A stretch of 64,000 nt of DNA from a virus, in the IMG/VR virus record IMGVR_UViG_3300045256_000135, positions 96,001 to 160,000 of that record; one strand, 5' to 3'. A program made the position numbers and the translations under genes. Each line of letters begins with the position of its first letter. The first letter of the stretch is position 1. Positions 1-64,000 of this stretch are shown here, piece by piece. The notes under the pieces are model-generated. The model had not been told where the DNA came from, ran no database searches, and was given only the letters and a program-made list of their open reading frames with translations.

Positions 1-1512
1 ACCAGAGCGAAGACTGTTCGGATCCCTCTGGAGGGAAGTAAGATCGATCAAACAACGTCACTGGTCTCGGTTGGTAGTTCGACCGAGATACCAAATCTGA
101 GTTCATTCTTACCTGAATCGTCGATTACGTACAAGGACATCTTCTTCGAGGTACAGATCGCAACTCGAAACAATGGCTCTGACGCAACACATTCAGTGTC
201 GCTAGACGCAGAAGCAGCAACTGACTGGACTCTTATGCACACTGGTGGTAGCACATCAGGTGATGTTGGGTTCACAAAGTTCTTCTGGAAGCGAACTGAT
301 ATGACTACTTCTGCAACTCACGACTTTAAGGCAAAGTGTAGTCAGGCGAGCTCTGGTTATGAAGTCGCAGTCGTACTGGTGGTGACCTACACGTACGATC
401 ACTCATCATCGACCCGGATTCTGAATTCGATCATTGTACCGTTTGACATTCAGGGTTTTGGTATGCAGGAGATAACTGCACTAGCTAACGACCTTGTCTA
501 TGGATGTGAAGTTTGGGTTGAGGAACCAGGTACGATTACCTTACTGCAAAGCGCAGTAAGAATCAACGCTGGTTATCAACGCACTGACAATGCTGGAGAT
601 CAGCTTCGATTAAAGATCGGGTCACAGGTTGCGTATACGAATTACACTTCACCACTCCTAGCTGGATTTGTTACTGCTTGGGGTATAACTGCAACCCCGC
701 TACAGCAACGAGTTGATTCAGGTGCTGCATCAGGACAAGCTCTGACACTGGCCAGGGGAAGGAACCTACTCAACTTCAGCCTGTACGCGAATGGTACATT
801 CCTTTCGACGTACAATTTCATGGTTGTCACCTGCTCTGTTCTGTACCTGAACTACACATCTGACAAGCATGCTGGTGGTGACGGTATGCACAACCGAACC
901 ATTCAGTGGTTGGGGCAAGCCGACATCTACAACGGTGTCATAGTTCAGTCTTCTGTAGGCTTCACACCGTCTGAATCCAATTGGTGGAACAACGGTTTTA
1001 CGCCACTGTTTAAAGTGAACGAGTTCGACGGGATCGAGTTACGCTTTCAGATTTTGCCCGGGGAGGGCCTGGGTGATGGGTGGCGAACTGCCGCATCGTA
1101 TGTTCTACCCAACTGGGCTCCACGGTATGAGACTCAACAAGCAACAAATCGACTAGCTTGGGATCGATACACTAACGACGCAGATACTTCTAGAAGCAAC
1201 CCATTTTCAACGAGAAACTGGAGAATGTCGGGGTCTCCGGTTACGGGCATCTCGCTAGCTCTCTCGTTTTGGATCACGTATCATTCGATTACCTATACGG
1301 TGAGTGGGAATGCATCTGGATATACTGGTGGTGGATCAGGTATTACAATAGGTGTACATCGATCTGATACTGGTGAGCTTGTTGGTACTTCTACCACATC
1401 AGCTGGTGGTAACTATTCGTTTACCTGGTACGACAATGTGGTTGATGTATACGCTGAAGCTCAACAGGACGCTACGCACGTAGGTCGTAGTGCAAATAAC
1501 GACGGAGTGTGA
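1..1512 (+). CDS. 5'-truncated beta-rich virion protein (fibre/decoration-like)
   Basis: Frame 1 is open from base 1, so the gene starts upstream of the window. S/T/G-rich; C-terminus resembles a small beta-sandwich (YTVSG..G..I.VHR..TGELVG.STT...GNYSF). Confidence 0.6.
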   Translation, partial: TRAKTVRIPLEGSKIDQTTSLVSVGSSTEIPNLSSFLPESSITYKDIFFEVQIATRNNGSDATHSVSLDAEAATDWTLMHTGGSTSGDVGFTKFFWKRTDMTTSATHDFKAKCSQASSGYEVAVVLVVTYTYDHSSSTRILNSIIVPFDIQGFGMQEITALANDLVYGCEVWVEEPGTITLLQSAVRINAGYQRTDNAGDQLRLKIGSQVAYTNYTSPLLAGFVTAWGITATPLQQRVDSGAASGQALTLARGRNLLNFSLYANGTFLSTYNFMVVTCSVLYLNYTSDKHAGGDGMHNRTIQWLGQADIYNGVIVQSSVGFTPSESNWWNNGFTPLFKVNEFDGIELRFQILPGEGLGDGWRTAASYVLPNWAPRYETQQATNRLAWDRYTNDADTSRSNPFSTRNWRMSGSPVTGISLALSFWITYHSITYTVSGNASGYTGGGSGITIGVHRSDTGELVGTSTTSAGGNYSFTWYDNVVDVYAEAQQDATHVGRSANNDGV

Positions 1513-1513
1513 T

Positions 1514-1720
1514 ATGATTAAGCAACGTGTTCTCTTTTCTGGTGGGCCATTTGGTGGTGAGTTGGGTGACTGGGACGTGCCTCAAGGTATGACCACTTTG
1601 CCTAACAATCATGAGGATGTGCTTACTGCTGGTGATGGGCTCAAGTATCGATATCGGTTCATTGTAGATAACGCACACCCAGCTGGTGGCTATGCTATCT
1701 ATGTAGGAGCAGAGGGCTAA
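1514..1720 (+). CDS. small hypothetical protein (GGPFGG motif)
   Basis: ATG 1514 follows the previous stop with GGAG upstream; TAATG coupling to the next gene. Confidence 0.6.
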   Translation: MIKQRVLFSGGPFGGELGDWDVPQGMTTLPNNHEDVLTAGDGLKYRYRFIVDNAHPAGGYAIYVGAEG

Positions 1721-2007
1721 TGGGCACACAGGGAAGCACTGTCATTGACTTTGGAGCTTTCCCAAGCTACGACGCAACCGTTGTTATCACGGGGCAAGGT
1801 GCGATTTCTGGAGGGTCCCTTGTCGAAGCTTGGATTGATCCAACCCAAGGTGCAACGACAGACCATACCGTTGATGAACATGTCGTTGAAGGAATCCAGG
1901 TGACATGCACTAATATTGTTCCTGGAGTTGGATTTACAATTCGAGCTGTCTTGTTAGGTTACGGTCCAACCTATGGGCAATATCGAGTGTCCTGGGTTTG
2001 GAACTAA
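1720..2007 (+). CDS. small beta-rich virion protein
   Basis: 95 aa; AGGAG upstream; coupled to the previous gene; lies in the structural operon. Confidence 0.6.
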   Translation: MGTQGSTVIDFGAFPSYDATVVITGQGAISGGSLVEAWIDPTQGATTDHTVDEHVVEGIQVTCTNIVPGVGFTIRAVLLGYGPTYGQYRVSWVWN

Positions 2008-2016
2008 GGAGCTACA

Positions 2017-3462
2017 ATGGGAATCACACTTGTTGACGGGCAGGGTGGAGCGAACTTAGCGAGGGTTGATAGCAACGGTTCGGTACAGACCCGCCTGTTC
2101 GGTGCAAATAGCCCCTTGGCTTTGCTCAATTCGAGTACAGCTGACCCAACCACAACCTATGGTTTGCCCATTATGGGCACTGACCATAGAGTTGCGAGAT
2201 TGGTTAGAGCAGACTCAGATCAATCGCTACGCGTTAATACTGCTACGACTCTGTACCTCTATGATGAGGCGGAAGGTGCAGCAGTAGACACCAACAAGTG
2301 GATTCAGTCTACCACTACCCAGACAATCACACAAGCAGGCGGAGTAATCACACTGAATGCTGGTAGCTCTGTGGCAACGACCACAGGGTCTATGCACACT
2401 TCGCATAAGCAGTTCCCTTATGTGAAGAAGGGCGGATTGATTTTTAGGGTTAGAGCTAGACCTACAGCACATTTTGCTAACAATCAACACCAGCTCGGGT
2501 TTGGTACGGCTACCTCGGTTACTGCTATAGCAGTAACAAACGGGGCTTTCTGGCGTAAGGATGGCACTGGACAATATGTACCAGTCCTATCCATCGGTGG
2601 GTCAGAGTTTCTTGGGAACGCTATCTCAGACGCAACTTTCAGAGCCTCAATACCGACCACGGATTACTGCATCTTCGAGATAGTATTAGAGCAGACAAGA
2701 GCCACGTTTAGGATTTTGCTTAGTGCTGGTACGTTGCTCAATGAGCAGATTATCGAATTCCCTGCGTCTGCTACAGTTCTGCAAGTAACTCACCTACCCG
2801 TATTTTATCAAAATGTTAATACAGGTGCTACTGGTACAGCTGTACAACTTCTGATCGACGGCGTTAGCGTTTGGGGTACTGATGGTTTTGTTGGACGCCC
2901 ATGGTCGCACGCCATGGCTGGTATGAACTATGGTGCCGTAACTAGCCCCACAGCTTATACCCAGTTGTCTAACTATGCGAACTCAGCAGCACCAACCTCG
3001 GCAACACTCTCGAACACTGCTGCTGGTTACTCCACTTTTGGTGGTCAGTGGCAATTTGCAGCAGTAGCCGGTGCAGAAACAGATTATGCATTGTTCGGTG
3101 TAGCTGTCCCAGCACCCTACGATCTGTATGTTACTGGCATCCAGATTGCAACGTGGAACATGGGTGCTGCAGTAGCTACAACACCAACCCTGTTGGCATG
3201 GTCACTAGCAATTAACTCTTCAGCGGTGTCGCTAGCTACCGGTGCTCCTTACACGCCAATGAGAGTGAATCTTGGCTCACAATCGCTCCCAGTTGGTGCG
3301 GCGATTGGTGCGAACGTACCTGACATCGTTAGAACTTTCCAGACACCACTTCACGTATTTCAGAGCAGATTCCTACACGTAATTCTGAAGATGCCTGTTG
3401 GCACAGCTACCGCTTCGCAAATCGTTCGTGGTACTGTGTCAATCGACGGCTACTTCGAATGA
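2017..3462 (+). CDS. beta-rich virion protein (possible lectin/jelly-roll-like fibre or decoration)
   Basis: 481 aa; AAGGAG SD; A/T/G-rich beta composition; structural context. Confidence 0.55.
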   Translation: MGITLVDGQGGANLARVDSNGSVQTRLFGANSPLALLNSSTADPTTTYGLPIMGTDHRVARLVRADSDQSLRVNTATTLYLYDEAEGAAVDTNKWIQSTTTQTITQAGGVITLNAGSSVATTTGSMHTSHKQFPYVKKGGLIFRVRARPTAHFANNQHQLGFGTATSVTAIAVTNGAFWRKDGTGQYVPVLSIGGSEFLGNAISDATFRASIPTTDYCIFEIVLEQTRATFRILLSAGTLLNEQIIEFPASATVLQVTHLPVFYQNVNTGATGTAVQLLIDGVSVWGTDGFVGRPWSHAMAGMNYGAVTSPTAYTQLSNYANSAAPTSATLSNTAAGYSTFGGQWQFAAVAGAETDYALFGVAVPAPYDLYVTGIQIATWNMGAAVATTPTLLAWSLAINSSAVSLATGAPYTPMRVNLGSQSLPVGAAIGANVPDIVRTFQTPLHVFQSRFLHVILKMPVGTATASQIVRGTVSIDGYFE

Positions 3463-3482
3463 TCTAGCGAGCGGGGTGAACT

Positions 3483-5519
3483 ATGTCACTCCTACTCGCC
3501 CAACCTAGTTCCAAGTTCTTTGACATTGTTGTCAGTGATACTGTCAGTATCACTGAAGACACTGGTGTTGTTCTTAATGGCAAGTTCAACCTGGTTCTCA
3601 GAGACCCAGGCGTTGCCTTTAATTTGGTACTGTCTCAGGGTACGGGGTCCCTGATTGATGTAACTGTATCTGACACAGTAACAGTTACAGATGCCGTAGT
3701 TCGCGAGGGCTTCTTCGACAGATCCCTTGCGGATAGTGCTTCTGTCACCGACTCAACCACGACCAATGTTGACTACAGCAGAGCTGGTAGTGATTCTGTT
3801 ACAGTTACTGATGTTGTAACGGCTGGTAGTGAGTTCGCTAGATCAGTTTCCGATACGATCAGCGTAACCGACTCGACATCCATCAACCTTGAGTATGGTC
3901 GTTCGATTTCCGATACGGTTACCGTAACTGACTCAACTACACTTTCAACCGAATACGCCAGATCAGTTTCTGATACAGTCACAGTCACTGACTCGATCAC
4001 TGTTGGTATTGAGTACAGCAAGTCTGTCTCGGACACAATCAGCGTAACTGACTCTACCACTGTTGGTGTTGAGTATGGTCGTTCAGTTGCTGATACAGTT
4101 ACTGTTTCAGATTCAACCGCGCTTAGCATTGACTATGGTAGAAATGTCCCCGACTCGGCCTCTACCACAGACTCAGTAGCAACAAGCTCAGACTATTCTA
4201 GAACTGCGTCTGATTCAATCAGCGTCACTGATTCAGTAGTAGTAGAAAAAGCACTGGACGTGTCGGTCTCGGACACAGTCAGTGTCACTGATTCGACATC
4301 GAGCACAGTTGAGTTTGGCCGAGTTCTTTCGGATAACGTTACGGTTACAGAAGCAACCGTTCGCGAACTCTTTGCCGATCGCTCGGGATCCGACACGATT
4401 TCGGTTACAGATTCTACGTCTGTAACCCGTGAAGTTTCAGCTAATGTCTCAGATACCATTGTAGTCACTGACTCAGCTACGACATCGGCTGAGTATGGCA
4501 GAGCACTTTCGGATTCAGTCACTGTAGCAGATCAAACCACCACCTCAGCTGATTACAGTAGAGTTGCCACAGATTCTGTGGCTGTTACAGATTCCGTAAC
4601 AGTTGATCTGATTCGGCAGATTGAGGTTTTAGTATCAGACACAATTAGCGTCTCTGATACGACCACTACTACAACAGAGCACAACCGCAGCCTCTCGGAT
4701 ACGGTTAGCGTATCTGATCAGGTGGTTAGATCGGCCGAATTTGGCCGTAGTGTAAGTGACTCTGTAGCTGTCACAGATTCTACGAGTGCTGCCAGAGAAG
4801 TTGGACCTACGCTATCAGATGTCGTCACTGTCTCTGATACTCTTACTACTTCGGTTGACTACCTTCGTTCTACGTCAGACTCTATTAGCGTAACAGATCA
4901 AGTAGCGGTTCAGACGAGTACAATCTTCTCTCTGAACCTGTCCGACACAATTAGTATCACAGATCAAGTAACAGTTCAGCTATACAAGCTGCTTAATGTC
5001 TCTGTCAATGACAACGTCGTTGTAACAGACTCTGTTAATACAGAGGTCACCAAGGCACTATCTGATTCGATCGTAATTAGTGATAGTCTAGACATACTGC
5101 TGTATCGAAGAATCGACATTCAGTTGTCGGATTCTGTTGTCGTTACAGACCAGGTATCGTTTGGCAATGATGTTATTGCCAATGACAACATTTCTGTAAC
5201 TGATTCTACAGTAGCAGAGCTACTAGCAGACAGAAGTGTTGCTGACACTATAAATGTCACTGACAGCGTCCAAGTAACTGGTGACAGAGACGTACGTCTC
5301 CTTGATTCGATTGATGTAACGGATCTAGTCGTTGTAGAGATGGCGTTCAACGTCATCCTCAGCGATTTGATAGCTATCAACGATAATATCAGTCTTGGGT
5401 ATGATCTTATCCCGCCAACCTACCCAGACACAGATAAACGACTTCTTTCTGAGAACTTCAGAGGTGGTTTCACCACTAGTACTGATACACCCCTAGTGAA
5501 TGTTAGGACGCGACGCTAA
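3483..5519 (+). CDS. 20-aa tandem-repeat fibre-like virion protein
   Basis: 678 aa; about 28 copies of xSD(T/S)(V/I)(T/S)V(T/S)DSxxxxxEYxRS. Confidence 0.75.
   Translation: MSLLLAQPSSKFFDIVVSDTVSITEDTGVVLNGKFNLVLRDPGVAFNLVLSQGTGSLIDVTVSDTVTVTDAVVREGFFDRSLADSASVTDSTTTNVDYSRAGSDSVTVTDVVTAGSEFARSVSDTISVTDSTSINLEYGRSISDTVTVTDSTTLSTEYARSVSDTVTVTDSITVGIEYSKSVSDTISVTDSTTVGVEYGRSVADTVTVSDSTALSIDYGRNVPDSASTTDSVATSSDYSRTASDSISVTDSVVVEKALDVSVSDTVSVTDSTSSTVEFGRVLSDNVTVTEATVRELFADRSGSDTISVTDSTSVTREVSANVSDTIVVTDSATTSAEYGRALSDSVTVADQTTTSADYSRVATDSVAVTDSVTVDLIRQIEVLVSDTISVSDTTTTTTEHNRSLSDTVSVSDQVVRSAEFGRSVSDSVAVTDSTSAAREVGPTLSDVVTVSDTLTTSVDYLRSTSDSISVTDQVAVQTSTIFSLNLSDTISITDQVTVQLYKLLNVSVNDNVVVTDSVNTEVTKALSDSIVISDSLDILLYRRIDIQLSDSVVVTDQVSFGNDVIANDNISVTDSTVAELLADRSVADTINVTDSVQVTGDRDVRLLDSIDVTDLVVVEMAFNVILSDLIAINDNISLGYDLIPPTYPDTDKRLLSENFRGGFTTSTDTPLVNVRTRR
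3667..5400 (+). repeat. degenerate 60-bp period coding tandem repeat
   Basis: Successive 60-nt lines align (e.g. 3841, 3901, 3961, 4021, 4081); synonymous positions have diverged. Confidence 0.85.
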
Positions 5520-6547
5520 TGCCACAACGTAGAACATTGGTTGGCTACTGGGGACGAGATCTCCGTCAAAGAGTCAAGGCAGAGATGACTCTGGAGAAGA
5601 CTCGTACCTTGCTTCAAGACCAACTTCTTGGCGGCGGCATTAGAGCTGCACTATGGCAAAATGTGTGGGATGTTCGTTTTGGTGCTCCAACCATCGCTGG
5701 AACACTTCCATGCAGCTGTGTTACAGCTACTAATCAGCACGCTGATCGAAGATGCAATAGCTGCTATGGGATCAATTTTCAGCCAGGTTACACCAAGTTT
5801 GGGTTTGAAACCATCTGGTTTTCGAGTATTTCGCCTAATCTAACGTTGACTAACGTATATCTGAACGACATCCTCAAGCCAAACCGACTTGAATTGACTC
5901 AAACGGCTACCCACGGCTACATTGTCACCCCAGACATACCTTATGTGCGTTCGGTAACAAACTTGCCGTGGGAGTACAAGGTTGACTACATCACCAAGAG
6001 TGCTAGCAGCGCAGTTCAGGTGGCTTGGTCAGTGGACCAAGGAGCTACGTGGCAACCAATTGAGCAACTAGCTGGGTTCAACCCAATCTCTGGCAAGATC
6101 CGCTTCAAAGTCTCGCTTACTCGAACGAATGTGTCCATTCCTTCACCTAGTTTTGAGATTCTGAGAGCGCGATTCCCTCGAGTTGGTGTTACCGGACGAT
6201 TGGGACCCTGGATTTTGGTGCTCAAGTCGATCAGTCCAGATAAGCTTAGCGAGGACCTACGAGGGATTACGATCGACTCACAATCGAACAACTTCTGGAC
6301 AGCTCCGTTGTCGTTCTTTGACTGTGGGATTCCAGATCAGCTCGGAGTTGGTGGTGAGTTCAACCCAGGCAATCTAATCGCTGACCAAGCCTTCATTGAG
6401 TTCATGGACGGTGTTAGACAGGGTCCAGTCGACCAGAGGTGGAGCTTGGTCAACAACACCTACTCTGAACCGTTTGCTTACATGACCCGTCAGTACTTCT
6501 CAGCGAGATTGCAACAAGAGCGAGAGTACACCTCCTTGGTGTGGTGA
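5519..6547 (+). CDS. putative neck / head-tail connector protein with Cys cluster
   Basis: CxC-x9-RCxxCxG motif; lies upstream of the terminator and sheath genes. Confidence 0.5.
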   Translation: MPQRRTLVGYWGRDLRQRVKAEMTLEKTRTLLQDQLLGGGIRAALWQNVWDVRFGAPTIAGTLPCSCVTATNQHADRRCNSCYGINFQPGYTKFGFETIWFSSISPNLTLTNVYLNDILKPNRLELTQTATHGYIVTPDIPYVRSVTNLPWEYKVDYITKSASSAVQVAWSVDQGATWQPIEQLAGFNPISGKIRFKVSLTRTNVSIPSPSFEILRARFPRVGVTGRLGPWILVLKSISPDKLSEDLRGITIDSQSNNFWTAPLSFFDCGIPDQLGVGGEFNPGNLIADQAFIEFMDGVRQGPVDQRWSLVNNTYSEPFAYMTRQYFSARLQQEREYTSLVW

Positions 6548-7092
6548 TGAAAATCTCTGTCAGAATCAACAAGAGCAACGAGAAGGCTAAGCGGAAGCTC
6601 GAGAACCCAGAGTTCCGGAAGGCCTACATGGAGAAGATTCTGCAGGAAGTAGCACTTCAGGCACCCATGTACATCACCAGGTGGATCAAAGAGCACAACC
6701 CGTTTGTTAGTCGAACTGGTTCAGCTGCAAACAAGTGGTCTGCCAAGGTTGAAGGATCAAAGGTACGCGTAGGGTCACTAATGCCCTACGTTCAATGGTT
6801 GAACGACGGTGTCAGACCACACCAAATGACGTATCTGTTGAATTCAAAGCTTAAGCAACAGATTGCGTTTGGCAAATACCCGTATTTGGGCCGGCCAGCA
6901 GTTCCAATCAAGACGTCCTTTGGTACCGCGTTCCGAGTTCCGACAGAGAAAGCGATGGCTCAAGGCAAATGGAAGCACCCCGGCAGGAAGCCGACTAGGT
7001 TCTTTGAACAATCACTAGAGATGCTGATCAAAGATCTGCAAGAGGCGCATCCTGAGCTAACCTTCAAGATGGAGTTGACTGATGCCCATTGA
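6547..7092 (+). CDS. putative HK97-gp10-like neck/tail component
   Basis: Basic; PFVSRTG, PYVQWLNDG.RPH and HPG.KP.RFFE motifs typical of this family; position. Confidence 0.6.
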   Translation: MKISVRINKSNEKAKRKLENPEFRKAYMEKILQEVALQAPMYITRWIKEHNPFVSRTGSAANKWSAKVEGSKVRVGSLMPYVQWLNDGVRPHQMTYLLNSKLKQQIAFGKYPYLGRPAVPIKTSFGTAFRVPTEKAMAQGKWKHPGRKPTRFFEQSLEMLIKDLQEAHPELTFKMELTDAH

Positions 7093-8266
7093 TGACTTGT
7101 CTCTGCGGAGAAACATTCCCACACTGCCACTGGACCCAAAAGACCCAGGCAGATTCTCTCAACTGACCGAAGTAGCGAAGAACGCATTCGTAACGGAGTT
7201 GCAGCGCTACTTTGACTACAACCAGCCTTACTTCAATCTTCGCAAGATGGAGACTCCGACAATCGAGAAGTACAACCTGGGGTTTTCCGAGTTCGAATCG
7301 CCAATTGAGACGTGGGTGAAGATCATCAGACAGCATCCAGACACACTTGAGCACATGCCACTGGTTGCAGTCACGACGTCTCCAGGTAGCAATCTAAAGT
7401 TGGGGTTCAATACGCAGTTTGTTTCAGCTGTGCAAATGCCTGCTAGAGTTCGAGCAACCAAGACCGGACCCTACGCTTTAGTTGATGGCGACAAGATTGC
7501 GTTCAGAACAACACCGAACAACGTTCCGACAGTATCCACGGTGTTGTTCAAGTCCCAGCTATTCTCGAACATCGGGCAAGCAACAATCGAGGAAGTTCTA
7601 GCAGCTCTGAAAGCTCAGGTTTTGTACGTATCAGCTGACGTACCAAAGTACACATCTCCAACTGATGTCTTACGTGTGTTTGCAATCGGTGTACTGGCAC
7701 AAGCCTACCCAAACTCAATCACGGTACTCGGGCCACCCTATAGCACACAAAACGCTCTTGATCAGCTTGGGTTCGTAGCTGGGCAATCAGATCTCAGCAC
7801 TAGTCGGCCACCAGCAAATCGATACCAACAAGCTGCGAATCTTACCATTGGCATTGACATCGGAGCAGAATCAGAGAACACCAGAACTGAAATCACAGAT
7901 CTGTTGAACAACTGGCTGTCTTTGGTGATGGATGAGCGTGACTTTACGTTCTATGGTAGAACTGTCTTTGACGACGAGTTTCGACAAAGTGATGGGAGCT
8001 CCGAGAACTATCAAGTAGTGATGCTAGATCGACATTCGCTAGCTGGTGAAAGCGAAGTACCACGACAAGGTGGATCTGGCGAAGCGAAAGATTTGATCTA
8101 CGTGAATCGAATCTCGATTCCGATCACGATCCTGGATTACGTCGATAGATCTGTTGTTTCCGCGCCGCAATATCTTGATCAAGCAACGATTAAGAACAGT
8201 CCGTCGGATTCGGATGGTCTGCCAGCTGGGGACTACGTGAATAGTGGTGAGTCATCGAAACCGTGA
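7082..8266 (+). CDS. putative tail terminator/completion protein with inserted domain
   Basis: Directly upstream of the sheath; P.VAV N-part and I.IDI.AES...R..ITD C-part flank an insertion. Confidence 0.5.
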   Translation: MPIDDLSLRRNIPTLPLDPKDPGRFSQLTEVAKNAFVTELQRYFDYNQPYFNLRKMETPTIEKYNLGFSEFESPIETWVKIIRQHPDTLEHMPLVAVTTSPGSNLKLGFNTQFVSAVQMPARVRATKTGPYALVDGDKIAFRTTPNNVPTVSTVLFKSQLFSNIGQATIEEVLAALKAQVLYVSADVPKYTSPTDVLRVFAIGVLAQAYPNSITVLGPPYSTQNALDQLGFVAGQSDLSTSRPPANRYQQAANLTIGIDIGAESENTRTEITDLLNNWLSLVMDERDFTFYGRTVFDDEFRQSDGSSENYQVVMLDRHSLAGESEVPRQGGSGEAKDLIYVNRISIPITILDYVDRSVVSAPQYLDQATIKNSPSDSDGLPAGDYVNSGESSKP

Positions 8267-8299
8267 GCGTATTAGAACTCGTTGTACGTTTACATAGAA

Positions 8300-8332
8300 T
8301 CTGAGAGTCTAGAGACTTGCTCTACTCTCAGA
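8300..8332 (+). promoter_or_regulatory. hairpin abutting the sheath-gene SD
   Basis: TCTGAGAG-tc-TAGAG-acttg-CTCTA-CTCTCAGA; the stem overlaps the start of GAGGA (8331-8335). Confidence 0.5.
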
Positions 8333-8341
8333 GGATGACCC

Positions 8342-10786
8342 ATGCCCGTAGCTAGCAACGTGTACCTGGATCCCGGGGTATACCAAGAGGAAGTGATTAA
8401 CCCCAATGCCCTTGCACTTGGGCAGCTGGTTTCACTTCTGGCGGTAGTTGGCATTGCGCCGAGACTTCGCTATGTATACAACGAAGCGGTCCGTCGTGGT
8501 CAAGTGGCAAATGAGTCTGTTACCTTTGCGGGTAGCTCACCTCACACAGCTACGACGATTAACATCGCTACTAGAAAGCAGGATGACACAGTTCTGATTC
8601 GCAACGGAACTGATGTGATGCCGGATAACTCGTATCAGTGGCTACCCGCCACTGTTACGGGAATCAATGGCACATTCAACATTGCTGCCAACTCGTTCTT
8701 GACCATGAACATGGACAAGAAGGGTTGGATCTCGATCCCGATCACTGCTGGAGCTGCTCGAACAGCAGCGCAGGTATGCACTGACATCAATTCAGCTTTG
8801 GCTGCAAGCCCTCTGTATGGTGTTGCATACAACAACGTGGCGACTGTCTCTGGCTCGGCAGTTAAGCTGTTGTCTCCGAACAGTGCTTCACCGCAACTAA
8901 GCGATATTCGGTTCATTGCAACCCCCACTGATACTCCCACGTATGGAGCTGATGCTAAAGTCATCATCTTTGGTGGCTCCAACCCGTTCATTGCTCAGTC
9001 AACGCTCCAACTGTTTGATGCGTTCTGGACTGGCACAGATACGTTCACTATCAGCTACGTAGCGGTTGACACGCTACTCGATGCGTTAGCCAACACGAAC
9101 GTTCAAGAGATCAACCGTGTTGGTATGTTCGCGAACGTAACGAGTTTCCAGAATCTGGTTGATTACACACTGAACAGCAACTCAGTGGACTGGACTCTGA
9201 ATACGAGTGCGACACTCACTGGTCTGAACGGTACATTCAACATCACCGCTGGTAACAACATTCTGCGGTGTTCGTTCAACGGCCTGGGTGTAGTTAACGT
9301 CACCCTACCAATTGGTGCAGCGATTACTGCAGCTCAGATCGCAACTGCGATTAACCAAGCGCTAATTGCTAGCAGCTTGTACGGCCCACTGTATGGTGCA
9401 GTGGCTTCAGTATCAGGTTCAGCTGTTGCTCTGACACTTCCAAGTCCGTTTAAGGACATGCCAGTTGCTCAGGGTACAAACAGCACCATCGAGTTCTATG
9501 CTGTTGCGGCCAACGCTGTAACCACGGTCTTTGGCATCTCGACACTAAGTCTGCCATTCCAAGCAAATGGTTCTGCCGACCAGCCTGTGGTTGGAGCTAC
9601 CTACTTCGTGTCATACGACTATACGAGACCAGCGACGGACTACAACTCGTCGGATCCAACCACGCACCTGTTCTACAACTCCGACGATGCTCTGGCGTAT
9701 ACCGGACCTCTGACGAAGACCAACGCGGCTCAAAATACTCTTGGCATTGCTGCCAAGATTGCGTTTGAGAACAATGCTCAGCGATTGCTTCTCATCCAGG
9801 CTAATGACTCAACCACGCCTGGGTTCCCTACAATCAATCAGATGAAAGCAGCTATTGACTCAGCTGCAAACAATTCTGGGATCACGGAGCTAGTGGTACT
9901 AGACACCAGACTTGGTGTACAGACCTATCTAGTAACTCACGTTACTAACCAAAGCTCGATCACAGAGAAGAACTACCGCAGAGGTTGGTTTGGCATGGCG
10001 CGGAACACCCCAGTTGGTGATAAGGACACCGCTGGGTCGTTTGTGTATACTGCTCAGAGAACTCTGCAGGTAACACCAGACTCACCCGGTCGCGGAAGAA
10101 TGTTACTTTCAGCGCCATCGAACGTGTCGAAGACAATCACTCTGAGTGATGGCTCAGAGAAGACAATCGCTCTCGATTCAACCTATCTCGCCGTAGCTAC
10201 TGCTGCTACAATGACTTCGTTTATCTCTCCAGCCACCGCTCTGTTGAGAAAGACGATAGTTGGCTTTGATCTTGATACATTCCAACTGTATCAGAAGGGT
10301 GAGCGCAAGACTCTCGCTGCAAGCGGTGTAAACGTCATCACTCCACTTGGAGGGAGACTAGTTCTGACAGATCCGGTTACCACTGAACAGGGAGCTGGTG
10401 GTCTGCCAGAGTTCATCGAGCCATCAGCAGGTGCTCAGAAGGACAATGCGGTTCGGGCGATTGACTCAGCATTGGATGCGAACATGGTGGGTCTGGTCCC
10501 ATCAGACCTAGCAGACTTCGTGAATGATATCAAGGGCTTTATCGCAGTTGCGATTAGAGCTCTGATCGAAGCTGGGTCCCTGGGGCGCTACACTGATCGA
10601 AACGGTCGGACTAGAGACATTGACCTCGCCACCGACATTCAAGTGTATCAGTCACCAACTGATCCAACCAAGTTCTTCTTCCGGTACTGGTTCAACATCC
10701 GCTACCCAGCCAAGCGTCTAATGGGTCAGTACTCGGTTGACAACCCGTTCGTTAACAACAACCAGAACTCAATCCAGACATCGTAA
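8342..10786 (+). CDS. contractile tail sheath protein
   Basis: N-terminal YLDPGVYQEE, typical of sheath PGVY motifs; C-terminal sheath domain (GVNVI...D.VTT; F.YWF..RYP.K); followed by the tube gene. Confidence 0.9.
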   Translation: MPVASNVYLDPGVYQEEVINPNALALGQLVSLLAVVGIAPRLRYVYNEAVRRGQVANESVTFAGSSPHTATTINIATRKQDDTVLIRNGTDVMPDNSYQWLPATVTGINGTFNIAANSFLTMNMDKKGWISIPITAGAARTAAQVCTDINSALAASPLYGVAYNNVATVSGSAVKLLSPNSASPQLSDIRFIATPTDTPTYGADAKVIIFGGSNPFIAQSTLQLFDAFWTGTDTFTISYVAVDTLLDALANTNVQEINRVGMFANVTSFQNLVDYTLNSNSVDWTLNTSATLTGLNGTFNITAGNNILRCSFNGLGVVNVTLPIGAAITAAQIATAINQALIASSLYGPLYGAVASVSGSAVALTLPSPFKDMPVAQGTNSTIEFYAVAANAVTTVFGISTLSLPFQANGSADQPVVGATYFVSYDYTRPATDYNSSDPTTHLFYNSDDALAYTGPLTKTNAAQNTLGIAAKIAFENNAQRLLLIQANDSTTPGFPTINQMKAAIDSAANNSGITELVVLDTRLGVQTYLVTHVTNQSSITEKNYRRGWFGMARNTPVGDKDTAGSFVYTAQRTLQVTPDSPGRGRMLLSAPSNVSKTITLSDGSEKTIALDSTYLAVATAATMTSFISPATALLRKTIVGFDLDTFQLYQKGERKTLAASGVNVITPLGGRLVLTDPVTTEQGAGGLPEFIEPSAGAQKDNAVRAIDSALDANMVGLVPSDLADFVNDIKGFIAVAIRALIEAGSLGRYTDRNGRTRDIDLATDIQVYQSPTDPTKFFFRYWFNIRYPAKRLMGQYSVDNPFVNNNQNSIQTS

Positions 10787-10851
10787 TCGAACTGGAAATT
10801 GCAAGCTAGACACCCTTGAGTGGGTTGACGCCCGAGAGCCAGGAATGACAG

Positions 10852-11313
10852 ATGCCCGTTAATCCGCCGAACACACAAGTCCGTACCTCCCATGCGATTA
10901 CACTCAGAGCCAACGGTATCACAGTTGGCATCATCCAGAGCTGGTCGCCGAACCAATCGAGAACGATTACACCGATCTACGAGATCAATCAGGCAACGTC
11001 TGGTGAGCCGATTGAGAACGTTCCGGGTAACGTGGGTGGTCTGACCATCGGTGTTTCTCGATACGATTTGTACACCAAGCGGATGGAGCAGGCGTTTGGC
11101 ACTCCAGATTCCGCAATGCTTGGTGATCACAACAACCCGTTCACCGTGCTGGAAGTTTGGAGATTCCCAAACAATACGGTGGAATCGTTGCTTTACACAG
11201 GCTGCTGGTTCTCGTCAATCGGCAGACAGTACAGCGCAACTGATGCACGCGTTGTCCTTGCCAATGCACAGCTCTCGTACGTCCGCAAGATGTTCGTCCA
11301 GAAGGGTGCGTGA
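10852..11313 (+). CDS. tail tube protein
   Basis: 153 aa right after the sheath; VG.IQS, P.YEI, E.VPG, R..LY and Y.GCW motifs of gp19-like tubes. Confidence 0.85.
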   Translation: MPVNPPNTQVRTSHAITLRANGITVGIIQSWSPNQSRTITPIYEINQATSGEPIENVPGNVGGLTIGVSRYDLYTKRMEQAFGTPDSAMLGDHNNPFTVLEVWRFPNNTVESLLYTGCWFSSIGRQYSATDARVVLANAQLSYVRKMFVQKGA

Positions 11314-11783
11314 TGAAGAAGTTGCTCTTTAGTTTCACTCTGATCTGTATGCTGGTCGTTCCAGAGGGGTGCTCTGATTGGGTTTCGAACTTCAAGAAGG
11401 ATCCAGTTGCTCAGACGCAATCCATTCTGACAACCGTACAGACTGTAGTAGACATCGCTACGATGATCTTCAAGCAGGCCTTGACGGCTCTTCCAAAGGA
11501 CAAGGTTGACGAACTTCAGAAGAAGTTTGACGATATTGTTCTTGTTATCAACAACTCGAAGACCCTGCTGATGGATGGTCTCGAAGTTGCTAAGACCGCA
11601 GGGACAAACCCAACCCTCGGAACGATTGTTGATCAGCTAACCAAGGGCGTTGTTGATCTTCAGGCCTTGGTCAACTCGATCAAGGCGACTACGGGGTCGA
11701 AATTCGGAGCTGGATCTGGACATGAAGACGATCTAGACAAGGCCGTTCACACATACCAGAAGTTCGCTGTTGAACTGAAGTGA
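11313..11783 (+). CDS. putative helical lipoprotein
   Basis: MKK, then a hydrophobic stretch and EG|C (atypical lipobox); amphipathic helical body. Confidence 0.55.
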   Translation: MKKLLFSFTLICMLVVPEGCSDWVSNFKKDPVAQTQSILTTVQTVVDIATMIFKQALTALPKDKVDELQKKFDDIVLVINNSKTLLMDGLEVAKTAGTNPTLGTIVDQLTKGVVDLQALVNSIKATTGSKFGAGSGHEDDLDKAVHTYQKFAVELK

Positions 11784-11789
11784 TCTGAG

Positions 11790-11821
11790 ATCTAGGGTCG
11801 ACCTCTTGGTTGGCCCTAGAT
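11790..11821 (+). terminator. stem-loop (terminator or RNA processing/stability hairpin)
   Basis: ATCTAGGGTCGACC-tctt-GGTTGGCCCTAGAT, 14-bp stem with G-U pairs; weak U-tract. Confidence 0.6.
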
Positions 11822-11946
11822 TCACGTTTAAACAGTCTCTAGTTGAAGCAGACTCCATACTGATATACATGCTAAGGGCGTTACAGAACTCCGTGTAGAG
11901 ACAAGTCTGGAAACGCTACGTAGGTAAATAGCTCTCCGGAGAGGAC

Positions 11947-12552
11947 ATGGAAAAGGAAATCAAGGACGCGAAGGTTAGTGAAGCTCTAAGCTTGATGGAC
12001 GACTTAGAGCAAGAGCTAGATTCAGGCTTTCTCGAAGAGATCGTGCAGGTCCGAGGGAGACTGTGGAAACTTCGTCTGTTGTGTGACCATGAGCAGGCTT
12101 GGGCGATGGGCTATGTGAAGGGTACAACGTTCTCAGCGATTGTACTCTCTCAGAAGACTCCCACACTTGCTATCGCGATCAGAGAGATTGGCAAGTTGAA
12201 CGCTGACGGGTCAAAGTCAATGTTCAGCATCCAAGACTTCTTTGTGAAGGAGTGGGAAGAGGTGACTAAGGGCAGTGCTGCTGAGATTCAGCGCGTGCTG
12301 AACTCCACCAACCCATATGCAGCGCAGTATTGGTTAGCGGAACGAATGTTTGAGTGGCTGTCAAAGCGCCCGCACGAGTTCACCACCGAGTTGTGGACGA
12401 AGTATCAAGAGCTCATGACTCGTCGGGAGAAAGCGGAAACAGCCATGGGAAAATCCTCAGAGGAGGGTGGGAACTCGTCCCAGACGAAGACGACGAGCTC
12501 GTCTCCCTCCTCAGAGACCACCCAGAGCTCCACTGGCGCTGGCAACAGCTAA
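11947..12552 (+). CDS. tail assembly chaperone (gpG-like)
   Basis: Lies between tube and tape measure; acidic and helical; low-complexity S/T tail after the slippery site. Confidence 0.8.
   Translation: MEKEIKDAKVSEALSLMDDLEQELDSGFLEEIVQVRGRLWKLRLLCDHEQAWAMGYVKGTTFSAIVLSQKTPTLAIAIREIGKLNADGSKSMFSIQDFFVKEWEEVTKGSAAEIQRVLNSTNPYAAQYWLAERMFEWLSKRPHEFTTELWTKYQELMTRREKAETAMGKSSEEGGNSSQTKTTSSSPSSETTQSSTGAGNS
12447..12453 (+). other. programmed -1 ribosomal frameshift site G GGA AAA
   Basis: In-frame X XXY YYZ heptamer (ATG GGA AAA); the -1 frame is open to 13100; analogous to lambda G/GT GGGAAAG. Confidence 0.85.
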
Positions 12553-13100
12553 AGATCAAGGCACGCGTCTGTTCTGACAAGCACATCCTACTCTCGGATC
12601 CGAGAGTACGGGAGATGTCACGTACACGATGGCTATTCGAAGCTTGGCAGCTTCGAATGAAGGATGCGAAACACCAGAAAGAGGTCAATACCATCGGGAA
12701 ACAGGGACTTGAGGCGATTCGTGATATACTAATCTCATTACTCGGTTTGAATCTTGCGCCAATTCCCGATGGCACTGATGAGAAAGGTGAGCCAAAGTAC
12801 CGATGGCCTGGCGAGGGTGAATATACACCCATGTTGTTTGCTATCGCAAGGCCAGACTATGCTTCAACTGTGTCAGAAGCAGTCAAAACACTCATCCCGC
12901 AAGAGTTTGACGATCAGCCAGTTCAAGATTTCTCCGAGGACGATCTGGAGTTCTTTGACGAGCTTCAAGCTGACCCAAAGACAGCTTTTTGGAATTCAGA
13001 CGAGATGATCCAGCAACGGAAGGCGTACATCAAAGAGGATGCCTCGATTCCAGCAACCAAGCCTACGCGTGTGAAGATAGAGATAGACGATGACACTTGA
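12453..13100 (+). CDS. frameshift extension of tail chaperone (gpGT-like, about 384 aa fusion from 11947)
   Basis: -1 frame reads GKILRGGWELVPDEDD...; no good independent start; overlaps the tape-measure start. Confidence 0.8.
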   Translation: MLRGGWELVPDEDDELVSLLRDHPELHWRWQQLKIKARVCSDKHILLSDPRVREMSRTRWLFEAWQLRMKDAKHQKEVNTIGKQGLEAIRDILISLLGLNLAPIPDGTDEKGEPKYRWPGEGEYTPMLFAIARPDYASTVSEAVKTLIPQEFDDQPVQDFSEDDLEFFDELQADPKTAFWNSDEMIQQRKAYIKEDASIPATKPTRVKIEIDDDT

Positions 13101-15477
13101 CGCAGAGATTGAGCTAGAGGGCTTTGCTGCGGGTACAGATGCAGCAACTGAACTCGGTAAAGCTGTCACCGAGTATGACGCGCTCGTTGCAAAACTCAAT
13201 GCTCAATTCACTGACTTCGAGAAACTGTTTGACAGACTGAACCAAACAGTTGACAAAGAAACTGCTAAGGTCGGCAAGAACAGCGAAGCTGAGAAGGGTA
13301 AGAAGCAGGAGCTTGATCGTAAGAAACAGCAAGAGCAACAAGAGGCTGAAGAGAAACGACTAAAAGCTCAGATGTCCAAGATGCTTGGGGGCGGCGTGAA
13401 CATGATCGCCTATCAAGCTCAACTGGATAAGCTGAAGGATCAGATGTCTGCTATTGAGCAGGCTGAGAAAAAGGGGTTGGTTACATCTGGTGAGGCAAGT
13501 GACGCGCTAAGCAAGTTGTCAAAGCAATACTCGAAGCTTGAGACTGAGGCTACAGCCTATGCTATTGTTGGTGGTGGCAACATCGGCAAGATGGCGGCTA
13601 AAGCAACTGCCACGCTTCAGTCTCTTCCGGGAGCAGCTCAAGGAGCGGTCAAGAATCAGATTTCAGGCATTGGTACTGGCTTGATGGGGTTGATGAGCGG
13701 ACTTCCAATCGCTGGTGGTCTGTTTGGGCTGATGCTTTACGGTGTTACCAATCGAGATCGGTTAAACGCCGACGCAGGAGAGCTTAGCAACATCTTCCTA
13801 GCTACTGGAAAACGAGCTACTAGTGAAGCGATGGGGTACTTTAGCAGTTTTCAAGAGCAGGCTCAGAAGTACTTGGGGATGTCGAAAGCGGACGTACAAA
13901 CGGTGCTAAACACCTTTGTCAGTGCTGGGATCTCTATTGACCAGATTATGACGAAGCAGCAAGGCAACCTAGGGATGGTCACGCATGACATTGCAACCCT
14001 TTCCCTAGCCATTGATAAGCACTTCGAGATGGCTTCTGGAACATCAGCACGCAATATTGTCACTTTGATCAATGACTTTGGCATGGAGGTAGCCAAAGCT
14101 GGATCAATGTACGAGAAACTTGCGTTTGCTGGCATTCAATCTGGAGTCGGGGTTCAGAATTTCGTCGGTCAGGTGATGCAGTCAGCAACTGCACTCAAGC
14201 AGTACGGTGTGTCAGTTGAAAGTGTAGCTGCATTGTTCTTGAAAGTGCAAGAACATTACGAGAGCCTTGGTATGCCTAAGCAGCTAGCCGGAAACCAGGC
14301 GAGCATCGCGATGGGCCAAATTACATCGGGTCTAGCAAACCTCTCGAACGGTGAACAGTCGTACTTAGGCGAGCGAATGGGGCTAGGTTCTGGGCTTGAG
14401 GCTAGAATGCGGTTCCGTGAAGGTATGACACGATTGACGGGTGGGGAGGGTGGCTCCCCCGACTTCTTGGAGAATCTGCTCCGTGAAAAATACAAGGCAA
14501 CGCTCGAAGCGACTGGTGGGGACAAGACACAAGCTCGATATATCCTCGAACAGACTGGAATGGGCTACGAAGGAGCTAAGCTACTGTCTGAAATTGGCGA
14601 TGATCTTGGCAAAGGTTTGAAGCTATCAGCTTTGACCAAAGAGCAGCGTGATGCTCTAAAAGACTCGTTCATGACTGAAGGGCAGAAGCAATCAGAGCTT
14701 CAAAAAGATCAAAATCGAATCATGGCTGACATGGCGAAGATGGGTGAGGGCACTCTGCAGGTGCTAACCAATCTTGCAGGATGGTTGATCATCTATTTCA
14801 AAGAGTTCCCTGTCTTGTTGATGGGTACCAGTCAAGAGAAGTCTGAGATCAAAGCTGTTGTAGCTGAGTTTCAGCAAGGCATGAAGACCGGGTTGGGCAC
14901 TGTTTGGGATGGTTTGAAATCACTTGGAGCTGACATGGAAGCAGCTTTGAAGCCGATCATCAAACCAATCTTTGATGCATTAGAGTTCGACCCAAATAAG
15001 GCAGCTGGTGTACCAACAATGGCTACCACCATGGGTGACAAAGCTGCGAATGCTGATGCAACCACTAAAGCAGTTGCAGCTCCCTTCATGGCATGGCATA
15101 CAGCCCTAGACTCTGGTGGCGCAGCACTGCAAAAGCATGCTACAGGAATTGCAAATGTGTTGAACCGGAGTGGCTTGATCAAAGACGATCCAGCCCACAA
15201 AGGGTCTACGACTCAGGTTGTGAAGAAACTCGGTGAGTGGTCACAGTTGGGTGGGCAGATCGATTATGATATCGCTGCTGGTTTGGGTTCGCAACAGGCT
15301 AGAGCGTCTCAGTGGGCAAAAGACACCACTGGTTCTGGTGTCTTCAGTGGTGATACCACTGCTACCGCCAGAAAGAAGGAAGAGGACGACTGGGCCAAAC
15401 GAACCACCACCGTGACGGTTGACGTGTACCCCACCTCAAAGCAGGATCAACGACCTACAACGAACACGGGGCAGTAA
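13090..15477 (+). CDS. tape measure protein paralog 1
   Basis: 795 aa, helical, A/G/L/M-rich; follows the G/GT chaperone; hydrophobic LPIAGGLFGLMLYGV segment. Confidence 0.8.
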   Translation: MTLDAEIELEGFAAGTDAATELGKAVTEYDALVAKLNAQFTDFEKLFDRLNQTVDKETAKVGKNSEAEKGKKQELDRKKQQEQQEAEEKRLKAQMSKMLGGGVNMIAYQAQLDKLKDQMSAIEQAEKKGLVTSGEASDALSKLSKQYSKLETEATAYAIVGGGNIGKMAAKATATLQSLPGAAQGAVKNQISGIGTGLMGLMSGLPIAGGLFGLMLYGVTNRDRLNADAGELSNIFLATGKRATSEAMGYFSSFQEQAQKYLGMSKADVQTVLNTFVSAGISIDQIMTKQQGNLGMVTHDIATLSLAIDKHFEMASGTSARNIVTLINDFGMEVAKAGSMYEKLAFAGIQSGVGVQNFVGQVMQSATALKQYGVSVESVAALFLKVQEHYESLGMPKQLAGNQASIAMGQITSGLANLSNGEQSYLGERMGLGSGLEARMRFREGMTRLTGGEGGSPDFLENLLREKYKATLEATGGDKTQARYILEQTGMGYEGAKLLSEIGDDLGKGLKLSALTKEQRDALKDSFMTEGQKQSELQKDQNRIMADMAKMGEGTLQVLTNLAGWLIIYFKEFPVLLMGTSQEKSEIKAVVAEFQQGMKTGLGTVWDGLKSLGADMEAALKPIIKPIFDALEFDPNKAAGVPTMATTMGDKAANADATTKAVAAPFMAWHTALDSGGAALQKHATGIANVLNRSGLIKDDPAHKGSTTQVVKKLGEWSQLGGQIDYDIAAGLGSQQARASQWAKDTTGSGVFSGDTTATARKKEEDDWAKRTTTVTVDVYPTSKQDQRPTTNTGQ

Positions 15478-16259
15478 TGGCGCTCGCAGATTTGGCTTCA
15501 GCACTGACTCAGTCACTTTTTAACAAAGGTGATGGTCTTCAACCGGTTCGAGTCCCAATGGTGTTCTCTTGCACTAGTTGGAGAGCACGGAACATACCAC
15601 CGCTTGCGTTTAGAGTCAACCCTCACCAAGTGGTATTCAAACAAGCGAAGCGTATCTCGAAGAAGAACACTCGAGGTGGGACCGTTTACTGGCACTGGGC
15701 CGACGATCAGGGATCCGACAACGACATCCTGGAGATGCAGTTTCGTGGTAGAACTGGTTCGATTCTGAACAAACCAAACGATGCTAGTGCAGCACCAGGT
15801 GGACCAGCATCAGCCAACTCTCCACTTGTCGGACTAACCAATCCAATCAGTCAAGACAACCCCACTCCAACTGCTGGTGCAACAAAACACTATCAGTGGG
15901 CTCGATTGTATCAGTTGACTAGCCTCCCGACTCTGGACAAAGAGCTGAACCAACTCAACCTGTCTACCGTAATCTACAGAAGCCCACTCTTTCCCAACCC
16001 TGTTCAGTTTACGGGGTTCTTCAACCAAGTCTTGGACTTTGACGAAGTTGCCGAACGTCCGTTTATGACTGAGTATTCGTTCACGTTTGTGGTTCAGAAG
16101 ACACAACCAAACCTAAACACGCTGACTGAGTACCTAGCGCAGGCTCTGCTGATCAACCCACAACAGTCTGCTGCAATCAACAATGCAGTAGCAACAGCTA
16201 ATGCACAACAACAAGCGAACACTGGAGCTGTAACAGGGTCAAACACGAGAAATGGCTGA
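15477..16259 (+). CDS. putative tail-tube initiator / baseplate tube-like protein
   Basis: F.VNP..V...K......TRGG...HW, F.G.TG and F.GFF...F.E....PF..EYSF.F.V motifs; position after the TMP. Confidence 0.6.
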   Translation: MALADLASALTQSLFNKGDGLQPVRVPMVFSCTSWRARNIPPLAFRVNPHQVVFKQAKRISKKNTRGGTVYWHWADDQGSDNDILEMQFRGRTGSILNKPNDASAAPGGPASANSPLVGLTNPISQDNPTPTAGATKHYQWARLYQLTSLPTLDKELNQLNLSTVIYRSPLFPNPVQFTGFFNQVLDFDEVAERPFMTEYSFTFVVQKTQPNLNTLTEYLAQALLINPQQSAAINNAVATANAQQQANTGAVTGSNTRNG

Positions 16260-18417
16260 CATCAAGCTTGAAGGTGCGGTCGACCGATTTAAGAAGCTCG
16301 GAAATGAGCTAGAAAAGCTAATCTCGAGCAAAATCTCGGTAAACGACTCCCTCGCTTCTGTAATTGCTAAGTACAATCAGCCGTCTCCAGCAGAGGTAGA
16401 AGTCCTGCGAACTGAGTTGGTCACAAAGCAAAGAGAGCTGAAAGAGTATGCTCCCTTGTTTGGTGATCGCAGTACTTTGAAGCAAGCGCTCGAATTGAAT
16501 CAGATTCACCAGAAGGTGGTGGATGTTCAAAAAGCAATGCGTATGGGCATTGTGGACATCGAAGCGGGTGAGGAGCAGCTAGCAAAGCTCAGACATGAGA
16601 TGAGTCTTGCTGAGCTAAAAGCACACTCTTTTAGCATGTCTGGCTTGACAGATGAACAGGGTGGTAAAAGTAGCGGTGGGCTTGGATCAAAGCTAGAGGC
16701 TGGAGCAACTGAAGGCATAAACGCAGCAATCACAAAAGTATGCTCAACAATCAGTGGCGAGGCTGCCGGAATTGCGGAAGGTTTACTCGGTTTGTCATCA
16801 GCTCTTCCGGTGGCCGGTGGTCTGTTTGGCTTACTGATGTACGGTGTTAAGGAGCACGATAGACTTCAGCAACAGTCTGGTGCTTTGCTGAACGTCGTGA
16901 GTGCTTACGGAGCAGAAAGCTATCGGAAGTCGATAGCTTGGCTTGACGGTTTTCAAGAGCGAGCCCAGAAATTCTACGGTATTAGTCGAGGAGCAGTTCT
17001 AAGCATCGTTTCGCAATACGTAAACGCAGGCGTAAGCTTGTCTGATTTTCTTTCGGTTTATGATGCTAGCTTAGGCGAAGTGGGGACTAATGCCGTCACA
17101 GCAACCCTAGCTCTGGATAGGACCTTCGAATTGGCAAATGGGTTCACTGCTCGCGGAGCCATTGCACAGATGCGTGCTCATGGCTACTCGATGCATGATG
17201 CCGTGTCTAGAATGGCCTTGATGGAGTCTGCCGTAGCAAAAGCAGGGCTTGGAGTTGAGCGAACTATCACTTGGGCTCTCCAAGCTGCTCAAAACGTGCG
17301 TAGGTTTGGTATAGACGCACAGCAACTAGTAGAAGCATCAATCGCGTTCAGCAGATCACGGAGAAACAAAGGCCTCGGCCAGCAAACTGGTGTTGCACAG
17401 GGTCTGTCCGAATTCACACAGGGACTCTCTTCGTTGTCGACCGCTCGTGAGCTGTGGATGGCGGAACAACTTGGGTACGGTAAGGGTCTACTTGGTCGAT
17501 GGGCTATGCGTGACATGTTGAAGAACGTTGATTCAACTCGTCTCTTGCAGATTGCTAAGATGTTCAGAGATGAAGCTGTCAGGTCTGGTGGAGATGAGAC
17601 TAATGCTCGATTCTTCCTTGAGCGGCAGGGTTTCGGGTTTGAAGGAGCTAGAGCTATCTACGAGCTGGGGGATTTGACTAACAAGGACTTGAAGTTGTCT
17701 GAGCTTGATGCGCAAGCTCTTGGAAACCTCCGCTCTGCATTTGTTGACGAGGGCAGTAAGGTTTCTGAAAATCAACGAAAACTGAACGCGATTTTGGCGA
17801 GTATGCGAACTGTTGCTCAAACCTCTATGAGCATCCTCAGTGACGCGGTTGCGTTTGTGATTGTTGGTGTAGAGTCGCTTCCGTATATCATGTTGGGTAC
17901 CGGTGCTCAGAGAAGGGCAGCATATGCTGAGCTAGAGAGGATCACAGGTGATCTGACCGGAAACGCAGCACTGTTTTGGTCTGGCTTGAAAAGCACCGGC
18001 GAAGGGATAGGCCAGATTCTTGAGCCACACATTCGACCAATTGTCAAAGCATTGGTGTTTGATCCAAAAGTCTCACTAGCACAAAGGGACGCTGCCATAC
18101 AAGCTGCTTCAGATACTGAGAAGCACACTAATCGAGTTGCCGCTTGGCAGAATCCAGTACTCAGACCGGTTGGTGATGCAATGCTATTTGGAGCAAAGAC
18201 AGTTAACCAGGGTCTAAAGGCAACAGGGGCTGATACAACTGACACGGACAAGTGGGGAATTGTCTCTGATCAGAGGATTCAAAAGACCGAACAAACGAGA
18301 GATGAGGCCGATAGCAATGGACCACATTCGATGGCACCAGTTATCAAGCGGCGGATGCACCCTGGAGCTGATTCAGCTGATTCAGTACGTGTTCAAGTGA
18401 CGGTTGCTTATGGCTGA
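16252..18417 (+). CDS. tape measure protein paralog 2
   Basis: 721 aa; collinear motifs shared with 13090 (LPVAGGLFGLLMYGV, FQERAQKFYGIS, ARFFLERQGFGFEGA). Confidence 0.75.
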   Translation: MADIKLEGAVDRFKKLGNELEKLISSKISVNDSLASVIAKYNQPSPAEVEVLRTELVTKQRELKEYAPLFGDRSTLKQALELNQIHQKVVDVQKAMRMGIVDIEAGEEQLAKLRHEMSLAELKAHSFSMSGLTDEQGGKSSGGLGSKLEAGATEGINAAITKVCSTISGEAAGIAEGLLGLSSALPVAGGLFGLLMYGVKEHDRLQQQSGALLNVVSAYGAESYRKSIAWLDGFQERAQKFYGISRGAVLSIVSQYVNAGVSLSDFLSVYDASLGEVGTNAVTATLALDRTFELANGFTARGAIAQMRAHGYSMHDAVSRMALMESAVAKAGLGVERTITWALQAAQNVRRFGIDAQQLVEASIAFSRSRRNKGLGQQTGVAQGLSEFTQGLSSLSTARELWMAEQLGYGKGLLGRWAMRDMLKNVDSTRLLQIAKMFRDEAVRSGGDETNARFFLERQGFGFEGARAIYELGDLTNKDLKLSELDAQALGNLRSAFVDEGSKVSENQRKLNAILASMRTVAQTSMSILSDAVAFVIVGVESLPYIMLGTGAQRRAAYAELERITGDLTGNAALFWSGLKSTGEGIGQILEPHIRPIVKALVFDPKVSLAQRDAAIQAASDTEKHTNRVAAWQNPVLRPVGDAMLFGAKTVNQGLKATGADTTDTDKWGIVSDQRIQKTEQTRDEADSNGPHSMAPVIKRRMHPGADSADSVRVQVTVAYG

Positions 18418-21019
18418 TTTGCATTCATTGACTGCAGCCCTGCAAGGATTCGGGGCTGGAATGGTCAAGCTGAATGGTTTGCTTGGAAAGTTCTCAGAGA
18501 CTCGAGAGAAGTGGCTAGAGAAACCTGTTGAACTTCCAGCACCTCCACAGCCAAAGCACCCTCTCGGTGATGAGCATCAAGAGCTTCTTGACATCAAGCT
18601 CGACGCTGGGAAGATTGGTGGACTACTCGAAGAGAGTTACTTCGAGCAGATGGCTACTATTCAGGTTCAGATCAGTGAGGTGAATGCTGCTGTTCGTTTG
18701 GGTGTGGTTGATAAGAAGCATGCGTCAGAGCTGCTAGCAGAGCTGGAAGAGAAGTATGCTACTCTTGGTCGTGAAGCAAAAGCGCACGACTTTGGTGGTG
18801 CTGGCGCAGTGGAGCTTCTTCGGCAGGTGTCAGACGCTCCAAACAAAGCCATGCAGTTCGTGAAGGATCAGTTTGCTGGAATCGCAACTGGCACTTTGGG
18901 GCTTGCAGCAGGTTTACCAATAGCTGGTGGTCTGTTTGGTTTGCTGATGTACGGTGTCACTGAAAAAGATCGTATGGCGGTGCAAGCTGGTGAACTGACG
19001 AACATTATGTCTGCGTCTGGTAGATCGGTATCGTCTAGTTTTCTGCAATTTTACGCCAGTTTCCAAGAGAATGCTCAGCAATTCATGGGCATGAGCAGAA
19101 GCGATGTTCAGTCGATTATCTCGACTCTTGTGCAATCAGGGGCAGTGCTAGATGGGTTAAGCACTAACTGGCACTCAGAGCTGGGGGTTGTTGGGCATGA
19201 CGTGATTACGATGTCTCTAGCGTTTGATAAGCTCTTTGAGGAGGCCACGGGGACAACGATCAGTGAGGCTATAGAAACCTCTCGAAACTACGGGGTAAGT
19301 CTAGAATCAGCCACGCTATCTATGATCAAGATCGGGTTCTCTGCAAGTAAGGCTGGAACATCGATCTCTGGCTTCATGAAATACGTGACGGATCTAGAGC
19401 CACAGCTTCGCTATTACAGAGCTGACGCTGAATCGATTGCAGCACTCACTATCTCTCTTCAGGAGGAGTACGAAAACGCGGGGATGGTAGCCTCTGTTGC
19501 AATGGCGACCGCAAAGCAAGGTATGCAACAGATTAGTCAGGGGTTGTCCAATCTTAGCATTGGTGTGAAGGCTCACGTTGGCGAGCAGTTAGGGCTGGGT
19601 GATGGCGTTGATGCCGCCTACGCTCTGACTGATTCGATTAAGAACGCTGATTCGCAGATGTTCTTCAGCACGTTGAAGCAGATCGCCTCACTCGCCGAAA
19701 AAGAGACAAAAGGTACTGGTACTGAGCTCCTGAGTCCAGACGATAAGATCCGCTATTACCTAGAGAACCAGCTTGGGATGGGTTTCGAGGGTGCTTTGGC
19801 TCTATCCAAGATTCTGAAAATGCAAAGCTCTCAAGCAAAGCTTGGAGAAGTTGAAGCGTCGGATTGGGCGTTGTTACGAGACTCGTTCAAGACTGAAGCA
19901 GAGAAGCAGTCCGAGCTAGAGAAGGACAAGAACGAGATTCTGAAGGGGATGGCGAACGTTGGGCAGGGCATGCTTGGCACGCTTCTCTCGTTTTCTGGAT
20001 TTGCGATTATTGCGATCAAGGGCCTGTTCTCGATGCAGTATGGTGATTGGAATGCCATGTTAGCCAATTTTGGAGGGCAAGCGTTGTCGGCTGGGCTAGG
20101 CGCTATTGACGTTGATATCACATCAATCAACTTCGTTCCGAGATCTGCTCAAAATCTGGCAGTTTACCAAAAAGAGCAGGAATTCTTCAATCAGATGGGT
20201 GACCAGTTCCACCAGGTGGTTACAGGTACCAGCATGATTGGAAATGGCATCGGAAAGATTGCGTATCCACTCATTGTACCGTTATTAAAAGCACTAGGTT
20301 ACAAGTCTGGCTGGACTTCAATTGTTGGACAAGCTGCGGGACAGACAATTGCAAACTTTGACGCCGCAGTAGCTAAGGCAGCTCCAGGTGTTTACAAAAC
20401 CCTTGCTGATGCTCCAAAGAAGTTGGTTCAAGCTGATGGCAAATACACTGCCTACGCACCAGCTGGTTCAACACTGGTTGAGACCAAAAAGATGCCTGTA
20501 ACCTACGAGCAAGTCAGGGCTGCGGTTGCTGAGGCGTTCAAGCAAGTGACTGGTGCTATGCCGTCAGAAGAGCTAGCTGACACATTAGCCGCGCAGGCGT
20601 GGTTTGAATCGGGTCAAACAGGTGGGCTCTACAACTACAACTTCGGCGGTGTGAAAGGAAAAGGCACAACGGGGCAAACTGCTCTGTTTGCAACCCATGA
20701 AGTGATCAACGGTGAGACCTTAGCTGTGAAGGACTTCTTTCGAGCATACGAAACCCTGCTCGATGGTGCCATTGACTACGTCAAGATCCTCAAAGGTCGC
20801 TATCAGTCTGCGATTGACGCTGCTCAGCATGGGGATGTTGAAGGGTACGTACACAAGCTGAAGGAACGTGGTTACTTCACTGGTGATGAAGCGAAGTACA
20901 AGCAGTTCATTTCGTCGATCATCAAAGCACACCAGAAACCCAAAGTTAACGTCACAGCAACGATGAACAAGACGCCAGACGGCAACGAAGTAAGAGTCGT
21001 TACGCAGATCTCTCATTAG
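18410..21019 (+). CDS. tape measure protein paralog 3 with C-terminal GH73 (FlgJ-like) peptidoglycan hydrolase
   Basis: Same collinear motifs, plus AQAWFESG, YNFGGVK, T.E, FRAY and GYFT motifs of glucosaminidase/muramidase (about 20490-20930). Confidence 0.8.
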   Translation: MADLHSLTAALQGFGAGMVKLNGLLGKFSETREKWLEKPVELPAPPQPKHPLGDEHQELLDIKLDAGKIGGLLEESYFEQMATIQVQISEVNAAVRLGVVDKKHASELLAELEEKYATLGREAKAHDFGGAGAVELLRQVSDAPNKAMQFVKDQFAGIATGTLGLAAGLPIAGGLFGLLMYGVTEKDRMAVQAGELTNIMSASGRSVSSSFLQFYASFQENAQQFMGMSRSDVQSIISTLVQSGAVLDGLSTNWHSELGVVGHDVITMSLAFDKLFEEATGTTISEAIETSRNYGVSLESATLSMIKIGFSASKAGTSISGFMKYVTDLEPQLRYYRADAESIAALTISLQEEYENAGMVASVAMATAKQGMQQISQGLSNLSIGVKAHVGEQLGLGDGVDAAYALTDSIKNADSQMFFSTLKQIASLAEKETKGTGTELLSPDDKIRYYLENQLGMGFEGALALSKILKMQSSQAKLGEVEASDWALLRDSFKTEAEKQSELEKDKNEILKGMANVGQGMLGTLLSFSGFAIIAIKGLFSMQYGDWNAMLANFGGQALSAGLGAIDVDITSINFVPRSAQNLAVYQKEQEFFNQMGDQFHQVVTGTSMIGNGIGKIAYPLIVPLLKALGYKSGWTSIVGQAAGQTIANFDAAVAKAAPGVYKTLADAPKKLVQADGKYTAYAPAGSTLVETKKMPVTYEQVRAAVAEAFKQVTGAMPSEELADTLAAQAWFESGQTGGLYNYNFGGVKGKGTTGQTALFATHEVINGETLAVKDFFRAYETLLDGAIDYVKILKGRYQSAIDAAQHGDVEGYVHKLKERGYFTGDEAKYKQFISSIIKAHQKPKVNVTATMNKTPDGNEVRVVTQISH

Positions 21020-21100
21020 TCTTTAAGAGTGGTTAAACCCACAGCTTACTATATAGCTACGTCAACCTGGAACAGTGTGTAAGACAGGTATGGAGAGAAC

Positions 21101-23581
21101 ATGTCTAGGGCTACTGGTGTAGAACAGGGCAAGGTACGGAACTTCTTCCCTGCCTACCGAGTGTTCATTGCTGGGGTCGAAGTAACAAGACTTTGCTCGT
21201 CAGTGCGGAACAGCTGGTCAGACCACAACCCAGCACAGGTGGTTGTCGAGCTTGTTAACCCAAACCAGTTGATGACTCTGACAGCGTACGACATGCTGCT
21301 GATTGCTGCGTACAAGCAACAAGCAGTGTCCCAGGCTCTCGCCGAACTGTCAGCAGAATTTAACTCGAGATTGTTGCGGCTTGGGTCAGAGAACGTATTC
21401 CAGAGAGCGCTGGGGGAGCTACAGGATCAGTTTCCCATTGATCCCCAGGACGTCTTGAACTACTATGCTGACATTGCGCGTCAAGATTTGATTTTTCCTC
21501 AGGTGGGGAATTTGCCACCTCCACTCGATATCTTCGCCGATCTGAAAAACACGATTCTAGCGAAGAAGCTTGAGTTGGTGTATCAGCAGGGCACAATTGG
21601 CATTGATGGTCAGCCCTTACCGAACGAAGCTTTCTTCAAGTACCCAATGGTTCAAGGGCAGTGGATCTGGCATACTGAGGATCCAGTAGTCGTTGCAGTT
21701 CGAGATGTCGCGGACCCGAGCAGGTGGTATTGGTTTGGTCGTGGAACAATCACGGACATCTCTGAAGACGAAGACGAGAACATGCAGTCGAAGCTCAACA
21801 TTACTGTTGAGGGTGTTCTCAAACCGTTCAGAAATTCCCGTGTAGCAAACTTCACTGGCGCAATTTTGTCACCACGAGAATTCAAAACTGCAGCTGGGGA
21901 CGTAACTACGATCAGTCCAGAGGATTACTCTCAGATCCAGAATGCAAGCTATACCAACTTTCTGCAAAACCTCACGATTCAACAGATCGTGGAGATCATG
22001 GTGTTTGGATCTCAGTCGGTGCTTGACGACTTGGGTCAGGCAGTGCGAGCTGTGCAGCAGGGTGATGAGCCAGAAGCTCTGCTGCAAGAACGCTTCGGTA
22101 TACCTGTAAACTCTGAGGGAGCTATCTCTGATCAGGCGATCTCTGCGTTTCAGCAACAACTGCGGAATCTGAATATCTCTGGATTAGGTGGATTCAAACG
22201 TTTTTCTCGGGTTTCTGGTGTGGACGTACGAATTCTGGGTGGCGGAAACGCAGACAATGCTTCGGACGTTGTTCTTGGTACTCAGACACCGTCTCTCAGT
22301 GAGTGGCACAAGCTGCTAGATAATGAGATCACTACTGCAGACTTCTACAACATGTACATTCCAGACGCTGTTCAGACCGGCGTTACGTCGAACACGTCTG
22401 GCAGGCCTGTGCCACCCCTACAGTGGTTGGCACAAGGTACAGTTCGAGGCAACCAGCTGAATTTGAACACACAAGTTGACCAAGGAACACTGCTAGAGCA
22501 GGTGATCACCGCAATCGGAACGCACCCAGAAAACTACCCAATTCGTCAACGTGTCCTAATGCTGCTCCCGGCAAACTTGGGCGCCAGATTGGGGCGGAAG
22601 GTGCTAGACCTAGAGATAGCAAACTCAGCTGGCTCTGTAGCAGAATTCTACGACAGATTATCCTTGCTTCAGCAGATTCTCAGCAGAATGGAGTTCTCGT
22701 TTTACGACACACCTCGAGGTGACGTAGTGATTGAGATGCCATTGTACGACTTTGAACCTAGACACTTTGCTAACACCAACGAGCTTTCTGATCAGTACAC
22801 TGAGGGTCCAACTGGAACAGGAAACGTCACCCAAACGTTTACCAATGTTGAGGAGCAACTTACAGCTGACGCTGCATTCCAAGAGCTTACGGCCATTGAG
22901 AAAGCGAATCTTGAGTCAGTTGTGCCAACCACGACTGCGTATGATCGAACCTTTCGGATCTTTCCGTTCGAACAGATCCGGATCAATATCACTCGCAGTG
23001 ATCAAGACGCAAAGACTGTTTGGGTGGCAACACCTAGATGGACCGAGGCAATTGCTAGAGATGGTTCACAAGCATCTCGACAAAGGGTTGCAGTTGCTCT
23101 GCCGAATTTGATCCCGTTGTACGGTATCCGCGTAGAGCAAGGAGACCCACCAGGCAATATTCGAACGGATGAAGCTGCACGACTCTACTGCTACCTGCAA
23201 CTGATGAAGTGCAATGCGGATATTGTCAGTCTTCGTGTGCCATGTTTGCCAAATTGGGGAGCATGGCTAAACCGCCCGGTGCAAGTCGACTCTCGCAACA
23301 TCATTGGATCGACCAAGTCAATCACGCACTCCATTGTCTGGCAGTCGGATTGTTCGACGGAGTATGGGTTCTGGCACTGCAAGTTTTGGGATGGACGATT
23401 TGTACCAACAGCTACAGGTCCTAGAAAGCTGTATTCTACGTTTGGTGGGGTGAACTCCCAACCCTTCAACTACTCGTATCTCCTGCAAATCGACAAGATC
23501 TCAGCAGCACTTGGAGCTCAACCTGGCCAAGCTGATGCAAATCTCAGTGCAGTCTTTGACACGATTAGGAATGGACGATGA
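21101..23581 (+). CDS. baseplate hub protein (gp27/late-control-D-like)
   Basis: 826 aa; RVFIAGVEV N-terminus, F..TPRGD.V.E.P.YDF, and YG.R/SITH C-terminal hub-like motifs; position. Confidence 0.6.
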   Translation: MSRATGVEQGKVRNFFPAYRVFIAGVEVTRLCSSVRNSWSDHNPAQVVVELVNPNQLMTLTAYDMLLIAAYKQQAVSQALAELSAEFNSRLLRLGSENVFQRALGELQDQFPIDPQDVLNYYADIARQDLIFPQVGNLPPPLDIFADLKNTILAKKLELVYQQGTIGIDGQPLPNEAFFKYPMVQGQWIWHTEDPVVVAVRDVADPSRWYWFGRGTITDISEDEDENMQSKLNITVEGVLKPFRNSRVANFTGAILSPREFKTAAGDVTTISPEDYSQIQNASYTNFLQNLTIQQIVEIMVFGSQSVLDDLGQAVRAVQQGDEPEALLQERFGIPVNSEGAISDQAISAFQQQLRNLNISGLGGFKRFSRVSGVDVRILGGGNADNASDVVLGTQTPSLSEWHKLLDNEITTADFYNMYIPDAVQTGVTSNTSGRPVPPLQWLAQGTVRGNQLNLNTQVDQGTLLEQVITAIGTHPENYPIRQRVLMLLPANLGARLGRKVLDLEIANSAGSVAEFYDRLSLLQQILSRMEFSFYDTPRGDVVIEMPLYDFEPRHFANTNELSDQYTEGPTGTGNVTQTFTNVEEQLTADAAFQELTAIEKANLESVVPTTTAYDRTFRIFPFEQIRINITRSDQDAKTVWVATPRWTEAIARDGSQASRQRVAVALPNLIPLYGIRVEQGDPPGNIRTDEAARLYCYLQLMKCNADIVSLRVPCLPNWGAWLNRPVQVDSRNIIGSTKSITHSIVWQSDCSTEYGFWHCKFWDGRFVPTATGPRKLYSTFGGVNSQPFNYSYLLQIDKISAALGAQPGQADANLSAVFDTIRNGR

Positions 23582-25011
23582 GACCTAGAACACCGCAAGA
23601 CAAAAACCCAACTACTGCTGCAAGAAACGCGGATCAATTCTACTCTCGGGTCCAAAGAGCGGTTATCACAACCATCGATACGCAGCGAGGAGTTTGCTCG
23701 CTCGAATTCGAGAACACACCTGGAGAGCGGTCCGGTGTAACAGTTCCCATCGGTTGGCTCTCCTTGCCTCGCTCGAGAGCAAGGGCTGCTTGGAGCCGAT
23801 ACATGCCCCAACTCGGGGATGTGGTGCTGGTTGGCTTTGATTCAAACTCAGACGCCAGAATCCTTGGTTATGATGCGATTTCGTATGAGCTTTTGACCAA
23901 GCTACAGGAAGAGGAGAACATTACGTTCTTCGACCTTCAACCGGGTGAGTTTGACAGCAAAAGCTCAGGGAACGCGTATATCAAGGGTGATCGACTTGGG
24001 GTGCTTTTACTTGCTGGTGGTCTTCAGAGCATTGTACTGGACAAGCAGAGACGAGAGTTGGTCGTAAAAGCATCGACCCACAAAGAGGTTCTAGATGCGT
24101 CGATTTCTCGACTTGGTGTGGCAAAACGAACCTCCACCACGAATAGCTCTGACGTAGTAGCTAAGCGTGGGTTTGGGGTTCCTGCTGAACCTAATGGTGC
24201 AACAGCTTCAGCACCTAATCTATACGAGAAGACAGTAGATCTTCGCCAGGTAACCACTGGAGTCCCGTTTGGTACTCCGATGGCCTTTGAGTCTTTGGGC
24301 GATGTACTAGATCCCGATGTGGATGAGATTGAGCAAGGTAACTGGGGAGCTGCTGGCCCAGCTGGAGTCAAGCAGATGAGGGCCACCGGGCAGTTCGTCA
24401 GAGCACTACTTCGAGTATACGACTCAACCCCTAATGGCACAGCTCTGGGGACTCCAGGCCCCGTTGGCGGGTCTGCAAAGCGTCCATTCGAATATGCTAT
24501 TGACGTACTTGGTAATGTTGTCGTGAACCAAGGTCAGCTTGCGTCAGCGGGTGTATTCGCTTACCTACCTATAAGTGTAGAGCTTCAAACTCTGCTGTTC
24601 ACACTTCACACTGCTACCGCAAAACTTGGGGACAAAAACACCGCTACCGAGCCAGTTGTATGTGGCAACTTGTTCTTAGACGCTACGTCTACGTTCATGA
24701 CAGCACATGCTACATACATAGCTGCAGTTGAAGCGTGGTCAGCAGCAGTAACCGCATACAACGTTGCGGTTGGAGGTGCATTTGCAACAGCTGGTTCAGG
24801 AAGCGGCTTGATTACTCCAGCTATTGCTGCTACAATGGCTGCTGCCGCTACTGCGTATGGGTTAGCTGAAGTCAACTTCGCAGCTGCTACTACAACTTTC
24901 AATGCAGCTATTTCAGCGTATGTTACTGCAGTGACGAATGCTCTGTCTAAGGCAGTTTTTGTCTCGTTGAATCCAGGTGTTCTGCAACCTACGAGTGAGA
25001 AACAGATATGA
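23578..25011 (+). CDS. baseplate central spike (gpV/gp5 OB-fold N-terminus)
   Basis: RAVITTID...GV..L.F ... MPQLGDVVLVGF...ILGY OB-fold signature; Ala-rich helical C-terminus. Confidence 0.7.
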   Translation: MRPRTPQDKNPTTAARNADQFYSRVQRAVITTIDTQRGVCSLEFENTPGERSGVTVPIGWLSLPRSRARAAWSRYMPQLGDVVLVGFDSNSDARILGYDAISYELLTKLQEEENITFFDLQPGEFDSKSSGNAYIKGDRLGVLLLAGGLQSIVLDKQRRELVVKASTHKEVLDASISRLGVAKRTSTTNSSDVVAKRGFGVPAEPNGATASAPNLYEKTVDLRQVTTGVPFGTPMAFESLGDVLDPDVDEIEQGNWGAAGPAGVKQMRATGQFVRALLRVYDSTPNGTALGTPGPVGGSAKRPFEYAIDVLGNVVVNQGQLASAGVFAYLPISVELQTLLFTLHTATAKLGDKNTATEPVVCGNLFLDATSTFMTAHATYIAAVEAWSAAVTAYNVAVGGAFATAGSGSGLITPAIAATMAAAATAYGLAEVNFAAATTTFNAAISAYVTAVTNALSKAVFVSLNPGVLQPTSEKQI

Positions 25012-25511
25012 GCTTCTGCACGGATATCAAGCTGGGCAAGTTCGAGGTGTGTATTGTCAACACACTGTTAAATCTTAGTTCTACTGCACTGCAGCAACTG
25101 CAGAACCTTCTACGAGCTCAGATCCCGATTCTCGACGCCTTGATCTGTGAAGCAATCCTCAGTATCGGATCCGCTGATCTGCAAACCCAACAGCTCCGAA
25201 TACAGTCTGACATAGCACAGCAGGCGATCACCCAAGCGAAGTCAACACTCAACAGCATCCCTCTGGGTACTTTGGACACTGCATGTACTGATTGGGCGAT
25301 TGTGAATGGCTCGATCAACAGTCTGTTTCAGAATGAGATCTTTGCTCGTGCAGACCAATTACTGCAAGAGTTTAAGCGAGCCACCTCAATCCAAAGTGAA
25401 GCTTCAGCTCTGAAAGCCGAGTACGAGGAGCAGAAGCAGTTGCTGTTGGATTTCATCTCTCTGTTAGATTCGATCATTCTCGAAGCAAAGTGTCGAGAAG
25501 CTAAGGCGTGA
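25008..25511 (+). CDS. coiled-coil hypothetical baseplate protein
   Basis: 167 aa, L/Q/I heptads; ATGA-coupled to the spike gene. Confidence 0.6.
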   Translation: MSFCTDIKLGKFEVCIVNTLLNLSSTALQQLQNLLRAQIPILDALICEAILSIGSADLQTQQLRIQSDIAQQAITQAKSTLNSIPLGTLDTACTDWAIVNGSINSLFQNEIFARADQLLQEFKRATSIQSEASALKAEYEEQKQLLLDFISLLDSIILEAKCREAKA

Positions 25512-25556
25512 AACAATCCTTTGGTGGAGGGATTGTTAACATTGTCTTAGCTGGGA

Positions 25557-25982
25557 ATGTCGCAAACGTTCAAGTTCCGCAATCAAGATGTAGTTCTCGA
25601 TGCAGCTGGCGCTCTCGAGATGGTCGCTGACTACGACAAACTACGTCAAGACCTATCGGAACTGTTCTCTATCGGCATCACCAACAATGGGTTTGGTGCC
25701 GGACTCATTGACCTTGTTGGCGCGTCAGATTCGTTTGATGACGGATATGCTAGCAACGTCGAGTTCACACTTCGTGATCGAATCGAGTCTGCAATTTCTC
25801 GGTTCCAGGTCCTGCAGAAGCGCAATTTGAACAATATGCCACCAGCAGAGCAAGTGGTAGGATTGTCGGATCTTAACGTACAACAAGACCCAACCAACCC
25901 CACTACCTACCGGTGGAAAGTAGTCCTGCGGACTCTCGCTGGTGAAGTCACGCGATCCGGCAAGCTCTCTATTCCTGGTTGA
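25557..25982 (+). CDS. baseplate wedge gp25/gpW-like protein
   Basis: 141 aa; DKLRQDL, FGAGL.DLVG; directly precedes gpJ. Confidence 0.75.
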   Translation: MSQTFKFRNQDVVLDAAGALEMVADYDKLRQDLSELFSIGITNNGFGAGLIDLVGASDSFDDGYASNVEFTLRDRIESAISRFQVLQKRNLNNMPPAEQVVGLSDLNVQQDPTNPTTYRWKVVLRTLAGEVTRSGKLSIPG

Positions 25983-25985
25983 ACC

Positions 25986-27419
25986 ATGCCCGTTCCCAAG
26001 ACAACTGCCACCCAGTTTGAACAGAAGATTGCGCTAGGTATTAACCAGCGTGATCAACGGCAAAAGACAGAATACGGTCCGATCCGAGACATCGTTTGCC
26101 GAGCTCCATCAGTTGTACTGGAAGCGCAGAATGAGCGAATCAGGTCTCTGTTTCAGCTGTTGTCCTTACAGCAGGTTGATTCACTTGATCCAGCAGATAT
26201 TGACGCGTTTGTGTACAACGAACAGGTGATCCGCAGTCAAGGAACGTCATCGTTCACAACTCTGACGTTCTTTAGAAAGACGCTACCAGTTTCAAACATT
26301 ACAGTCCCGACTGGGTTTCCGGTCGGAACTGATCGCGACCCGGTAACAGGAGCTCAGATCACGTATGTTACGCTTGAGCCTGTTACGCTTGTGGCACTAA
26401 ACGCATCTGCGTACTTTAACGGCGTGACTGGTCGATACGAGTTAACCGTAACTGCAGGGTCCGTAACCACGGGAACCAATACCACTGTAGCAGCTGGTGC
26501 TCTCAAGAACCCACTACGACCTCTGATTGGGTTCGATGGCGTGACCAATTCTGAGTCAACTGGTGGTCTTCCAGCAGAAACAAACCAACAAGTAGCTGAT
26601 CGATATGGACTTAGAGTTCGTGGTACAGAGATTGGTACACCACCAGGTCTTAGTAGATATGCTAGGCAAACGTTTGGTAGCATCCAAGACCTCTACCTTG
26701 TCTATGGGAATGATCCATTTCTAACCAGAGCAGCAAAAGACGCGGGTGCGGTTGACGTTTGGGTGCTAGGTAGCAGTCCGGTTCAACGGGTAATGACTGC
26801 TCCGTTTCCTGGGCGCTTGATCCCAATTGCATTCGATAAACAACCAGGGATCGACATTGTTTCGGTTCAGTCAGGTGTAACCTACACACAGAACGTCGAT
26901 TATCAATACTACAGCGACCCCGGTGTTTGGTCTAGATCAACACGTGGTTCAGACGGAGTCGTCTTCACATCCACAGGTGCAGCTCCCGCGATTGGGGATC
27001 CCGTTACAATAACGTATCGATACGACAATCTTATCATTGCTTTGCAGTCGTTTTTTACCATTCCAGAGTACTACGAAACAGGTCGTGATGCACTGTTCCG
27101 CAGAGGAATTGAAGTTGGCTTCTCAATCTCAGGCAATTTGAAAGTGAATGCTGGGAATCCGCTAGTAGTGCAGGGCCAGTCAGCTCAAGCACTTCTAGAC
27201 TACTTCAATGGCAACCAAATCCAGCGTGGCCTCAGATTGGGGCAAGCTGTCGAGCTGTTTGACCTTGATGCTGAACTAAGTCGTGTACCCGGCGTGGACA
27301 ACTTTACCTACACACAACTTGCTCCTTTAGGAGTAGTTGGTGTAAATCAAGACACTCCCATGCTTCCAAACCAATACGCAAGACTCAACATTGCTGACCT
27401 AACGATCACGTTGGTGTAA
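25986..27419 (+). CDS. baseplate J-like (gp6) wedge protein
   Basis: V...A...G...N, GV.N....GG..AET......R, GT..G and AGAVDVWV motifs. Confidence 0.85.
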   Translation: MPVPKTTATQFEQKIALGINQRDQRQKTEYGPIRDIVCRAPSVVLEAQNERIRSLFQLLSLQQVDSLDPADIDAFVYNEQVIRSQGTSSFTTLTFFRKTLPVSNITVPTGFPVGTDRDPVTGAQITYVTLEPVTLVALNASAYFNGVTGRYELTVTAGSVTTGTNTTVAAGALKNPLRPLIGFDGVTNSESTGGLPAETNQQVADRYGLRVRGTEIGTPPGLSRYARQTFGSIQDLYLVYGNDPFLTRAAKDAGAVDVWVLGSSPVQRVMTAPFPGRLIPIAFDKQPGIDIVSVQSGVTYTQNVDYQYYSDPGVWSRSTRGSDGVVFTSTGAAPAIGDPVTITYRYDNLIIALQSFFTIPEYYETGRDALFRRGIEVGFSISGNLKVNAGNPLVVQGQSAQALLDYFNGNQIQRGLRLGQAVELFDLDAELSRVPGVDNFTYTQLAPLGVVGVNQDTPMLPNQYARLNIADLTITLV

Positions 27420-27420
27420 G

Positions 27421-30400
27421 ATGAGCACAGCCCTCATTACGATCAATCAGTCCGGTAAGCCTGCAGGTGTCTCCGATCAATCAAGAGATGACCTCGCTCT
27501 CTACACAGGACCAGGGACTGAGATTCAACTAAGCTATTCAGGGGTCGGAGCGACCACGTTTCAGTGGCTTATCATTGATCAGCCACCCGGAGCAACCGCC
27601 ACTCTTTCAACACCAACTCTCGCAACTACCAACTTGGTAAATGCAACGGTAGCTGGTAGCTACCTAATCCAACTGGTAGTCGATGGTGGTGGTTCTATTG
27701 GGCAGATTACCCGAAGAATTGCCGCAATTCAGATGAACACTCCAAGCTGGGTAACTCCAAGCTTGAACCGGCCACTCCGCATCCCCGCCACCTCCGAGAC
27801 CAACGAGTTTAACGTTGACTCAAGTCCTGGGTCAGGCACCAACCTTCGCGGTTGGGCTTTGGAGATGGACCACTTTTTCAGAACAATCGTCAACTTTGCG
27901 TTTGGCACGATTGTCTCAGTTAACGGTGTTCAAGTTGGCACAGAAGCATTTCGACAGATTAACTTCTCCTCAGCGTTCTCCGGTGCTGATGCTGGTTCTG
28001 GGCAGGTAGACATTGGCTTGTCTGGATCGGTAGGTGGGATCTCAAACCTCAAGAACAACAATGTTGCTGTTGCTGGTTCTCCCTTCACAACCCTAGATTC
28101 GATCACACCAGACATCGCCACATCGTTTACGTATCAACCCACGCTAAACGTACAGTTTGAGAATGGTAGTAGCAATACCGGAAGACTGATCGCGACTGCA
28201 GGTGCCCACCAAGATCTTTCGCACGCACCTGGTATCGTTAAGGATCCAACTGTAACGCAGGCTGGGCTAGCCACTACGGTTAACACGGGTCCGAATCCGA
28301 TGACAGTTGCTGTCGCCGCACTTAATGCAGGTGGCACGCCAATTAGTGTGGTAACAAAGGGTCGAGTCGTAACACCTACCCAACTCCCATCAGGGTTTAC
28401 TGTCTCGCTCGCATCTCCTGGTACTACGCGCACTTTATACGATGTGTACCTCAAGTCGACCGACCTAACCCTAGACTTGTACGTGTACGCACAGACACTG
28501 AGTGCTAATGCTCCAGCAGTTCTGATTAACACGTCTCCGAATTTTCCAACGGGTTCCTACACTCTTGCAGTTGATGGGGCTGGTTTGTGGACGTTTGGGG
28601 GTGGTGAAAGCGTACTACAAGACGTGACCCAAGCTCAAGAAGTGATGCGGCTGTATTTGCCGAACGCCGTTGACTGGGTTGAGATCTATCGTTACACCAC
28701 CTCCGGTGCTGTTTCTGATAGTTGGACGATCAATGCCTGCAACCCCAACCACTACCTACCAATCTTTAGAGCACCCTACTGGCTAAACCCAGCTGGTAGC
28801 GTTAGCACATGGGGTTGGGCACAAAGCGGAACCCAGCGAGTCATTGACACTCGTCCCTACGGTACTGAGGATCTAGCACATGCACAAGACTCAATTCTGA
28901 AGCGAATCGATCTTGTTGGTGCTGACCAATGTCTGGACTTCGGGGTTGTGTTTTCGCACAAGCGAACTCTCAATTCTGCAACAGACCAAGGTGTTGACAG
29001 CTTTGCACTTACTACAGCAGGCGGTGCAGCTCCAGCAAACGCTACAGGTATCACAGGCGGTGCTGTTTGGATTCGAGGCCGCCGCTATGAAGTGAAGAGT
29101 ACGACACTGTTCTCTTCGCTCGGGTTGCTTTCAACCTACGCTGTTGTGGGTGTGACCGTTGGGCCAAATCAAACTCCAGCGATCACTGCAGTAACTGCGG
29201 TTTCTCCGGCAAATCTTATCAGTTTCGTACGCGCTCAAGTGCTGAAGCTGAAGCTGAATCCAACAGGGCAAGACATTGAAGAGACTGTGTTTTGCCCGCT
29301 GTACTTTGGGTCGATTAACGCCAGCTCCGTTATGGTGGTAGACGAACGAATCGATCTGCGCAGAAACGTTGGCAGTCTCAATACGTGGACTGTCGGAACT
29401 CGTACCTACGATGCTCTGACTGCTATCGGCACTGCCCTTCAAGGTTCAGTTGCGTACAACGGCAACATGGTAACCGATTACTTCGGTCCAGAGTACGAGA
29501 GCGTAGCATCCGCTCTACTTTGGCACGGTGTGATCACAGGTTCGAACAACCTGGAGCGTAACGGTGGTACGCTAGATAACCCGCCAACAAAGATTGAAAT
29601 CATTCGCGACACTTACGAGACCTTCCCGATTACGCTGTGGAATAACGTCTCTATCAGGGGTTGTGGCTTCCCTGCCATCAATATCACTCCGAGAGGCAAC
29701 TCAGCCTATCATGGGGCTGGGTTTCTCTACATTGGTGGCACTACGGCGCTAGCTGCTGGTGTTGGTAATCAGCTCTGCTACAACGTTGAAGTCAGTGGTG
29801 TTCGAATTGTAGCTACTGCTATCACTGGCACTGCCGTTGGCACGGAGCTGCTAAAGCTTACCGCGCCGAAGTGGGACAACACCAACTACACAAACGTTAA
29901 GCAGCCCTACGCGAGCTTGAAGAACGTCAAGATTTCGAACGTAGAGTTTGCTGTCAGCAACGGTGCAGGTTATGTGGTTGGCTCGGGGCTTGCTGCCATC
30001 CGTGTAGTTCCAGAGAGCGGAACAGCACCGTTTACGTCTGGATTCACAAGTGATCTGAAGTTTGATCACCTAGAGCTCGCACCTCAGGCTTTCGATTCAA
30101 CTGCTGCTTCCACTCTGGTGTTTTGGGACACAGCAATTCATTTTGCCGGGACCTCAGTTGCACCACAAGTTTATACGGGTGAGAACACACTGATCGAAGG
30201 CTCCGATCTTCGTTCAAATGTGGTCGGGTTAAAGTTTGCTTCTGCTGGACAGAAGAAGCTGAGACTGTGCAATAACAAGGTTGATGTCCTAAGCAGCACA
30301 GCATCTAAGGGTCTGGAAATCACAGACTCAAAGATGCAATTGCAGGTGGTTGACAACATTTTTACACTGACATCGACAGTTGCCACTGCATATGGTGTTG

Positions 30401-32220
30401 AGGTAACATCGTCAGCACTTCTGCAGTCGATCATCTCTAGAAACACACTTGGGTTAAGTGGCACCAACAACTCTCTGTCAATTGGTGTTTATCTCAATTC
30501 AGCTGGTACGAATGACCTGCAGTTCACAGGCAACAGACTTGCTGGATTTAGAACGGGATTCTCTGCTCAAGACGTTACCACTGTGACCGTAGCTCAGAAC
30601 ACGTTCACGATTGGTACGGCTTCAATCGATGGAAGCTCGAGAGGGTTGGTACAGTCCGGGCTGCAGACTGATTTCAATGTACGTGGAAACACATTCATTG
30701 GCTTCAGAGAAGCGATTGAGTTGACTGGTTCAGGTGCTTGCCAAGGCATTCTGGTTGCGGAAAACACGATTCGCGGCCAGATTGACTACATCACTGAGGG
30801 TAGCTACCATGCCAGAGGGGTACTTTACACCTACTCTGGTGCCGTATCGTCGGTTGACATCGGATTGGTGATCCGCGACAACCTCATCCAAGACCTGGTT
30901 GGCGACGCTGGAGTCAGTGATCCTTATGGCATGCCTGGTGGTGGCATCATTGTTGGAACCTCCGCAAGAACTGGCGTGTTTTACGGCGTGACCATAAAGG
31001 GTAACACGATCAGATTCAATCATGGCGTGAGTCGAACCAGCATCTCCACAATGTGGGCCGCGGGAATCTACTGCGCTGGAAACTTCGCTGGCAGTTCTAT
31101 TCGGCAAAACCACATCATCAATAACGACACAAAGTTCAACAACACAGCCCTCGGAAACAATGGCATCGTTGTTGACAACGCTGTGGCCTATGCTGGATTG
31201 GTGGATGCAGGGGTAGACATCTCTGACAACACCATTCTGTGGATGTCTTGCAATGCCGTTGACTCTGGCGGCACTCCAGTCTGGGACAAGCAGGCGGGCA
31301 TCTCGCTATTCGGTCGTTCCGACTTGTCCTCGATCAAGAATAACACAATCAAGCTTCAGTGCAGATTGGAAACTGCTGGTAGCCGGTATGGCTACATGCA
31401 TGGCATTCTTGTTGGCCAGATTGGCACTTTGACGAATGCAGCGCAAAGACTGTCAATTGTCGGTAACACAATCGAGGGTTGTCAGATTGATTCGACTGTC
31501 AATATTCCAGGGACTGTTGGTGCTGCTATTCAGGTTGCTGGAAACGCGGTGGACATTGACATCCTCGACAACAGTGTGAAGGGCATTTTCGTCGCGCATC
31601 CCAGCTACACGATTCCAGCACTGACCAGCCTGATAACTGTTGCTGTTGAAGGTAGTGCTGCACACTCTGGCATCGGTATCAATAACAACAAGATTGTCGG
31701 ACTCAGCTCTGCAGCATTTTCTGGCGTTCCTGGTGCTCAACTTGGCGCAGGTATCAGAGTTGGATCGACCGTCTGCGCAACTTCTTCGAACGTAAGCATT
31801 CGTGGAAATCATGTTGATGTTGAGCTTAACAGTAATGCGTCTCTAACTCACTCTGGTGCGATCGTACTAGAAGCACTTGATGCGGGGGTAACCACGGTTG
31901 GTTCTCATGCAATCATCAGCGCCAACTTTGTAAAGCGTACAGACCAAGGAGGTGCTCAGAGATCTAGAGGCATCAAGGTGGTTGGGTACAACTACGGGTC
32001 GTTCAAGGCCAACAAAGTTGTCCATGCAGCTGGGCAGGCGTTCGAAGTTGAGGACATTGCAGGCACTGGTTCGGTTGTAGCCAACAACTGGGGCCAGAAT
32101 CACTGCGGTCAGATCGGGGCGGTTGGAACACACTCTCTAGACGCGGCTTCGTATCTTGCTGATCCTGTTACAGGTGTCGGCAACGTTGGTACAAACACTG
32201 ATGGAGCGATCTTCTTCTGA
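27421..32220 (+). CDS. large tail spike/fibre with PKD-like N-terminus and right-handed beta-helix (candidate depolymerase)
   Basis: 1599 aa; FQW.IID.P.G..ATL...GSY.IQL.V N-domain; many I..N.I repeats in the C-terminal half. Confidence 0.75.
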   Translation: MSTALITINQSGKPAGVSDQSRDDLALYTGPGTEIQLSYSGVGATTFQWLIIDQPPGATATLSTPTLATTNLVNATVAGSYLIQLVVDGGGSIGQITRRIAAIQMNTPSWVTPSLNRPLRIPATSETNEFNVDSSPGSGTNLRGWALEMDHFFRTIVNFAFGTIVSVNGVQVGTEAFRQINFSSAFSGADAGSGQVDIGLSGSVGGISNLKNNNVAVAGSPFTTLDSITPDIATSFTYQPTLNVQFENGSSNTGRLIATAGAHQDLSHAPGIVKDPTVTQAGLATTVNTGPNPMTVAVAALNAGGTPISVVTKGRVVTPTQLPSGFTVSLASPGTTRTLYDVYLKSTDLTLDLYVYAQTLSANAPAVLINTSPNFPTGSYTLAVDGAGLWTFGGGESVLQDVTQAQEVMRLYLPNAVDWVEIYRYTTSGAVSDSWTINACNPNHYLPIFRAPYWLNPAGSVSTWGWAQSGTQRVIDTRPYGTEDLAHAQDSILKRIDLVGADQCLDFGVVFSHKRTLNSATDQGVDSFALTTAGGAAPANATGITGGAVWIRGRRYEVKSTTLFSSLGLLSTYAVVGVTVGPNQTPAITAVTAVSPANLISFVRAQVLKLKLNPTGQDIEETVFCPLYFGSINASSVMVVDERIDLRRNVGSLNTWTVGTRTYDALTAIGTALQGSVAYNGNMVTDYFGPEYESVASALLWHGVITGSNNLERNGGTLDNPPTKIEIIRDTYETFPITLWNNVSIRGCGFPAINITPRGNSAYHGAGFLYIGGTTALAAGVGNQLCYNVEVSGVRIVATAITGTAVGTELLKLTAPKWDNTNYTNVKQPYASLKNVKISNVEFAVSNGAGYVVGSGLAAIRVVPESGTAPFTSGFTSDLKFDHLELAPQAFDSTAASTLVFWDTAIHFAGTSVAPQVYTGENTLIEGSDLRSNVVGLKFASAGQKKLRLCNNKVDVLSSTASKGLEITDSKMQLQVVDNIFTLTSTVATAYGVEVTSSALLQSIISRNTLGLSGTNNSLSIGVYLNSAGTNDLQFTGNRLAGFRTGFSAQDVTTVTVAQNTFTIGTASIDGSSRGLVQSGLQTDFNVRGNTFIGFREAIELTGSGACQGILVAENTIRGQIDYITEGSYHARGVLYTYSGAVSSVDIGLVIRDNLIQDLVGDAGVSDPYGMPGGGIIVGTSARTGVFYGVTIKGNTIRFNHGVSRTSISTMWAAGIYCAGNFAGSSIRQNHIINNDTKFNNTALGNNGIVVDNAVAYAGLVDAGVDISDNTILWMSCNAVDSGGTPVWDKQAGISLFGRSDLSSIKNNTIKLQCRLETAGSRYGYMHGILVGQIGTLTNAAQRLSIVGNTIEGCQIDSTVNIPGTVGAAIQVAGNAVDIDILDNSVKGIFVAHPSYTIPALTSLITVAVEGSAAHSGIGINNNKIVGLSSAAFSGVPGAQLGAGIRVGSTVCATSSNVSIRGNHVDVELNSNASLTHSGAIVLEALDAGVTTVGSHAIISANFVKRTDQGGAQRSRGIKVVGYNYGSFKANKVVHAAGQAFEVEDIAGTGSVVANNWGQNHCGQIGAVGTHSLDAASYLADPVTGVGNVGTNTDGAIFF

Positions 32221-32489
32221 TGCATTTCTCAAACCTCAGTCCAGGTGATCAAGAGCAGCTTGACCTGTTGTCTCAAGAGGTTGAGCAAGCTAAACAAGCA
32301 TACCTTGAGAAGGTTAAGCGGTTAGCAGAACTCGAAGCATCACTGCGTAAAACGTACGAAATTCCACTCAGCTATCTAATCCTCAGAACAAGCGAGAAAC
32401 AGGTAGAAGACAGTCCTAACGTGTCAACGAAGGATCCAGAGCCATTAGCACCACCTCTACTTGTAAAAGGGAAGTCTAAGCGAAGATGA
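32220..32489 (+). CDS. small coiled-coil protein (possible fibre chaperone)
   Basis: 89 aa; TGATG-coupled after the spike gene. Confidence 0.55.
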   Translation: MHFSNLSPGDQEQLDLLSQEVEQAKQAYLEKVKRLAELEASLRKTYEIPLSYLILRTSEKQVEDSPNVSTKDPEPLAPPLLVKGKSKRR

Positions 32490-32917
32490 GCTGGGGACTC
32501 GGTTTTGGACTACTGCCATGGGGGCACTGCATCGGAGGTGGACCTGACCTTGATGCTCCGGTGATTTCATTGCAGTCCCCAGCGAATGGTTCAGTGTTCG
32601 TTCCCAATTTCGCTCCAGTGCAGTTTAGACTAACTGAGCCAACCAGTAAGGTTGACCTTGGTAGTGTGCAAGTCCGAATTCAGCAAGGCAACCTCAGCAA
32701 GATTGCTCTAGCTAATGGTTTGTTTCAAGCTCCGTTTGCAAGTGGTTCAACGATTGTAGCAAATGGGTCGGGATTTGATGTGGTTATTCGTCCCGGAACT
32801 CCTTGGTTTCAAGGAGCGTCAGTGACTGTGTACGTTGAGGCAACTGACTGTTACTGCAATACTCTCACAGCATCCTGGTCGTTTACTATCGCCCCGTGTT
32901 ATGGGTGCGTGACCTGA
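32486..32917 (+). CDS. Ig-like (Big-type) virion protein with N-terminal WG motif
   Basis: APVI...SPANG...V, V.V.A.D..N....WSFT Ig-like signature. Confidence 0.65.
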   Translation: MSWGLGFGLLPWGHCIGGGPDLDAPVISLQSPANGSVFVPNFAPVQFRLTEPTSKVDLGSVQVRIQQGNLSKIALANGLFQAPFASGSTIVANGSGFDVVIRPGTPWFQGASVTVYVEATDCYCNTLTASWSFTIAPCYGCVT

Positions 32918-32927
32918 TAGGTTTAAC

Positions 32928-35777
32928 ATGGCTGCTATTATTCGGATAGATCAGGCTGCAAACACAACGCCAACCGGCACTGCTGGGAAGGCGCGAATTG
33001 ATCTGTGGCAAAATCAGACCATCTCTCTGGTTTGCACCCAGATCAACAGTTCATATCAGTGGAGCTTTCTCGATAAGCCTCTGACTAGCTCAGCAACCAT
33101 CACAAACCCAACTTCGCAAACTGCAACGTTTGTTCCAGATGTTCTGGGGTCGTATCGAATTCAGCTCATCACAAATGGTGGCGGGCCTACTAACCAGTCG
33201 GTTCTTGTTGCAGTTGTTCGTTACAATAACGCGGGTGTACTCCAACAGAGTGGGATGTTTGTTCCAGCTTTGGGTGAGCTGCCTGGAGAGAACAACTACA
33301 ACACCACTCAGCAGCCCTCTGGTAATACACGGAGCTGGGACTACCCATTCGAGTTAATTATCGCGGCGATCATCGCTGGAGGGGGAGGCGGTTCTGGAAT
33401 CACCCAACTCACTGGAGACGTGCTAGCTGGCCCAGGGTCTGGATCACAAGTAGCTACAGTTGTAAAGCTTACAGGTACAGGTGGCGTTGTTAACGGGCAG
33501 TCAACCGCTATCAAGTGGACTGACGGCGCTGGAACGCCTCCCGCTGCTGGAGGGAAGCTTAGATTCCCAGCACCCGCAGCTGGACTCTACAACGAGTATC
33601 CGCTTATCACCGTTCGGAAGTCTGATGGGTCAGGGGACTTGGATGTTCTGAGATCCATTGAGACCAACTCAACATCGACTACCCTGATGGTGGGTGATCC
33701 TAACCTTCAGTATAGCACACTGGTGGGTGGTGTAGCTGCTATAGCTACTGCAGTTACAGGTGGTGGTCCATCGGGTGCTTATGTTTTGGTACGACCAGAC
33801 GGGTTGGTCGGAATCAATGCAGCCGGCGGCCTGGGAAACCCAGTTGTTGAGCTAAGCGACAATCTGGTAGCAGATTATGCTGTAGAGTTTGCTCTAGACT
33901 ATAACGGCACGACGATCCTTCAGTTTGGTCCGCAAGTCACATCAGCTGTTATCAAACAGGTTGACTCAGCTGGAGCTGGAGCTGATCTGAAGATTCAAGC
34001 AGCCAATGCAGGTGGTGCAAACAACTCGGGTGGCAACCTTAGGCTTGTAGCTGGTACTGCAACAGGCTCTGGTACTACAGGGACAATCAGAGCCCACAAT
34101 GATATTCTGCTTGATAGTAGCATTGGATCCTTCCCAGCCCAGGGATTCATTAGGACCAAGCTCTATGCAGGTGCTACGGATCTTTGGCGAGGCATTAACT
34201 CAGGTGGTGAGGCCACAGTTCTTCGCCAACAGGGAGCTTCACTAATCTTCGGTGACTCAAACGCAGTGAGTGGTTGGAGCACTCAGCTGAGTGGGTTTGA
34301 TGTTGCCGCTAACGCAAGAAACAGTTTGGTATTGTACGCTCCGTACATCGCCCTAGCTGATTTTGCTACTGCTACAGAACGTGGAAGGTTCATTCCAGCA
34401 GCTGGATCACTGACACTTCAGTCTGTAGAAGCGAACACCACCACGTTAATAACGCAGGCTGCTAGAGCGTCTGATTCAGTCACTAACGACATTACGGTGC
34501 AACCGCAGCCTCCGTTTGCATCAGCTGCAACCAACAAGAGTGGTGGCAATTTTGTGGTAGCTACTAAAGCTGCCACTGGTGGAGTTTCTGTAGGGCCATT
34601 CCTCAAAGTAACATATGATCAGGGAGGAGGTACTGTCCCATCTATTTCGATGGGGAACTACAGCAATGGTGGTTACGGCGCCATGTGGTTCATGCAGACG
34701 TCACCTAGCACCTCAAACTGGTCGTTTCTTGGCAGTGCTGCTGACATCTATTTCAATGCGCCAACCACCAACATCTACTTTGGTGTTGCAACGTCCTACA
34801 AGGTGCGTCTCAACAACACCACACTGATAATTGGCTCCGATTATGCGACGCCAAGCTACACGTTTGATCTATCAGCCACAGCAAAGATTCGTTTCAATGA
34901 TGCGGCAACATCAGCTGCAATAATCTTTGATCAGAGGGGCTCTGACGCTACTACCCGAGCTCTGACAATCACCGGCCAGCAAGCATTTACAGGTGCAACT
35001 GGTGGTAACCGAAATGGTGGCTCTGTAACCATTACGGGTGGTGCTGCAGACGGTGGTGGTACAGGCGGGTTGCTCAAACTTCAAGCTGGCTCGTCTACTT
35101 CTGGTACTGGTGGTCAACTGCAGTTGTACAGTGGCGGTCCAACGGCAACACCAGGACTTATCACTATTCAAGCTGGAGGCAATAGCGCGAATGCTACTAT
35201 CTGGATCAACCAGACTAGCATTGAACTCGGTGGAGCTGGTGCAAACGTTGCGAACATCTATCTTGAAGCGCCAACCATTACGTTCAGAGACAATTCGAAT
35301 AACCCGATTCTAACTCTGAGCCACACTACGGGAACAACGAATCCCACATATTCGGTGGCAGCTAACGTTACAGGCTTTACACTCAAGCAAGCCGATCTTA
35401 CTACCAACTCGGGTACGGGTGCTACGTTTACCATTCAGTCACAGAATGAGACTGGCACAACGTCTGTTGGTGGTCCTCTGCATCTCGTATCAGGAACAGG
35501 AACAACGAGCGCTGGAGCCATCAGGGCCAAGCTCGGTGGGAACACAATGATCGAAGCCGCAGAGGTTGCGGCCGGACGTCGAGTAGTATCCCTGGCCTTT
35601 GGTTCTGATCTCACCACCACACAAATGCCAGCAAACACTGGTGATAGAGTGGTATTCCTCGCGGATGCAGCTACTGTGCCAACTGCAAACCCAGTGGGTG
35701 GTGGGATCTGGTATTCATCTGGTGGTTCACTATACTGGCGTAATCCAAGCGGACAAGTTACGCAGATTGCTCCCTGA
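32928..35777 (+). CDS. Gly-rich tail fibre protein with PKD-like N-terminus
   Basis: 949 aa; N-domain paralogous to 27421; GG.L.L..G repeats; GG..YS.GG.L.WR..SG C-terminus. Confidence 0.75.
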   Translation: MAAIIRIDQAANTTPTGTAGKARIDLWQNQTISLVCTQINSSYQWSFLDKPLTSSATITNPTSQTATFVPDVLGSYRIQLITNGGGPTNQSVLVAVVRYNNAGVLQQSGMFVPALGELPGENNYNTTQQPSGNTRSWDYPFELIIAAIIAGGGGGSGITQLTGDVLAGPGSGSQVATVVKLTGTGGVVNGQSTAIKWTDGAGTPPAAGGKLRFPAPAAGLYNEYPLITVRKSDGSGDLDVLRSIETNSTSTTLMVGDPNLQYSTLVGGVAAIATAVTGGGPSGAYVLVRPDGLVGINAAGGLGNPVVELSDNLVADYAVEFALDYNGTTILQFGPQVTSAVIKQVDSAGAGADLKIQAANAGGANNSGGNLRLVAGTATGSGTTGTIRAHNDILLDSSIGSFPAQGFIRTKLYAGATDLWRGINSGGEATVLRQQGASLIFGDSNAVSGWSTQLSGFDVAANARNSLVLYAPYIALADFATATERGRFIPAAGSLTLQSVEANTTTLITQAARASDSVTNDITVQPQPPFASAATNKSGGNFVVATKAATGGVSVGPFLKVTYDQGGGTVPSISMGNYSNGGYGAMWFMQTSPSTSNWSFLGSAADIYFNAPTTNIYFGVATSYKVRLNNTTLIIGSDYATPSYTFDLSATAKIRFNDAATSAAIIFDQRGSDATTRALTITGQQAFTGATGGNRNGGSVTITGGAADGGGTGGLLKLQAGSSTSGTGGQLQLYSGGPTATPGLITIQAGGNSANATIWINQTSIELGGAGANVANIYLEAPTITFRDNSNNPILTLSHTTGTTNPTYSVAANVTGFTLKQADLTTNSGTGATFTIQSQNETGTTSVGGPLHLVSGTGTTSAGAIRAKLGGNTMIEAAEVAAGRRVVSLAFGSDLTTTQMPANTGDRVVFLADAATVPTANPVGGGIWYSSGGSLYWRNPSGQVTQIAP

Positions 35778-35788
35778 AGGTTAATGAA

Positions 35789-36172
35789 ATGGCTGCTCCC
35801 GCATTCAACAAGAAAGTTCTCGTCAACGAGAAGCTAATTCCAGCCTCCTTAGCTGGCTCACCACTCACTAGCGATCTGTATGATTTTGCTGCAGAAGCTA
35901 CTGATCGATTCTTTCGTGTGAGACTTGAGTGGCTTGTTCGAAACGATTCAGATCTCTCACAAGGGCGAACGGGTGGTCGACACTGTTTGGTTAGGTGGCC
36001 AGGTTCAGGTACTATGTCGATCATAGCTCAAGCTGCACTAGAAACAGATGCAGCTGCTGGTGCTGGTGGCACCTTTGTTTTTGCAGTTTCTGGATCGAAG
36101 GTCCAGGTAACTTTCTCAAACGATGCTGGTGTTACGGGAGAGATTGAGTACATTCTGTCTATCTACTCTTGA
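35789..36172 (+). CDS. hypothetical beta-rich virion protein
   Basis: 127 aa within the fibre cluster. Confidence 0.6.
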   Translation: MAAPAFNKKVLVNEKLIPASLAGSPLTSDLYDFAAEATDRFFRVRLEWLVRNDSDLSQGRTGGRHCLVRWPGSGTMSIIAQAALETDAAAGAGGTFVFAVSGSKVQVTFSNDAGVTGEIEYILSIYS

Positions 36173-36180
36173 GGTTGAAA

Positions 36181-36546
36181 ATGCGAGCGATTGTAGTTCC
36201 GGAACAAGTGATGCTGTCAGTTTCTACCACGAATCAGAGCACCGGAGCTCTGGAGGTGGTGAAGATGCCACTAGACTTCGTTTCAAACTTCATCATGACC
36301 ACAATTCTACATGATCCGAAGTGGGGCAAGTCAGTGGAATGGCTGCATGCCGCTTTTGATATCAAAGTGGCCTTCAGTAAAGCCACTCCCGGAAGTGTAG
36401 TGTCACTCACGACTGAGTGTTTTGCTAAACTGGAGGATGTGGTTCGAAACCCCACCGCGGGTTACAATCCAGTTGTCATGCTCGAAGCGATGTCGTTTAT
36501 CGACGCCGTGCTAACAGCGCAAACCGTCGGGGTTGAATCCAAGTGA
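36181..36546 (+). CDS. hypothetical protein (possible fibre assembly chaperone)
   Basis: GAGG SD before ATG 36181; GTGA-coupled to the next gene. Confidence 0.55.
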   Translation: MRAIVVPEQVMLSVSTTNQSTGALEVVKMPLDFVSNFIMTTILHDPKWGKSVEWLHAAFDIKVAFSKATPGSVVSLTTECFAKLEDVVRNPTAGYNPVVMLEAMSFIDAVLTAQTVGVESK

Positions 36547-38420
36547 GCTGTGTTCCTGCAGGTTGGGGTTTCGGTCAACAGGGGCTTGATCCATGGGGTG
36601 GGCAGGCGTTTGTTCCGGGGGGTCCTTTACCTGTAGCTACACCGTTCAATATCTACTGCATTGGTCCTTGTGGGCCAATGAGTGCGATCCTAAGCTACGT
36701 TGGAGTTACGGAATCAGGATCAGCACTGAGCCGATTTATTGACGGTGTTACAGAGGACCTGGTAATCGGTGCTGGTGTAGTGTGGCCAGCGAATTTCCAG
36801 TTGTTTGTTGCATCTACTGTAGCTGGTACTTGGACACTTGACTTCACTGTCATGTTTGTGTCGTTGCCAAACGACTTCTCAAATATTCCAAGCGACGGCC
36901 TGTACGTCGGTCAAAACACAGTTGGTGGTAATAACGGAGGCTTGTTTTTCTCTAAAGCTGGCATAGCTTGGGCACCCTGTGTCAGAGTGGTAGCTGGAGC
37001 ACTCACACCAGATTCATACTCAGTCCTCCCTAGCTCACAGTTTCTGATCTCTGAGGGTGAGTATTACTCGTTTAGGATTGCTGTTAGTCAGACATCTGGA
37101 AAGAGCTACATCTACGTAACAAAAACGAGTGATTTGTCGACCATTGGTCACCAGCTAAGATACGTACTCGCTGCAACATCATCGGCAACTTGCCTAAGTT
37201 CACAGAGTCGCACCATTGTTGGTGCGAATGGGCTAGCAACTGCGAACGTTTTGTCACTGGATTCAATCTGTCTTGCGGATGGGCTGATTGTTCCTGACAC
37301 CTGCGATCCAATTCACACTATCACCAAGAACCTCTCTATGCAGTGGGGCCTTGGCATGTGGGGATTGCAGGCTTGGGGAGGGGCGGGGTTATACACGTTC
37401 ACCGTAGTTGGAGCTGGACAGCCAAATCCAACGCAGATTACACCCATCACGGGTTCCACTATCGGTGGAGACGAGTTCGTACTCACTGGGACGGATCTAG
37501 CTACGTTTTTCTACAACGACACCTTTTCAGATGGTGTTTTGAACAACGTATTGTGGGGGCAGCTTGGACCGAATCCCGTAACAGAGGGACCAATTGGACC
37601 AGCTGGTGCAGTACAGTGCAACACTGGTAGCATACCAGGATCTTACTCTGGCATTGAAGCGCAATTACTCAAGCTAAAGGGTGATTTTCACGACCAGATT
37701 GACTTCAATATCAGCACTAACTTTCTGAAGAACTTGCCTGCTTCAGAAGTAACACTAGCAGCTATTGAAGCGTATGACGATCCAGGCAACTTCATCAGAC
37801 TGTCGTATATCGTCAAGGGGCCTACAGCCAAGACTGGTACAATTCGCTGCGAAGTTTGGAAGGGTGGTGTTCAGCTCCACGTGCTCGAGCAGCCATACTC
37901 AGCTTCTACCGGAACGCTTGGTATTATGCGATACTACGACGATGTTGAACAAGACTCTAGAGCAGTCTTCTGGTTGAACGGGAACCAGATTCAGAAAACG
38001 TTTGACGCACCCTCCTGCACACTCACGCTCAGGATCTTCTCGTTCAATGGTGGATCGCCATATCAGATACAGTCGTCGTTCGATTCGTTCAAAGCCAAAA
38101 CTGTCGTGTTGTTCAAAGGGCCATCTGGGGTGGAACCATCTACAGCAGTAATCGAAGTGTCAGAGTTCAGAGTGCGTGGCCTGACTCCAGCAACGGTTGG
38201 CGAATGGGCTGGACTTGTGGACATTCAGGTGTCCAATGGTGCTGGCACGTGTTGTCGTGGGACCTTAGCTCAGGCGTTTACGTATGTGTACCCTGAGGCA
38301 TTCGTTGTGGGTAGAGCTCAACCCTTCCGTCCAACCACAAGAGAGATGTCCCTTACGAACGACCCTGCACTTCGAAACATTGGACCTAACGTTGGCAATA
38401 GTTTGAGAAAGCAATTCTGA
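36543..38420 (+). CDS. virion protein with lectin-like and split IPT/TIG-like domains
   Basis: P..ITP..GST.GG....LTG and G.VDI.V.N.......FTY IPT halves flank an insertion; two WG motifs. Confidence 0.55.
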   Translation: MSCVPAGWGFGQQGLDPWGGQAFVPGGPLPVATPFNIYCIGPCGPMSAILSYVGVTESGSALSRFIDGVTEDLVIGAGVVWPANFQLFVASTVAGTWTLDFTVMFVSLPNDFSNIPSDGLYVGQNTVGGNNGGLFFSKAGIAWAPCVRVVAGALTPDSYSVLPSSQFLISEGEYYSFRIAVSQTSGKSYIYVTKTSDLSTIGHQLRYVLAATSSATCLSSQSRTIVGANGLATANVLSLDSICLADGLIVPDTCDPIHTITKNLSMQWGLGMWGLQAWGGAGLYTFTVVGAGQPNPTQITPITGSTIGGDEFVLTGTDLATFFYNDTFSDGVLNNVLWGQLGPNPVTEGPIGPAGAVQCNTGSIPGSYSGIEAQLLKLKGDFHDQIDFNISTNFLKNLPASEVTLAAIEAYDDPGNFIRLSYIVKGPTAKTGTIRCEVWKGGVQLHVLEQPYSASTGTLGIMRYYDDVEQDSRAVFWLNGNQIQKTFDAPSCTLTLRIFSFNGGSPYQIQSSFDSFKAKTVVLFKGPSGVEPSTAVIEVSEFRVRGLTPATVGEWAGLVDIQVSNGAGTCCRGTLAQAFTYVYPEAFVVGRAQPFRPTTREMSLTNDPALRNIGPNVGNSLRKQF

Positions 38421-41284
38421 TGCCGATCGACCCGAACATCTCCAGGTATCGCGACCTTCTTTCGCAGCTGCCGACTGGGGACTGGTATGGCTCAGATGGC
38501 ATTGTGGTACCAGTTCGCAGTTCTCCGTACGAACTCAGATACACAACAAACAAGCCAAACAATCAATGGGGCGTGTTCGTCAACACGATCTTCCAAGGTG
38601 TTGCAAAGAGCGATGCTAACGGTAATCTGGTAGTTACCGTCAATCTGCCGCTGGGGGAATGCACGGTACAGATTGTCGACTCAATTGACAAAGAGACTAC
38701 TACGTCTCTTCTGACTACGAGGATTTACGCAACCTGGTTCGCAGCTTACGCTGAAACTCTAGAGCAACTCGACGACTACATTGACACGATTCGATTGGAC
38801 TCGTGTTTAGCAACATGTCTAGCACAAGACCTTAGCGCGGTTTGGGGCAATCGACTAGGTCAAGGAAATCCGAGCTACGACTCTAGCACCTATCGTTTAG
38901 TGCTCGAAGAACTTCTGCAAGCACAGAGGCTGTTCGGTGCAAAACTGCACGGGCTTGAGGTGGGGGTTGGCGCATTCACTCAAGTGCCTCCACTTGACTG
39001 GTTTCGACTCTTCACTGGTAAGAGATGGGTGCTTGGGTGGTCGTTTGTTGAGAATCGAAACTTTGGACAGTGGGAGTTTCAGCAAACTCCCAGCTCCGAC
39101 ATCTCTGGAGTCTCTGTCACGAAGTTTGGTCCATTCGCTGCTCCCGGTGGTGCGAGTTACCAATGGAATGTCGGAACGAAGGTACTAACATACACTGACC
39201 CACTCCTCGGTCCAAAGACTGTAACAATCGATCCAGCAAGGTCTGGACGCTACGTTGTACCAGGAGAAGAGCTACCAGCAGTTATTGTCAGTCTCCCTGG
39301 TCCGTTCAACATCGTTTTGGGTCTAAACGACACGCTCGAATTCGATCTCGACAGCAAGGGTATCATTCAGATCACCCTCCCACCAGGTGTACAGAACAAC
39401 GCTGCAATTGCAGCAAGCATTAACGCAGCATTGAACGCAGATCTACGTTACGGCGTAGCATATAACACTGCAGCGTCAGTTTTTGGTGGATCAGTCAGAT
39501 TCCGGTTAATCAGCGTTTTAACTGGTGACAGTGCGTCACTAAGAATCTATCCTTCGAACGGGGTGTCGACTGTTTTTGGCCTAACTAGCACTGACCTACC
39601 GAAGGCTATCTCTGGGTTCACCGATACGTTACTGGATCTGAACGTAGTTACAGAGTCTCTTCCGTTGGTGAATGTGATAGCACCTGTTGTGATTGCAAAG
39701 AGTCCGTTGCCAACAGGTTGGATAGCTCTTGGTGGTTCTGCATCGCTCAGCCATCAGAATCCAAGACTTTCGGCTGTGGTCGACACAAATCTGCTACTTA
39801 CGTCACTTGGTTCTGATGTTACACTGTCAAAGCAAGTTGTTGCAGAAGCATCGCAATACAAGGGTTTCAGCTTCACTCTCAGTTGCTGGTTGAGCACTCA
39901 AAGTGTGGGTGTGACTCTCTATCTCGGAGCGTCGTTCGATGGTGGTGCTACATGGATTGAAAGTACTGCAATTCCAGTTACGCAGACCGACGATCCATTT
40001 GTTCTCCCGACGAACTACCAGTGGGATTTCATCTACGACCCAGATGCAACTGATCTGTGGGTTAGACTGAGACTTTCCTCTGGTGGTCCAGCGTTCTCTC
40101 TGAACGTTGCGGATGTACAACTTGAACAGAAATTCGTCACCGCCGCGTATACAGCATCTAACACAATCCCACGTTATCGCCATAGATCGTTCTTTGGCCA
40201 TTTGCTGTGGGGGTGGTCACCCGTGCGTTTGAGTGCGTTTGAGCAGGAGTCGATCGGCTACGCGCCTTTCAGTAACCCAAAAGGTCAGATTGACAAGCTT
40301 AGCGCTGCACACACGCAGATTGATAGATTTGACGTAACCGAATACGACTTGATTACAGACGAGCCTCTGAACCTCAAAGGTGTGATTAACGAAGCTGATT
40401 GGTCTTTTGCCACGCTCACAAATCTAGAACTAGTGGCAATGAACCCCACTCGCTTCTCCTACGTTCGGTCAATAACTTCCGCGCCAGTGCTGACGGAACA
40501 GTTGACGTTCCCTAACGCACCACCCTACAATGCTGTTCTGCCACTAAAAGGCGATCAAGACCAGCTGGCCTCAATTCTGTTCGAGGGTGAAGTCCCGCTA
40601 CCACAGGACCAATGGTCTTATGTGGACGCTCAAACAATCAACGTGGTAAACGCTAGCTTCGACCCGAATGCTGTGTACACGTTGAGGTACAACCCACTCT
40701 TGCAGGCTGAGTCTGATGTTATTGATCTAGGTCCGAGTTGGTCAGATTACGTTTGGTACTCTGACTATCACCTCTATCAGCGATTCTCAGCTGAGAATGC
40801 AGAACTTGACCAAGATATTGTTCTGTTTGTTGATTTCGGCTCGTATACAGCGACTCTGGACCGACCAGCAAATATTGACGTAAACACAGCGTCTATCACC
40901 AGAACTGATGGCACTTCTGAAGTCGAACTGCCTAGTGACTCATGGTCTTGGTTAAGCCCATTGGTGATCTCTTTTGATGGTCGAGCAATTGTGAAGGGTG
41001 CGATCTACCGACTAAAGTATCGCGAAGTCGGCCAGAAACACGAACCAGTCATCTCGACAACATTCGAGGTTCGTTCCGGGCCAAACCCTGCAGCTGTTTT
41101 ACTAGCTTCTTACAAGCAGATCGGCCGAAACACTCCAATAAAGACACATAACCTCAATCGTTATCATCAACTACGTCTAACCCTTCGTGGCCTCTCGGAT
41201 ATCCGAGATTTGCGTTTAAGTTCGATGTGCTTCAAGGGGTTGAACGCATTCGGTGTGAATGGTACGATTCCCGGTCTGCGATAG
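38420..41284 (+). CDS. large baseplate wedge protein (gp7/P2 gpI-like N-terminal part)
   Basis: L.T....DL..VWG..LG.......YR..L motif; multiple accessory beta domains. Confidence 0.55.
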   Translation: MPIDPNISRYRDLLSQLPTGDWYGSDGIVVPVRSSPYELRYTTNKPNNQWGVFVNTIFQGVAKSDANGNLVVTVNLPLGECTVQIVDSIDKETTTSLLTTRIYATWFAAYAETLEQLDDYIDTIRLDSCLATCLAQDLSAVWGNRLGQGNPSYDSSTYRLVLEELLQAQRLFGAKLHGLEVGVGAFTQVPPLDWFRLFTGKRWVLGWSFVENRNFGQWEFQQTPSSDISGVSVTKFGPFAAPGGASYQWNVGTKVLTYTDPLLGPKTVTIDPARSGRYVVPGEELPAVIVSLPGPFNIVLGLNDTLEFDLDSKGIIQITLPPGVQNNAAIAASINAALNADLRYGVAYNTAASVFGGSVRFRLISVLTGDSASLRIYPSNGVSTVFGLTSTDLPKAISGFTDTLLDLNVVTESLPLVNVIAPVVIAKSPLPTGWIALGGSASLSHQNPRLSAVVDTNLLLTSLGSDVTLSKQVVAEASQYKGFSFTLSCWLSTQSVGVTLYLGASFDGGATWIESTAIPVTQTDDPFVLPTNYQWDFIYDPDATDLWVRLRLSSGGPAFSLNVADVQLEQKFVTAAYTASNTIPRYRHRSFFGHLLWGWSPVRLSAFEQESIGYAPFSNPKGQIDKLSAAHTQIDRFDVTEYDLITDEPLNLKGVINEADWSFATLTNLELVAMNPTRFSYVRSITSAPVLTEQLTFPNAPPYNAVLPLKGDQDQLASILFEGEVPLPQDQWSYVDAQTINVVNASFDPNAVYTLRYNPLLQAESDVIDLGPSWSDYVWYSDYHLYQRFSAENAELDQDIVLFVDFGSYTATLDRPANIDVNTASITRTDGTSEVELPSDSWSWLSPLVISFDGRAIVKGAIYRLKYREVGQKHEPVISTTFEVRSGPNPAAVLLASYKQIGRNTPIKTHNLNRYHQLRLTLRGLSDIRDLRLSSMCFKGLNAFGVNGTIPGLR

Positions 41285-41291
41285 GTGAAGG

Positions 41292-44200
41292 ATGAGACGG
41301 TCTCTATATCCCGATGGCGTACTTGTTCAGCAACCAAACCTCGAATTTACTGAAGATTCGAAGTCTGAGCAGATTCTGGTTAGCAGGACCAACACCTGGG
41401 AGTCTGGCATTTATGCTGGGCTTGCAGTAACAGTTAACTCTGTAAATCTGGATCGTGTTGACCTTGCAACTGGCTCTGGCTATGCACCTAATGGGGAGTT
41501 GGTGGTTGTTGGTTCTGCACAGCTCAATCAAAGCTTAGCAGACACCACGCTTGGTGCGTCCAACCTCGCATTTGTATTCTACACTGAGCTTTTAACAGAT
41601 CCTGAGCCACACGAGACAAATGGACTCACCTACCCCACCAAGGCGGAAGCATCGTTCAGGTTCAGAATCCTGACTCCGGCTCAGTTTGCTGCACTTCCTG
41701 CAACGGACCCAACCATGACTAACGATGCTCAAGATCGAGCGTTGCTAGTCGCAAGGATAACGGCCACTGGTGGAAATCTGGTTCAGGGTAACATTGAGAA
41801 CAGCGTGCCGTGGCGCGATCTCAAGTTCGCTACTGTAGCGTCACCGGGTATCAACGGCGTTTCGATTCGTAATGTTTCGGATACCACTCCAGAAGGTCTG
41901 AATGGGCAGCTGATTTTCTCAGTCTCTCCCAACAGGTTGCAGTGGAAGGCTCCGGGTGAGGTCGGGCCTGGTGTAGCAGTCAACGTTCCGAATGAAGCTG
42001 ACTACACTCTGACAGCGTTGGGTGGTTCGACCATTGTTGTGCATGTGATTCCGTCAGCATTGCCAATAGCAGCACTGACGGTCACCGTTGCAATTACTGG
42101 GGTGTACTCCCAATCAGTACCGAGGATGTCGGCAGCGGATCGACACCACCGCAGTCTGGTTGGCACCGGCATTCCAACGAAGACAAACCCACATGGTCTG
42201 TCCATCAAGGACATTGACCCAGACTTCGTATCAGAGCTTACGATTCACCAAGAGCTGATGCATGCAGCCGGGATTTGGCGTGGTTCAAGTCCAGCGTGTC
42301 TACGCACAGATATCGTTGAGGTACCTGGCACCGATTACCTCTCAATCATTGCCCCAACTGGTGATGATACGTACTGGTGCGAAGGGATTCGCCTCACTTC
42401 GGTCCAGAACAACCAAGTTACGTTCACTGACGCAACTCCCGGCCCAACCAGAGAGGTTTTCGAAATCTTTGTTGATGACGCAGGGATCGTAGGCAAGAGC
42501 AAGAGGTCGTCGTTCCCACTGGTATCGCTGTTGACCGGTGTGGAGAACGGACTGGTGTTCTTATCACCGAGCATTCAAGCCGGAACCTACGCATTGTCGT
42601 GGACTTCGAATGGTCCAGGGTTGGGTGGCTCACTTAAGTGGGGAACTGGAAAACCGACCCTAGTTCCAGCAGGTGTTTCATCCGGACTGTTTTCACTGTT
42701 TGACGGTGAAGACGAGGTTAAATTCTTCATTTCCAACGTAGCTCTCCTTCCGCAGCCAGCCGGGATTTATACAGACAACATCACTGTAAACGCAGCAGTT
42801 TCAAGAGACAGATTTGTTGTTACCGCTCAGGTCTTTTGGACTGGGTCTGGAACAGGTTCGCTTGGTTACACCCCAAATCGCGGGTTCGTTCCAGCGAAGC
42901 TGATTGATCAGAGACTGTTCGGCAATCTGACAGCCGCAGACATTCGTGACGATGCGCTTGAGGACGTGTTTTACAAGGCTACGTATGAGAAGTCTTGTGA
43001 CGGCGTTCTGCTTGGAACAATTGATGCAGCTTCTGTTGACGGAAGCTTGTCGCCAACTCCGGCCGGAGGGCTCTTCGTTGATATCAATGGCTACGCTCCC
43101 GTGTATGTTCGGGGGAAGCGGATGGTGGTTCGTGGAGCTCAAGTAGCAGTTCCGAACAATGCACTGAGTGTCATCTATGTTGATGTCGACGGTAACCTCC
43201 AAGTAACTGATCTGCAGACTGCAGCCTTTCTCAACAATGGCAACGAAGTGCTCCAACTAAATGCAGAGGCCTTCGTACAGCATGGAGCTGCTCTAGCATT
43301 CGTCGGAACAGCTGGTGGCACGATTCTGTTTACAGTTGACCTTAGACGAAACCTCGGTGGCGGAAACGAAGCAGTTGAGCCGTGGACTGTTGGCATTGCT
43401 GAGAGACCCGGCCTCTTCACCAGAGGTGCAGAGTTCTTTGACCTTTCTGGTGCTTTGCTCTATGCAGCTGCAGCTGGTCAAACTGCTCTCCGTGTGCTCA
43501 CAACTAGAGTGAAGAACCCGGTGATCATTGGTCCGGGCTCCATGTCGATCAGTGACGGTACTATTCTGGTTGATAACAGTGCTGTGAATGGGTCCACTTC
43601 ACTGTTTGCGTTGACAGGTGGCGTTTCCGTAACTGCTCCTGGATCTCAGTTGGTGCTACGAAACGTAAAGGTGCTACCTGGAACTGGTGTGGTTAACGCA
43701 CTAACGTGCTACCTAGTGACAACTGCAGCGTTCACTTCTACCGTATTGACTGGCCTGTTGGTAAAGCTAGATCAATTCGGTGGGCTGATTCGAAATGCTG
43801 GCCCAAACAGCTTTGGCACAATCCTAGAGAATGTTCGGTGTGAACTCACCACTGCATACTCCGATCTGATCTTGCAACAAGTGCCAGGTCAAATCTCCAT
43901 TAGCGGTCTTGATTTAACGGCCAGTACTGCACTTGGCACCGTGGCTGTTGTAAATGCTAGCACTACTTTAGCATTTACAAGCATCGCACAAGTAAGGGGT
44001 ACGGGACAGAAGCTGGTAAGTGGCGCTGGTTCGATCACAAATCTGTCGTGCACTAATTGCAGTGGTGTTCGACTCGGGTCTATGACCAGTGTGATCTCTG
44101 ACGTGCTGTTCGACCACTGCAACTTCGTTGATACCACACCTGGTTCAGTCGTAAACGCGGCCTCAGTTCGAGTTCAGTTCAGAGGATGCCAGTTTGGAAA

Positions 44201-45455
44201 TTCAGTAACGCTACTGACTGCTTCCGACGTGTGGTTTGACAGTTGTGTGTTTGTCAACCAGCTGTCTCTTGCAAATCTCTGCTCTGGCGTTCGAATCTCC
44301 AACTGCAAGGGAACTGACGTTGTTCAGACCTCCACTTTGTACCAGGTGCTCTCACTCCTGCTCGAAGGTACAACACTCAATGGCACCTTGAATCTTGTTG
44401 GGACTACAAACAAGTTCATCAAGATTAGTAAATGCTCGATTCAGACCCTACAGGGCACCTATGACGAGCTTGGCGTCGACAACTCGAGTATTACAACGGT
44501 TGAGCCAGGAACAACCAACAACTTCTCCAACGCAAAGTTTTCGCAATGCACCATTGGTCGAGCTGGTCTCCAGTGGACTTCGGGAAGTCGTTTTGCCATC
44601 GAATTTGAGGGGTGTACGTTTACAGCTCTGGTAACAAACAAAGTAGCTGCGTTCGAAGTAGGTGGTGCGACTCTTTCTCGACCCACTCTGGGGTTGAAGC
44701 TGATCAACTGCATCATGCCAGGTGGCCCAGCTCAAGTTACTGCAGTCTACATTGACAATTGCAGTGACGTATTGATTCAAGGGTCAACCTTTAACGATCA
44801 GCGTATCACAGCAGCTGGTGGACCAGTGATCAACGTTGGTCTTGGTTTTGCTAGCAACCCAGCTCACACCTATGCGGACGTGAAGATTGACGGAAACACG
44901 TTTGACGTTACCTCTAACGATGCTGGTCCAGGCATTGCTGACTTTGGTAACTGGTTGGTGTTGTTCTCCACCCACACGTCAGACCCAGGGCTCTCGTATC
45001 CTGGCGGTAGCAAGTTTTCGAACAACACTGTTATTTGCAGAGAACCTGCATTCAACAAGCTGCTGTGTGTTCTTCATGTTGGCACAACTCGTGGCTTCCA
45101 ATGCAGAAACAACAACCTCGCCTATTTAGGAGCTAACGCCAACGTAAACTGGGCGTCTCCTGCTGGTGGTGGGGCACAAAGCCAGGCAGCTCGGGGTGCA
45201 CTTTCACCGATTCCAGCATATCCGCTCGCTCTAATCTACGGGTTGAACACCTACCCAGGAGCGGTGGTTGGCAACCTTGGCAACATGAACACTACCCAGA
45301 TCTCCGGAAATGCGGTAGCAAATCTTGGAGCTGCCTCAAGATGGGTTTGTGCTGCCATCTCCGCTGGAGCAAACCTTAACGAGCATAGCAATGCAGTAGG
45401 GCCCTATTTCGACTTCTCGGTAATTGGCCAGCCAGATCGTCAAATCAACAACTGA
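41292..45455 (+). CDS. baseplate-anchored tail fibre/spike with beta-helix C-terminus
   Basis: 1387 aa; GI..GL.V, G.GY.PNGE.V and NPHG N-terminal anchor motifs; F..C.F and I..N.F repeats. Confidence 0.7.
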   Translation: MRRSLYPDGVLVQQPNLEFTEDSKSEQILVSRTNTWESGIYAGLAVTVNSVNLDRVDLATGSGYAPNGELVVVGSAQLNQSLADTTLGASNLAFVFYTELLTDPEPHETNGLTYPTKAEASFRFRILTPAQFAALPATDPTMTNDAQDRALLVARITATGGNLVQGNIENSVPWRDLKFATVASPGINGVSIRNVSDTTPEGLNGQLIFSVSPNRLQWKAPGEVGPGVAVNVPNEADYTLTALGGSTIVVHVIPSALPIAALTVTVAITGVYSQSVPRMSAADRHHRSLVGTGIPTKTNPHGLSIKDIDPDFVSELTIHQELMHAAGIWRGSSPACLRTDIVEVPGTDYLSIIAPTGDDTYWCEGIRLTSVQNNQVTFTDATPGPTREVFEIFVDDAGIVGKSKRSSFPLVSLLTGVENGLVFLSPSIQAGTYALSWTSNGPGLGGSLKWGTGKPTLVPAGVSSGLFSLFDGEDEVKFFISNVALLPQPAGIYTDNITVNAAVSRDRFVVTAQVFWTGSGTGSLGYTPNRGFVPAKLIDQRLFGNLTAADIRDDALEDVFYKATYEKSCDGVLLGTIDAASVDGSLSPTPAGGLFVDINGYAPVYVRGKRMVVRGAQVAVPNNALSVIYVDVDGNLQVTDLQTAAFLNNGNEVLQLNAEAFVQHGAALAFVGTAGGTILFTVDLRRNLGGGNEAVEPWTVGIAERPGLFTRGAEFFDLSGALLYAAAAGQTALRVLTTRVKNPVIIGPGSMSISDGTILVDNSAVNGSTSLFALTGGVSVTAPGSQLVLRNVKVLPGTGVVNALTCYLVTTAAFTSTVLTGLLVKLDQFGGLIRNAGPNSFGTILENVRCELTTAYSDLILQQVPGQISISGLDLTASTALGTVAVVNASTTLAFTSIAQVRGTGQKLVSGAGSITNLSCTNCSGVRLGSMTSVISDVLFDHCNFVDTTPGSVVNAASVRVQFRGCQFGNSVTLLTASDVWFDSCVFVNQLSLANLCSGVRISNCKGTDVVQTSTLYQVLSLLLEGTTLNGTLNLVGTTNKFIKISKCSIQTLQGTYDELGVDNSSITTVEPGTTNNFSNAKFSQCTIGRAGLQWTSGSRFAIEFEGCTFTALVTNKVAAFEVGGATLSRPTLGLKLINCIMPGGPAQVTAVYIDNCSDVLIQGSTFNDQRITAAGGPVINVGLGFASNPAHTYADVKIDGNTFDVTSNDAGPGIADFGNWLVLFSTHTSDPGLSYPGGSKFSNNTVICREPAFNKLLCVLHVGTTRGFQCRNNNLAYLGANANVNWASPAGGGAQSQAARGALSPIPAYPLALIYGLNTYPGAVVGNLGNMNTTQISGNAVANLGAASRWVCAAISAGANLNEHSNAVGPYFDFSVIGQPDRQINN

Positions 45456-45462
45456 GATCGAC

Positions 45463-45774
45463 ATGCAAAAGGTTGAGTACGCAAATCTGAAGAAACTGCA
45501 CTTAGTCCTTGGTGAATTGGCTCTGTCTAGACTAGCGCCTTTCCCGTCAAGAGATCGAGTTCTGCATAACTGGCTCGCAACCGGCAAGTTGGTCTTTACA
45601 GAGGATGGTGCAACAGTACACCTGGAGCAAACAGAGCCAAAAAAGGTGATCCTCGATTACGACGTAGCAAATCACCAGATAATCTGGCACGTTGGTACAT
45701 TCAGGTGGACGCCACTGATCCCGCCGGAAAAACAGTTGTTAGACTTGACTCTAGTCAATGAACAGAACGACTAA
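45463..45774 (+). CDS. hypothetical protein
   Basis: 103 aa; last gene of the structural run. Confidence 0.55.
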   Translation: MQKVEYANLKKLHLVLGELALSRLAPFPSRDRVLHNWLATGKLVFTEDGATVHLEQTEPKKVILDYDVANHQIIWHVGTFRWTPLIPPEKQLLDLTLVNEQND

Positions 45775-45817
45775 GCTATATAGTTAGCTGTAGCATTCTG
45801 ACTGTTCTAAGTCAATT

Positions 45818-45865
45818 TTCATCGAGCTCCTTGATTTGAGGCGAAACATCTTTATGATGAACGTT
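45818..45865 (+). promoter_or_regulatory. repeated early promoter element, copy 1
   Basis: TTCATCGAGCTCC-TTGATT(45831)-16 bp-TATGAT(45853). Confidence 0.75.
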
Positions 45866-45877
45866 ATGGAGGCCACG

Positions 45878-46486
45878 ATGAAAAAGATCGCAGTACTAGT
45901 TGGCCTGCTTAGCGTTTCTGCCTGTACGGCGGACGTGTTTAGCAGCCCGTGTTCAGAGACCACTTGCACGCCGTCGGAAGAGATTCCGCCCGATGCGAAA
46001 CTGATCGACGGTTCGCCAGTCCCTCAAGACTACGTTCCGAATTTCCGTTCAGTGAACGGGTGCAAGGTATGGCACGACTATCGCTATCTAGCGCCGCAAG
46101 GTTCTGGAGCGTCTGTCAAGCTGGATTGGGTTCTGCCCCAAAGTCAACGCTGCGTAATCATCATGTCGGCCACTCTGGTGAAGTTCGTTGGAGCTACCGC
46201 TACTAACCAGGTACTTCTCGGAGGTGGTGATCTGGATCCGCAACAGTTCCCGATTAAGTTCTTCGAGTATCAAACGGACGATGTTGGCAACCCATTTCAG
46301 TGGGTCAGCTTCACGGGTGGGTACCCTGGGGTGTTTGGGTTCGTCAATCCAAACAACAAGGCAGTTTCTGGTGCAGTGATGGTCTGCATGGGAGATCAGT
46401 GGAGCTGGGATGGCCCATGCTACTGCAACCCCGAGCCGTCTGGCAAGATCACTCACGCTGCCTGCAATCCGGTCGTTGCGAAGTAA
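45878..46486 (+). CDS. Cys-rich lipoprotein
   Basis: GGAGG SD; MKKIAVLVGLLSVSA|C lipobox; several further Cys; an in-frame ATG also at 45866. Confidence 0.75.
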   Translation: MKKIAVLVGLLSVSACTADVFSSPCSETTCTPSEEIPPDAKLIDGSPVPQDYVPNFRSVNGCKVWHDYRYLAPQGSGASVKLDWVLPQSQRCVIIMSATLVKFVGATATNQVLLGGGDLDPQQFPIKFFEYQTDDVGNPFQWVSFTGGYPGVFGFVNPNNKAVSGAVMVCMGDQWSWDGPCYCNPEPSGKITHAACNPVVAK

Positions 46487-46501
46487 GCTGAATCGGATTT
46501 C

Positions 46502-46540
46502 GCTCCTTGATTTCACGCCAATCATTATTATGATCATTGT
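46502..46540 (+). promoter_or_regulatory. repeated early promoter element, copy 2 (leaderless)
   Basis: GCTCC-TTGATT(46507)-16-TATGAT(46529)-CATTGT-ATG(46541). Confidence 0.85.
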
Positions 46541-46957
46541 ATGACCATCAGAGGATTCCATTTCTCAGACGAGTTGATTGACGCTATCTCAAAACGTTCG
46601 ATCTCGATGTCGATTGGATGGGAGATAGTTAGCGAGACGAAGAATGGATCTGTCCATTATCTCGGGAAGAGGACCCTGCGTAAATCGGTCGCGTCTGAGT
46701 TCGGGGTTTGGTATATCGACCCGACGACAAAGAAGCGTAAGTTGGTCTACGTTATGGTAAAGATTAGCGAATATGCCAATGGGGTGATGCTCCATCTCTA
46801 CCATGAGATGTTGAATGCCGATCCCGCCACCGAGTGGGCGTTGGGAGAAACCAAGAGCCAGATCTCGGCTTTGATCTCTGAGTTCGGGAAGAAGATTGAG
46901 CCTCGCCAACCCGGTGAGCCTCGGAAGAACCTGGAAGGAGTTTCGTTCAAATGGTAA
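46541..46957 (+). CDS. hypothetical protein
   Basis: 138 aa; ATG at the predicted +1. Confidence 0.7.
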   Translation: MTIRGFHFSDELIDAISKRSISMSIGWEIVSETKNGSVHYLGKRTLRKSVASEFGVWYIDPTTKKRKLVYVMVKISEYANGVMLHLYHEMLNADPATEWALGETKSQISALISEFGKKIEPRQPGEPRKNLEGVSFKW

Positions 46958-47310
46958 ACCAAAGCTGCATCTCTTGCGGTGGGGATGGGAAGATTCAGAA
47001 CGCAGCTGGAAACCGAGCAACGTGTCCGATGTGCCGTGGATCGGGGCTTGCTGGTGCGTTCGACGGATGGGGCGTTCGTGATGTAACCAAAACCAAAACT
47101 CGGAAGCCGAACAAGGTTGTTCGGCCAGAACGTCCGAAGGCTCCGACGACTGTTGGTGGTGAAGCACTAGCGACTCTCGTTCAGAACGCAGTGCTTTCAG
47201 CCGAAACGAAAGCAAAGCTGGTAAATAGCATCATCGATTTTGAAATCGAAAAGGGCTCCATTACCGAGACCTTCCGCAAGAAGCTGATGAAGCAGATTCG
47301 AGGAAAATGA
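46951..47310 (+). CDS. DnaJ-type zinc-finger small protein
   Basis: CISCGGDG and CPMCRGSG (CxxCxGxG twice); no J-domain. Confidence 0.7.
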   Translation: MVNQSCISCGGDGKIQNAAGNRATCPMCRGSGLAGAFDGWGVRDVTKTKTRKPNKVVRPERPKAPTTVGGEALATLVQNAVLSAETKAKLVNSIIDFEIEKGSITETFRKKLMKQIRGK

Positions 47311-47915
47311 CGTTCCAACCTCTCGATCTCCAAACGTACATCGCCAAGCGGCTGGATCAGGAGCTGAACTTCGATAAGAGTTCTGAGCTTGATCAGTGTC
47401 TCTACATTCGCGATAAACTCGCCCAACCACTTGGCTACCAGCAGATCTACCAAGGTCAGAAAGAAGGCGAGTTGGCCCGCTATGGCAGATCGGAGTCTGC
47501 AACTGCCTCTGCCAGAGTCATTTCGGAACATCGATCAAAAAGCTGTACGCTACCAGTCGTTGATATCATACACGATTCTGGTCTGACTCTGACCGTTCGT
47601 CAGAACTTCTACAACTGGAAGCTGTCAGTGGTATCCCCGAAGCATCTGTCAGAGCATCTGTCAGAGCATCTGTTTGATGGGCTCTGTCACACCACCCCAC
47701 CGGTGGATCCGGAATATACGGGTAACCCGCTGAACCCAGTGTACTTCGAGGGTTTCCCTAGTGACAAGATCTATGGGTACTTTTCGCAGGATCGATCTCG
47801 ATTCTCCCTGGAGCTTTGGCAACTCGACGGGATTCAGATTGCACTGTTTCTGATCATGCGAGAGCTTGGGCTTCGTCCGGCTCTGATCTGGTCAAGTCGT
47901 AAGAAGGAGACGTGA
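47307..47915 (+). CDS. hypothetical protein
   Basis: 202 aa; ATGA-coupled; contains a 12-bp tandem repeat (HLSEHLSEHL). Confidence 0.7.
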   Translation: MTFQPLDLQTYIAKRLDQELNFDKSSELDQCLYIRDKLAQPLGYQQIYQGQKEGELARYGRSESATASARVISEHRSKSCTLPVVDIIHDSGLTLTVRQNFYNWKLSVVSPKHLSEHLSEHLFDGLCHTTPPVDPEYTGNPLNPVYFEGFPSDKIYGYFSQDRSRFSLELWQLDGIQIALFLIMRELGLRPALIWSSRKKET

Positions 47916-47920
47916 AATAT

Positions 47921-47967
47921 TTCATCGTGCTCCTTGATTTCGCAACGATCATTATTATGATCATTGT
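47921..47967 (+). promoter_or_regulatory. repeated early promoter element, copy 3 (leadered)
   Basis: TTCATCGTGCTCC-TTGATT(47934)-16-TATGAT(47956)-CATTGT-ATA; downstream AAGGA SD and ATG at 48006. Confidence 0.85.
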
Positions 47968-48005
47968 ATAAGGGAAGTAGGATCCCTCAACAAAAGGAAA
48001 AGACA

Positions 48006-48257
48006 ATGACGACGGAAATGATGACTGAGGCCCAGACGACGGAGACGACGGAGACGACGGAGACGACGGAGACGGTGGAAAAGAAGCAGCGGAAGTCTCC
48101 GACTCCGAAGAAAGTGGCTTGCGGAAAGTGCGGGACCGTTCGGAACTCTCAGGCGATGCGCGCCTCGGTGGATCCGAACGGGGTTCGGTCGTACGAGTGC
48201 AAGAAGTGCCCAACCGAGCCGGTTGGTGCTGATGCTCAGGTGAAGGTGGCAGAATGA
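48006..48257 (+). CDS. small zinc-ribbon protein with (TTE)4 repeat
   Basis: CGKC...CKKC; AAGGA SD. Confidence 0.7.
   Translation: MTTEMMTEAQTTETTETTETTETVEKKQRKSPTPKKVACGKCGTVRNSQAMRASVDPNGVRSYECKKCPTEPVGADAQVKVAE
48034..48074 (+). repeat. perfect 9-bp tandem repeat (AGACGACGG)x4.5
   Basis: Read directly from the sequence. Confidence 0.9.
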
Positions 48258-49189
48258 TGCCAGAGAAAAGGGGAACGTTCCGGGTTGATCGCGCTCTCGG
48301 CGTTTTCCTCGGAGGAGCACTCGGAGATGCACTGGGTGCTCCATACGAATTCAAGTCTCGCTCGCTTGATCCAGTACCACTCCATATGAACGGTGGTGGG
48401 TCTTTCAATTGGAGAGAGGGTGAGACGACGGACGATACTGAGATGGCGATGGGGGTCGCCAAGATGTATCTGCAAACGAACGGACTGTACAGCGAGCAAG
48501 AGCTGAAAGCTAACTGGCTCGCCTGGATTGACACTCATCCAAGAGACGTTGGGGCTTGGACCCGGCACGCAATGGGTGGTCTTCGTCGCGGTCAGCATCC
48601 AAAGCAGTTGTGGCAAGCAGCTGGTAGGAAAGATGCTGGTAACGGTGGCGTGATGAGGGCTTGGGTGACGCCATTGGTTCGGAGAACGTGGAAACAAATC
48701 GAGCGCGATACGGTTCGAATCTGCGAATTGTCTCACCCCGATCCGCGTTGTGTAGCAAGCTGCATTGCAGTCCATTCAGCGATCCACGAAATGATCGCCG
48801 GGCGGAACAACTTACGAGCCATCGTAACGAAAGCAGCTATCCGAGCACGGGAATACAGCGAAGAAACTTCTGATGCAGTGGTGTCAGCTCTAGTGACTAA
48901 GCCACTGGAGTTCCACAACTCGGGGTACACGGTTGGAACTGTTCACAGTGCATTCACTGCGCTGGTTACGACTCAGTCGTACGAAGATTGCCTCCGAGCG
49001 GTCTGCCAAGTCGGAAACGACGCTGACTCTGTCGGAGCGGTTGCTGGCGCACTAGCTGGTGCGTATTACGGCTACACTGAGATCCCCAAAGAGCTTGTAT
49101 CGAAGCTTCGCGGGTCTGGTTCGTGGTATCATTTCACCGAAGTGGACTACCTTCGAACGGCGATTCGTCTTCTCTCCATTCGCAACTAA
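48254..49189 (+). CDS. ADP-ribosylglycohydrolase (DraG/ARH family)
   Basis: GGALGDALG, TDDTEM, GNGGVMR, SHPDP and DADSVGAVAGAL motifs. Confidence 0.92.
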   Translation: MMPEKRGTFRVDRALGVFLGGALGDALGAPYEFKSRSLDPVPLHMNGGGSFNWREGETTDDTEMAMGVAKMYLQTNGLYSEQELKANWLAWIDTHPRDVGAWTRHAMGGLRRGQHPKQLWQAAGRKDAGNGGVMRAWVTPLVRRTWKQIERDTVRICELSHPDPRCVASCIAVHSAIHEMIAGRNNLRAIVTKAAIRAREYSEETSDAVVSALVTKPLEFHNSGYTVGTVHSAFTALVTTQSYEDCLRAVCQVGNDADSVGAVAGALAGAYYGYTEIPKELVSKLRGSGSWYHFTEVDYLRTAIRLLSIRN

Positions 49190-49206
49190 TTCATCGAGCC
49201 CCAATT

Positions 49207-49503
49207 ATGGCAAGTTACAAACAGTTCATGGATCGCTACGCTCTTGTTCTTGAAGCTTGCGTCCGCCGACTGCAACATCTCAAAGGCAAGTTTGCAACTC
49301 GTAGGGAGCTTGCTCAATGGGTCGCAGGCGATCTGCCTACCCTGTATGCCAAGACGTTCTGCAACGGACGTGAGCGTAGTTCCGAGAAGCTCCACGTGAA
49401 GGTGTGGCGGGTCCAGCAGATGCTTTCGACTGCCGTGTTCCTCGGAGCGGTTCGTGGTAAGGGGATGCAGTCAGTCATCCGAGTGGTTCGGAAAGCTGGG
49501 TGA
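49207..49503 (+). CDS. basic hypothetical protein (possibly DNA-binding)
   Basis: 98 aa from ATG 49207; R/K-rich. Confidence 0.55.
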   Translation: MASYKQFMDRYALVLEACVRRLQHLKGKFATRRELAQWVAGDLPTLYAKTFCNGRERSSEKLHVKVWRVQQMLSTAVFLGAVRGKGMQSVIRVVRKAG

Positions 49504-49521
49504 TCTCTTAGCACAATCTTG

Positions 49522-49565
49522 TTCGAGCTCCTTGATTTCTCTACAATCATCATTATGATCATTGT
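49522..49565 (+). promoter_or_regulatory. repeated early promoter element, copy 4 (leaderless)
   Basis: TTCGAGCTCC-TTGATT(49532)-16-TATGAT(49554)-CATTGT-ATG(49566). Confidence 0.85.
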
Positions 49566-49762
49566 ATGGAACAATCCAAGTATATCGAATCTCTCCGGTT
49601 CGTTCGAAAAGACGATCAAAAGGTTTCACTGTAACGAATTACGGGCACTGGACCGACATTGTTTCGCCTGATGGTGAGACAGATCGGGTGAAGTGGTTCG
49701 GTCCAGAAGAGTTCGGTTACGTTGGGGTCCAGGGTAACGTCTACAACAAGGTGGAGGTGTAA
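49566..49762 (+). pseudogene. frameshifted small gene (22-aa ORF plus -1-frame continuation)
   Basis: The ATG at +1 stops at 49632-49634; the -1 frame is open to 49762. Confidence 0.45.
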
Positions 49763-49763
49763 C

Positions 49764-50147
49764 ATGGCTGGTCTGATTAAGGGCTCGCAGCAGACGAAGT
49801 TGACGAAAGAGGGCCTGTCGCCTTATAAGCGCCCAGTCCTTCAGAAGCTGCTGGAAACCGCGGTTCGAGACACTATCAAGCAGCTGGGAATTACCCGGGA
49901 GCAACGCGATCAGCATCGAGTGTATCGAGCGCTGATCCGAATGTCGGCTCGAATCGCTCTGTTCATGGGTTACAGTCTTTCCGAGCACTTGGTGCTCGTA
50001 ACCGAGCTGTACGAGAAGTGCCGACTCGAATTCGAAGCCCAGCAAAAGTCACTTCCGGCGAGCAAGGTGACGTTCCAGAACGCTGTGTTGAGTTCCGAGC
50101 ACTTGAAGGAGCTGCTCCAAGCAGAGACGAAGAAGCTGGGGAAGTGA
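49764..50147 (+). CDS. hypothetical helical protein
   Basis: GGAGGTG SD; 127 aa. Confidence 0.7.
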   Translation: MAGLIKGSQQTKLTKEGLSPYKRPVLQKLLETAVRDTIKQLGITREQRDQHRVYRALIRMSARIALFMGYSLSEHLVLVTELYEKCRLEFEAQQKSLPASKVTFQNAVLSSEHLKELLQAETKKLGK

Positions 50148-50548
50148 TGGTTGATTTCGACAAGTTTGCGGGTGGTTATCGAGATCAGCCAGTGGTTGTT
50201 CGCGAGCTCGACAAACCCATCCCGTGGTATCGCAGGTTTCTTAGCACTCTCGCTGCCAGGTTGCAAAGTCCCTGGTCAGCGTTTAAGGCAGTGCTACGTA
50301 TGGGGCTGTGGTATAACCATAAAGGGTTGTTTGTGGCTCCGCCTATGCCACCGATGTCTCTGTGGAGTAATCCGCGAATCTTTCGGAAGAGGCAAGCCCA
50401 GCTTAAACAAGAGCTGCAAGAGATGCGATTGTCGATCAAATCGCTTAACGCGATCAATGACGAATTCCTTCGTGGGATCTCTAGCAGTCGTGTGAAAACA
50501 GTGGAACGCATTCAGGAGCGTATTCGTGAGCAACGAAAGCGTCGTTAA
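50147..50548 (+). CDS. hypothetical protein with C-terminal coiled coil
   Basis: TGATG-coupled start; 133 aa. Confidence 0.6.
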   Translation: MVDFDKFAGGYRDQPVVVRELDKPIPWYRRFLSTLAARLQSPWSAFKAVLRMGLWYNHKGLFVAPPMPPMSLWSNPRIFRKRQAQLKQELQEMRLSIKSLNAINDEFLRGISSSRVKTVERIQERIREQRKRR

Positions 50549-51614
50549 GCATCTCCAAGAGATTGCAGAGCTTCTGTTCCTTGCAAAAGAGGATCAGCGA
50601 GGCTATGCGTACGCTAAGGCCGCGAATAGTATCAAGGCTTCTGAGAAGTTGGTCACGCCAGCAATCAAGCCAGGAGAGCTGAAGTACGTTGGACCGTCCA
50701 TTGTTGCTGTAGTTCTCGAGTTTCTCGAAACCGGTACGAGTAGCACTTTCGAGAAGCTTTCTTCGACCGTGGAACGCCCACCTGCCGATATTAGCGCTGA
50801 GCTACAGAAGATCCAAGGGGTTGGTCCGGTGAAGGCCATGACCTTGTGGAAAGCAGGATTCAAAACCATTGCCGACGTGGAAGCCGCGTTAGCATCCGGA
50901 GCTCTAAAAGACGAGCGTCTCAAGAAGTCTGTGGAGTACGCTAAAAACCAATCTGAGCGGATTCCGTTCCACAAGGCATATAGTTTAGCTGCACCGATCC
51001 TCGACAAGGTAAAGTCGATCTGTACCAGCGATGGTCGTAGTCTTATCCAGGAAGCAGAGTACGCTGGCTCCCTCCGTCGAAGAAAAGAGACGGTAAAGGA
51101 CATCGACATCCTATGCTCGATCGCTACAGATTGGGACCGAAATCTAGTTCGGGAGCACATCAAGACGTTCTGGCCGAACGATATCATTGCTGATGGTGTG
51201 AGTCGAACTCGGCTTCGGATTACCGATCGCCAGTGTGATATCATCTACACGCAGCCGAACACGTGGGGAGCTGCACTTCAGTATCTGACTGGCAGTGCTG
51301 ATTTCAACGTTCGACTACGTGCCTATGCAAAGACGCTGCATTTCAAGGTAAGCGAGTACCAGCTTCTCCGCTACCCCGGAACGCCACATGAAGAGAAGCA
51401 CGATGTCCCATCTGAGCAAGCGTTGTTTGAGAAGCTTGGGATCTGGTATGTCGAGCCCCATGATCGCGAAGGAGTTCGAAACCTCGAGCTAGCTATCGCT
51501 CTGAAGGAGATGCGTCAAGTGCCGGATATGACGTTCGACAAGGCAATCTGGCTTCGAACGAATCTAGGTATATGTACTCCAGCGGAGCTGAAAGCTCACC
51601 AGGAATCGACATGA
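50526..51614 (+). CDS. polX: DNA polymerase X family (Pol beta-like, no PHP domain)
   Basis: 8-kDa domain (AY.KAA.SI), HhH (IQGVGP), GSLRR, DIDIL, third Asp in QCDI, TGS.DFN..LR..A, SE..LF..LG. Confidence 0.92.
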   Translation: MSNESVVKHLQEIAELLFLAKEDQRGYAYAKAANSIKASEKLVTPAIKPGELKYVGPSIVAVVLEFLETGTSSTFEKLSSTVERPPADISAELQKIQGVGPVKAMTLWKAGFKTIADVEAALASGALKDERLKKSVEYAKNQSERIPFHKAYSLAAPILDKVKSICTSDGRSLIQEAEYAGSLRRRKETVKDIDILCSIATDWDRNLVREHIKTFWPNDIIADGVSRTRLRITDRQCDIIYTQPNTWGAALQYLTGSADFNVRLRAYAKTLHFKVSEYQLLRYPGTPHEEKHDVPSEQALFEKLGIWYVEPHDREGVRNLELAIALKEMRQVPDMTFDKAIWLRTNLGICTPAELKAHQEST

Positions 51615-51796
51615 CTAAGTCAGAGAAGACGTGTCTCAATTGCTTGCATCGGTGCATGGATATGGATATGGATCCGTATTGCTCTGCTGTTAACCAGCCT
51701 TGGGGGTTGGTTTTGCGTCAGGGCAAACCAGAAGACTGCGGATCAGAGTCCAAACTATGGGAGAAGGATACACGTGGGAACAGTCCTGCTGGTTGA
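51611..51796 (+). CDS. small Cys-rich protein
   Basis: CLNC...YC...C; ATGA-coupled to polX; (ATGGAT)x3 repeat. Confidence 0.6.
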   Translation: MTKSEKTCLNCLHRCMDMDMDPYCSAVNQPWGLVLRQGKPEDCGSESKLWEKDTRGNSPAG

Positions 51797-52739
51797 CGGT
51801 AATCCGCTCGTATGGCGGAGCGTGGACATCTACAAGAATCTCAGAACGAAGACCGGAAAAGCTACAGGAGCTATCTACGGAGCGTTCGAGATTCTCTTTA
51901 GAGCAATCGACCACGTAAAGCCAGACTCGATCGTAGTGACGTGGGATGTTGGTAAGTCTCGGTGGCGAAGGGCCTTGTCTCCAGACTATAAAGCCTCTAG
52001 AGAGGCGAGGAAGCCGAACGACGGTGGGTTGCCGTTTGAAGAGATCATCCCTCAGTTCAGTGACATTCAGAGGCTGCTTATGCTCGCCGGGATTCCGCAG
52101 TTTGGGATCCAAGGTGTTGAAGCCGACGATCTCATTGGTTTGCTAGCATCCGGCTTAGCAAAAAGTCAATCACATGACATTGTGATCTTGTCGTCTGATG
52201 GAGATCTCAATCAGCTGCTCTCAGAGAAAGTCCGTCAGTATGACTCAGTTGGGAAACGGTGGGTTGACCTTGAGAAGGTCAAAGAGGTCTACAATGGTCT
52301 CACTCCAGCTCAGCTAATTGAGCTGAAAGCAATTACAGGTGATGGTGGTGATGACATTAAGGGTGTGAAGGGTATCGGCCCTTCCGGAGCTCACAAGCTG
52401 TTGACGACTTTTGGCTCTTTGGATGCGTGCTTGGATGATGCGAACCAAGCTCAGATCTCAAGTCTTGGGAAACGCCTTGCTGCATTTACCGAGGCTAGGG
52501 ATACGGTCAAGCTTGCTCGGAAGCTTGTGACCATCACCACCGTTGATAACTACAAAGAGTTCTTGTCTGCTGAAGAGATTGCTGTTTTCGTAACACTCCT
52601 CAGAACGAAAGTTGAGCCAAATCGTTTCAGCTTTTCGCAGGTTGCAGATTCCCTTGAGCTCGAGCGGGTGAATCGACGGGCGGGCTTGCTTTTTGTCCCT
52701 AGTCCGGAATTAGAGCAGGTTTCGCAATGGTTTATGTAG
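51774..52739 (+). CDS. 5'-3' exonuclease / flap endonuclease (Pol I N-domain, T4 RNase H-like)
   Basis: LLVDGN, YKA.R, EADD.IG, SSDGDL.Q and GD..D.I.GV.GIG motifs. Confidence 0.92.
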   Translation: MGTVLLVDGNPLVWRSVDIYKNLRTKTGKATGAIYGAFEILFRAIDHVKPDSIVVTWDVGKSRWRRALSPDYKASREARKPNDGGLPFEEIIPQFSDIQRLLMLAGIPQFGIQGVEADDLIGLLASGLAKSQSHDIVILSSDGDLNQLLSEKVRQYDSVGKRWVDLEKVKEVYNGLTPAQLIELKAITGDGGDDIKGVKGIGPSGAHKLLTTFGSLDACLDDANQAQISSLGKRLAAFTEARDTVKLARKLVTITTVDNYKEFLSAEEIAVFVTLLRTKVEPNRFSFSQVADSLELERVNRRAGLLFVPSPELEQVSQWFM

Positions 52740-53089
52740 AGCTGCAAGAGACTGAAGAGTACGGGGAGATCAGGTTTGACATCACAAAGAATGTGACCGC
52801 CTACGTTAGCCCCGTCTTGCTCCAGCCTCCGGTTGCGGGTCTGACCTGTGTTCTGAATACTCAGCTTCCGGTCTACTCAGCCTTCGATTGGCTGGTGTTT
52901 GAGGTAGTGAAGTTCGCGAAAGTACAGCTCGACCTTCGTGGGTTTCTTGGCCACGACGTGAACGTCTTGTTAGAGTACAGCAGAATCACGGATCCACAAA
53001 AGCAGATTCGCAGTGTGAACAGGCAGTGGTTTAACCAAGCAGTTCAAGCTCGAGCCGCACTTCTCAGACAGAAGGTGAAGTACCCGTGA
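52727..53089 (+). CDS. hypothetical protein
   Basis: 120 aa, overlapping both neighbours. Confidence 0.6.
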   Translation: MVYVELQETEEYGEIRFDITKNVTAYVSPVLLQPPVAGLTCVLNTQLPVYSAFDWLVFEVVKFAKVQLDLRGFLGHDVNVLLEYSRITDPQKQIRSVNRQWFNQAVQARAALLRQKVKYP

Positions 53090-53364
53090 AGACCTGGTGG
53101 GTGTACATCATCCAAAACCAGAAGGGAGTGCTCTACACGGGGATCACCACCGAGTGTAGTACTAGGATTAGTGCGCATAACAATGGATGTGGAGCAAAGT
53201 TTACCCGTGGTAAAGGGCCGTGGCACCTGGTTGCCTCACTAGAGGTACCAACTAGATCAGAAGCCTCCAAAATTGAGGCAGCTATCAAAAAGCTTCCCAA
53301 AGACAAGAAGGTTGTTGAATTACTTCTCAGAAGAGACTTGATTTCGCGAAATACATCATTATGA
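53086..53364 (+). CDS. GIY-YIG nuclease (UPF0213/YhbQ-like)
   Basis: VYII...LYTGIT....R...HN.G.GAKFT...PW.L and A.K.E..IK.L motifs. Confidence 0.88.
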   Translation: MKTWWVYIIQNQKGVLYTGITTECSTRISAHNNGCGAKFTRGKGPWHLVASLEVPTRSEASKIEAAIKKLPKDKKVVELLLRRDLISRNTSL

Positions 53365-53371
53365 TTGTTGT
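53337..53371 (+). promoter_or_regulatory. repeated early promoter element, copy 5 (leaderless, inside the GIY-YIG 3' end)
   Basis: C-TTGATT(53338)-16-TATGAT(53360)-TGTTGT-ATG(53372). Confidence 0.8.
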
Positions 53372-53650
53372 ATGAGCACTCTCCAAGCGTTTCGATTGAA
53401 CCCGGCAATTCTCGAGTTCGAGTTTCAAGAAACCGACACCACGTTTCTGGGGGAGAAGCGCCAGTTACTGTACACGCTCATCGGATCAAATGACGCGATG
53501 ACTCGAGGGCATGCGGTAGAGATTTACATCGACGATGGCTCTATCCACGTTATGGACATCAAGCAAGGGCGAGAGGTTGAGTCGAGGCCTTGGAGTCTTG
53601 ACACTCTCGGAAACCTGCTTGAGAAGTATAAAGCCAAGGATCAGCCCTGA
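53372..53650 (+). CDS. hypothetical acidic protein
   Basis: 92 aa; ATG at the predicted +1. Confidence 0.7.
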   Translation: MSTLQAFRLNPAILEFEFQETDTTFLGEKRQLLYTLIGSNDAMTRGHAVEIYIDDGSIHVMDIKQGREVESRPWSLDTLGNLLEKYKAKDQP

Positions 53651-53663
53651 AGTCTCGAGATCT

Positions 53664-53710
53664 TTCATCGAGCTCCTTGATTTCTCGTACATCATCATTA
53701 TGATCATTGT
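53664..53710 (+). promoter_or_regulatory. repeated early promoter element, copy 6 (leaderless)
   Basis: TTCATCGAGCTCC-TTGATT(53677)-16-TATGAT(53699)-CATTGT-ATG(53711). Confidence 0.85.
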
Positions 53711-53914
53711 ATGAGCTACTCCAAATTCAATGAAGAGTTTGCCAACGCCAAGACGCGTAAAGCGAAACAGACACTGCTGGAGTCAGTTTCGAAGGGTGAT
53801 TTCGGAGCCCAGGTCAAATCCTCGATCTTTGGCCTGGGGGATTTTGATCCTAACCACGATCTGACTCGAGAGCGCCTGGCCGAGATCAAGAACGCTCAAT
53901 TCGGAGATCACTGA
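53711..53914 (+). CDS. small hypothetical protein
   Basis: 67 aa; ATG at the predicted +1. Confidence 0.7.
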   Translation: MSYSKFNEEFANAKTRKAKQTLLESVSKGDFGAQVKSSIFGLGDFDPNHDLTRERLAEIKNAQFGDH

Positions 53915-54069
53915 TGCTACAGATTGCAATTCTGATCGTAGCCATTTGCATTCTGATCGTTCTGATCAGAATCGCTTACCTGTTGGACGTACTCAACGAC
54001 AACATTTGCAAAAGCTCAGTCATCATTTCTCGGCAGATCGACGCACTCGACATAAAGGTGAAGAAATGA
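53914..54069 (+). CDS. 51-aa single-pass membrane microprotein (not in ORF track)
   Basis: MLQIAILIVAICILIVLIRIAYLLD...VKK*; TGATG- and ATGA-coupled to both neighbours. Confidence 0.7.
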   Translation: MLQIAILIVAICILIVLIRIAYLLDVLNDNICKSSVIISRQIDALDIKVKK

Positions 54070-55343
54070 AGGTTTTTGAAGTTCTCGAGAAGCTCGAAGC
54101 AACCTCCAGCCGGCTCGAGAAGGAGAAGATCCTGCGAGAAGAGGTGGACAACTCCGAGTTGAAGCTACTGTTCGTCCAGTCGATGGATCCATACGTTACG
54201 TATGGAGTTGCAAAGTTCAAGATGCCACCGGCGTCTCAAGAAGAGGCATCAGGTGTTTTGACAGGATTCGTTGATGTTCTGAATCAGCTTTGTCTTCGGC
54301 AAATCACTGGGAATAAAGCGAAAGACAAACTCGAATCTATCTTTTCGGAAATGACCGAACTCCAGCAGAAGTGGCTCAATCGTGTTCTGCTGAAGAATCT
54401 CAAAATCGGGTGTACGTCGACCACGATCAACAAAGTCTGGCCGAAGCTCATCCCGACGTTCGAAGTGCAGCTGGCTGAAGAGGTTGCAACGACGCAAACG
54501 AAGGACGCGTTCACAATCAACGACGAAGTTCGCTATCCTTGCTGGGTTGATCCAAAGCTGGATGGGCTTCGAATGATCGCGATCAAGCGAAACGGGGAGG
54601 TTACTCTGCTGAGTAGAAATGGCCAGGTGTTCGAGAACTTTCCCTCCATCGCCGAGGCTCTCAAGATCGCAGAGTACGACAACGTGGTGCTCGATGGCGA
54701 AGTGATGGGAGCTGACTGGAACGAGAGTCAGTCGATCGCGTTCTCGAAGTCTTCAAAGAAGAGCGATTCGAACATGATCTATAACGTGTTCGACTGCCTG
54801 CCACTGACCGATTGGGTAACGCAGATTTCGAGTCTGAGCTACCGTGACCGTTTGACGCAGCTGAAGCACATCGTCGGACTGACGAATGACAAGATTCGGC
54901 TGGTGGTTGGGACTGAAGTGATGGACGAGGCTCATCTGCTTCTCTATTACCAGGATCTGTTGAATCAGGGTTTCGAAGGGGTTATGCTCAAGGACCTCTC
55001 CAGCCCTTATCAGTTCAAGCGGACGAAGGCTGTTCGAAAGCTGAAGCCAATCGCTACTCTCGAGGGTGTGGTTTCTGGCTGGTTCTTGGGGCACAAGAAC
55101 AGCAAGTGGGAAGGGAAGTTCGGTGGATTTCTGGTTCGGTTGCCAAACGGAGTTGAAACTCGGGTGGGTGGTGGCTTCTCGGATGAGCAAAGGAAGCAGT
55201 TCATGGAAGACCCTAACTCGCACATCGACAAGGTTGTGGAGTGCCAGTGCCAGCCTCCGCTGACTGCAGATGGGAAGATGCGATTCCCGGTATTCCTTCG
55301 GTTCCGTAACGAAGCCGACGTAGATCCCAAGGTGCTCGGATGA
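54066..55343 (+). CDS. lig: ATP-dependent DNA ligase
   Basis: KLDG.R (motif I), LDGE, FD, EGVMLK, K.K and RFP.F.R.R motifs; true start ATG 54066. Confidence 0.93.
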   Translation: MKVFEVLEKLEATSSRLEKEKILREEVDNSELKLLFVQSMDPYVTYGVAKFKMPPASQEEASGVLTGFVDVLNQLCLRQITGNKAKDKLESIFSEMTELQQKWLNRVLLKNLKIGCTSTTINKVWPKLIPTFEVQLAEEVATTQTKDAFTINDEVRYPCWVDPKLDGLRMIAIKRNGEVTLLSRNGQVFENFPSIAEALKIAEYDNVVLDGEVMGADWNESQSIAFSKSSKKSDSNMIYNVFDCLPLTDWVTQISSLSYRDRLTQLKHIVGLTNDKIRLVVGTEVMDEAHLLLYYQDLLNQGFEGVMLKDLSSPYQFKRTKAVRKLKPIATLEGVVSGWFLGHKNSKWEGKFGGFLVRLPNGVETRVGGGFSDEQRKQFMEDPNSHIDKVVECQCQPPLTADGKMRFPVFLRFRNEADVDPKVLG

Positions 55344-55471
55344 AACACAAACACATCAAGCCAAGGTTTGAACAGTGCTCCCAGTGCAAACGACGAAACA
55401 AGACGGTTAAGGCAAGGAACTTTGGGTTCGGCCTTGTCCTGCTCTGTTGCTCAAGGTGCTGCTCAAAATGA
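55340..55471 (+). CDS. 43-aa zinc-finger microprotein (not in ORF track)
   Basis: MKHKHIKPRFEQCSQC...LCCSRCCSK*; ATGA overlap on both sides. Confidence 0.65.
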   Translation: MKHKHIKPRFEQCSQCKRRNKTVKARNFGFGLVLLCCSRCCSK

Positions 55472-55707
55472 CAAAGAGAAAGAATCCTCTCGAAGGCGTC
55501 ACGATTCGCTATGGCAGTATGACCTTCAAAGTAACGAAAGGTCAACCAGTCCCTGAAGAGCAGATGGTCGATCTAGCACGCGAGTACAACCAAGAGAAGG
55601 TGTTTCGAAGCTGCGACTATTGTGGAGTCAAGATCCTGGTCAGTCGAGGCAACATGGGACCTTCTGGCACATACTGCATGAACTGTCTTGCGGCAAGCTC
55701 AATGTAG
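55468..55707 (+). CDS. small zinc-ribbon protein
   Basis: CDYC...CMNC; ATGA-coupled. Confidence 0.65.
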   Translation: MTKRKNPLEGVTIRYGSMTFKVTKGQPVPEEQMVDLAREYNQEKVFRSCDYCGVKILVSRGNMGPSGTYCMNCLAASSM

Positions 55708-55715
55708 GTGAGATC

Positions 55716-56207
55716 ATGATTCGAATGTTCAACGGTAAGTTCAGCTTCTTGTCCAACTTCCACCCGTCACAAATCAAGATCTGGAACATGACGTTCCCAA
55801 CAGTCGAGAACGCGCACCAAGCGCGGAAGACTCTCGATTGGAGCTTGCGCGAGACCTTTCAAGCAATGACACCTGGCCAGGCAAAACGTGCTGGACGAAA
55901 GCTCGCAATGGCTCCAGGCTTTGACGGGATCAAAGTCGACCACATGCGTACATGTCTCCGTCGGAAATTCCTGATTCCAGAGCTTCGCAGGCAGCTTGAA
56001 GAAACAGGGCAACTTCGTCTCGAAGAGGGCAATACTTGGGGTGATCGGTTCTGGGGAGTATGTCAAACTGGGCCGCTGACTTGGACTGGTGCCAACAATC
56101 TGGGGCTCTTGCTCATGGAGGTTCGTAAGGATCTTCAGACAGGTAAGTTCAAGGAGTGGGAAGAGTTTCTCGCTAAAGATTCTGAGGCGATCTATGGGAA
56201 TTCGTGA
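55716..56207 (+). CDS. NADAR (YbiA-like) family protein
   Basis: FLSNF.P, FPTVE...QA.K, AK..GR, KF, EGN.W.D.FWG and G.N.LG.LLM.VR motifs. Confidence 0.9.
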   Translation: MIRMFNGKFSFLSNFHPSQIKIWNMTFPTVENAHQARKTLDWSLRETFQAMTPGQAKRAGRKLAMAPGFDGIKVDHMRTCLRRKFLIPELRRQLEETGQLRLEEGNTWGDRFWGVCQTGPLTWTGANNLGLLLMEVRKDLQTGKFKEWEEFLAKDSEAIYGNS

Positions 56208-56376
56208 CGTACATCACGTGGTGAATACATGCCCTCGGTGTGGGTTCCACCGACAGACTCGTACCACGGAATGCAAGATCTGCAGCTGGAACAAAGAGGA
56301 TCGTGAGGAGTACAATTCTCTGAAGTCCACTGAAGAGCGCGCCGCCTTCCGCAAACGTAAGATGCACGGACTATGA
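56194..56376 (+). CDS. small zinc-ribbon protein
   Basis: CPRC...CKIC; GAGG SD; ATGA-coupled to the next gene. Confidence 0.65.
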   Translation: MGIRDVHHVVNTCPRCGFHRQTRTTECKICSWNKEDREEYNSLKSTEERAAFRKRKMHGL

Positions 56377-56840
56377 CTGAAGAACCTACAGAATACGTTG
56401 TACTGGTACAGATCGGTTTTCAACGCGGTGCCGGAAAGAAACCGGGTCAATTAGTAAAGGCCTTCCACCAGTTTAAAACTGGTGGAGAGACCGAAATTAC
56501 CCGCGGAACGACCGAAGAAGAGGGGAAGTGGCTAACCGACCTTTCTGACCGGCTTGTCAGACAGTGGTACATGGCCAAGGTGCGTATGTCAGAGGGAGAT
56601 TCCATCCGCTACGAGATCTTCACTGGCTACGCCGGGAGAGGTGAAGATCAAAACCTGACACAGAAACGCATGTACATTGTCGATTCAAGTGCCCCAATCC
56701 GCACCTTTGAGTTGCCTCAGGTTGGCTTCAATCGCTACCCAATTCTGAAAGGGCGACTCCTAGAGGTAGAGTCGGTGACAAAGAGGGAAGAAACTGATAG
56801 GGAAATTGAAGGTTTCATTGACGACGAATCGGGGATGTGA
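56373..56840 (+). CDS. hypothetical protein
   Basis: 155 aa; acidic C-terminus. Confidence 0.7.
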   Translation: MTEEPTEYVVLVQIGFQRGAGKKPGQLVKAFHQFKTGGETEITRGTTEEEGKWLTDLSDRLVRQWYMAKVRMSEGDSIRYEIFTGYAGRGEDQNLTQKRMYIVDSSAPIRTFELPQVGFNRYPILKGRLLEVESVTKREETDREIEGFIDDESGM

Positions 56841-56855
56841 CAGGTTGAACGTAGG

Positions 56856-56867
56856 TATAATAGTACG
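56856..56867 (+). promoter_or_regulatory. -10 box (TATAAT) 6 nt before ATG; leaderless promoter candidate
   Basis: TATAAT-agtacg-ATG(56868); no SD and no clear -35. Confidence 0.55.
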
Positions 56868-58688
56868 ATGCCTATTGATCTCGATGTGACACCGGATGGC
56901 TCAAAACTGATTGTCTGGTTGGTTGATCCACGTTTTACCAACCAGATGAACCTTTTGCTATCATCTCTGCTGACGAGTCAGTTAGATCGCGTTCACGATC
57001 AGTGGTTGGTAACTTGGAGCGACTTCAAGCAACTCCGCGTAAAGATGGACCAACTGGGTCTCACAGAAGGACGTTCAGCCACACAAGCTGCAGTCTCTTG
57101 GATCGCGGATCAGGAAGCTAGAGACGTTGAGGTGGAGTCGATCAAAGAGGGGAAACAAAACCATCTTGTCCATCTCCCAAAGACGGTTGTAACTAAACCG
57201 TACGAAGATCAGATCACCGGGATTCGATTTCTCACGGCTATACCTTTCGCTGTTCTGGCTGATGAGATGGGTATCGGCAAGACCCTTCAGATCCTAAGCG
57301 CCTTCGCTGTGCTCAAGTCGAAAGGCGAAGCGAAGCACATGCTGGTGATCGCACCCAACAGTGTCAAAACTGGATGGGTCAAAGAGGTTAACAAGCACAC
57401 CACGTTGACAGTATCCGCCCTCGGAAACGGCTCAGTACAGTTGGAGCAGGACTTCGACAAGTACAAAAAGAAGCGAACTGATGTGTTGGTTGTGCATTAC
57501 GATGCACTTTCCAGTACGAAGACGAAGCACAACCGGCGACGTCTACCGTACTCTCATCTGGTTGAAGAGGCTCTAAAGCTTCCCTGGGACTTCATCGTGT
57601 TTGATGAAGCACATCAAGTCAAGTCTCTAGAAACGAAGCGAGGTCAAGCTTCATTGCACCTTGCAGCAAACGCTAAGACTGACAAGAAGACTAGAGCCAG
57701 ATTGTGCTTAGCCACCGGCACGCCAGTTTCAGAAAGCCCGATGGATGCATGGTCAGTGCTAAACTTCATCGACAAGAGCCAATTACCAAAGACTTACAAC
57801 AAGTTCGAGAACTATTTCACCATCAAAGTTCGAAAAGAGATGGGTGGTCGCGTATGGGGTGAGACAACAGGCTACAAAAACCTGGGCGAACTGAAACAGC
57901 TACTTCAACGCTCGATGATCCGTCGACTGAAAGTGGACATCAAAGGGATGCCAGAGAAAGTATCGCAGTTTCGCTATCTTCAGATGACTGGAGCTCAACA
58001 GCAACTGTACAACGACATCAAGCGTGGTCTGTACGATACAATCGAGCAGGACCCAAACAACAAGCTTTCGATCGCCTTTGCTATGACAAAGTGCATCAGA
58101 TTGAGGCAGGCTCTGAATCACCCCTCGCTTGTTGAAAAAGAGGGAGAGAGTGCTAAGTATCAGATTGTGGATGAGATTCTGGACGAGGTGCTCACTGACC
58201 CAATGTCCAAAGTTGTACTCTGGACAGAGTTTAGAGCAGCTGCAGACTTGCTGGTTGAACGGTACGAGAAGAAGTATGGCTGCATCAAGCTAGTCGGTGG
58301 TACTTCACAAGAGCAGCTGAGCTACTGGTCCAAGAATTTCGACCATATGCCTCAGCGCGTTGCAGTTGGTATCCCGCTGTTTGGTGGCACTGGTGTTGAC
58401 TTCTTGAGTCGGTGCCGAACCGCGATCTACCTAGAGCCACCCTACAGTCTGATTACTTTCAGGCAGTCTTGTGATCGCATCCATCGCAGAGTTGGCACAG
58501 GTAACGACCCGATCGAAGTGATCAAGCGATCTCCAGCCAACCTCATCTTCTTGCAAGTTGAGAAGTCCATCGATGAGCTGTGCTACAAACTGCTAGCACG
58601 AAAAGGCGACATGGTCGATCTACTGCTTACCAGCGACGAGAAACTTGAGCAGATGGGCAAGACAGAGCTCCTAGAGTACCTCAAGTAA
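56868..58688 (+). CDS. SNF2-family SF2 helicase/translocase
   Basis: LADEMGIGKT, FDEAH, ATGTP, IRRLK, LRQ..NHP, S.K and Q..DRIHR motifs. Confidence 0.92.
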   Translation: MPIDLDVTPDGSKLIVWLVDPRFTNQMNLLLSSLLTSQLDRVHDQWLVTWSDFKQLRVKMDQLGLTEGRSATQAAVSWIADQEARDVEVESIKEGKQNHLVHLPKTVVTKPYEDQITGIRFLTAIPFAVLADEMGIGKTLQILSAFAVLKSKGEAKHMLVIAPNSVKTGWVKEVNKHTTLTVSALGNGSVQLEQDFDKYKKKRTDVLVVHYDALSSTKTKHNRRRLPYSHLVEEALKLPWDFIVFDEAHQVKSLETKRGQASLHLAANAKTDKKTRARLCLATGTPVSESPMDAWSVLNFIDKSQLPKTYNKFENYFTIKVRKEMGGRVWGETTGYKNLGELKQLLQRSMIRRLKVDIKGMPEKVSQFRYLQMTGAQQQLYNDIKRGLYDTIEQDPNNKLSIAFAMTKCIRLRQALNHPSLVEKEGESAKYQIVDEILDEVLTDPMSKVVLWTEFRAAADLLVERYEKKYGCIKLVGGTSQEQLSYWSKNFDHMPQRVAVGIPLFGGTGVDFLSRCRTAIYLEPPYSLITFRQSCDRIHRRVGTGNDPIEVIKRSPANLIFLQVEKSIDELCYKLLARKGDMVDLLLTSDEKLEQMGKTELLEYLK

Positions 58689-58897
58689 CCCTGCTCTACC
58701 ATGTCTTTCCCACATCTAGCTATCTAAGCTAATGCACATGACGAGTCTAATGATACGTCAAAGAGCCAAGAATCTCCGGAGTTTAAACGAGCAGCTTGAT
58801 GACGAGGAGCATTGTACGTTGGATGCACGCTTGGCTTGAACTACTCATGCACAGTATTTACCGTACACTGTCTCTGACTGCTGGTCGACAGCTGCAC

Positions 58898-58991
58898 AAG
58901 GGTGTATATACACCCTTCATCTTTTATTCTCTAAACTAGTCTTTTTCTTCTAGTCTATGATTCTTAGCTAAGAGACTAAGAGACTAAGAGC
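58898..58991. other. candidate replication origin (20-bp palindrome, AT-rich tract, 8-bp direct repeats)
   Basis: AAGGGTGTATATACACCCTT perfect palindrome at 58898-58917; T-rich tract; (CTAAGAGA)x3 at 58968-58991, last copy ending in C; upstream of the loader/helicase operon. Confidence 0.55.
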
Positions 58992-59161
58992 TAGATGATC
59001 ATTTGGACCTGCAAAAACCAAAACCGGAGATTGTCGATCCGTTGGCCGAAAAGAGTTCGGTGGTTCTCTACAGTAGACTAAACTGAGAACAGTAGGTAAA
59101 TCAACTCTGTCGATCCGAGTAGTCAATTCTTGGAGTCGACAACATAGCCACGTAGGGAACG

Positions 59162-60406
59162 ATGGGACTAAAGCCTCGAAAGTCACAGGCGCCAGTAGCT
59201 GTTGCATCGGATCTTTCACCGGTTTACCCGAAGTTGTCAGAACTGGGTGAGATCTACACCAAAGCTCGACCGCCGAACTTTCACCGCGTACTCCTTGAGA
59301 TTGCTCAAGAAGTAGCAGCTTCCGATACGATCAAAGCGAAAAAGTACGCTCAGATTTCAGACAAAAGTACTTGGGTGTACAAGGTACTGTCTGGAACAGC
59401 GGGTCTTCAGCAAGTTGCGTCAACGCTTACGGGGATGGTGCCGAAGGTTGGCGGACTAGTGAAGCTATTCTCGCATCTTGGCTACACTGACCCGGACGAC
59501 TACTTGATCCTCGCAGGCAAGTTTCTGTCGAAGCTCATAACGGATCCAACGCTTTTCAGAAAGCCACGAAGTTGGTTCACACCGTCTCAGAGCATGAATT
59601 CTCAGGGAGGTAAGTACTGGTCCAACCCATTGACTAACTTGGTTGAATCGGTCTGGTACAGTTACGGTCAGGATCCACAGAGATCACTGGATTTGCTTAC
59701 TCACACCACAGCTTTGGTGCACGAAGGCAATCTAGTCGAGACAAGGTTTGACGGGTCAAAAGTGGTTTGGGACTTCACTGTTCTCGCCAAGATAGAGCAG
59801 TTCTGCGCTCAGCGAAAGAAGTCTGTCATTGGCGTTCTCCGTTATCTGACGGAGAAGTTTCGGTTGAAGAAGCAGTGGATCGATGGACAGCAGTTTGCTA
59901 AGCATCCAACGTATTCCCAGCTGTTTTCCGACCTTTGCTTCGACACTGAGACAATTACACGTTTGCCAGACGCAGACCAAGAGTGGAAAGTGGACCTCGC
60001 ACTTCACTTTGGCATCCCAGGAATGCCAAAGATTCCAAACGAGCTTTTGTTTGGACTCGATCTGCGTTCGACTGCTATGCTTGACAAAGAGCTGATTGCT
60101 ATTGCTAAGAATGGCGATCGAGTCTACAAAGACAAAACAGGCACAGTTCACTCCGAGGGTCACCCCACGAGTAGAATCCAGCAGGTGGTGAATTGGGGTA
60201 AAGCGATTCAGATTTGGGTGAATGAGGGCAACTGGGAAGAGCTGAGATCTGCTTGGGATTCGCCTCCTGAACGATGCCCGTGGGTTTGGTACGAGAAGTG
60301 GGGGAACAAGCTATATCGAGACGATGGCACTGCGATTCATCCCGACGCTAAGCTGCGTCCACCGGTTGAGTGGCTGGAGATGTTGAATGCAAAGAAGACT
60401 GGATAA
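59162..60406 (+). CDS. hypothetical protein, candidate replication initiator
   Basis: 414 aa; function inferred only from its position between the origin-like DNA and the DnaC-like gene. Confidence 0.45.
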   Translation: MGLKPRKSQAPVAVASDLSPVYPKLSELGEIYTKARPPNFHRVLLEIAQEVAASDTIKAKKYAQISDKSTWVYKVLSGTAGLQQVASTLTGMVPKVGGLVKLFSHLGYTDPDDYLILAGKFLSKLITDPTLFRKPRSWFTPSQSMNSQGGKYWSNPLTNLVESVWYSYGQDPQRSLDLLTHTTALVHEGNLVETRFDGSKVVWDFTVLAKIEQFCAQRKKSVIGVLRYLTEKFRLKKQWIDGQQFAKHPTYSQLFSDLCFDTETITRLPDADQEWKVDLALHFGIPGMPKIPNELLFGLDLRSTAMLDKELIAIAKNGDRVYKDKTGTVHSEGHPTSRIQQVVNWGKAIQIWVNEGNWEELRSAWDSPPERCPWVWYEKWGNKLYRDDGTAIHPDAKLRPPVEWLEMLNAKKTG

Positions 60407-61199
60407 CGTTGAAGATTGGTGCGCAAGCTGTCCGTTGTGCCAAGGCAGCATGTTCCTCAGTGCAACTTCGTCAGAGAGATGCCCATGCTGGCGATTGTTT
60501 ATGTCAACCAACAGGTTGATAGCCTGCGGGTTTCCAAGAGCGTACACATTGTTCAACTGGGACAGTATGTGGCCGACGAAACTTCAGACTTCCAAAGAGT
60601 GGGAGGCACAGTTTCCAGATTCGTACGCTTGGGAGTTTGACCAAGAGACAACTGACGAAGAGGCAATTCGTTACTGGGTAGACAATCCTGATCAGGTGCA
60701 AACTCGAGGACTTTCGTTGCTTCTGTTCAGTGGCAAAGGGGTGGGAAAGACTTCGCTCGCTACTACTCTAGCAAAAGAGTATACGAAAAGAGTGGGGGTT
60801 GACGATTCCGGTGCCATCGGAAGCTTCACTCCGCGATTCATTGTAACGGATACTCTGTATGAGCTGATTCTGACGAGATCGTGGCACGGACTCGAGCTGT
60901 ATCAGAAAGCAATCTCCTCGGATCTGCTGGTTTTGGATGATCTTCGACTGTCATTCAAAGGGATGGGTGCCAACGACTATTTTGAGCGTTTGCATTCGTG
61001 TCTTCAGCATAGGGCTGCAAACAACTTGCCAACGATCATCACTGTGAACAAGATTGATGATCGCAAAGATTTCCAGGCCAACTGCGTAACAGATTTCTTG
61101 GGTGTGCAAGCAGCTGAGCTACCAGACAAGTTTGGTAAGTACAGATTTGTTAGGTTGAGCAATACTGCCCTCCGACCAGAGCCTGAGTGGGGAATCTGA
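60387..61199 (+). CDS. DnaC/IstB-like AAA+ helicase loader
   Basis: N-terminal CxxCxxC...CPC; GKGVGKT Walker A; DLLVLDDL Walker B; R....LPTIIT.N. Confidence 0.85.
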   Translation: MQRRLDNVEDWCASCPLCQGSMFLSATSSERCPCWRLFMSTNRLIACGFPRAYTLFNWDSMWPTKLQTSKEWEAQFPDSYAWEFDQETTDEEAIRYWVDNPDQVQTRGLSLLLFSGKGVGKTSLATTLAKEYTKRVGVDDSGAIGSFTPRFIVTDTLYELILTRSWHGLELYQKAISSDLLVLDDLRLSFKGMGANDYFERLHSCLQHRAANNLPTIITVNKIDDRKDFQANCVTDFLGVQAAELPDKFGKYRFVRLSNTALRPEPEWGI

Positions 61200-62575
61200 T
61201 GGACGTTAAGCCGTTTGCCGATCCAGATCTGGAAGAGACATTCTTGTCAGCTGTAGCTCAAGGACACGAGTCTGCCAAATCCGTGTTGAGCATCGTTAAA
61301 CCAGAGCACTTTGACACTCCGACATATCGTTGGTTTCTTGAGGTTATCAAGCAGCGTTCTGATTCAGTGCCGACGAAAGGCATGCTGATTCAGATCGTTG
61401 ACGATACGTTTAAGGTGAAAGATGAGCAGGACAAGTACAAGCTGTCCCTGTCTCGTTTGTATTCGCTGAATATCGAGCAGGGTGCATCTGATGCCGTTTT
61501 GACTTACAAGAGGTTCATTTCGCTTCAGCAGACAAGTACAGCTATCAAGCGGTTTTACGACGATTACGGCAGAACAAGGAAGCTAGAGTTCGCACTTCGA
61601 GATCTCGAACTTGGCTTGGCGGACGCGAAGGAGGCTCTGTCCACTAAGCAGCTTCAGGTAGTAGACTTCGCCAAGACATTCAAAGAGCGAGAGGCCGTAC
61701 GAAAGTACAAGCGAGACAATCCGGATCTGTTCCCTAGGATGCGATTCGGTATACCAAAGCTTGATGCACAGTTGAAGTGTGAATTCGGAACAGTAACGCA
61801 ATTCCTTGCACCAATGAAGCGGTACAAGTCAGTGATCCTAGCCACAGGTGCATTCGCTTCTGTATTGCAAGGGTTTAACACTGTTCTAGTCGTTGTTGAG
61901 AACTCCATCGAACTGACCATGAATCGGCTGGATTCGATGTTCACTTCGATCAATTACGATCGAGTTGTCAACTACTTGAAAGACTCACAAGAGCGAAAGC
62001 ACGTTGACCAGCTGTTTGAGAAGATCGACAAGTGGCCACAGCGACTGAAGGTGATCAAAGGCAATCCGAACGAGCTTACCATCCCCGACTTGGATCGAGA
62101 ACTACGGAGACTCGAACGAGAAGAGGGGTTCACCGCTGAAGTCAAAATCATCGATTACTTGAACCTGATGAAGGCGTCTACAGCAGTACAACGTGACAAT
62201 GACGAGCAAACCGAAATCTGTTGGGATATGCAGAAGTCTGCGAAGGATCCAAGCAGGCCTTCGATCTTCATCACCGCCTCTCAGGCGAACATGGCTGGCG
62301 CAGAGATCGATAAAGACGGAAAGCCGGTGAAGGTTCGTCAGCACCACCAAGGAAGATCGATTGGTATTGCTCAGGCTGTAGACAATTCAATCGGTATCGA
62401 CGTTGAGTATACAAAGGGACAAGATGGTTCAGCTGCTCCGCCGAACATTATCTTGAGTCCGTTGTTCTTTAGAGACGGATCGATCATGTACCCCGAGGTT
62501 CGTCTAGTTAGCGAAATCGATCGGATGTGTATTGACCGATCGATCAACAAGCTCTGGGAAGAAGCAGAGTGGTAA
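61199..62575 (+). CDS. DnaB-like replicative helicase (degenerate Walker A)
   Basis: N-terminal E...L...PEHF; H1 APMKRYKS, H1a VVEN, H2 IIDYL, H3 ITASQAN, H4 S.GI.QAVD. Confidence 0.75.
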   Translation: MDVKPFADPDLEETFLSAVAQGHESAKSVLSIVKPEHFDTPTYRWFLEVIKQRSDSVPTKGMLIQIVDDTFKVKDEQDKYKLSLSRLYSLNIEQGASDAVLTYKRFISLQQTSTAIKRFYDDYGRTRKLEFALRDLELGLADAKEALSTKQLQVVDFAKTFKEREAVRKYKRDNPDLFPRMRFGIPKLDAQLKCEFGTVTQFLAPMKRYKSVILATGAFASVLQGFNTVLVVVENSIELTMNRLDSMFTSINYDRVVNYLKDSQERKHVDQLFEKIDKWPQRLKVIKGNPNELTIPDLDRELRRLEREEGFTAEVKIIDYLNLMKASTAVQRDNDEQTEICWDMQKSAKDPSRPSIFITASQANMAGAEIDKDGKPVKVRQHHQGRSIGIAQAVDNSIGIDVEYTKGQDGSAAPPNIILSPLFFRDGSIMYPEVRLVSEIDRMCIDRSINKLWEEAEW

Positions 62576-62656
62576 ATACACTCTTTCTCATTCCACGGCT
62601 TGTGTACATTATCATCGCTAGCTCTCTTAGCTTTGTAACCTGAACGGAGCAGAACA

Positions 62657-63370
62657 ATGACCAAAGCAGCACTCGTAGCGTACGTTCTCAAAGCAATGAT
62701 GTCTTGGAGTCCGGTGTCTCAGCATACTCCAGCAGAGAAGCAGGAAGATGCTGAAGCACGGTACAAGTCAATTGCTGAGGACATCGCTGAAGTCGCAATG
62801 GATCCGATCGAATCAGTTGCACCAGTGGACCTTAGATCAGTCGACGGAAGAGTTTTGGTTCAGTCGAGTGATGCTAAGAATGCAATCCTAGTGGCTGCAG
62901 TTGCTAGTCTTGAGACAAATTTCGCAAAGTTTGTCGATGATGGCACGTGCAACCAACCAGGGTACAAGCCTGATGCACGAGGTTCGTGCGACGGTCGAAA
63001 TGCGTGGACGATGTGGCAGTTGCACACAATGGGTGGGATCGTAATTCGTGGTGACGAGATTGTGGGTCGTGCCTACGCCACTCCAGAAGAGCTTGCCAAT
63101 CCATCGCTCTTGTGGACTGGTCCTAAGCTAGTTGCCGATCGGAAGGGAGCTGCTCGAGTGGCTCTCCACGAGATGCGTTACTCAATGCGGAGAACAAAAA
63201 CTCTGTGCCTCTACGCAGGTGAGACCGATCGAGAGCATCCCGGTTCGTGTCGAGTTGTATGCTCGGGATCACCAGAAAAGTGCGTGGTGGCGATTCCGCT
63301 GGCAACTGCCAGATTGTCGAGGGCTGTGTCCTACTTGGCACAGAATCCAGTTGAAGTGTCGGAGATTTGA
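62657..63370 (+). CDS. lysozyme/lytic-transglycosylase-fold candidate
   Basis: AVASLETNF resembles the ES.F catalytic-Glu motif and AWTMWQL resembles A.GL.Q; weakly hydrophobic N-terminus; several Cys. Confidence 0.45.
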   Translation: MTKAALVAYVLKAMMSWSPVSQHTPAEKQEDAEARYKSIAEDIAEVAMDPIESVAPVDLRSVDGRVLVQSSDAKNAILVAAVASLETNFAKFVDDGTCNQPGYKPDARGSCDGRNAWTMWQLHTMGGIVIRGDEIVGRAYATPEELANPSLLWTGPKLVADRKGAARVALHEMRYSMRRTKTLCLYAGETDREHPGSCRVVCSGSPEKCVVAIPLATARLSRAVSYLAQNPVEVSEI

Positions 63371-63415
63371 GAAAGTCTCTGGTATATAGACGAACATACG
63401 CCCTAAGGAGGCAAT

Positions 63416-63787
63416 ATGTCTGGTAGAGATCAGTTGGTTGTTAAGGTGAATGAGAAGATCAAGAGTGACCCTGGGCTTGAGTCACTTAAGCCCCAGCACG
63501 TTGATCTTCTGTCCGAGGCCATTGTTGAGATGGTCAAGGGTGGAGATCGTGTCACTCTGCAAGGGTTCGGTTCGTTTTTCCGGCGTCCTCAGGCTGCTCG
63601 GGTAGCTCGCAACCCGAAGACTGGTGAGCCGATTCAAGTGTCTGCTCGGGTCCGATTGGATTTCCAAGCAACAGTGCCTGCTTTCGACCTGACCGACGAA
63701 GAGACGGCCAAGCTTGCAAAGGCGGCGGCGAAGGCCGCAGCTCCCGCTAAGCCAGCGCCTGCTCCCGCCAAGAAGGCCACGAAGTAA
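63416..63787 (+). CDS. HU/IHF-family DNA-binding protein with A/K/P-rich tail
   Basis: GDRVTL.GFG.F...AAR..RNPKTGE.I motif; AAGGAGG SD. Confidence 0.92.
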   Translation: MSGRDQLVVKVNEKIKSDPGLESLKPQHVDLLSEAIVEMVKGGDRVTLQGFGSFFRRPQAARVARNPKTGEPIQVSARVRLDFQATVPAFDLTDEETAKLAKAAAKAAAPAKPAPAPAKKATK

Positions 63788-63799
63788 GACTGTTTTCCC

Positions 63800-63854
63800 C
63801 AACCCGGAGTTGACTAGGTGCCCCTACCACTGATGTCCTCCGGGTTGTTTTTTT
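63800..63854 (+). terminator. rho-independent terminator with large loop
   Basis: CAACCCGGAG...CTCCGGGTTG 10-bp stem followed by T7. Confidence 0.75.
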
Positions 63855-63863
63855 GAGATTGTA

Positions 63864-63899
63864 CTTGATTTCTTTTGTAGAGATCATTAAGATAGGTCT
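63864..63899 (+). promoter_or_regulatory. variant promoter element (leaderless)
   Basis: C-TTGATT(63865)-17-TAAGAT(63888)-6 nt-ATG(63900). Confidence 0.7.
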
Positions 63900-64000
63900 A
63901 TGGAAGAAGCGAAGATCAGATGCGCCAATGTTCTGAGCCCTGATCAGTGCGGAATCAGTACCGGGGTCTGTGAACGCTTGACCGTTGGCCACGGTAGGCT
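63900..64000 (+). CDS. 3'-truncated hypothetical protein (MEEAKIRCANV...)
   Basis: ATG at the predicted +1; open to the window end. Confidence 0.55.
   Translation, partial: MEEAKIRCANVLSPDQCGISTGVCERLTVGHGR

Follow-up and report, generated by a model that had tools for sequence, protein, structure and literature searches.

An uncultured, contractile-tailed phage of 183 kb carries, in the 64,000-nucleotide stretch of DNA analysed here (the window), three paralogous genes for tape measure-type proteins (TMPs), which suggests that its tail core is built from three different proteins. The best reading of the data, which we place slightly short of an even chance, is that the three copies co-assemble into one mixed tape measure. 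What is understood of how a tape measure sets tail length and forms the DNA conduit comes only, to our knowledge, from TMPs that are encoded by one gene and are homo-oligomeric, and literature searches turned up no description of the present arrangement. The three genes and the tail module around them comprise the following features.

8342–10786, + strand: tail sheath, 814 aa, with tblastn matches to annotated tail sheath genes
10852–11313, + strand: tail tube protein, 153 aa, matching phrog_985 'virion structural protein' (E 3.9e-11)
11947–12552, + strand: tail assembly chaperone, G-like product, 201 aa, located 5' of TMP copy 1
12354–13100, + strand: −1 frame extension, open from 12354 to the stop at 13098–13100, predicted to form a GT-like fusion with 11947–12453
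12447–12453, + strand: slippery heptamer G GGA AAA, in the X XXY YYZ phase of the G-like frame
13090–15477, + strand: TMP paralog 1 (P0001), 795 aa, without enzyme domain, directly 3' of the chaperone
15477–16259, + strand: tube-fold protein (P0004), 260 aa, lying between the first two TMP copies
16252–18417, + strand: TMP paralog 2 (P0002), 721 aa, without enzyme domain
18410–21019, + strand: TMP paralog 3, 869 aa from the ATG at 18410 or 871 aa from a TTG at 18404, with a C-terminal lysin
20576–20935, + strand: predicted glucosaminidase domain (GH73, FlgJ-like; Pfam PF01832) of paralog 3
21101–23581, + strand: baseplate hub, 826 aa, assigned to gp44-like/GpP-like and Phage_GPD clusters

The three intact ORFs claimed by an earlier, sequence-only reading of this DNA were all found, and pairwise BLASTP yielded 29% identity over 540 aa for copies 1 and 2 (E 3e-76), 36% over 513 aa for copies 1 and 3 (E 2e-85), and 31% over 570 aa for copies 2 and 3 (E 2e-67). 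All of the shared motifs described in that reading are invariant columns of the three-way alignment (A1), namely LP(I/V)AGGLFGL, FQE.AQ, LG.V...(S/T)LA.D..FE, R(Y/F).LE..G.G(Y/F)EGA, and F..E..K.SE. The identical 14-mer that it reported, GGTGGTCTGTTTGG, is present exactly at 13714, 16816, and 18926, where none is expected (zero in 100 shuffles). No long near-identical DNA blocks were found between the three copies, and thus the 14-mer reflects a conserved peptide motif, not recent gene conversion. The glycine of GGLFG and the glutamate of F..E stand 320, 310, and 322 residues apart in copies 1, 2, and 3, respectively, close to the earlier estimate of about 305–316 codons. These results indicate that copies 1, 2, and 3 are true paralogs.

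Outside the core, the N-terminal arm preceding GGLFG measures 210, 190, and 176 aa in copies 1, 2, and 3, respectively, and, with arms and total lengths both unequal, the chains do not match in length from one end to the other. The copies diverge most at their ends, which are the would-be neck and hub contacts. All copies keep two hydrophobic segments, which include residues 198–216 of copy 1, 178–196 and 532–550 of copy 2, and 164–182 and 524–542 of copy 3. An alternating C-terminal motif, V-x-V-x-V, is enriched in the tails of copy 1 (14 of 21) and copy 2 (11 of 12) but is seen in only 6 of 13 copy 3 tails, against a background of 0.22.

A hydrolase had been assigned to paralog 3 only, and the domain searches bear this out. 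Residues 725–844 of copy 3 match PF01832 (E 4.3e-10; 40.7 bits against a gathering cutoff of 30.2), as well as FlgJ (PDB 5dn4, E 1.2e-5), NCBIfam FlgJ models, and PHROG endolysin families, and the domain is predicted to be a GH73/FlgJ-type N-acetylglucosaminidase. Across genomes, the last copy is the sole hydrolase carrier, and the type of enzyme is swapped among Glucosaminidase, CHAP, M15, and SLT. The domains found among 52 family members include M15_2 (5), M15_3 (5), Hydrolase_2 (5), CHAP (4), and M23 (3).

The sheath gene matches annotated sheath genes of the Gordonia phages RedWattleHog and Stormageddon (E 9e-9), Rhodococcus phage Finch (4e-6), and Bacillus phage G (gp178, 4e-7), whereas sequence searches of Pfam, PHROG, and the PDB returned no match; its identity in relatives is 39–64%. 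The tube protein, which is 72–75% identical in close relatives, matches phage G gp179 (E 2e-11) and gp180 (E 1e-10) in BLASTP, and gives a weak profile match to the solved tail tube protein 8q01 (E 0.57). The ESM Atlas model of the hub resembles gp44-like/GpP-like and Phage_GPD clusters (TM by target, 0.74–0.84), and the hub gene lies 3' of the TMP block in every relative.

Upstream of copy 1, the 3' part of the G-like ORF overlaps the −1 frame ORF by 199 nt. The heptamer GGGAAAA is kept in all six close loci (the window, L004, L005, L007, L008, and L010), and AAAAAAA stands at the same place in L013, so that a slippery heptamer is present at seven of the seven loci examined. The orthologs of the −1 extension share 38–46% identity. 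The features of a lambda-type G/GT pair are thus all found here (overlapping ORFs, the −1 frame, an X XXY YYZ site, and a location upstream of the TMP), and a −1 frameshift would generate a GT-like product. In lambda, the −1 frameshift likewise occurs on a G GGA AAx heptamer, GGGAAAG, within an overlap just upstream of the TMP gene; however, here one chaperone pair precedes three TMP genes, and the likeness noted is one of arrangement.

The start and stop codons adjoin or overlap from the chaperone through copy 3, with the junctions, in order, ATGACACTTGA, TAATG, ATGGCTGA, and ATGGCTGA. The stop of the −1 extension overlaps the ATG of copy 1 in ATGACACTTGA, the start of copy 2 overlaps the stop of the 260-aa gene, and the ATG of copy 3 at 18410 shares nucleotides with the stop of copy 2 in ATGGCTGA. 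The three TMPs are served by one chaperone pair and one hub gene.

The assignment of the three genes as tape-measure-type is supported by their context and by the predicted fold of copy 1: a chaperone lies upstream, a tube-initiator-like protein and the hub lie downstream, the model is all-helical, hydrophobic segments are present, and copy 3 bears a lysin. The sheath, tube, and chaperone genes precede the block, the tube-fold and hub genes follow, and the order is the same in relatives; copy 1 lies directly 3' of the conserved G/GT frameshift chaperone, with copies 2 and 3 coming later in the coupled block. The AF2 model of P1 (copy 1) is all helix (mean pLDDT 63.6), with a core (residues 245–510) built from short helices and not from a single long coiled coil; a helical fold would be expected for P2 and P3, judging from the 29–36% identity over more than 500 aa. 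Foldseek comparison of the P1 model with BFVD gave 103 matches at E≤1e-3, headed by tape measure and minor tail proteins (E 4e-8), with TM scores of only 0.2–0.3, and no match at E≤1e-3 in the PDB. These data agree with the TMP identity proposed in the sequence-only reading.

The three window proteins had no match to curated TMP models of Pfam, PHROG, and NCBIfam at E≤0.1 or E≤0.01, and none to PF10145 PhageMin_Tail, PF20155 TMP_3, TIGR01760, or the PHROG TMP families. This result rules out the named curated families, but not TMP as a functional class. Among 52 family members, one weakly matched TMP_3 (4e-5) and one weakly matched PhageMin_Tail (2e-4). In the closest record of the phage collection, Virus Rctr197k (KX853510, metagenome-assembled, 197 kb), the family member is the only long protein at the TMP position.

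The triplet had been presented as three ORFs, which stands, but the copies do not all adjoin one another: copies 1 and 2 are separated by a conserved 260-aa gene that had been overlooked. Its product, P0004, is probably a tail tube initiator or a Dit-like ring, as judged from structural models. The ESM Atlas features point to the Dit_like (0.95) and Phage_tail_tube_init (0.94) clusters, and the AF2 model, of low confidence (pLDDT 58.5), had 61 BFVD matches at E≤1e-3. The top rows of the VIA-align comparison were phage baseplate tube-fold chains, of Pa193 (Z 8.4), 80alpha (8.1), pyocin R2, Mu, and the A-1(L) initiators, and almost all of the top 50 were tube-fold chains, with the best Z of 8.4 lying in the middling range for this tool. 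In L013, L014, L018, and L020, the tube-fold gene follows the last TMP copy and adjoins the hub, whereas it is not hub-adjacent in the window; the sister lineage has its three copies side by side, followed by the tube-fold gene.

Relatives retain the triplet in the same order. Among the eight related genomes that contain the whole interval, six have three copies, one (L013) has two, and one (Rctr197k) has a single copy; whole-record searches found exactly three copies in the window's genome and in four other records, and one in Rctr197k. The orthologs of each copy group in a separate clade, to which a genome contributes one member (97–98% support for P2 and 97–100% for P3), and P1 has the shortest branches. 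These phylogenies support the view that each copy is an old orthologous lineage. All of the copy ORFs are intact despite saturated synonymous sites, and dN/dS in the sister lineage is 0.06 and 0.08. Between the window and L005, dN is 0.56 for copy 1, and 0.78 and 0.80 for copies 2 and 3, respectively. The copies all align collinearly with one another as well as with the single-copy TMP, and the GGLFG to F..E spacing is 310–327 aa in 21 of 21 sequences, including that of the single-copy relative. Since this core spacing does not vary within the family, it offers no length co-variation to tie the copies to one ruler and is uninformative as to co-assembly. The family profile matched 406 cluster representatives (50% identity), and in a collection of 50,697 cultured-phage records the family was found in none except one metagenome-assembled record.

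The co-assembly that we favour would proceed as follows. Three anciently duplicated TMPs of a contractile tail would be translated, along with a single G/GT chaperone pair, from one coupled message, and all three chains would be threaded side by side, in the same register, in the lumen of each tail tube. In the simplest stoichiometry, one chain of each would make up the usual trimeric tape measure, with the three C-terminal ends seated at the trimeric hub. Copy 1 is the most conserved member and adjoins the chaperone, copy 3 would deliver an exchangeable cell-wall hydrolase, and the two hydrophobic segments of each chain may help to form a membrane conduit after ejection. Presence in the virion, co-assembly, stoichiometry, and division of labour are what we infer from these data, and the roles of ruler, channel, and hydrolysis would be shared out among the copies, with the hydrolase being observed on copy 3 only. 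In the solved siphophage tails, the TMP is described as a trimer (JBD30, with 80alpha and T5 cited there; PMC11445458), and the paper on the phage G tail gives 3–6 copies (PMC8570332).

Collinearity, the 310–327 aa spacing, and the retention of both hydrophobic segments argue for a common register, the coupled junctions argue for co-expression, and the single chaperone pair and single hub for three TMPs argue for co-assembly. In addition, the conservation of the copies, the clade formed by each, the intact ORFs, and the low dN/dS in the sister lineage argue that the copies are not redundant. Conversely, the unequal chain lengths, the lack of any length co-variation in the core, the modest occurrence of V-x-V-x-V in P3 tails, the missing matches to curated TMP models and solved structures, and the low TM scores count against this reading. 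A stricter form, in which the tape measure is an obligate hetero-trimer with one chain per paralog in a three-fold lumen, docked on a homo-trimeric hub, is somewhat less probable. Duplication would then have halted at three in both sub-lineages because the lumen has three places, and the asymmetry would let one chain bear the exchangeable lysin, leaving the other two to specialise in setting the length and forming the channel. The two-copy genome L013 is at odds with a simple 1:1:1 trimer.

It is unlikely, though well worth weighing, that copy 1 alone is the working ruler and that copies 2 and 3, though derived from TMPs, have become accessory proteins that do something new, such as a hub-associated lysin or a membrane-channel protein, located in the tail or baseplate without forming a defined hetero-oligomer with copy 1. 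Such a split would suit the observations that only copy 1 abuts the G/GT chaperone, that it evolves more slowly and has shorter branches, that, in the window's lineage, a tube-initiator-like gene stands between it and the other two copies, and that enzymes reside on copy 3 only and are swapped between genomes. However, copies 2 and 3 retain a complete TMP core that is collinear with the single-copy TMP, as well as the N-terminal helical arm and both hydrophobic segments; the copies are contiguous, ahead of the tube-fold gene, in the sister lineage; and a 600-aa ruler-like body would be superfluous for an accessory lysin. Improbable, in our estimation, is a scheme in which each copy homo-trimerises, giving three kinds of tail per burst (e.g., with or without the lysin) as bet-hedging. 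Homo-oligomeric TMPs are the known rule in the systems described (PMC11445458, PMC8570332), and the divergence of the copies at the would-be neck and hub contacts would suit such a scheme, but translational coupling should yield all three chains in the same cell at similar rates, sorting into pure homo-trimers is hard to envisage with a common chaperone pair and very similar interaction motifs, and tails without the lysin would probably be defective.

We likewise give a low probability to the copies lying end to end and jointly measuring a tail about three times longer. Taking the T4 ratio of 925 Å per 590 aa, their summed length of 2,385–2,387 aa would correspond to a tail of roughly 370 nm, of similar order to the distantly related phage G, which has one 2,893-aa TMP and a 450-nm tail (PMC8570332). 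Each copy, however, has all of the landmarks of the single-copy 669-aa Rctr197k TMP, so no copy is specialised as a proximal, middle, or distal piece; the C-terminal strand-like motif is common to P1 and P2; and the phage G TMP has no match to the family profile and is therefore not a fusion of three such units. Finally, the proteins might not be tape measures but another helical class of virion or injected protein sited in the tail module, as the missing curated-family and PDB matches and the short helices of the P1 core would allow. This is very improbable, given that the single-copy relative has no other candidate TMP between the chaperone and the hub, that a conserved G/GT frameshift site lies directly upstream, that BFVD fold matches were obtained, and that TMP-typical C-terminal lysins occur across the family, along with the weak TMP_3 and PhageMin_Tail matches in 2 of 52 members.

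What these loci define is an uncultured clade with two or three diverged TMP genes. A hetero-trimer, if true, would mean that a tape measure had for the first time been found to be hetero-oligomeric. Were the chains to share one tail, its core would lack the three-fold symmetry that is assumed for it, and the jobs of the ruler (measuring, wall cutting, and forming a membrane channel) would be divisible among subunits, which would matter for annotation and for the engineering of tail length or tail-borne lysins. Annotation practice usually names only the longest copy as the TMP. If only one copy is the ruler, the other two would represent a new class of TMP-derived tail proteins.

Bacillus phage G (NC_023719; gp178–gp188, with gp183 as TMP) has the same gene order of sheath, tube proteins, frameshift chaperone pair, TMP, and hub/baseplate (PMC8570332). 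Homology to phage G extends over the sheath, the tube protein, and o477a and o477b (similar to gp188, baseplate wedge), with E 1e-9 to 3e-12 for the sheath, the tube protein, and o477b, and 2e-5 for o477a. Its TMP is described as bearing a C-terminal glucosaminidase (PMC8570332), as does copy 3, but it is one giant chain of 2,893 aa without a match to the profiles of this TMP family, whereas the window has three genes, of 721–869 aa, the first two of which are separated by a tube-fold gene. The siphophage TMPs (JBD30 gp46, T5 pb2, and 80alpha gp57; PMC11445458) and TP901-type cores (PF10145) are also long helical proteins encoded after G/GT, with hydrophobic segments, a C-terminus at the hub or tip, and an optional peptidoglycan hydrolase (PMC11445458); they differ in having one gene and one chain type.

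Rctr197k shares 44–45% identity with the window in the sheath, 46% in the tube, 37% in the tube-fold protein, and 27% in the hub, and its TMP belongs to the same family as the window copies (A3 profile, E 3e-39). It differs in having a single 669-aa copy, whose ORF is intact and which is recorded as a misc_feature 'similar to hypothetical protein'.

The translationally coupled block of the candidate tape measure proteins (TMPs) comprises the following open reading frames (ORFs).

13090-15477, + strand: copy 1 (P0001), 795 aa
15477-16259, + strand: tube-fold candidate (P0004), 260 aa
16252-18417, + strand: copy 2 (P0002), 721 aa
18404-21019, + strand: copy 3 (P0003), 871 aa from TTG, 869 aa from the ATG at 18410

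The sequence-only reading had described three long ORFs here; their coordinates stand, whereas the coupled block holds four ORFs rather than three, P0004 being the additional one. All of the long ORFs of the window, which covers bases 96001-160000 of its virus record, lie on the + strand, and that record, of 183,244 bp, is rated complete by CheckV. The three TMP genes are co-oriented and translationally coupled, with the junctions TAATG, ATGGCTGA and ATGGCTGA. At 16252 and 18410, copies 2 and 3 start in an identical ATGGCTGA start/stop overlap, and both proteins begin with M-A-D.

The three candidates are clear paralogs in pairwise BLASTP, with 29% identity over 540 aa for copies 1 and 2 (E = 3e-76), 36% over 513 aa for copies 1 and 3 (E = 2e-85), and 31% over 570 aa for copies 2 and 3 (E = 2e-67). 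The motifs that the sequence-only reading had listed as shared are invariant columns in the three-way alignment, and the common 14-mer, which it had placed at 13714, 16816 and 18926, was found at all three positions, with a chance expectation of none; its observation on copies 1 to 3 was thus confirmed overall. Because no longer DNA repeats connect the three genes, the copies are old, and recent gene conversion between them is ruled out. A whole-genome search found exactly three copies in the window's genome.

The genomic context is the decisive evidence for the TMP identity of the three copies, which is well supported. The 814-aa protein encoded upstream is a tail sheath; in tblastn it matched sheath genes annotated in Gordonia and Rhodococcus phages as well as gp178 of phage G (E = 9e-9 to 4e-6), and the 153-aa tube protein matched phrog_985 and gp179/gp180 of phage G. 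The chaperone pairs a 201-aa ORF with a second ORF shifted to the -1 frame; the two overlap by 199 nt, and the overlap contains, in the correct phase, the heptamer G GGA AAA (12447-12453). All of the close loci (6/6, the window included) have this heptamer, and L013 has AAAAAAA at the equivalent place. The pair shows the lambda-type G/GT arrangement (-1 overlap, slippery heptamer), which, according to excerpts of two papers, marks the gene upstream of the TMP (PMC8570332; PMC2147016). All three copies are served by a single chaperone pair and a single hub gene; the idea of one chaperone per TMP was rejected, since the two chaperone ORFs are not paralogous to each other.

P0004 is predicted to have a tube fold, with ESM Atlas scores of 0.94-0.95 against Dit-like and tube-initiator clusters. 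Its structural model (pLDDT 58.5) gave 61 matches in BFVD, and the top rows of the VIA-align comparison were baseplate tube-fold chains of Pa193, 80alpha, pyocin R2, Mu, and A-1(L), with a best Z of 8.4. The 826-aa protein encoded after copy 3 resembles the gp44/GpP/gpD hubs, with TM scores by target of 0.74-0.84 for the Atlas's model.

The bodies of the three copies matched no Pfam, PHROGs or NCBIfam model, and none of the window's candidates belongs to a curated TMP family. Only the C-terminus of copy 3 was matched, by the Pfam model PF01832, Glucosaminidase, with a score exceeding its gathering threshold (E = 4.3e-10), as well as by endolysin PHROGs, NCBIfam FlgJ models and the FlgJ structure 5dn4 (E = 1.2e-5). 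The AF2 model of copy 1 (27-row alignment, pLDDT 63.6) is helical throughout, with long helices at both ends and shorter ones in the core. In BFVD, this model gave 103 matches at E<=1e-3, led by named tape measure and minor tail proteins, at a TM score of only ~0.3, and Foldseek returned no PDB match at E<=1e-3. A strongly hydrophobic segment lies at the LPIAGGLFGL motif in every copy, and a second one near residues 530-540 in copies 2 and 3, with a weaker counterpart in copy 1.

The family profile, built from 27 sequences, retrieved 406 cluster representatives at E<=1e-3 (228 at E<=1e-30), none of which has a protein name. A Pfam scan covering 52 of the 150 listed representatives identified Peptidase_M15_2, M15_3 and Hydrolase_2 in 5/52 each, CHAP in 4/52 and M23 in 3/52, together with weak matches to TMP_3 (1/52) and PhageMin_Tail (1/52). 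Several further searches returned no match: the phage collection queried by tblastn with P0001 and two distant family members (P0054 and P0168), PDB sequences queried with the three-copy profile, with the sheath and with the 260-aa protein, genome contigs searched with the profile A2, and viral sequences scanned with P0134 and P0073.

Neighbourhoods taken from IMG/VR and metagenome contigs were compared by BLASTP, and copies were counted in the eight distinct genomes that span the whole chaperone-to-hub interval; the redundant loci L006 (the L004 contig), L009 (the L010 sequence), L015, L016 (the L014 ORF table), L019, L022, and L023 were not counted as genomes. The triplet is kept in relatives, with three copies in 6/8 genomes (window, L004, L005, L010, L014, and L018), two in L013 (757 and 902 aa) and one, an intact ORF of 669 aa, in Virus Rctr197k (KX853510, locus L020). 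When whole records were searched with the profile, the count was exactly three in each of four records, of which two are complete and have terminal repeats, and one in Rctr197k. The single TMP of Rctr197k, at L020 21059-23068 (KX853510.1 78062-80071), matches the family profile with E = 3e-39. It is annotated merely as a misc_feature, 'similar to hypothetical protein', yet its ORF is intact.

The ORFs of the TMP copies are intact in all of the genomes. The gene order is copy 1, tube-fold gene, copy 2, copy 3 in the window's lineage, and three contiguous copies followed by the tube-fold gene in the sister lineage (L014 and L018; sheath ~40% identical). In the relatives examined, the copies usually number three and sometimes two, and the enzyme domain is confined to the last copy. 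This enzyme varies by genome, being a Glucosaminidase in the window and L004, CHAP in L010, M15 in L013 and SLT in the protein P0023, and none was recognised in the third copies of L005, L014, and L018.

Maximum-likelihood trees were built from 19, 21 and 173 rows, the last omitting P0004, any protein shorter than 600 aa, and rows that exactly duplicated a locus row. Copies 1, 2 and 3 fall into three separate clades, each containing a single sequence per genome, supported at 88/88, 98/97 and 100/99, respectively, in the 19-row tree, and at 94/100, 97/95 and 97/99 in the 21-row tree, for which Rctr197k served as the root. The copies of the sister lineage (a, b and c) cluster together with support of 89/95, and the a/b pair split later, after L013 had branched off. 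This grouping may reflect a separate duplication in each lineage; however, the AU test does not reject one common clade for all of the third copies that bear a hydrolase (p = 0.056, lnL difference 12.1).

Copy 1 evolves more slowly than copies 2 and 3, with dN values between the window and L005 of 0.56, 0.78 and 0.80 for copies 1, 2 and 3, respectively; the corresponding sheath value is 0.32. NG86 dN/dS was not computable within the window's lineage, as synonymous sites are saturated there. The near-identical pair L018/L019, the sole pair giving values, had dN/dS of 0.06 for copy a and 0.08 for copy c, copy b being identical.

According to an excerpt of a previous study, TMPs occupy the tube lumen as a trimer with their C-termini anchored at the hub or tip (PMC11445458), and the available text of the phage G paper gives 3-6 TMP copies (PMC8570332). 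The proposal of the sequence-only reading that the three proteins form a hetero-oligomer is plausible. We tentatively favour, at somewhat short of an even chance, a tail threaded by one chain of each copy, with copy 3 carrying the lysin and all three building the conduit. Each tail would receive one full-length chain of each copy, made together and lying in the same register, because this is the simplest use of three such chains; copy 3 would bring the lysin to the tail, and the hydrophobic helices of all three would contribute to the conduit. All 21 sequences, the single-copy TMP included, have a core spacing of 310-327 aa, and every copy is collinear with the Rctr197k TMP; this spacing is constant across the family, and therefore length co-variation between copies carries no information. 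The N-terminal arms differ (210, 190 and 176 aa in copies 1, 2 and 3, respectively), and these unequal arms and total lengths count against strict in-register pairing. A complex prediction with the conserved C-terminal segments (P1 500-640, P2 470-610 and P3 468-640, each with its ortholog alignment), run without controls, scored 0.02 against a mark of 0.32, and speaks neither for nor against binding.

That copy 1 is the sole ruler, with copies 2 and 3 as accessories, is unlikely but deserves some weight. Less probable are separate homo-trimers of each copy, which would give mixed tails, and, to the same degree, chains arranged end to end, which would give a tail of ~370 nm. It is very improbable that the three proteins are not TMPs.

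At the C-terminal ends, an alternating V-x-V-x-V motif is enriched in copies 1 (14/21) and 2 (11/12) and less clear in copy 3 (6/13, background 0.12-0.22), which is at most a hint of a common docking strand. Proteins of the copy 1 clade terminate (window 15400-15477) in a strand of alternating V/I-x-V-x-V and, after it, a near-invariant R-P-x-T, and the copy 2 clade (window 18380-18417) carries W-x-P-G ~20 residues ahead of a similar strand at the very end. These elements may dock onto the hub.

Judged by its context, the window's system is a myophage tape measure module of the phage G/Rctr197k type, and it resembles such modules in the way it works. Phage G has a homologous module but a single 2,893-aa TMP, which does not match the profile of the window's family. 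What is new here is a stable multi-gene tape measure. A full-text literature search, with most subscription journals and supplements outside its scope, turned up no account of multiple TMP paralogs in a single phage, and the available excerpts of PMC3447690, PMC11445458, PMC2147016, and PMC8570332 describe no phage with several TMP genes.

Elsewhere in the module, the tube gene and the chaperone are separated by a 157-aa ORF (window 11310-11783); L014, L018 and Rctr197k encode another tube paralog at its position, which is longer (201-210 aa) and shares 37-46% identity with the 153-aa tube protein. The baseplate genes are followed downstream by a 1,599-aa ORF (27421-32220) and further large ORFs of 950-1,390 aa (32928-35777, 38420-41284, and 41292-45455), which probably encode fibres or large baseplate proteins; the two that were scanned (27421-32217 and 32928-35774) had no PHROG match. 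The sheath and tube genes adjoin each other in the window and the other loci except L010, where ~5 kb of additional ORFs (971-5978; 199-365 aa, matching no window protein) lie between them. In Rctr197k, a putative homing endonuclease gene (Rctr197k_064, L020 14042-14929) lies directly upstream of the sheath gene; at 564 aa, the o394 homolog preceding it is longer, and its match falls into two parts.
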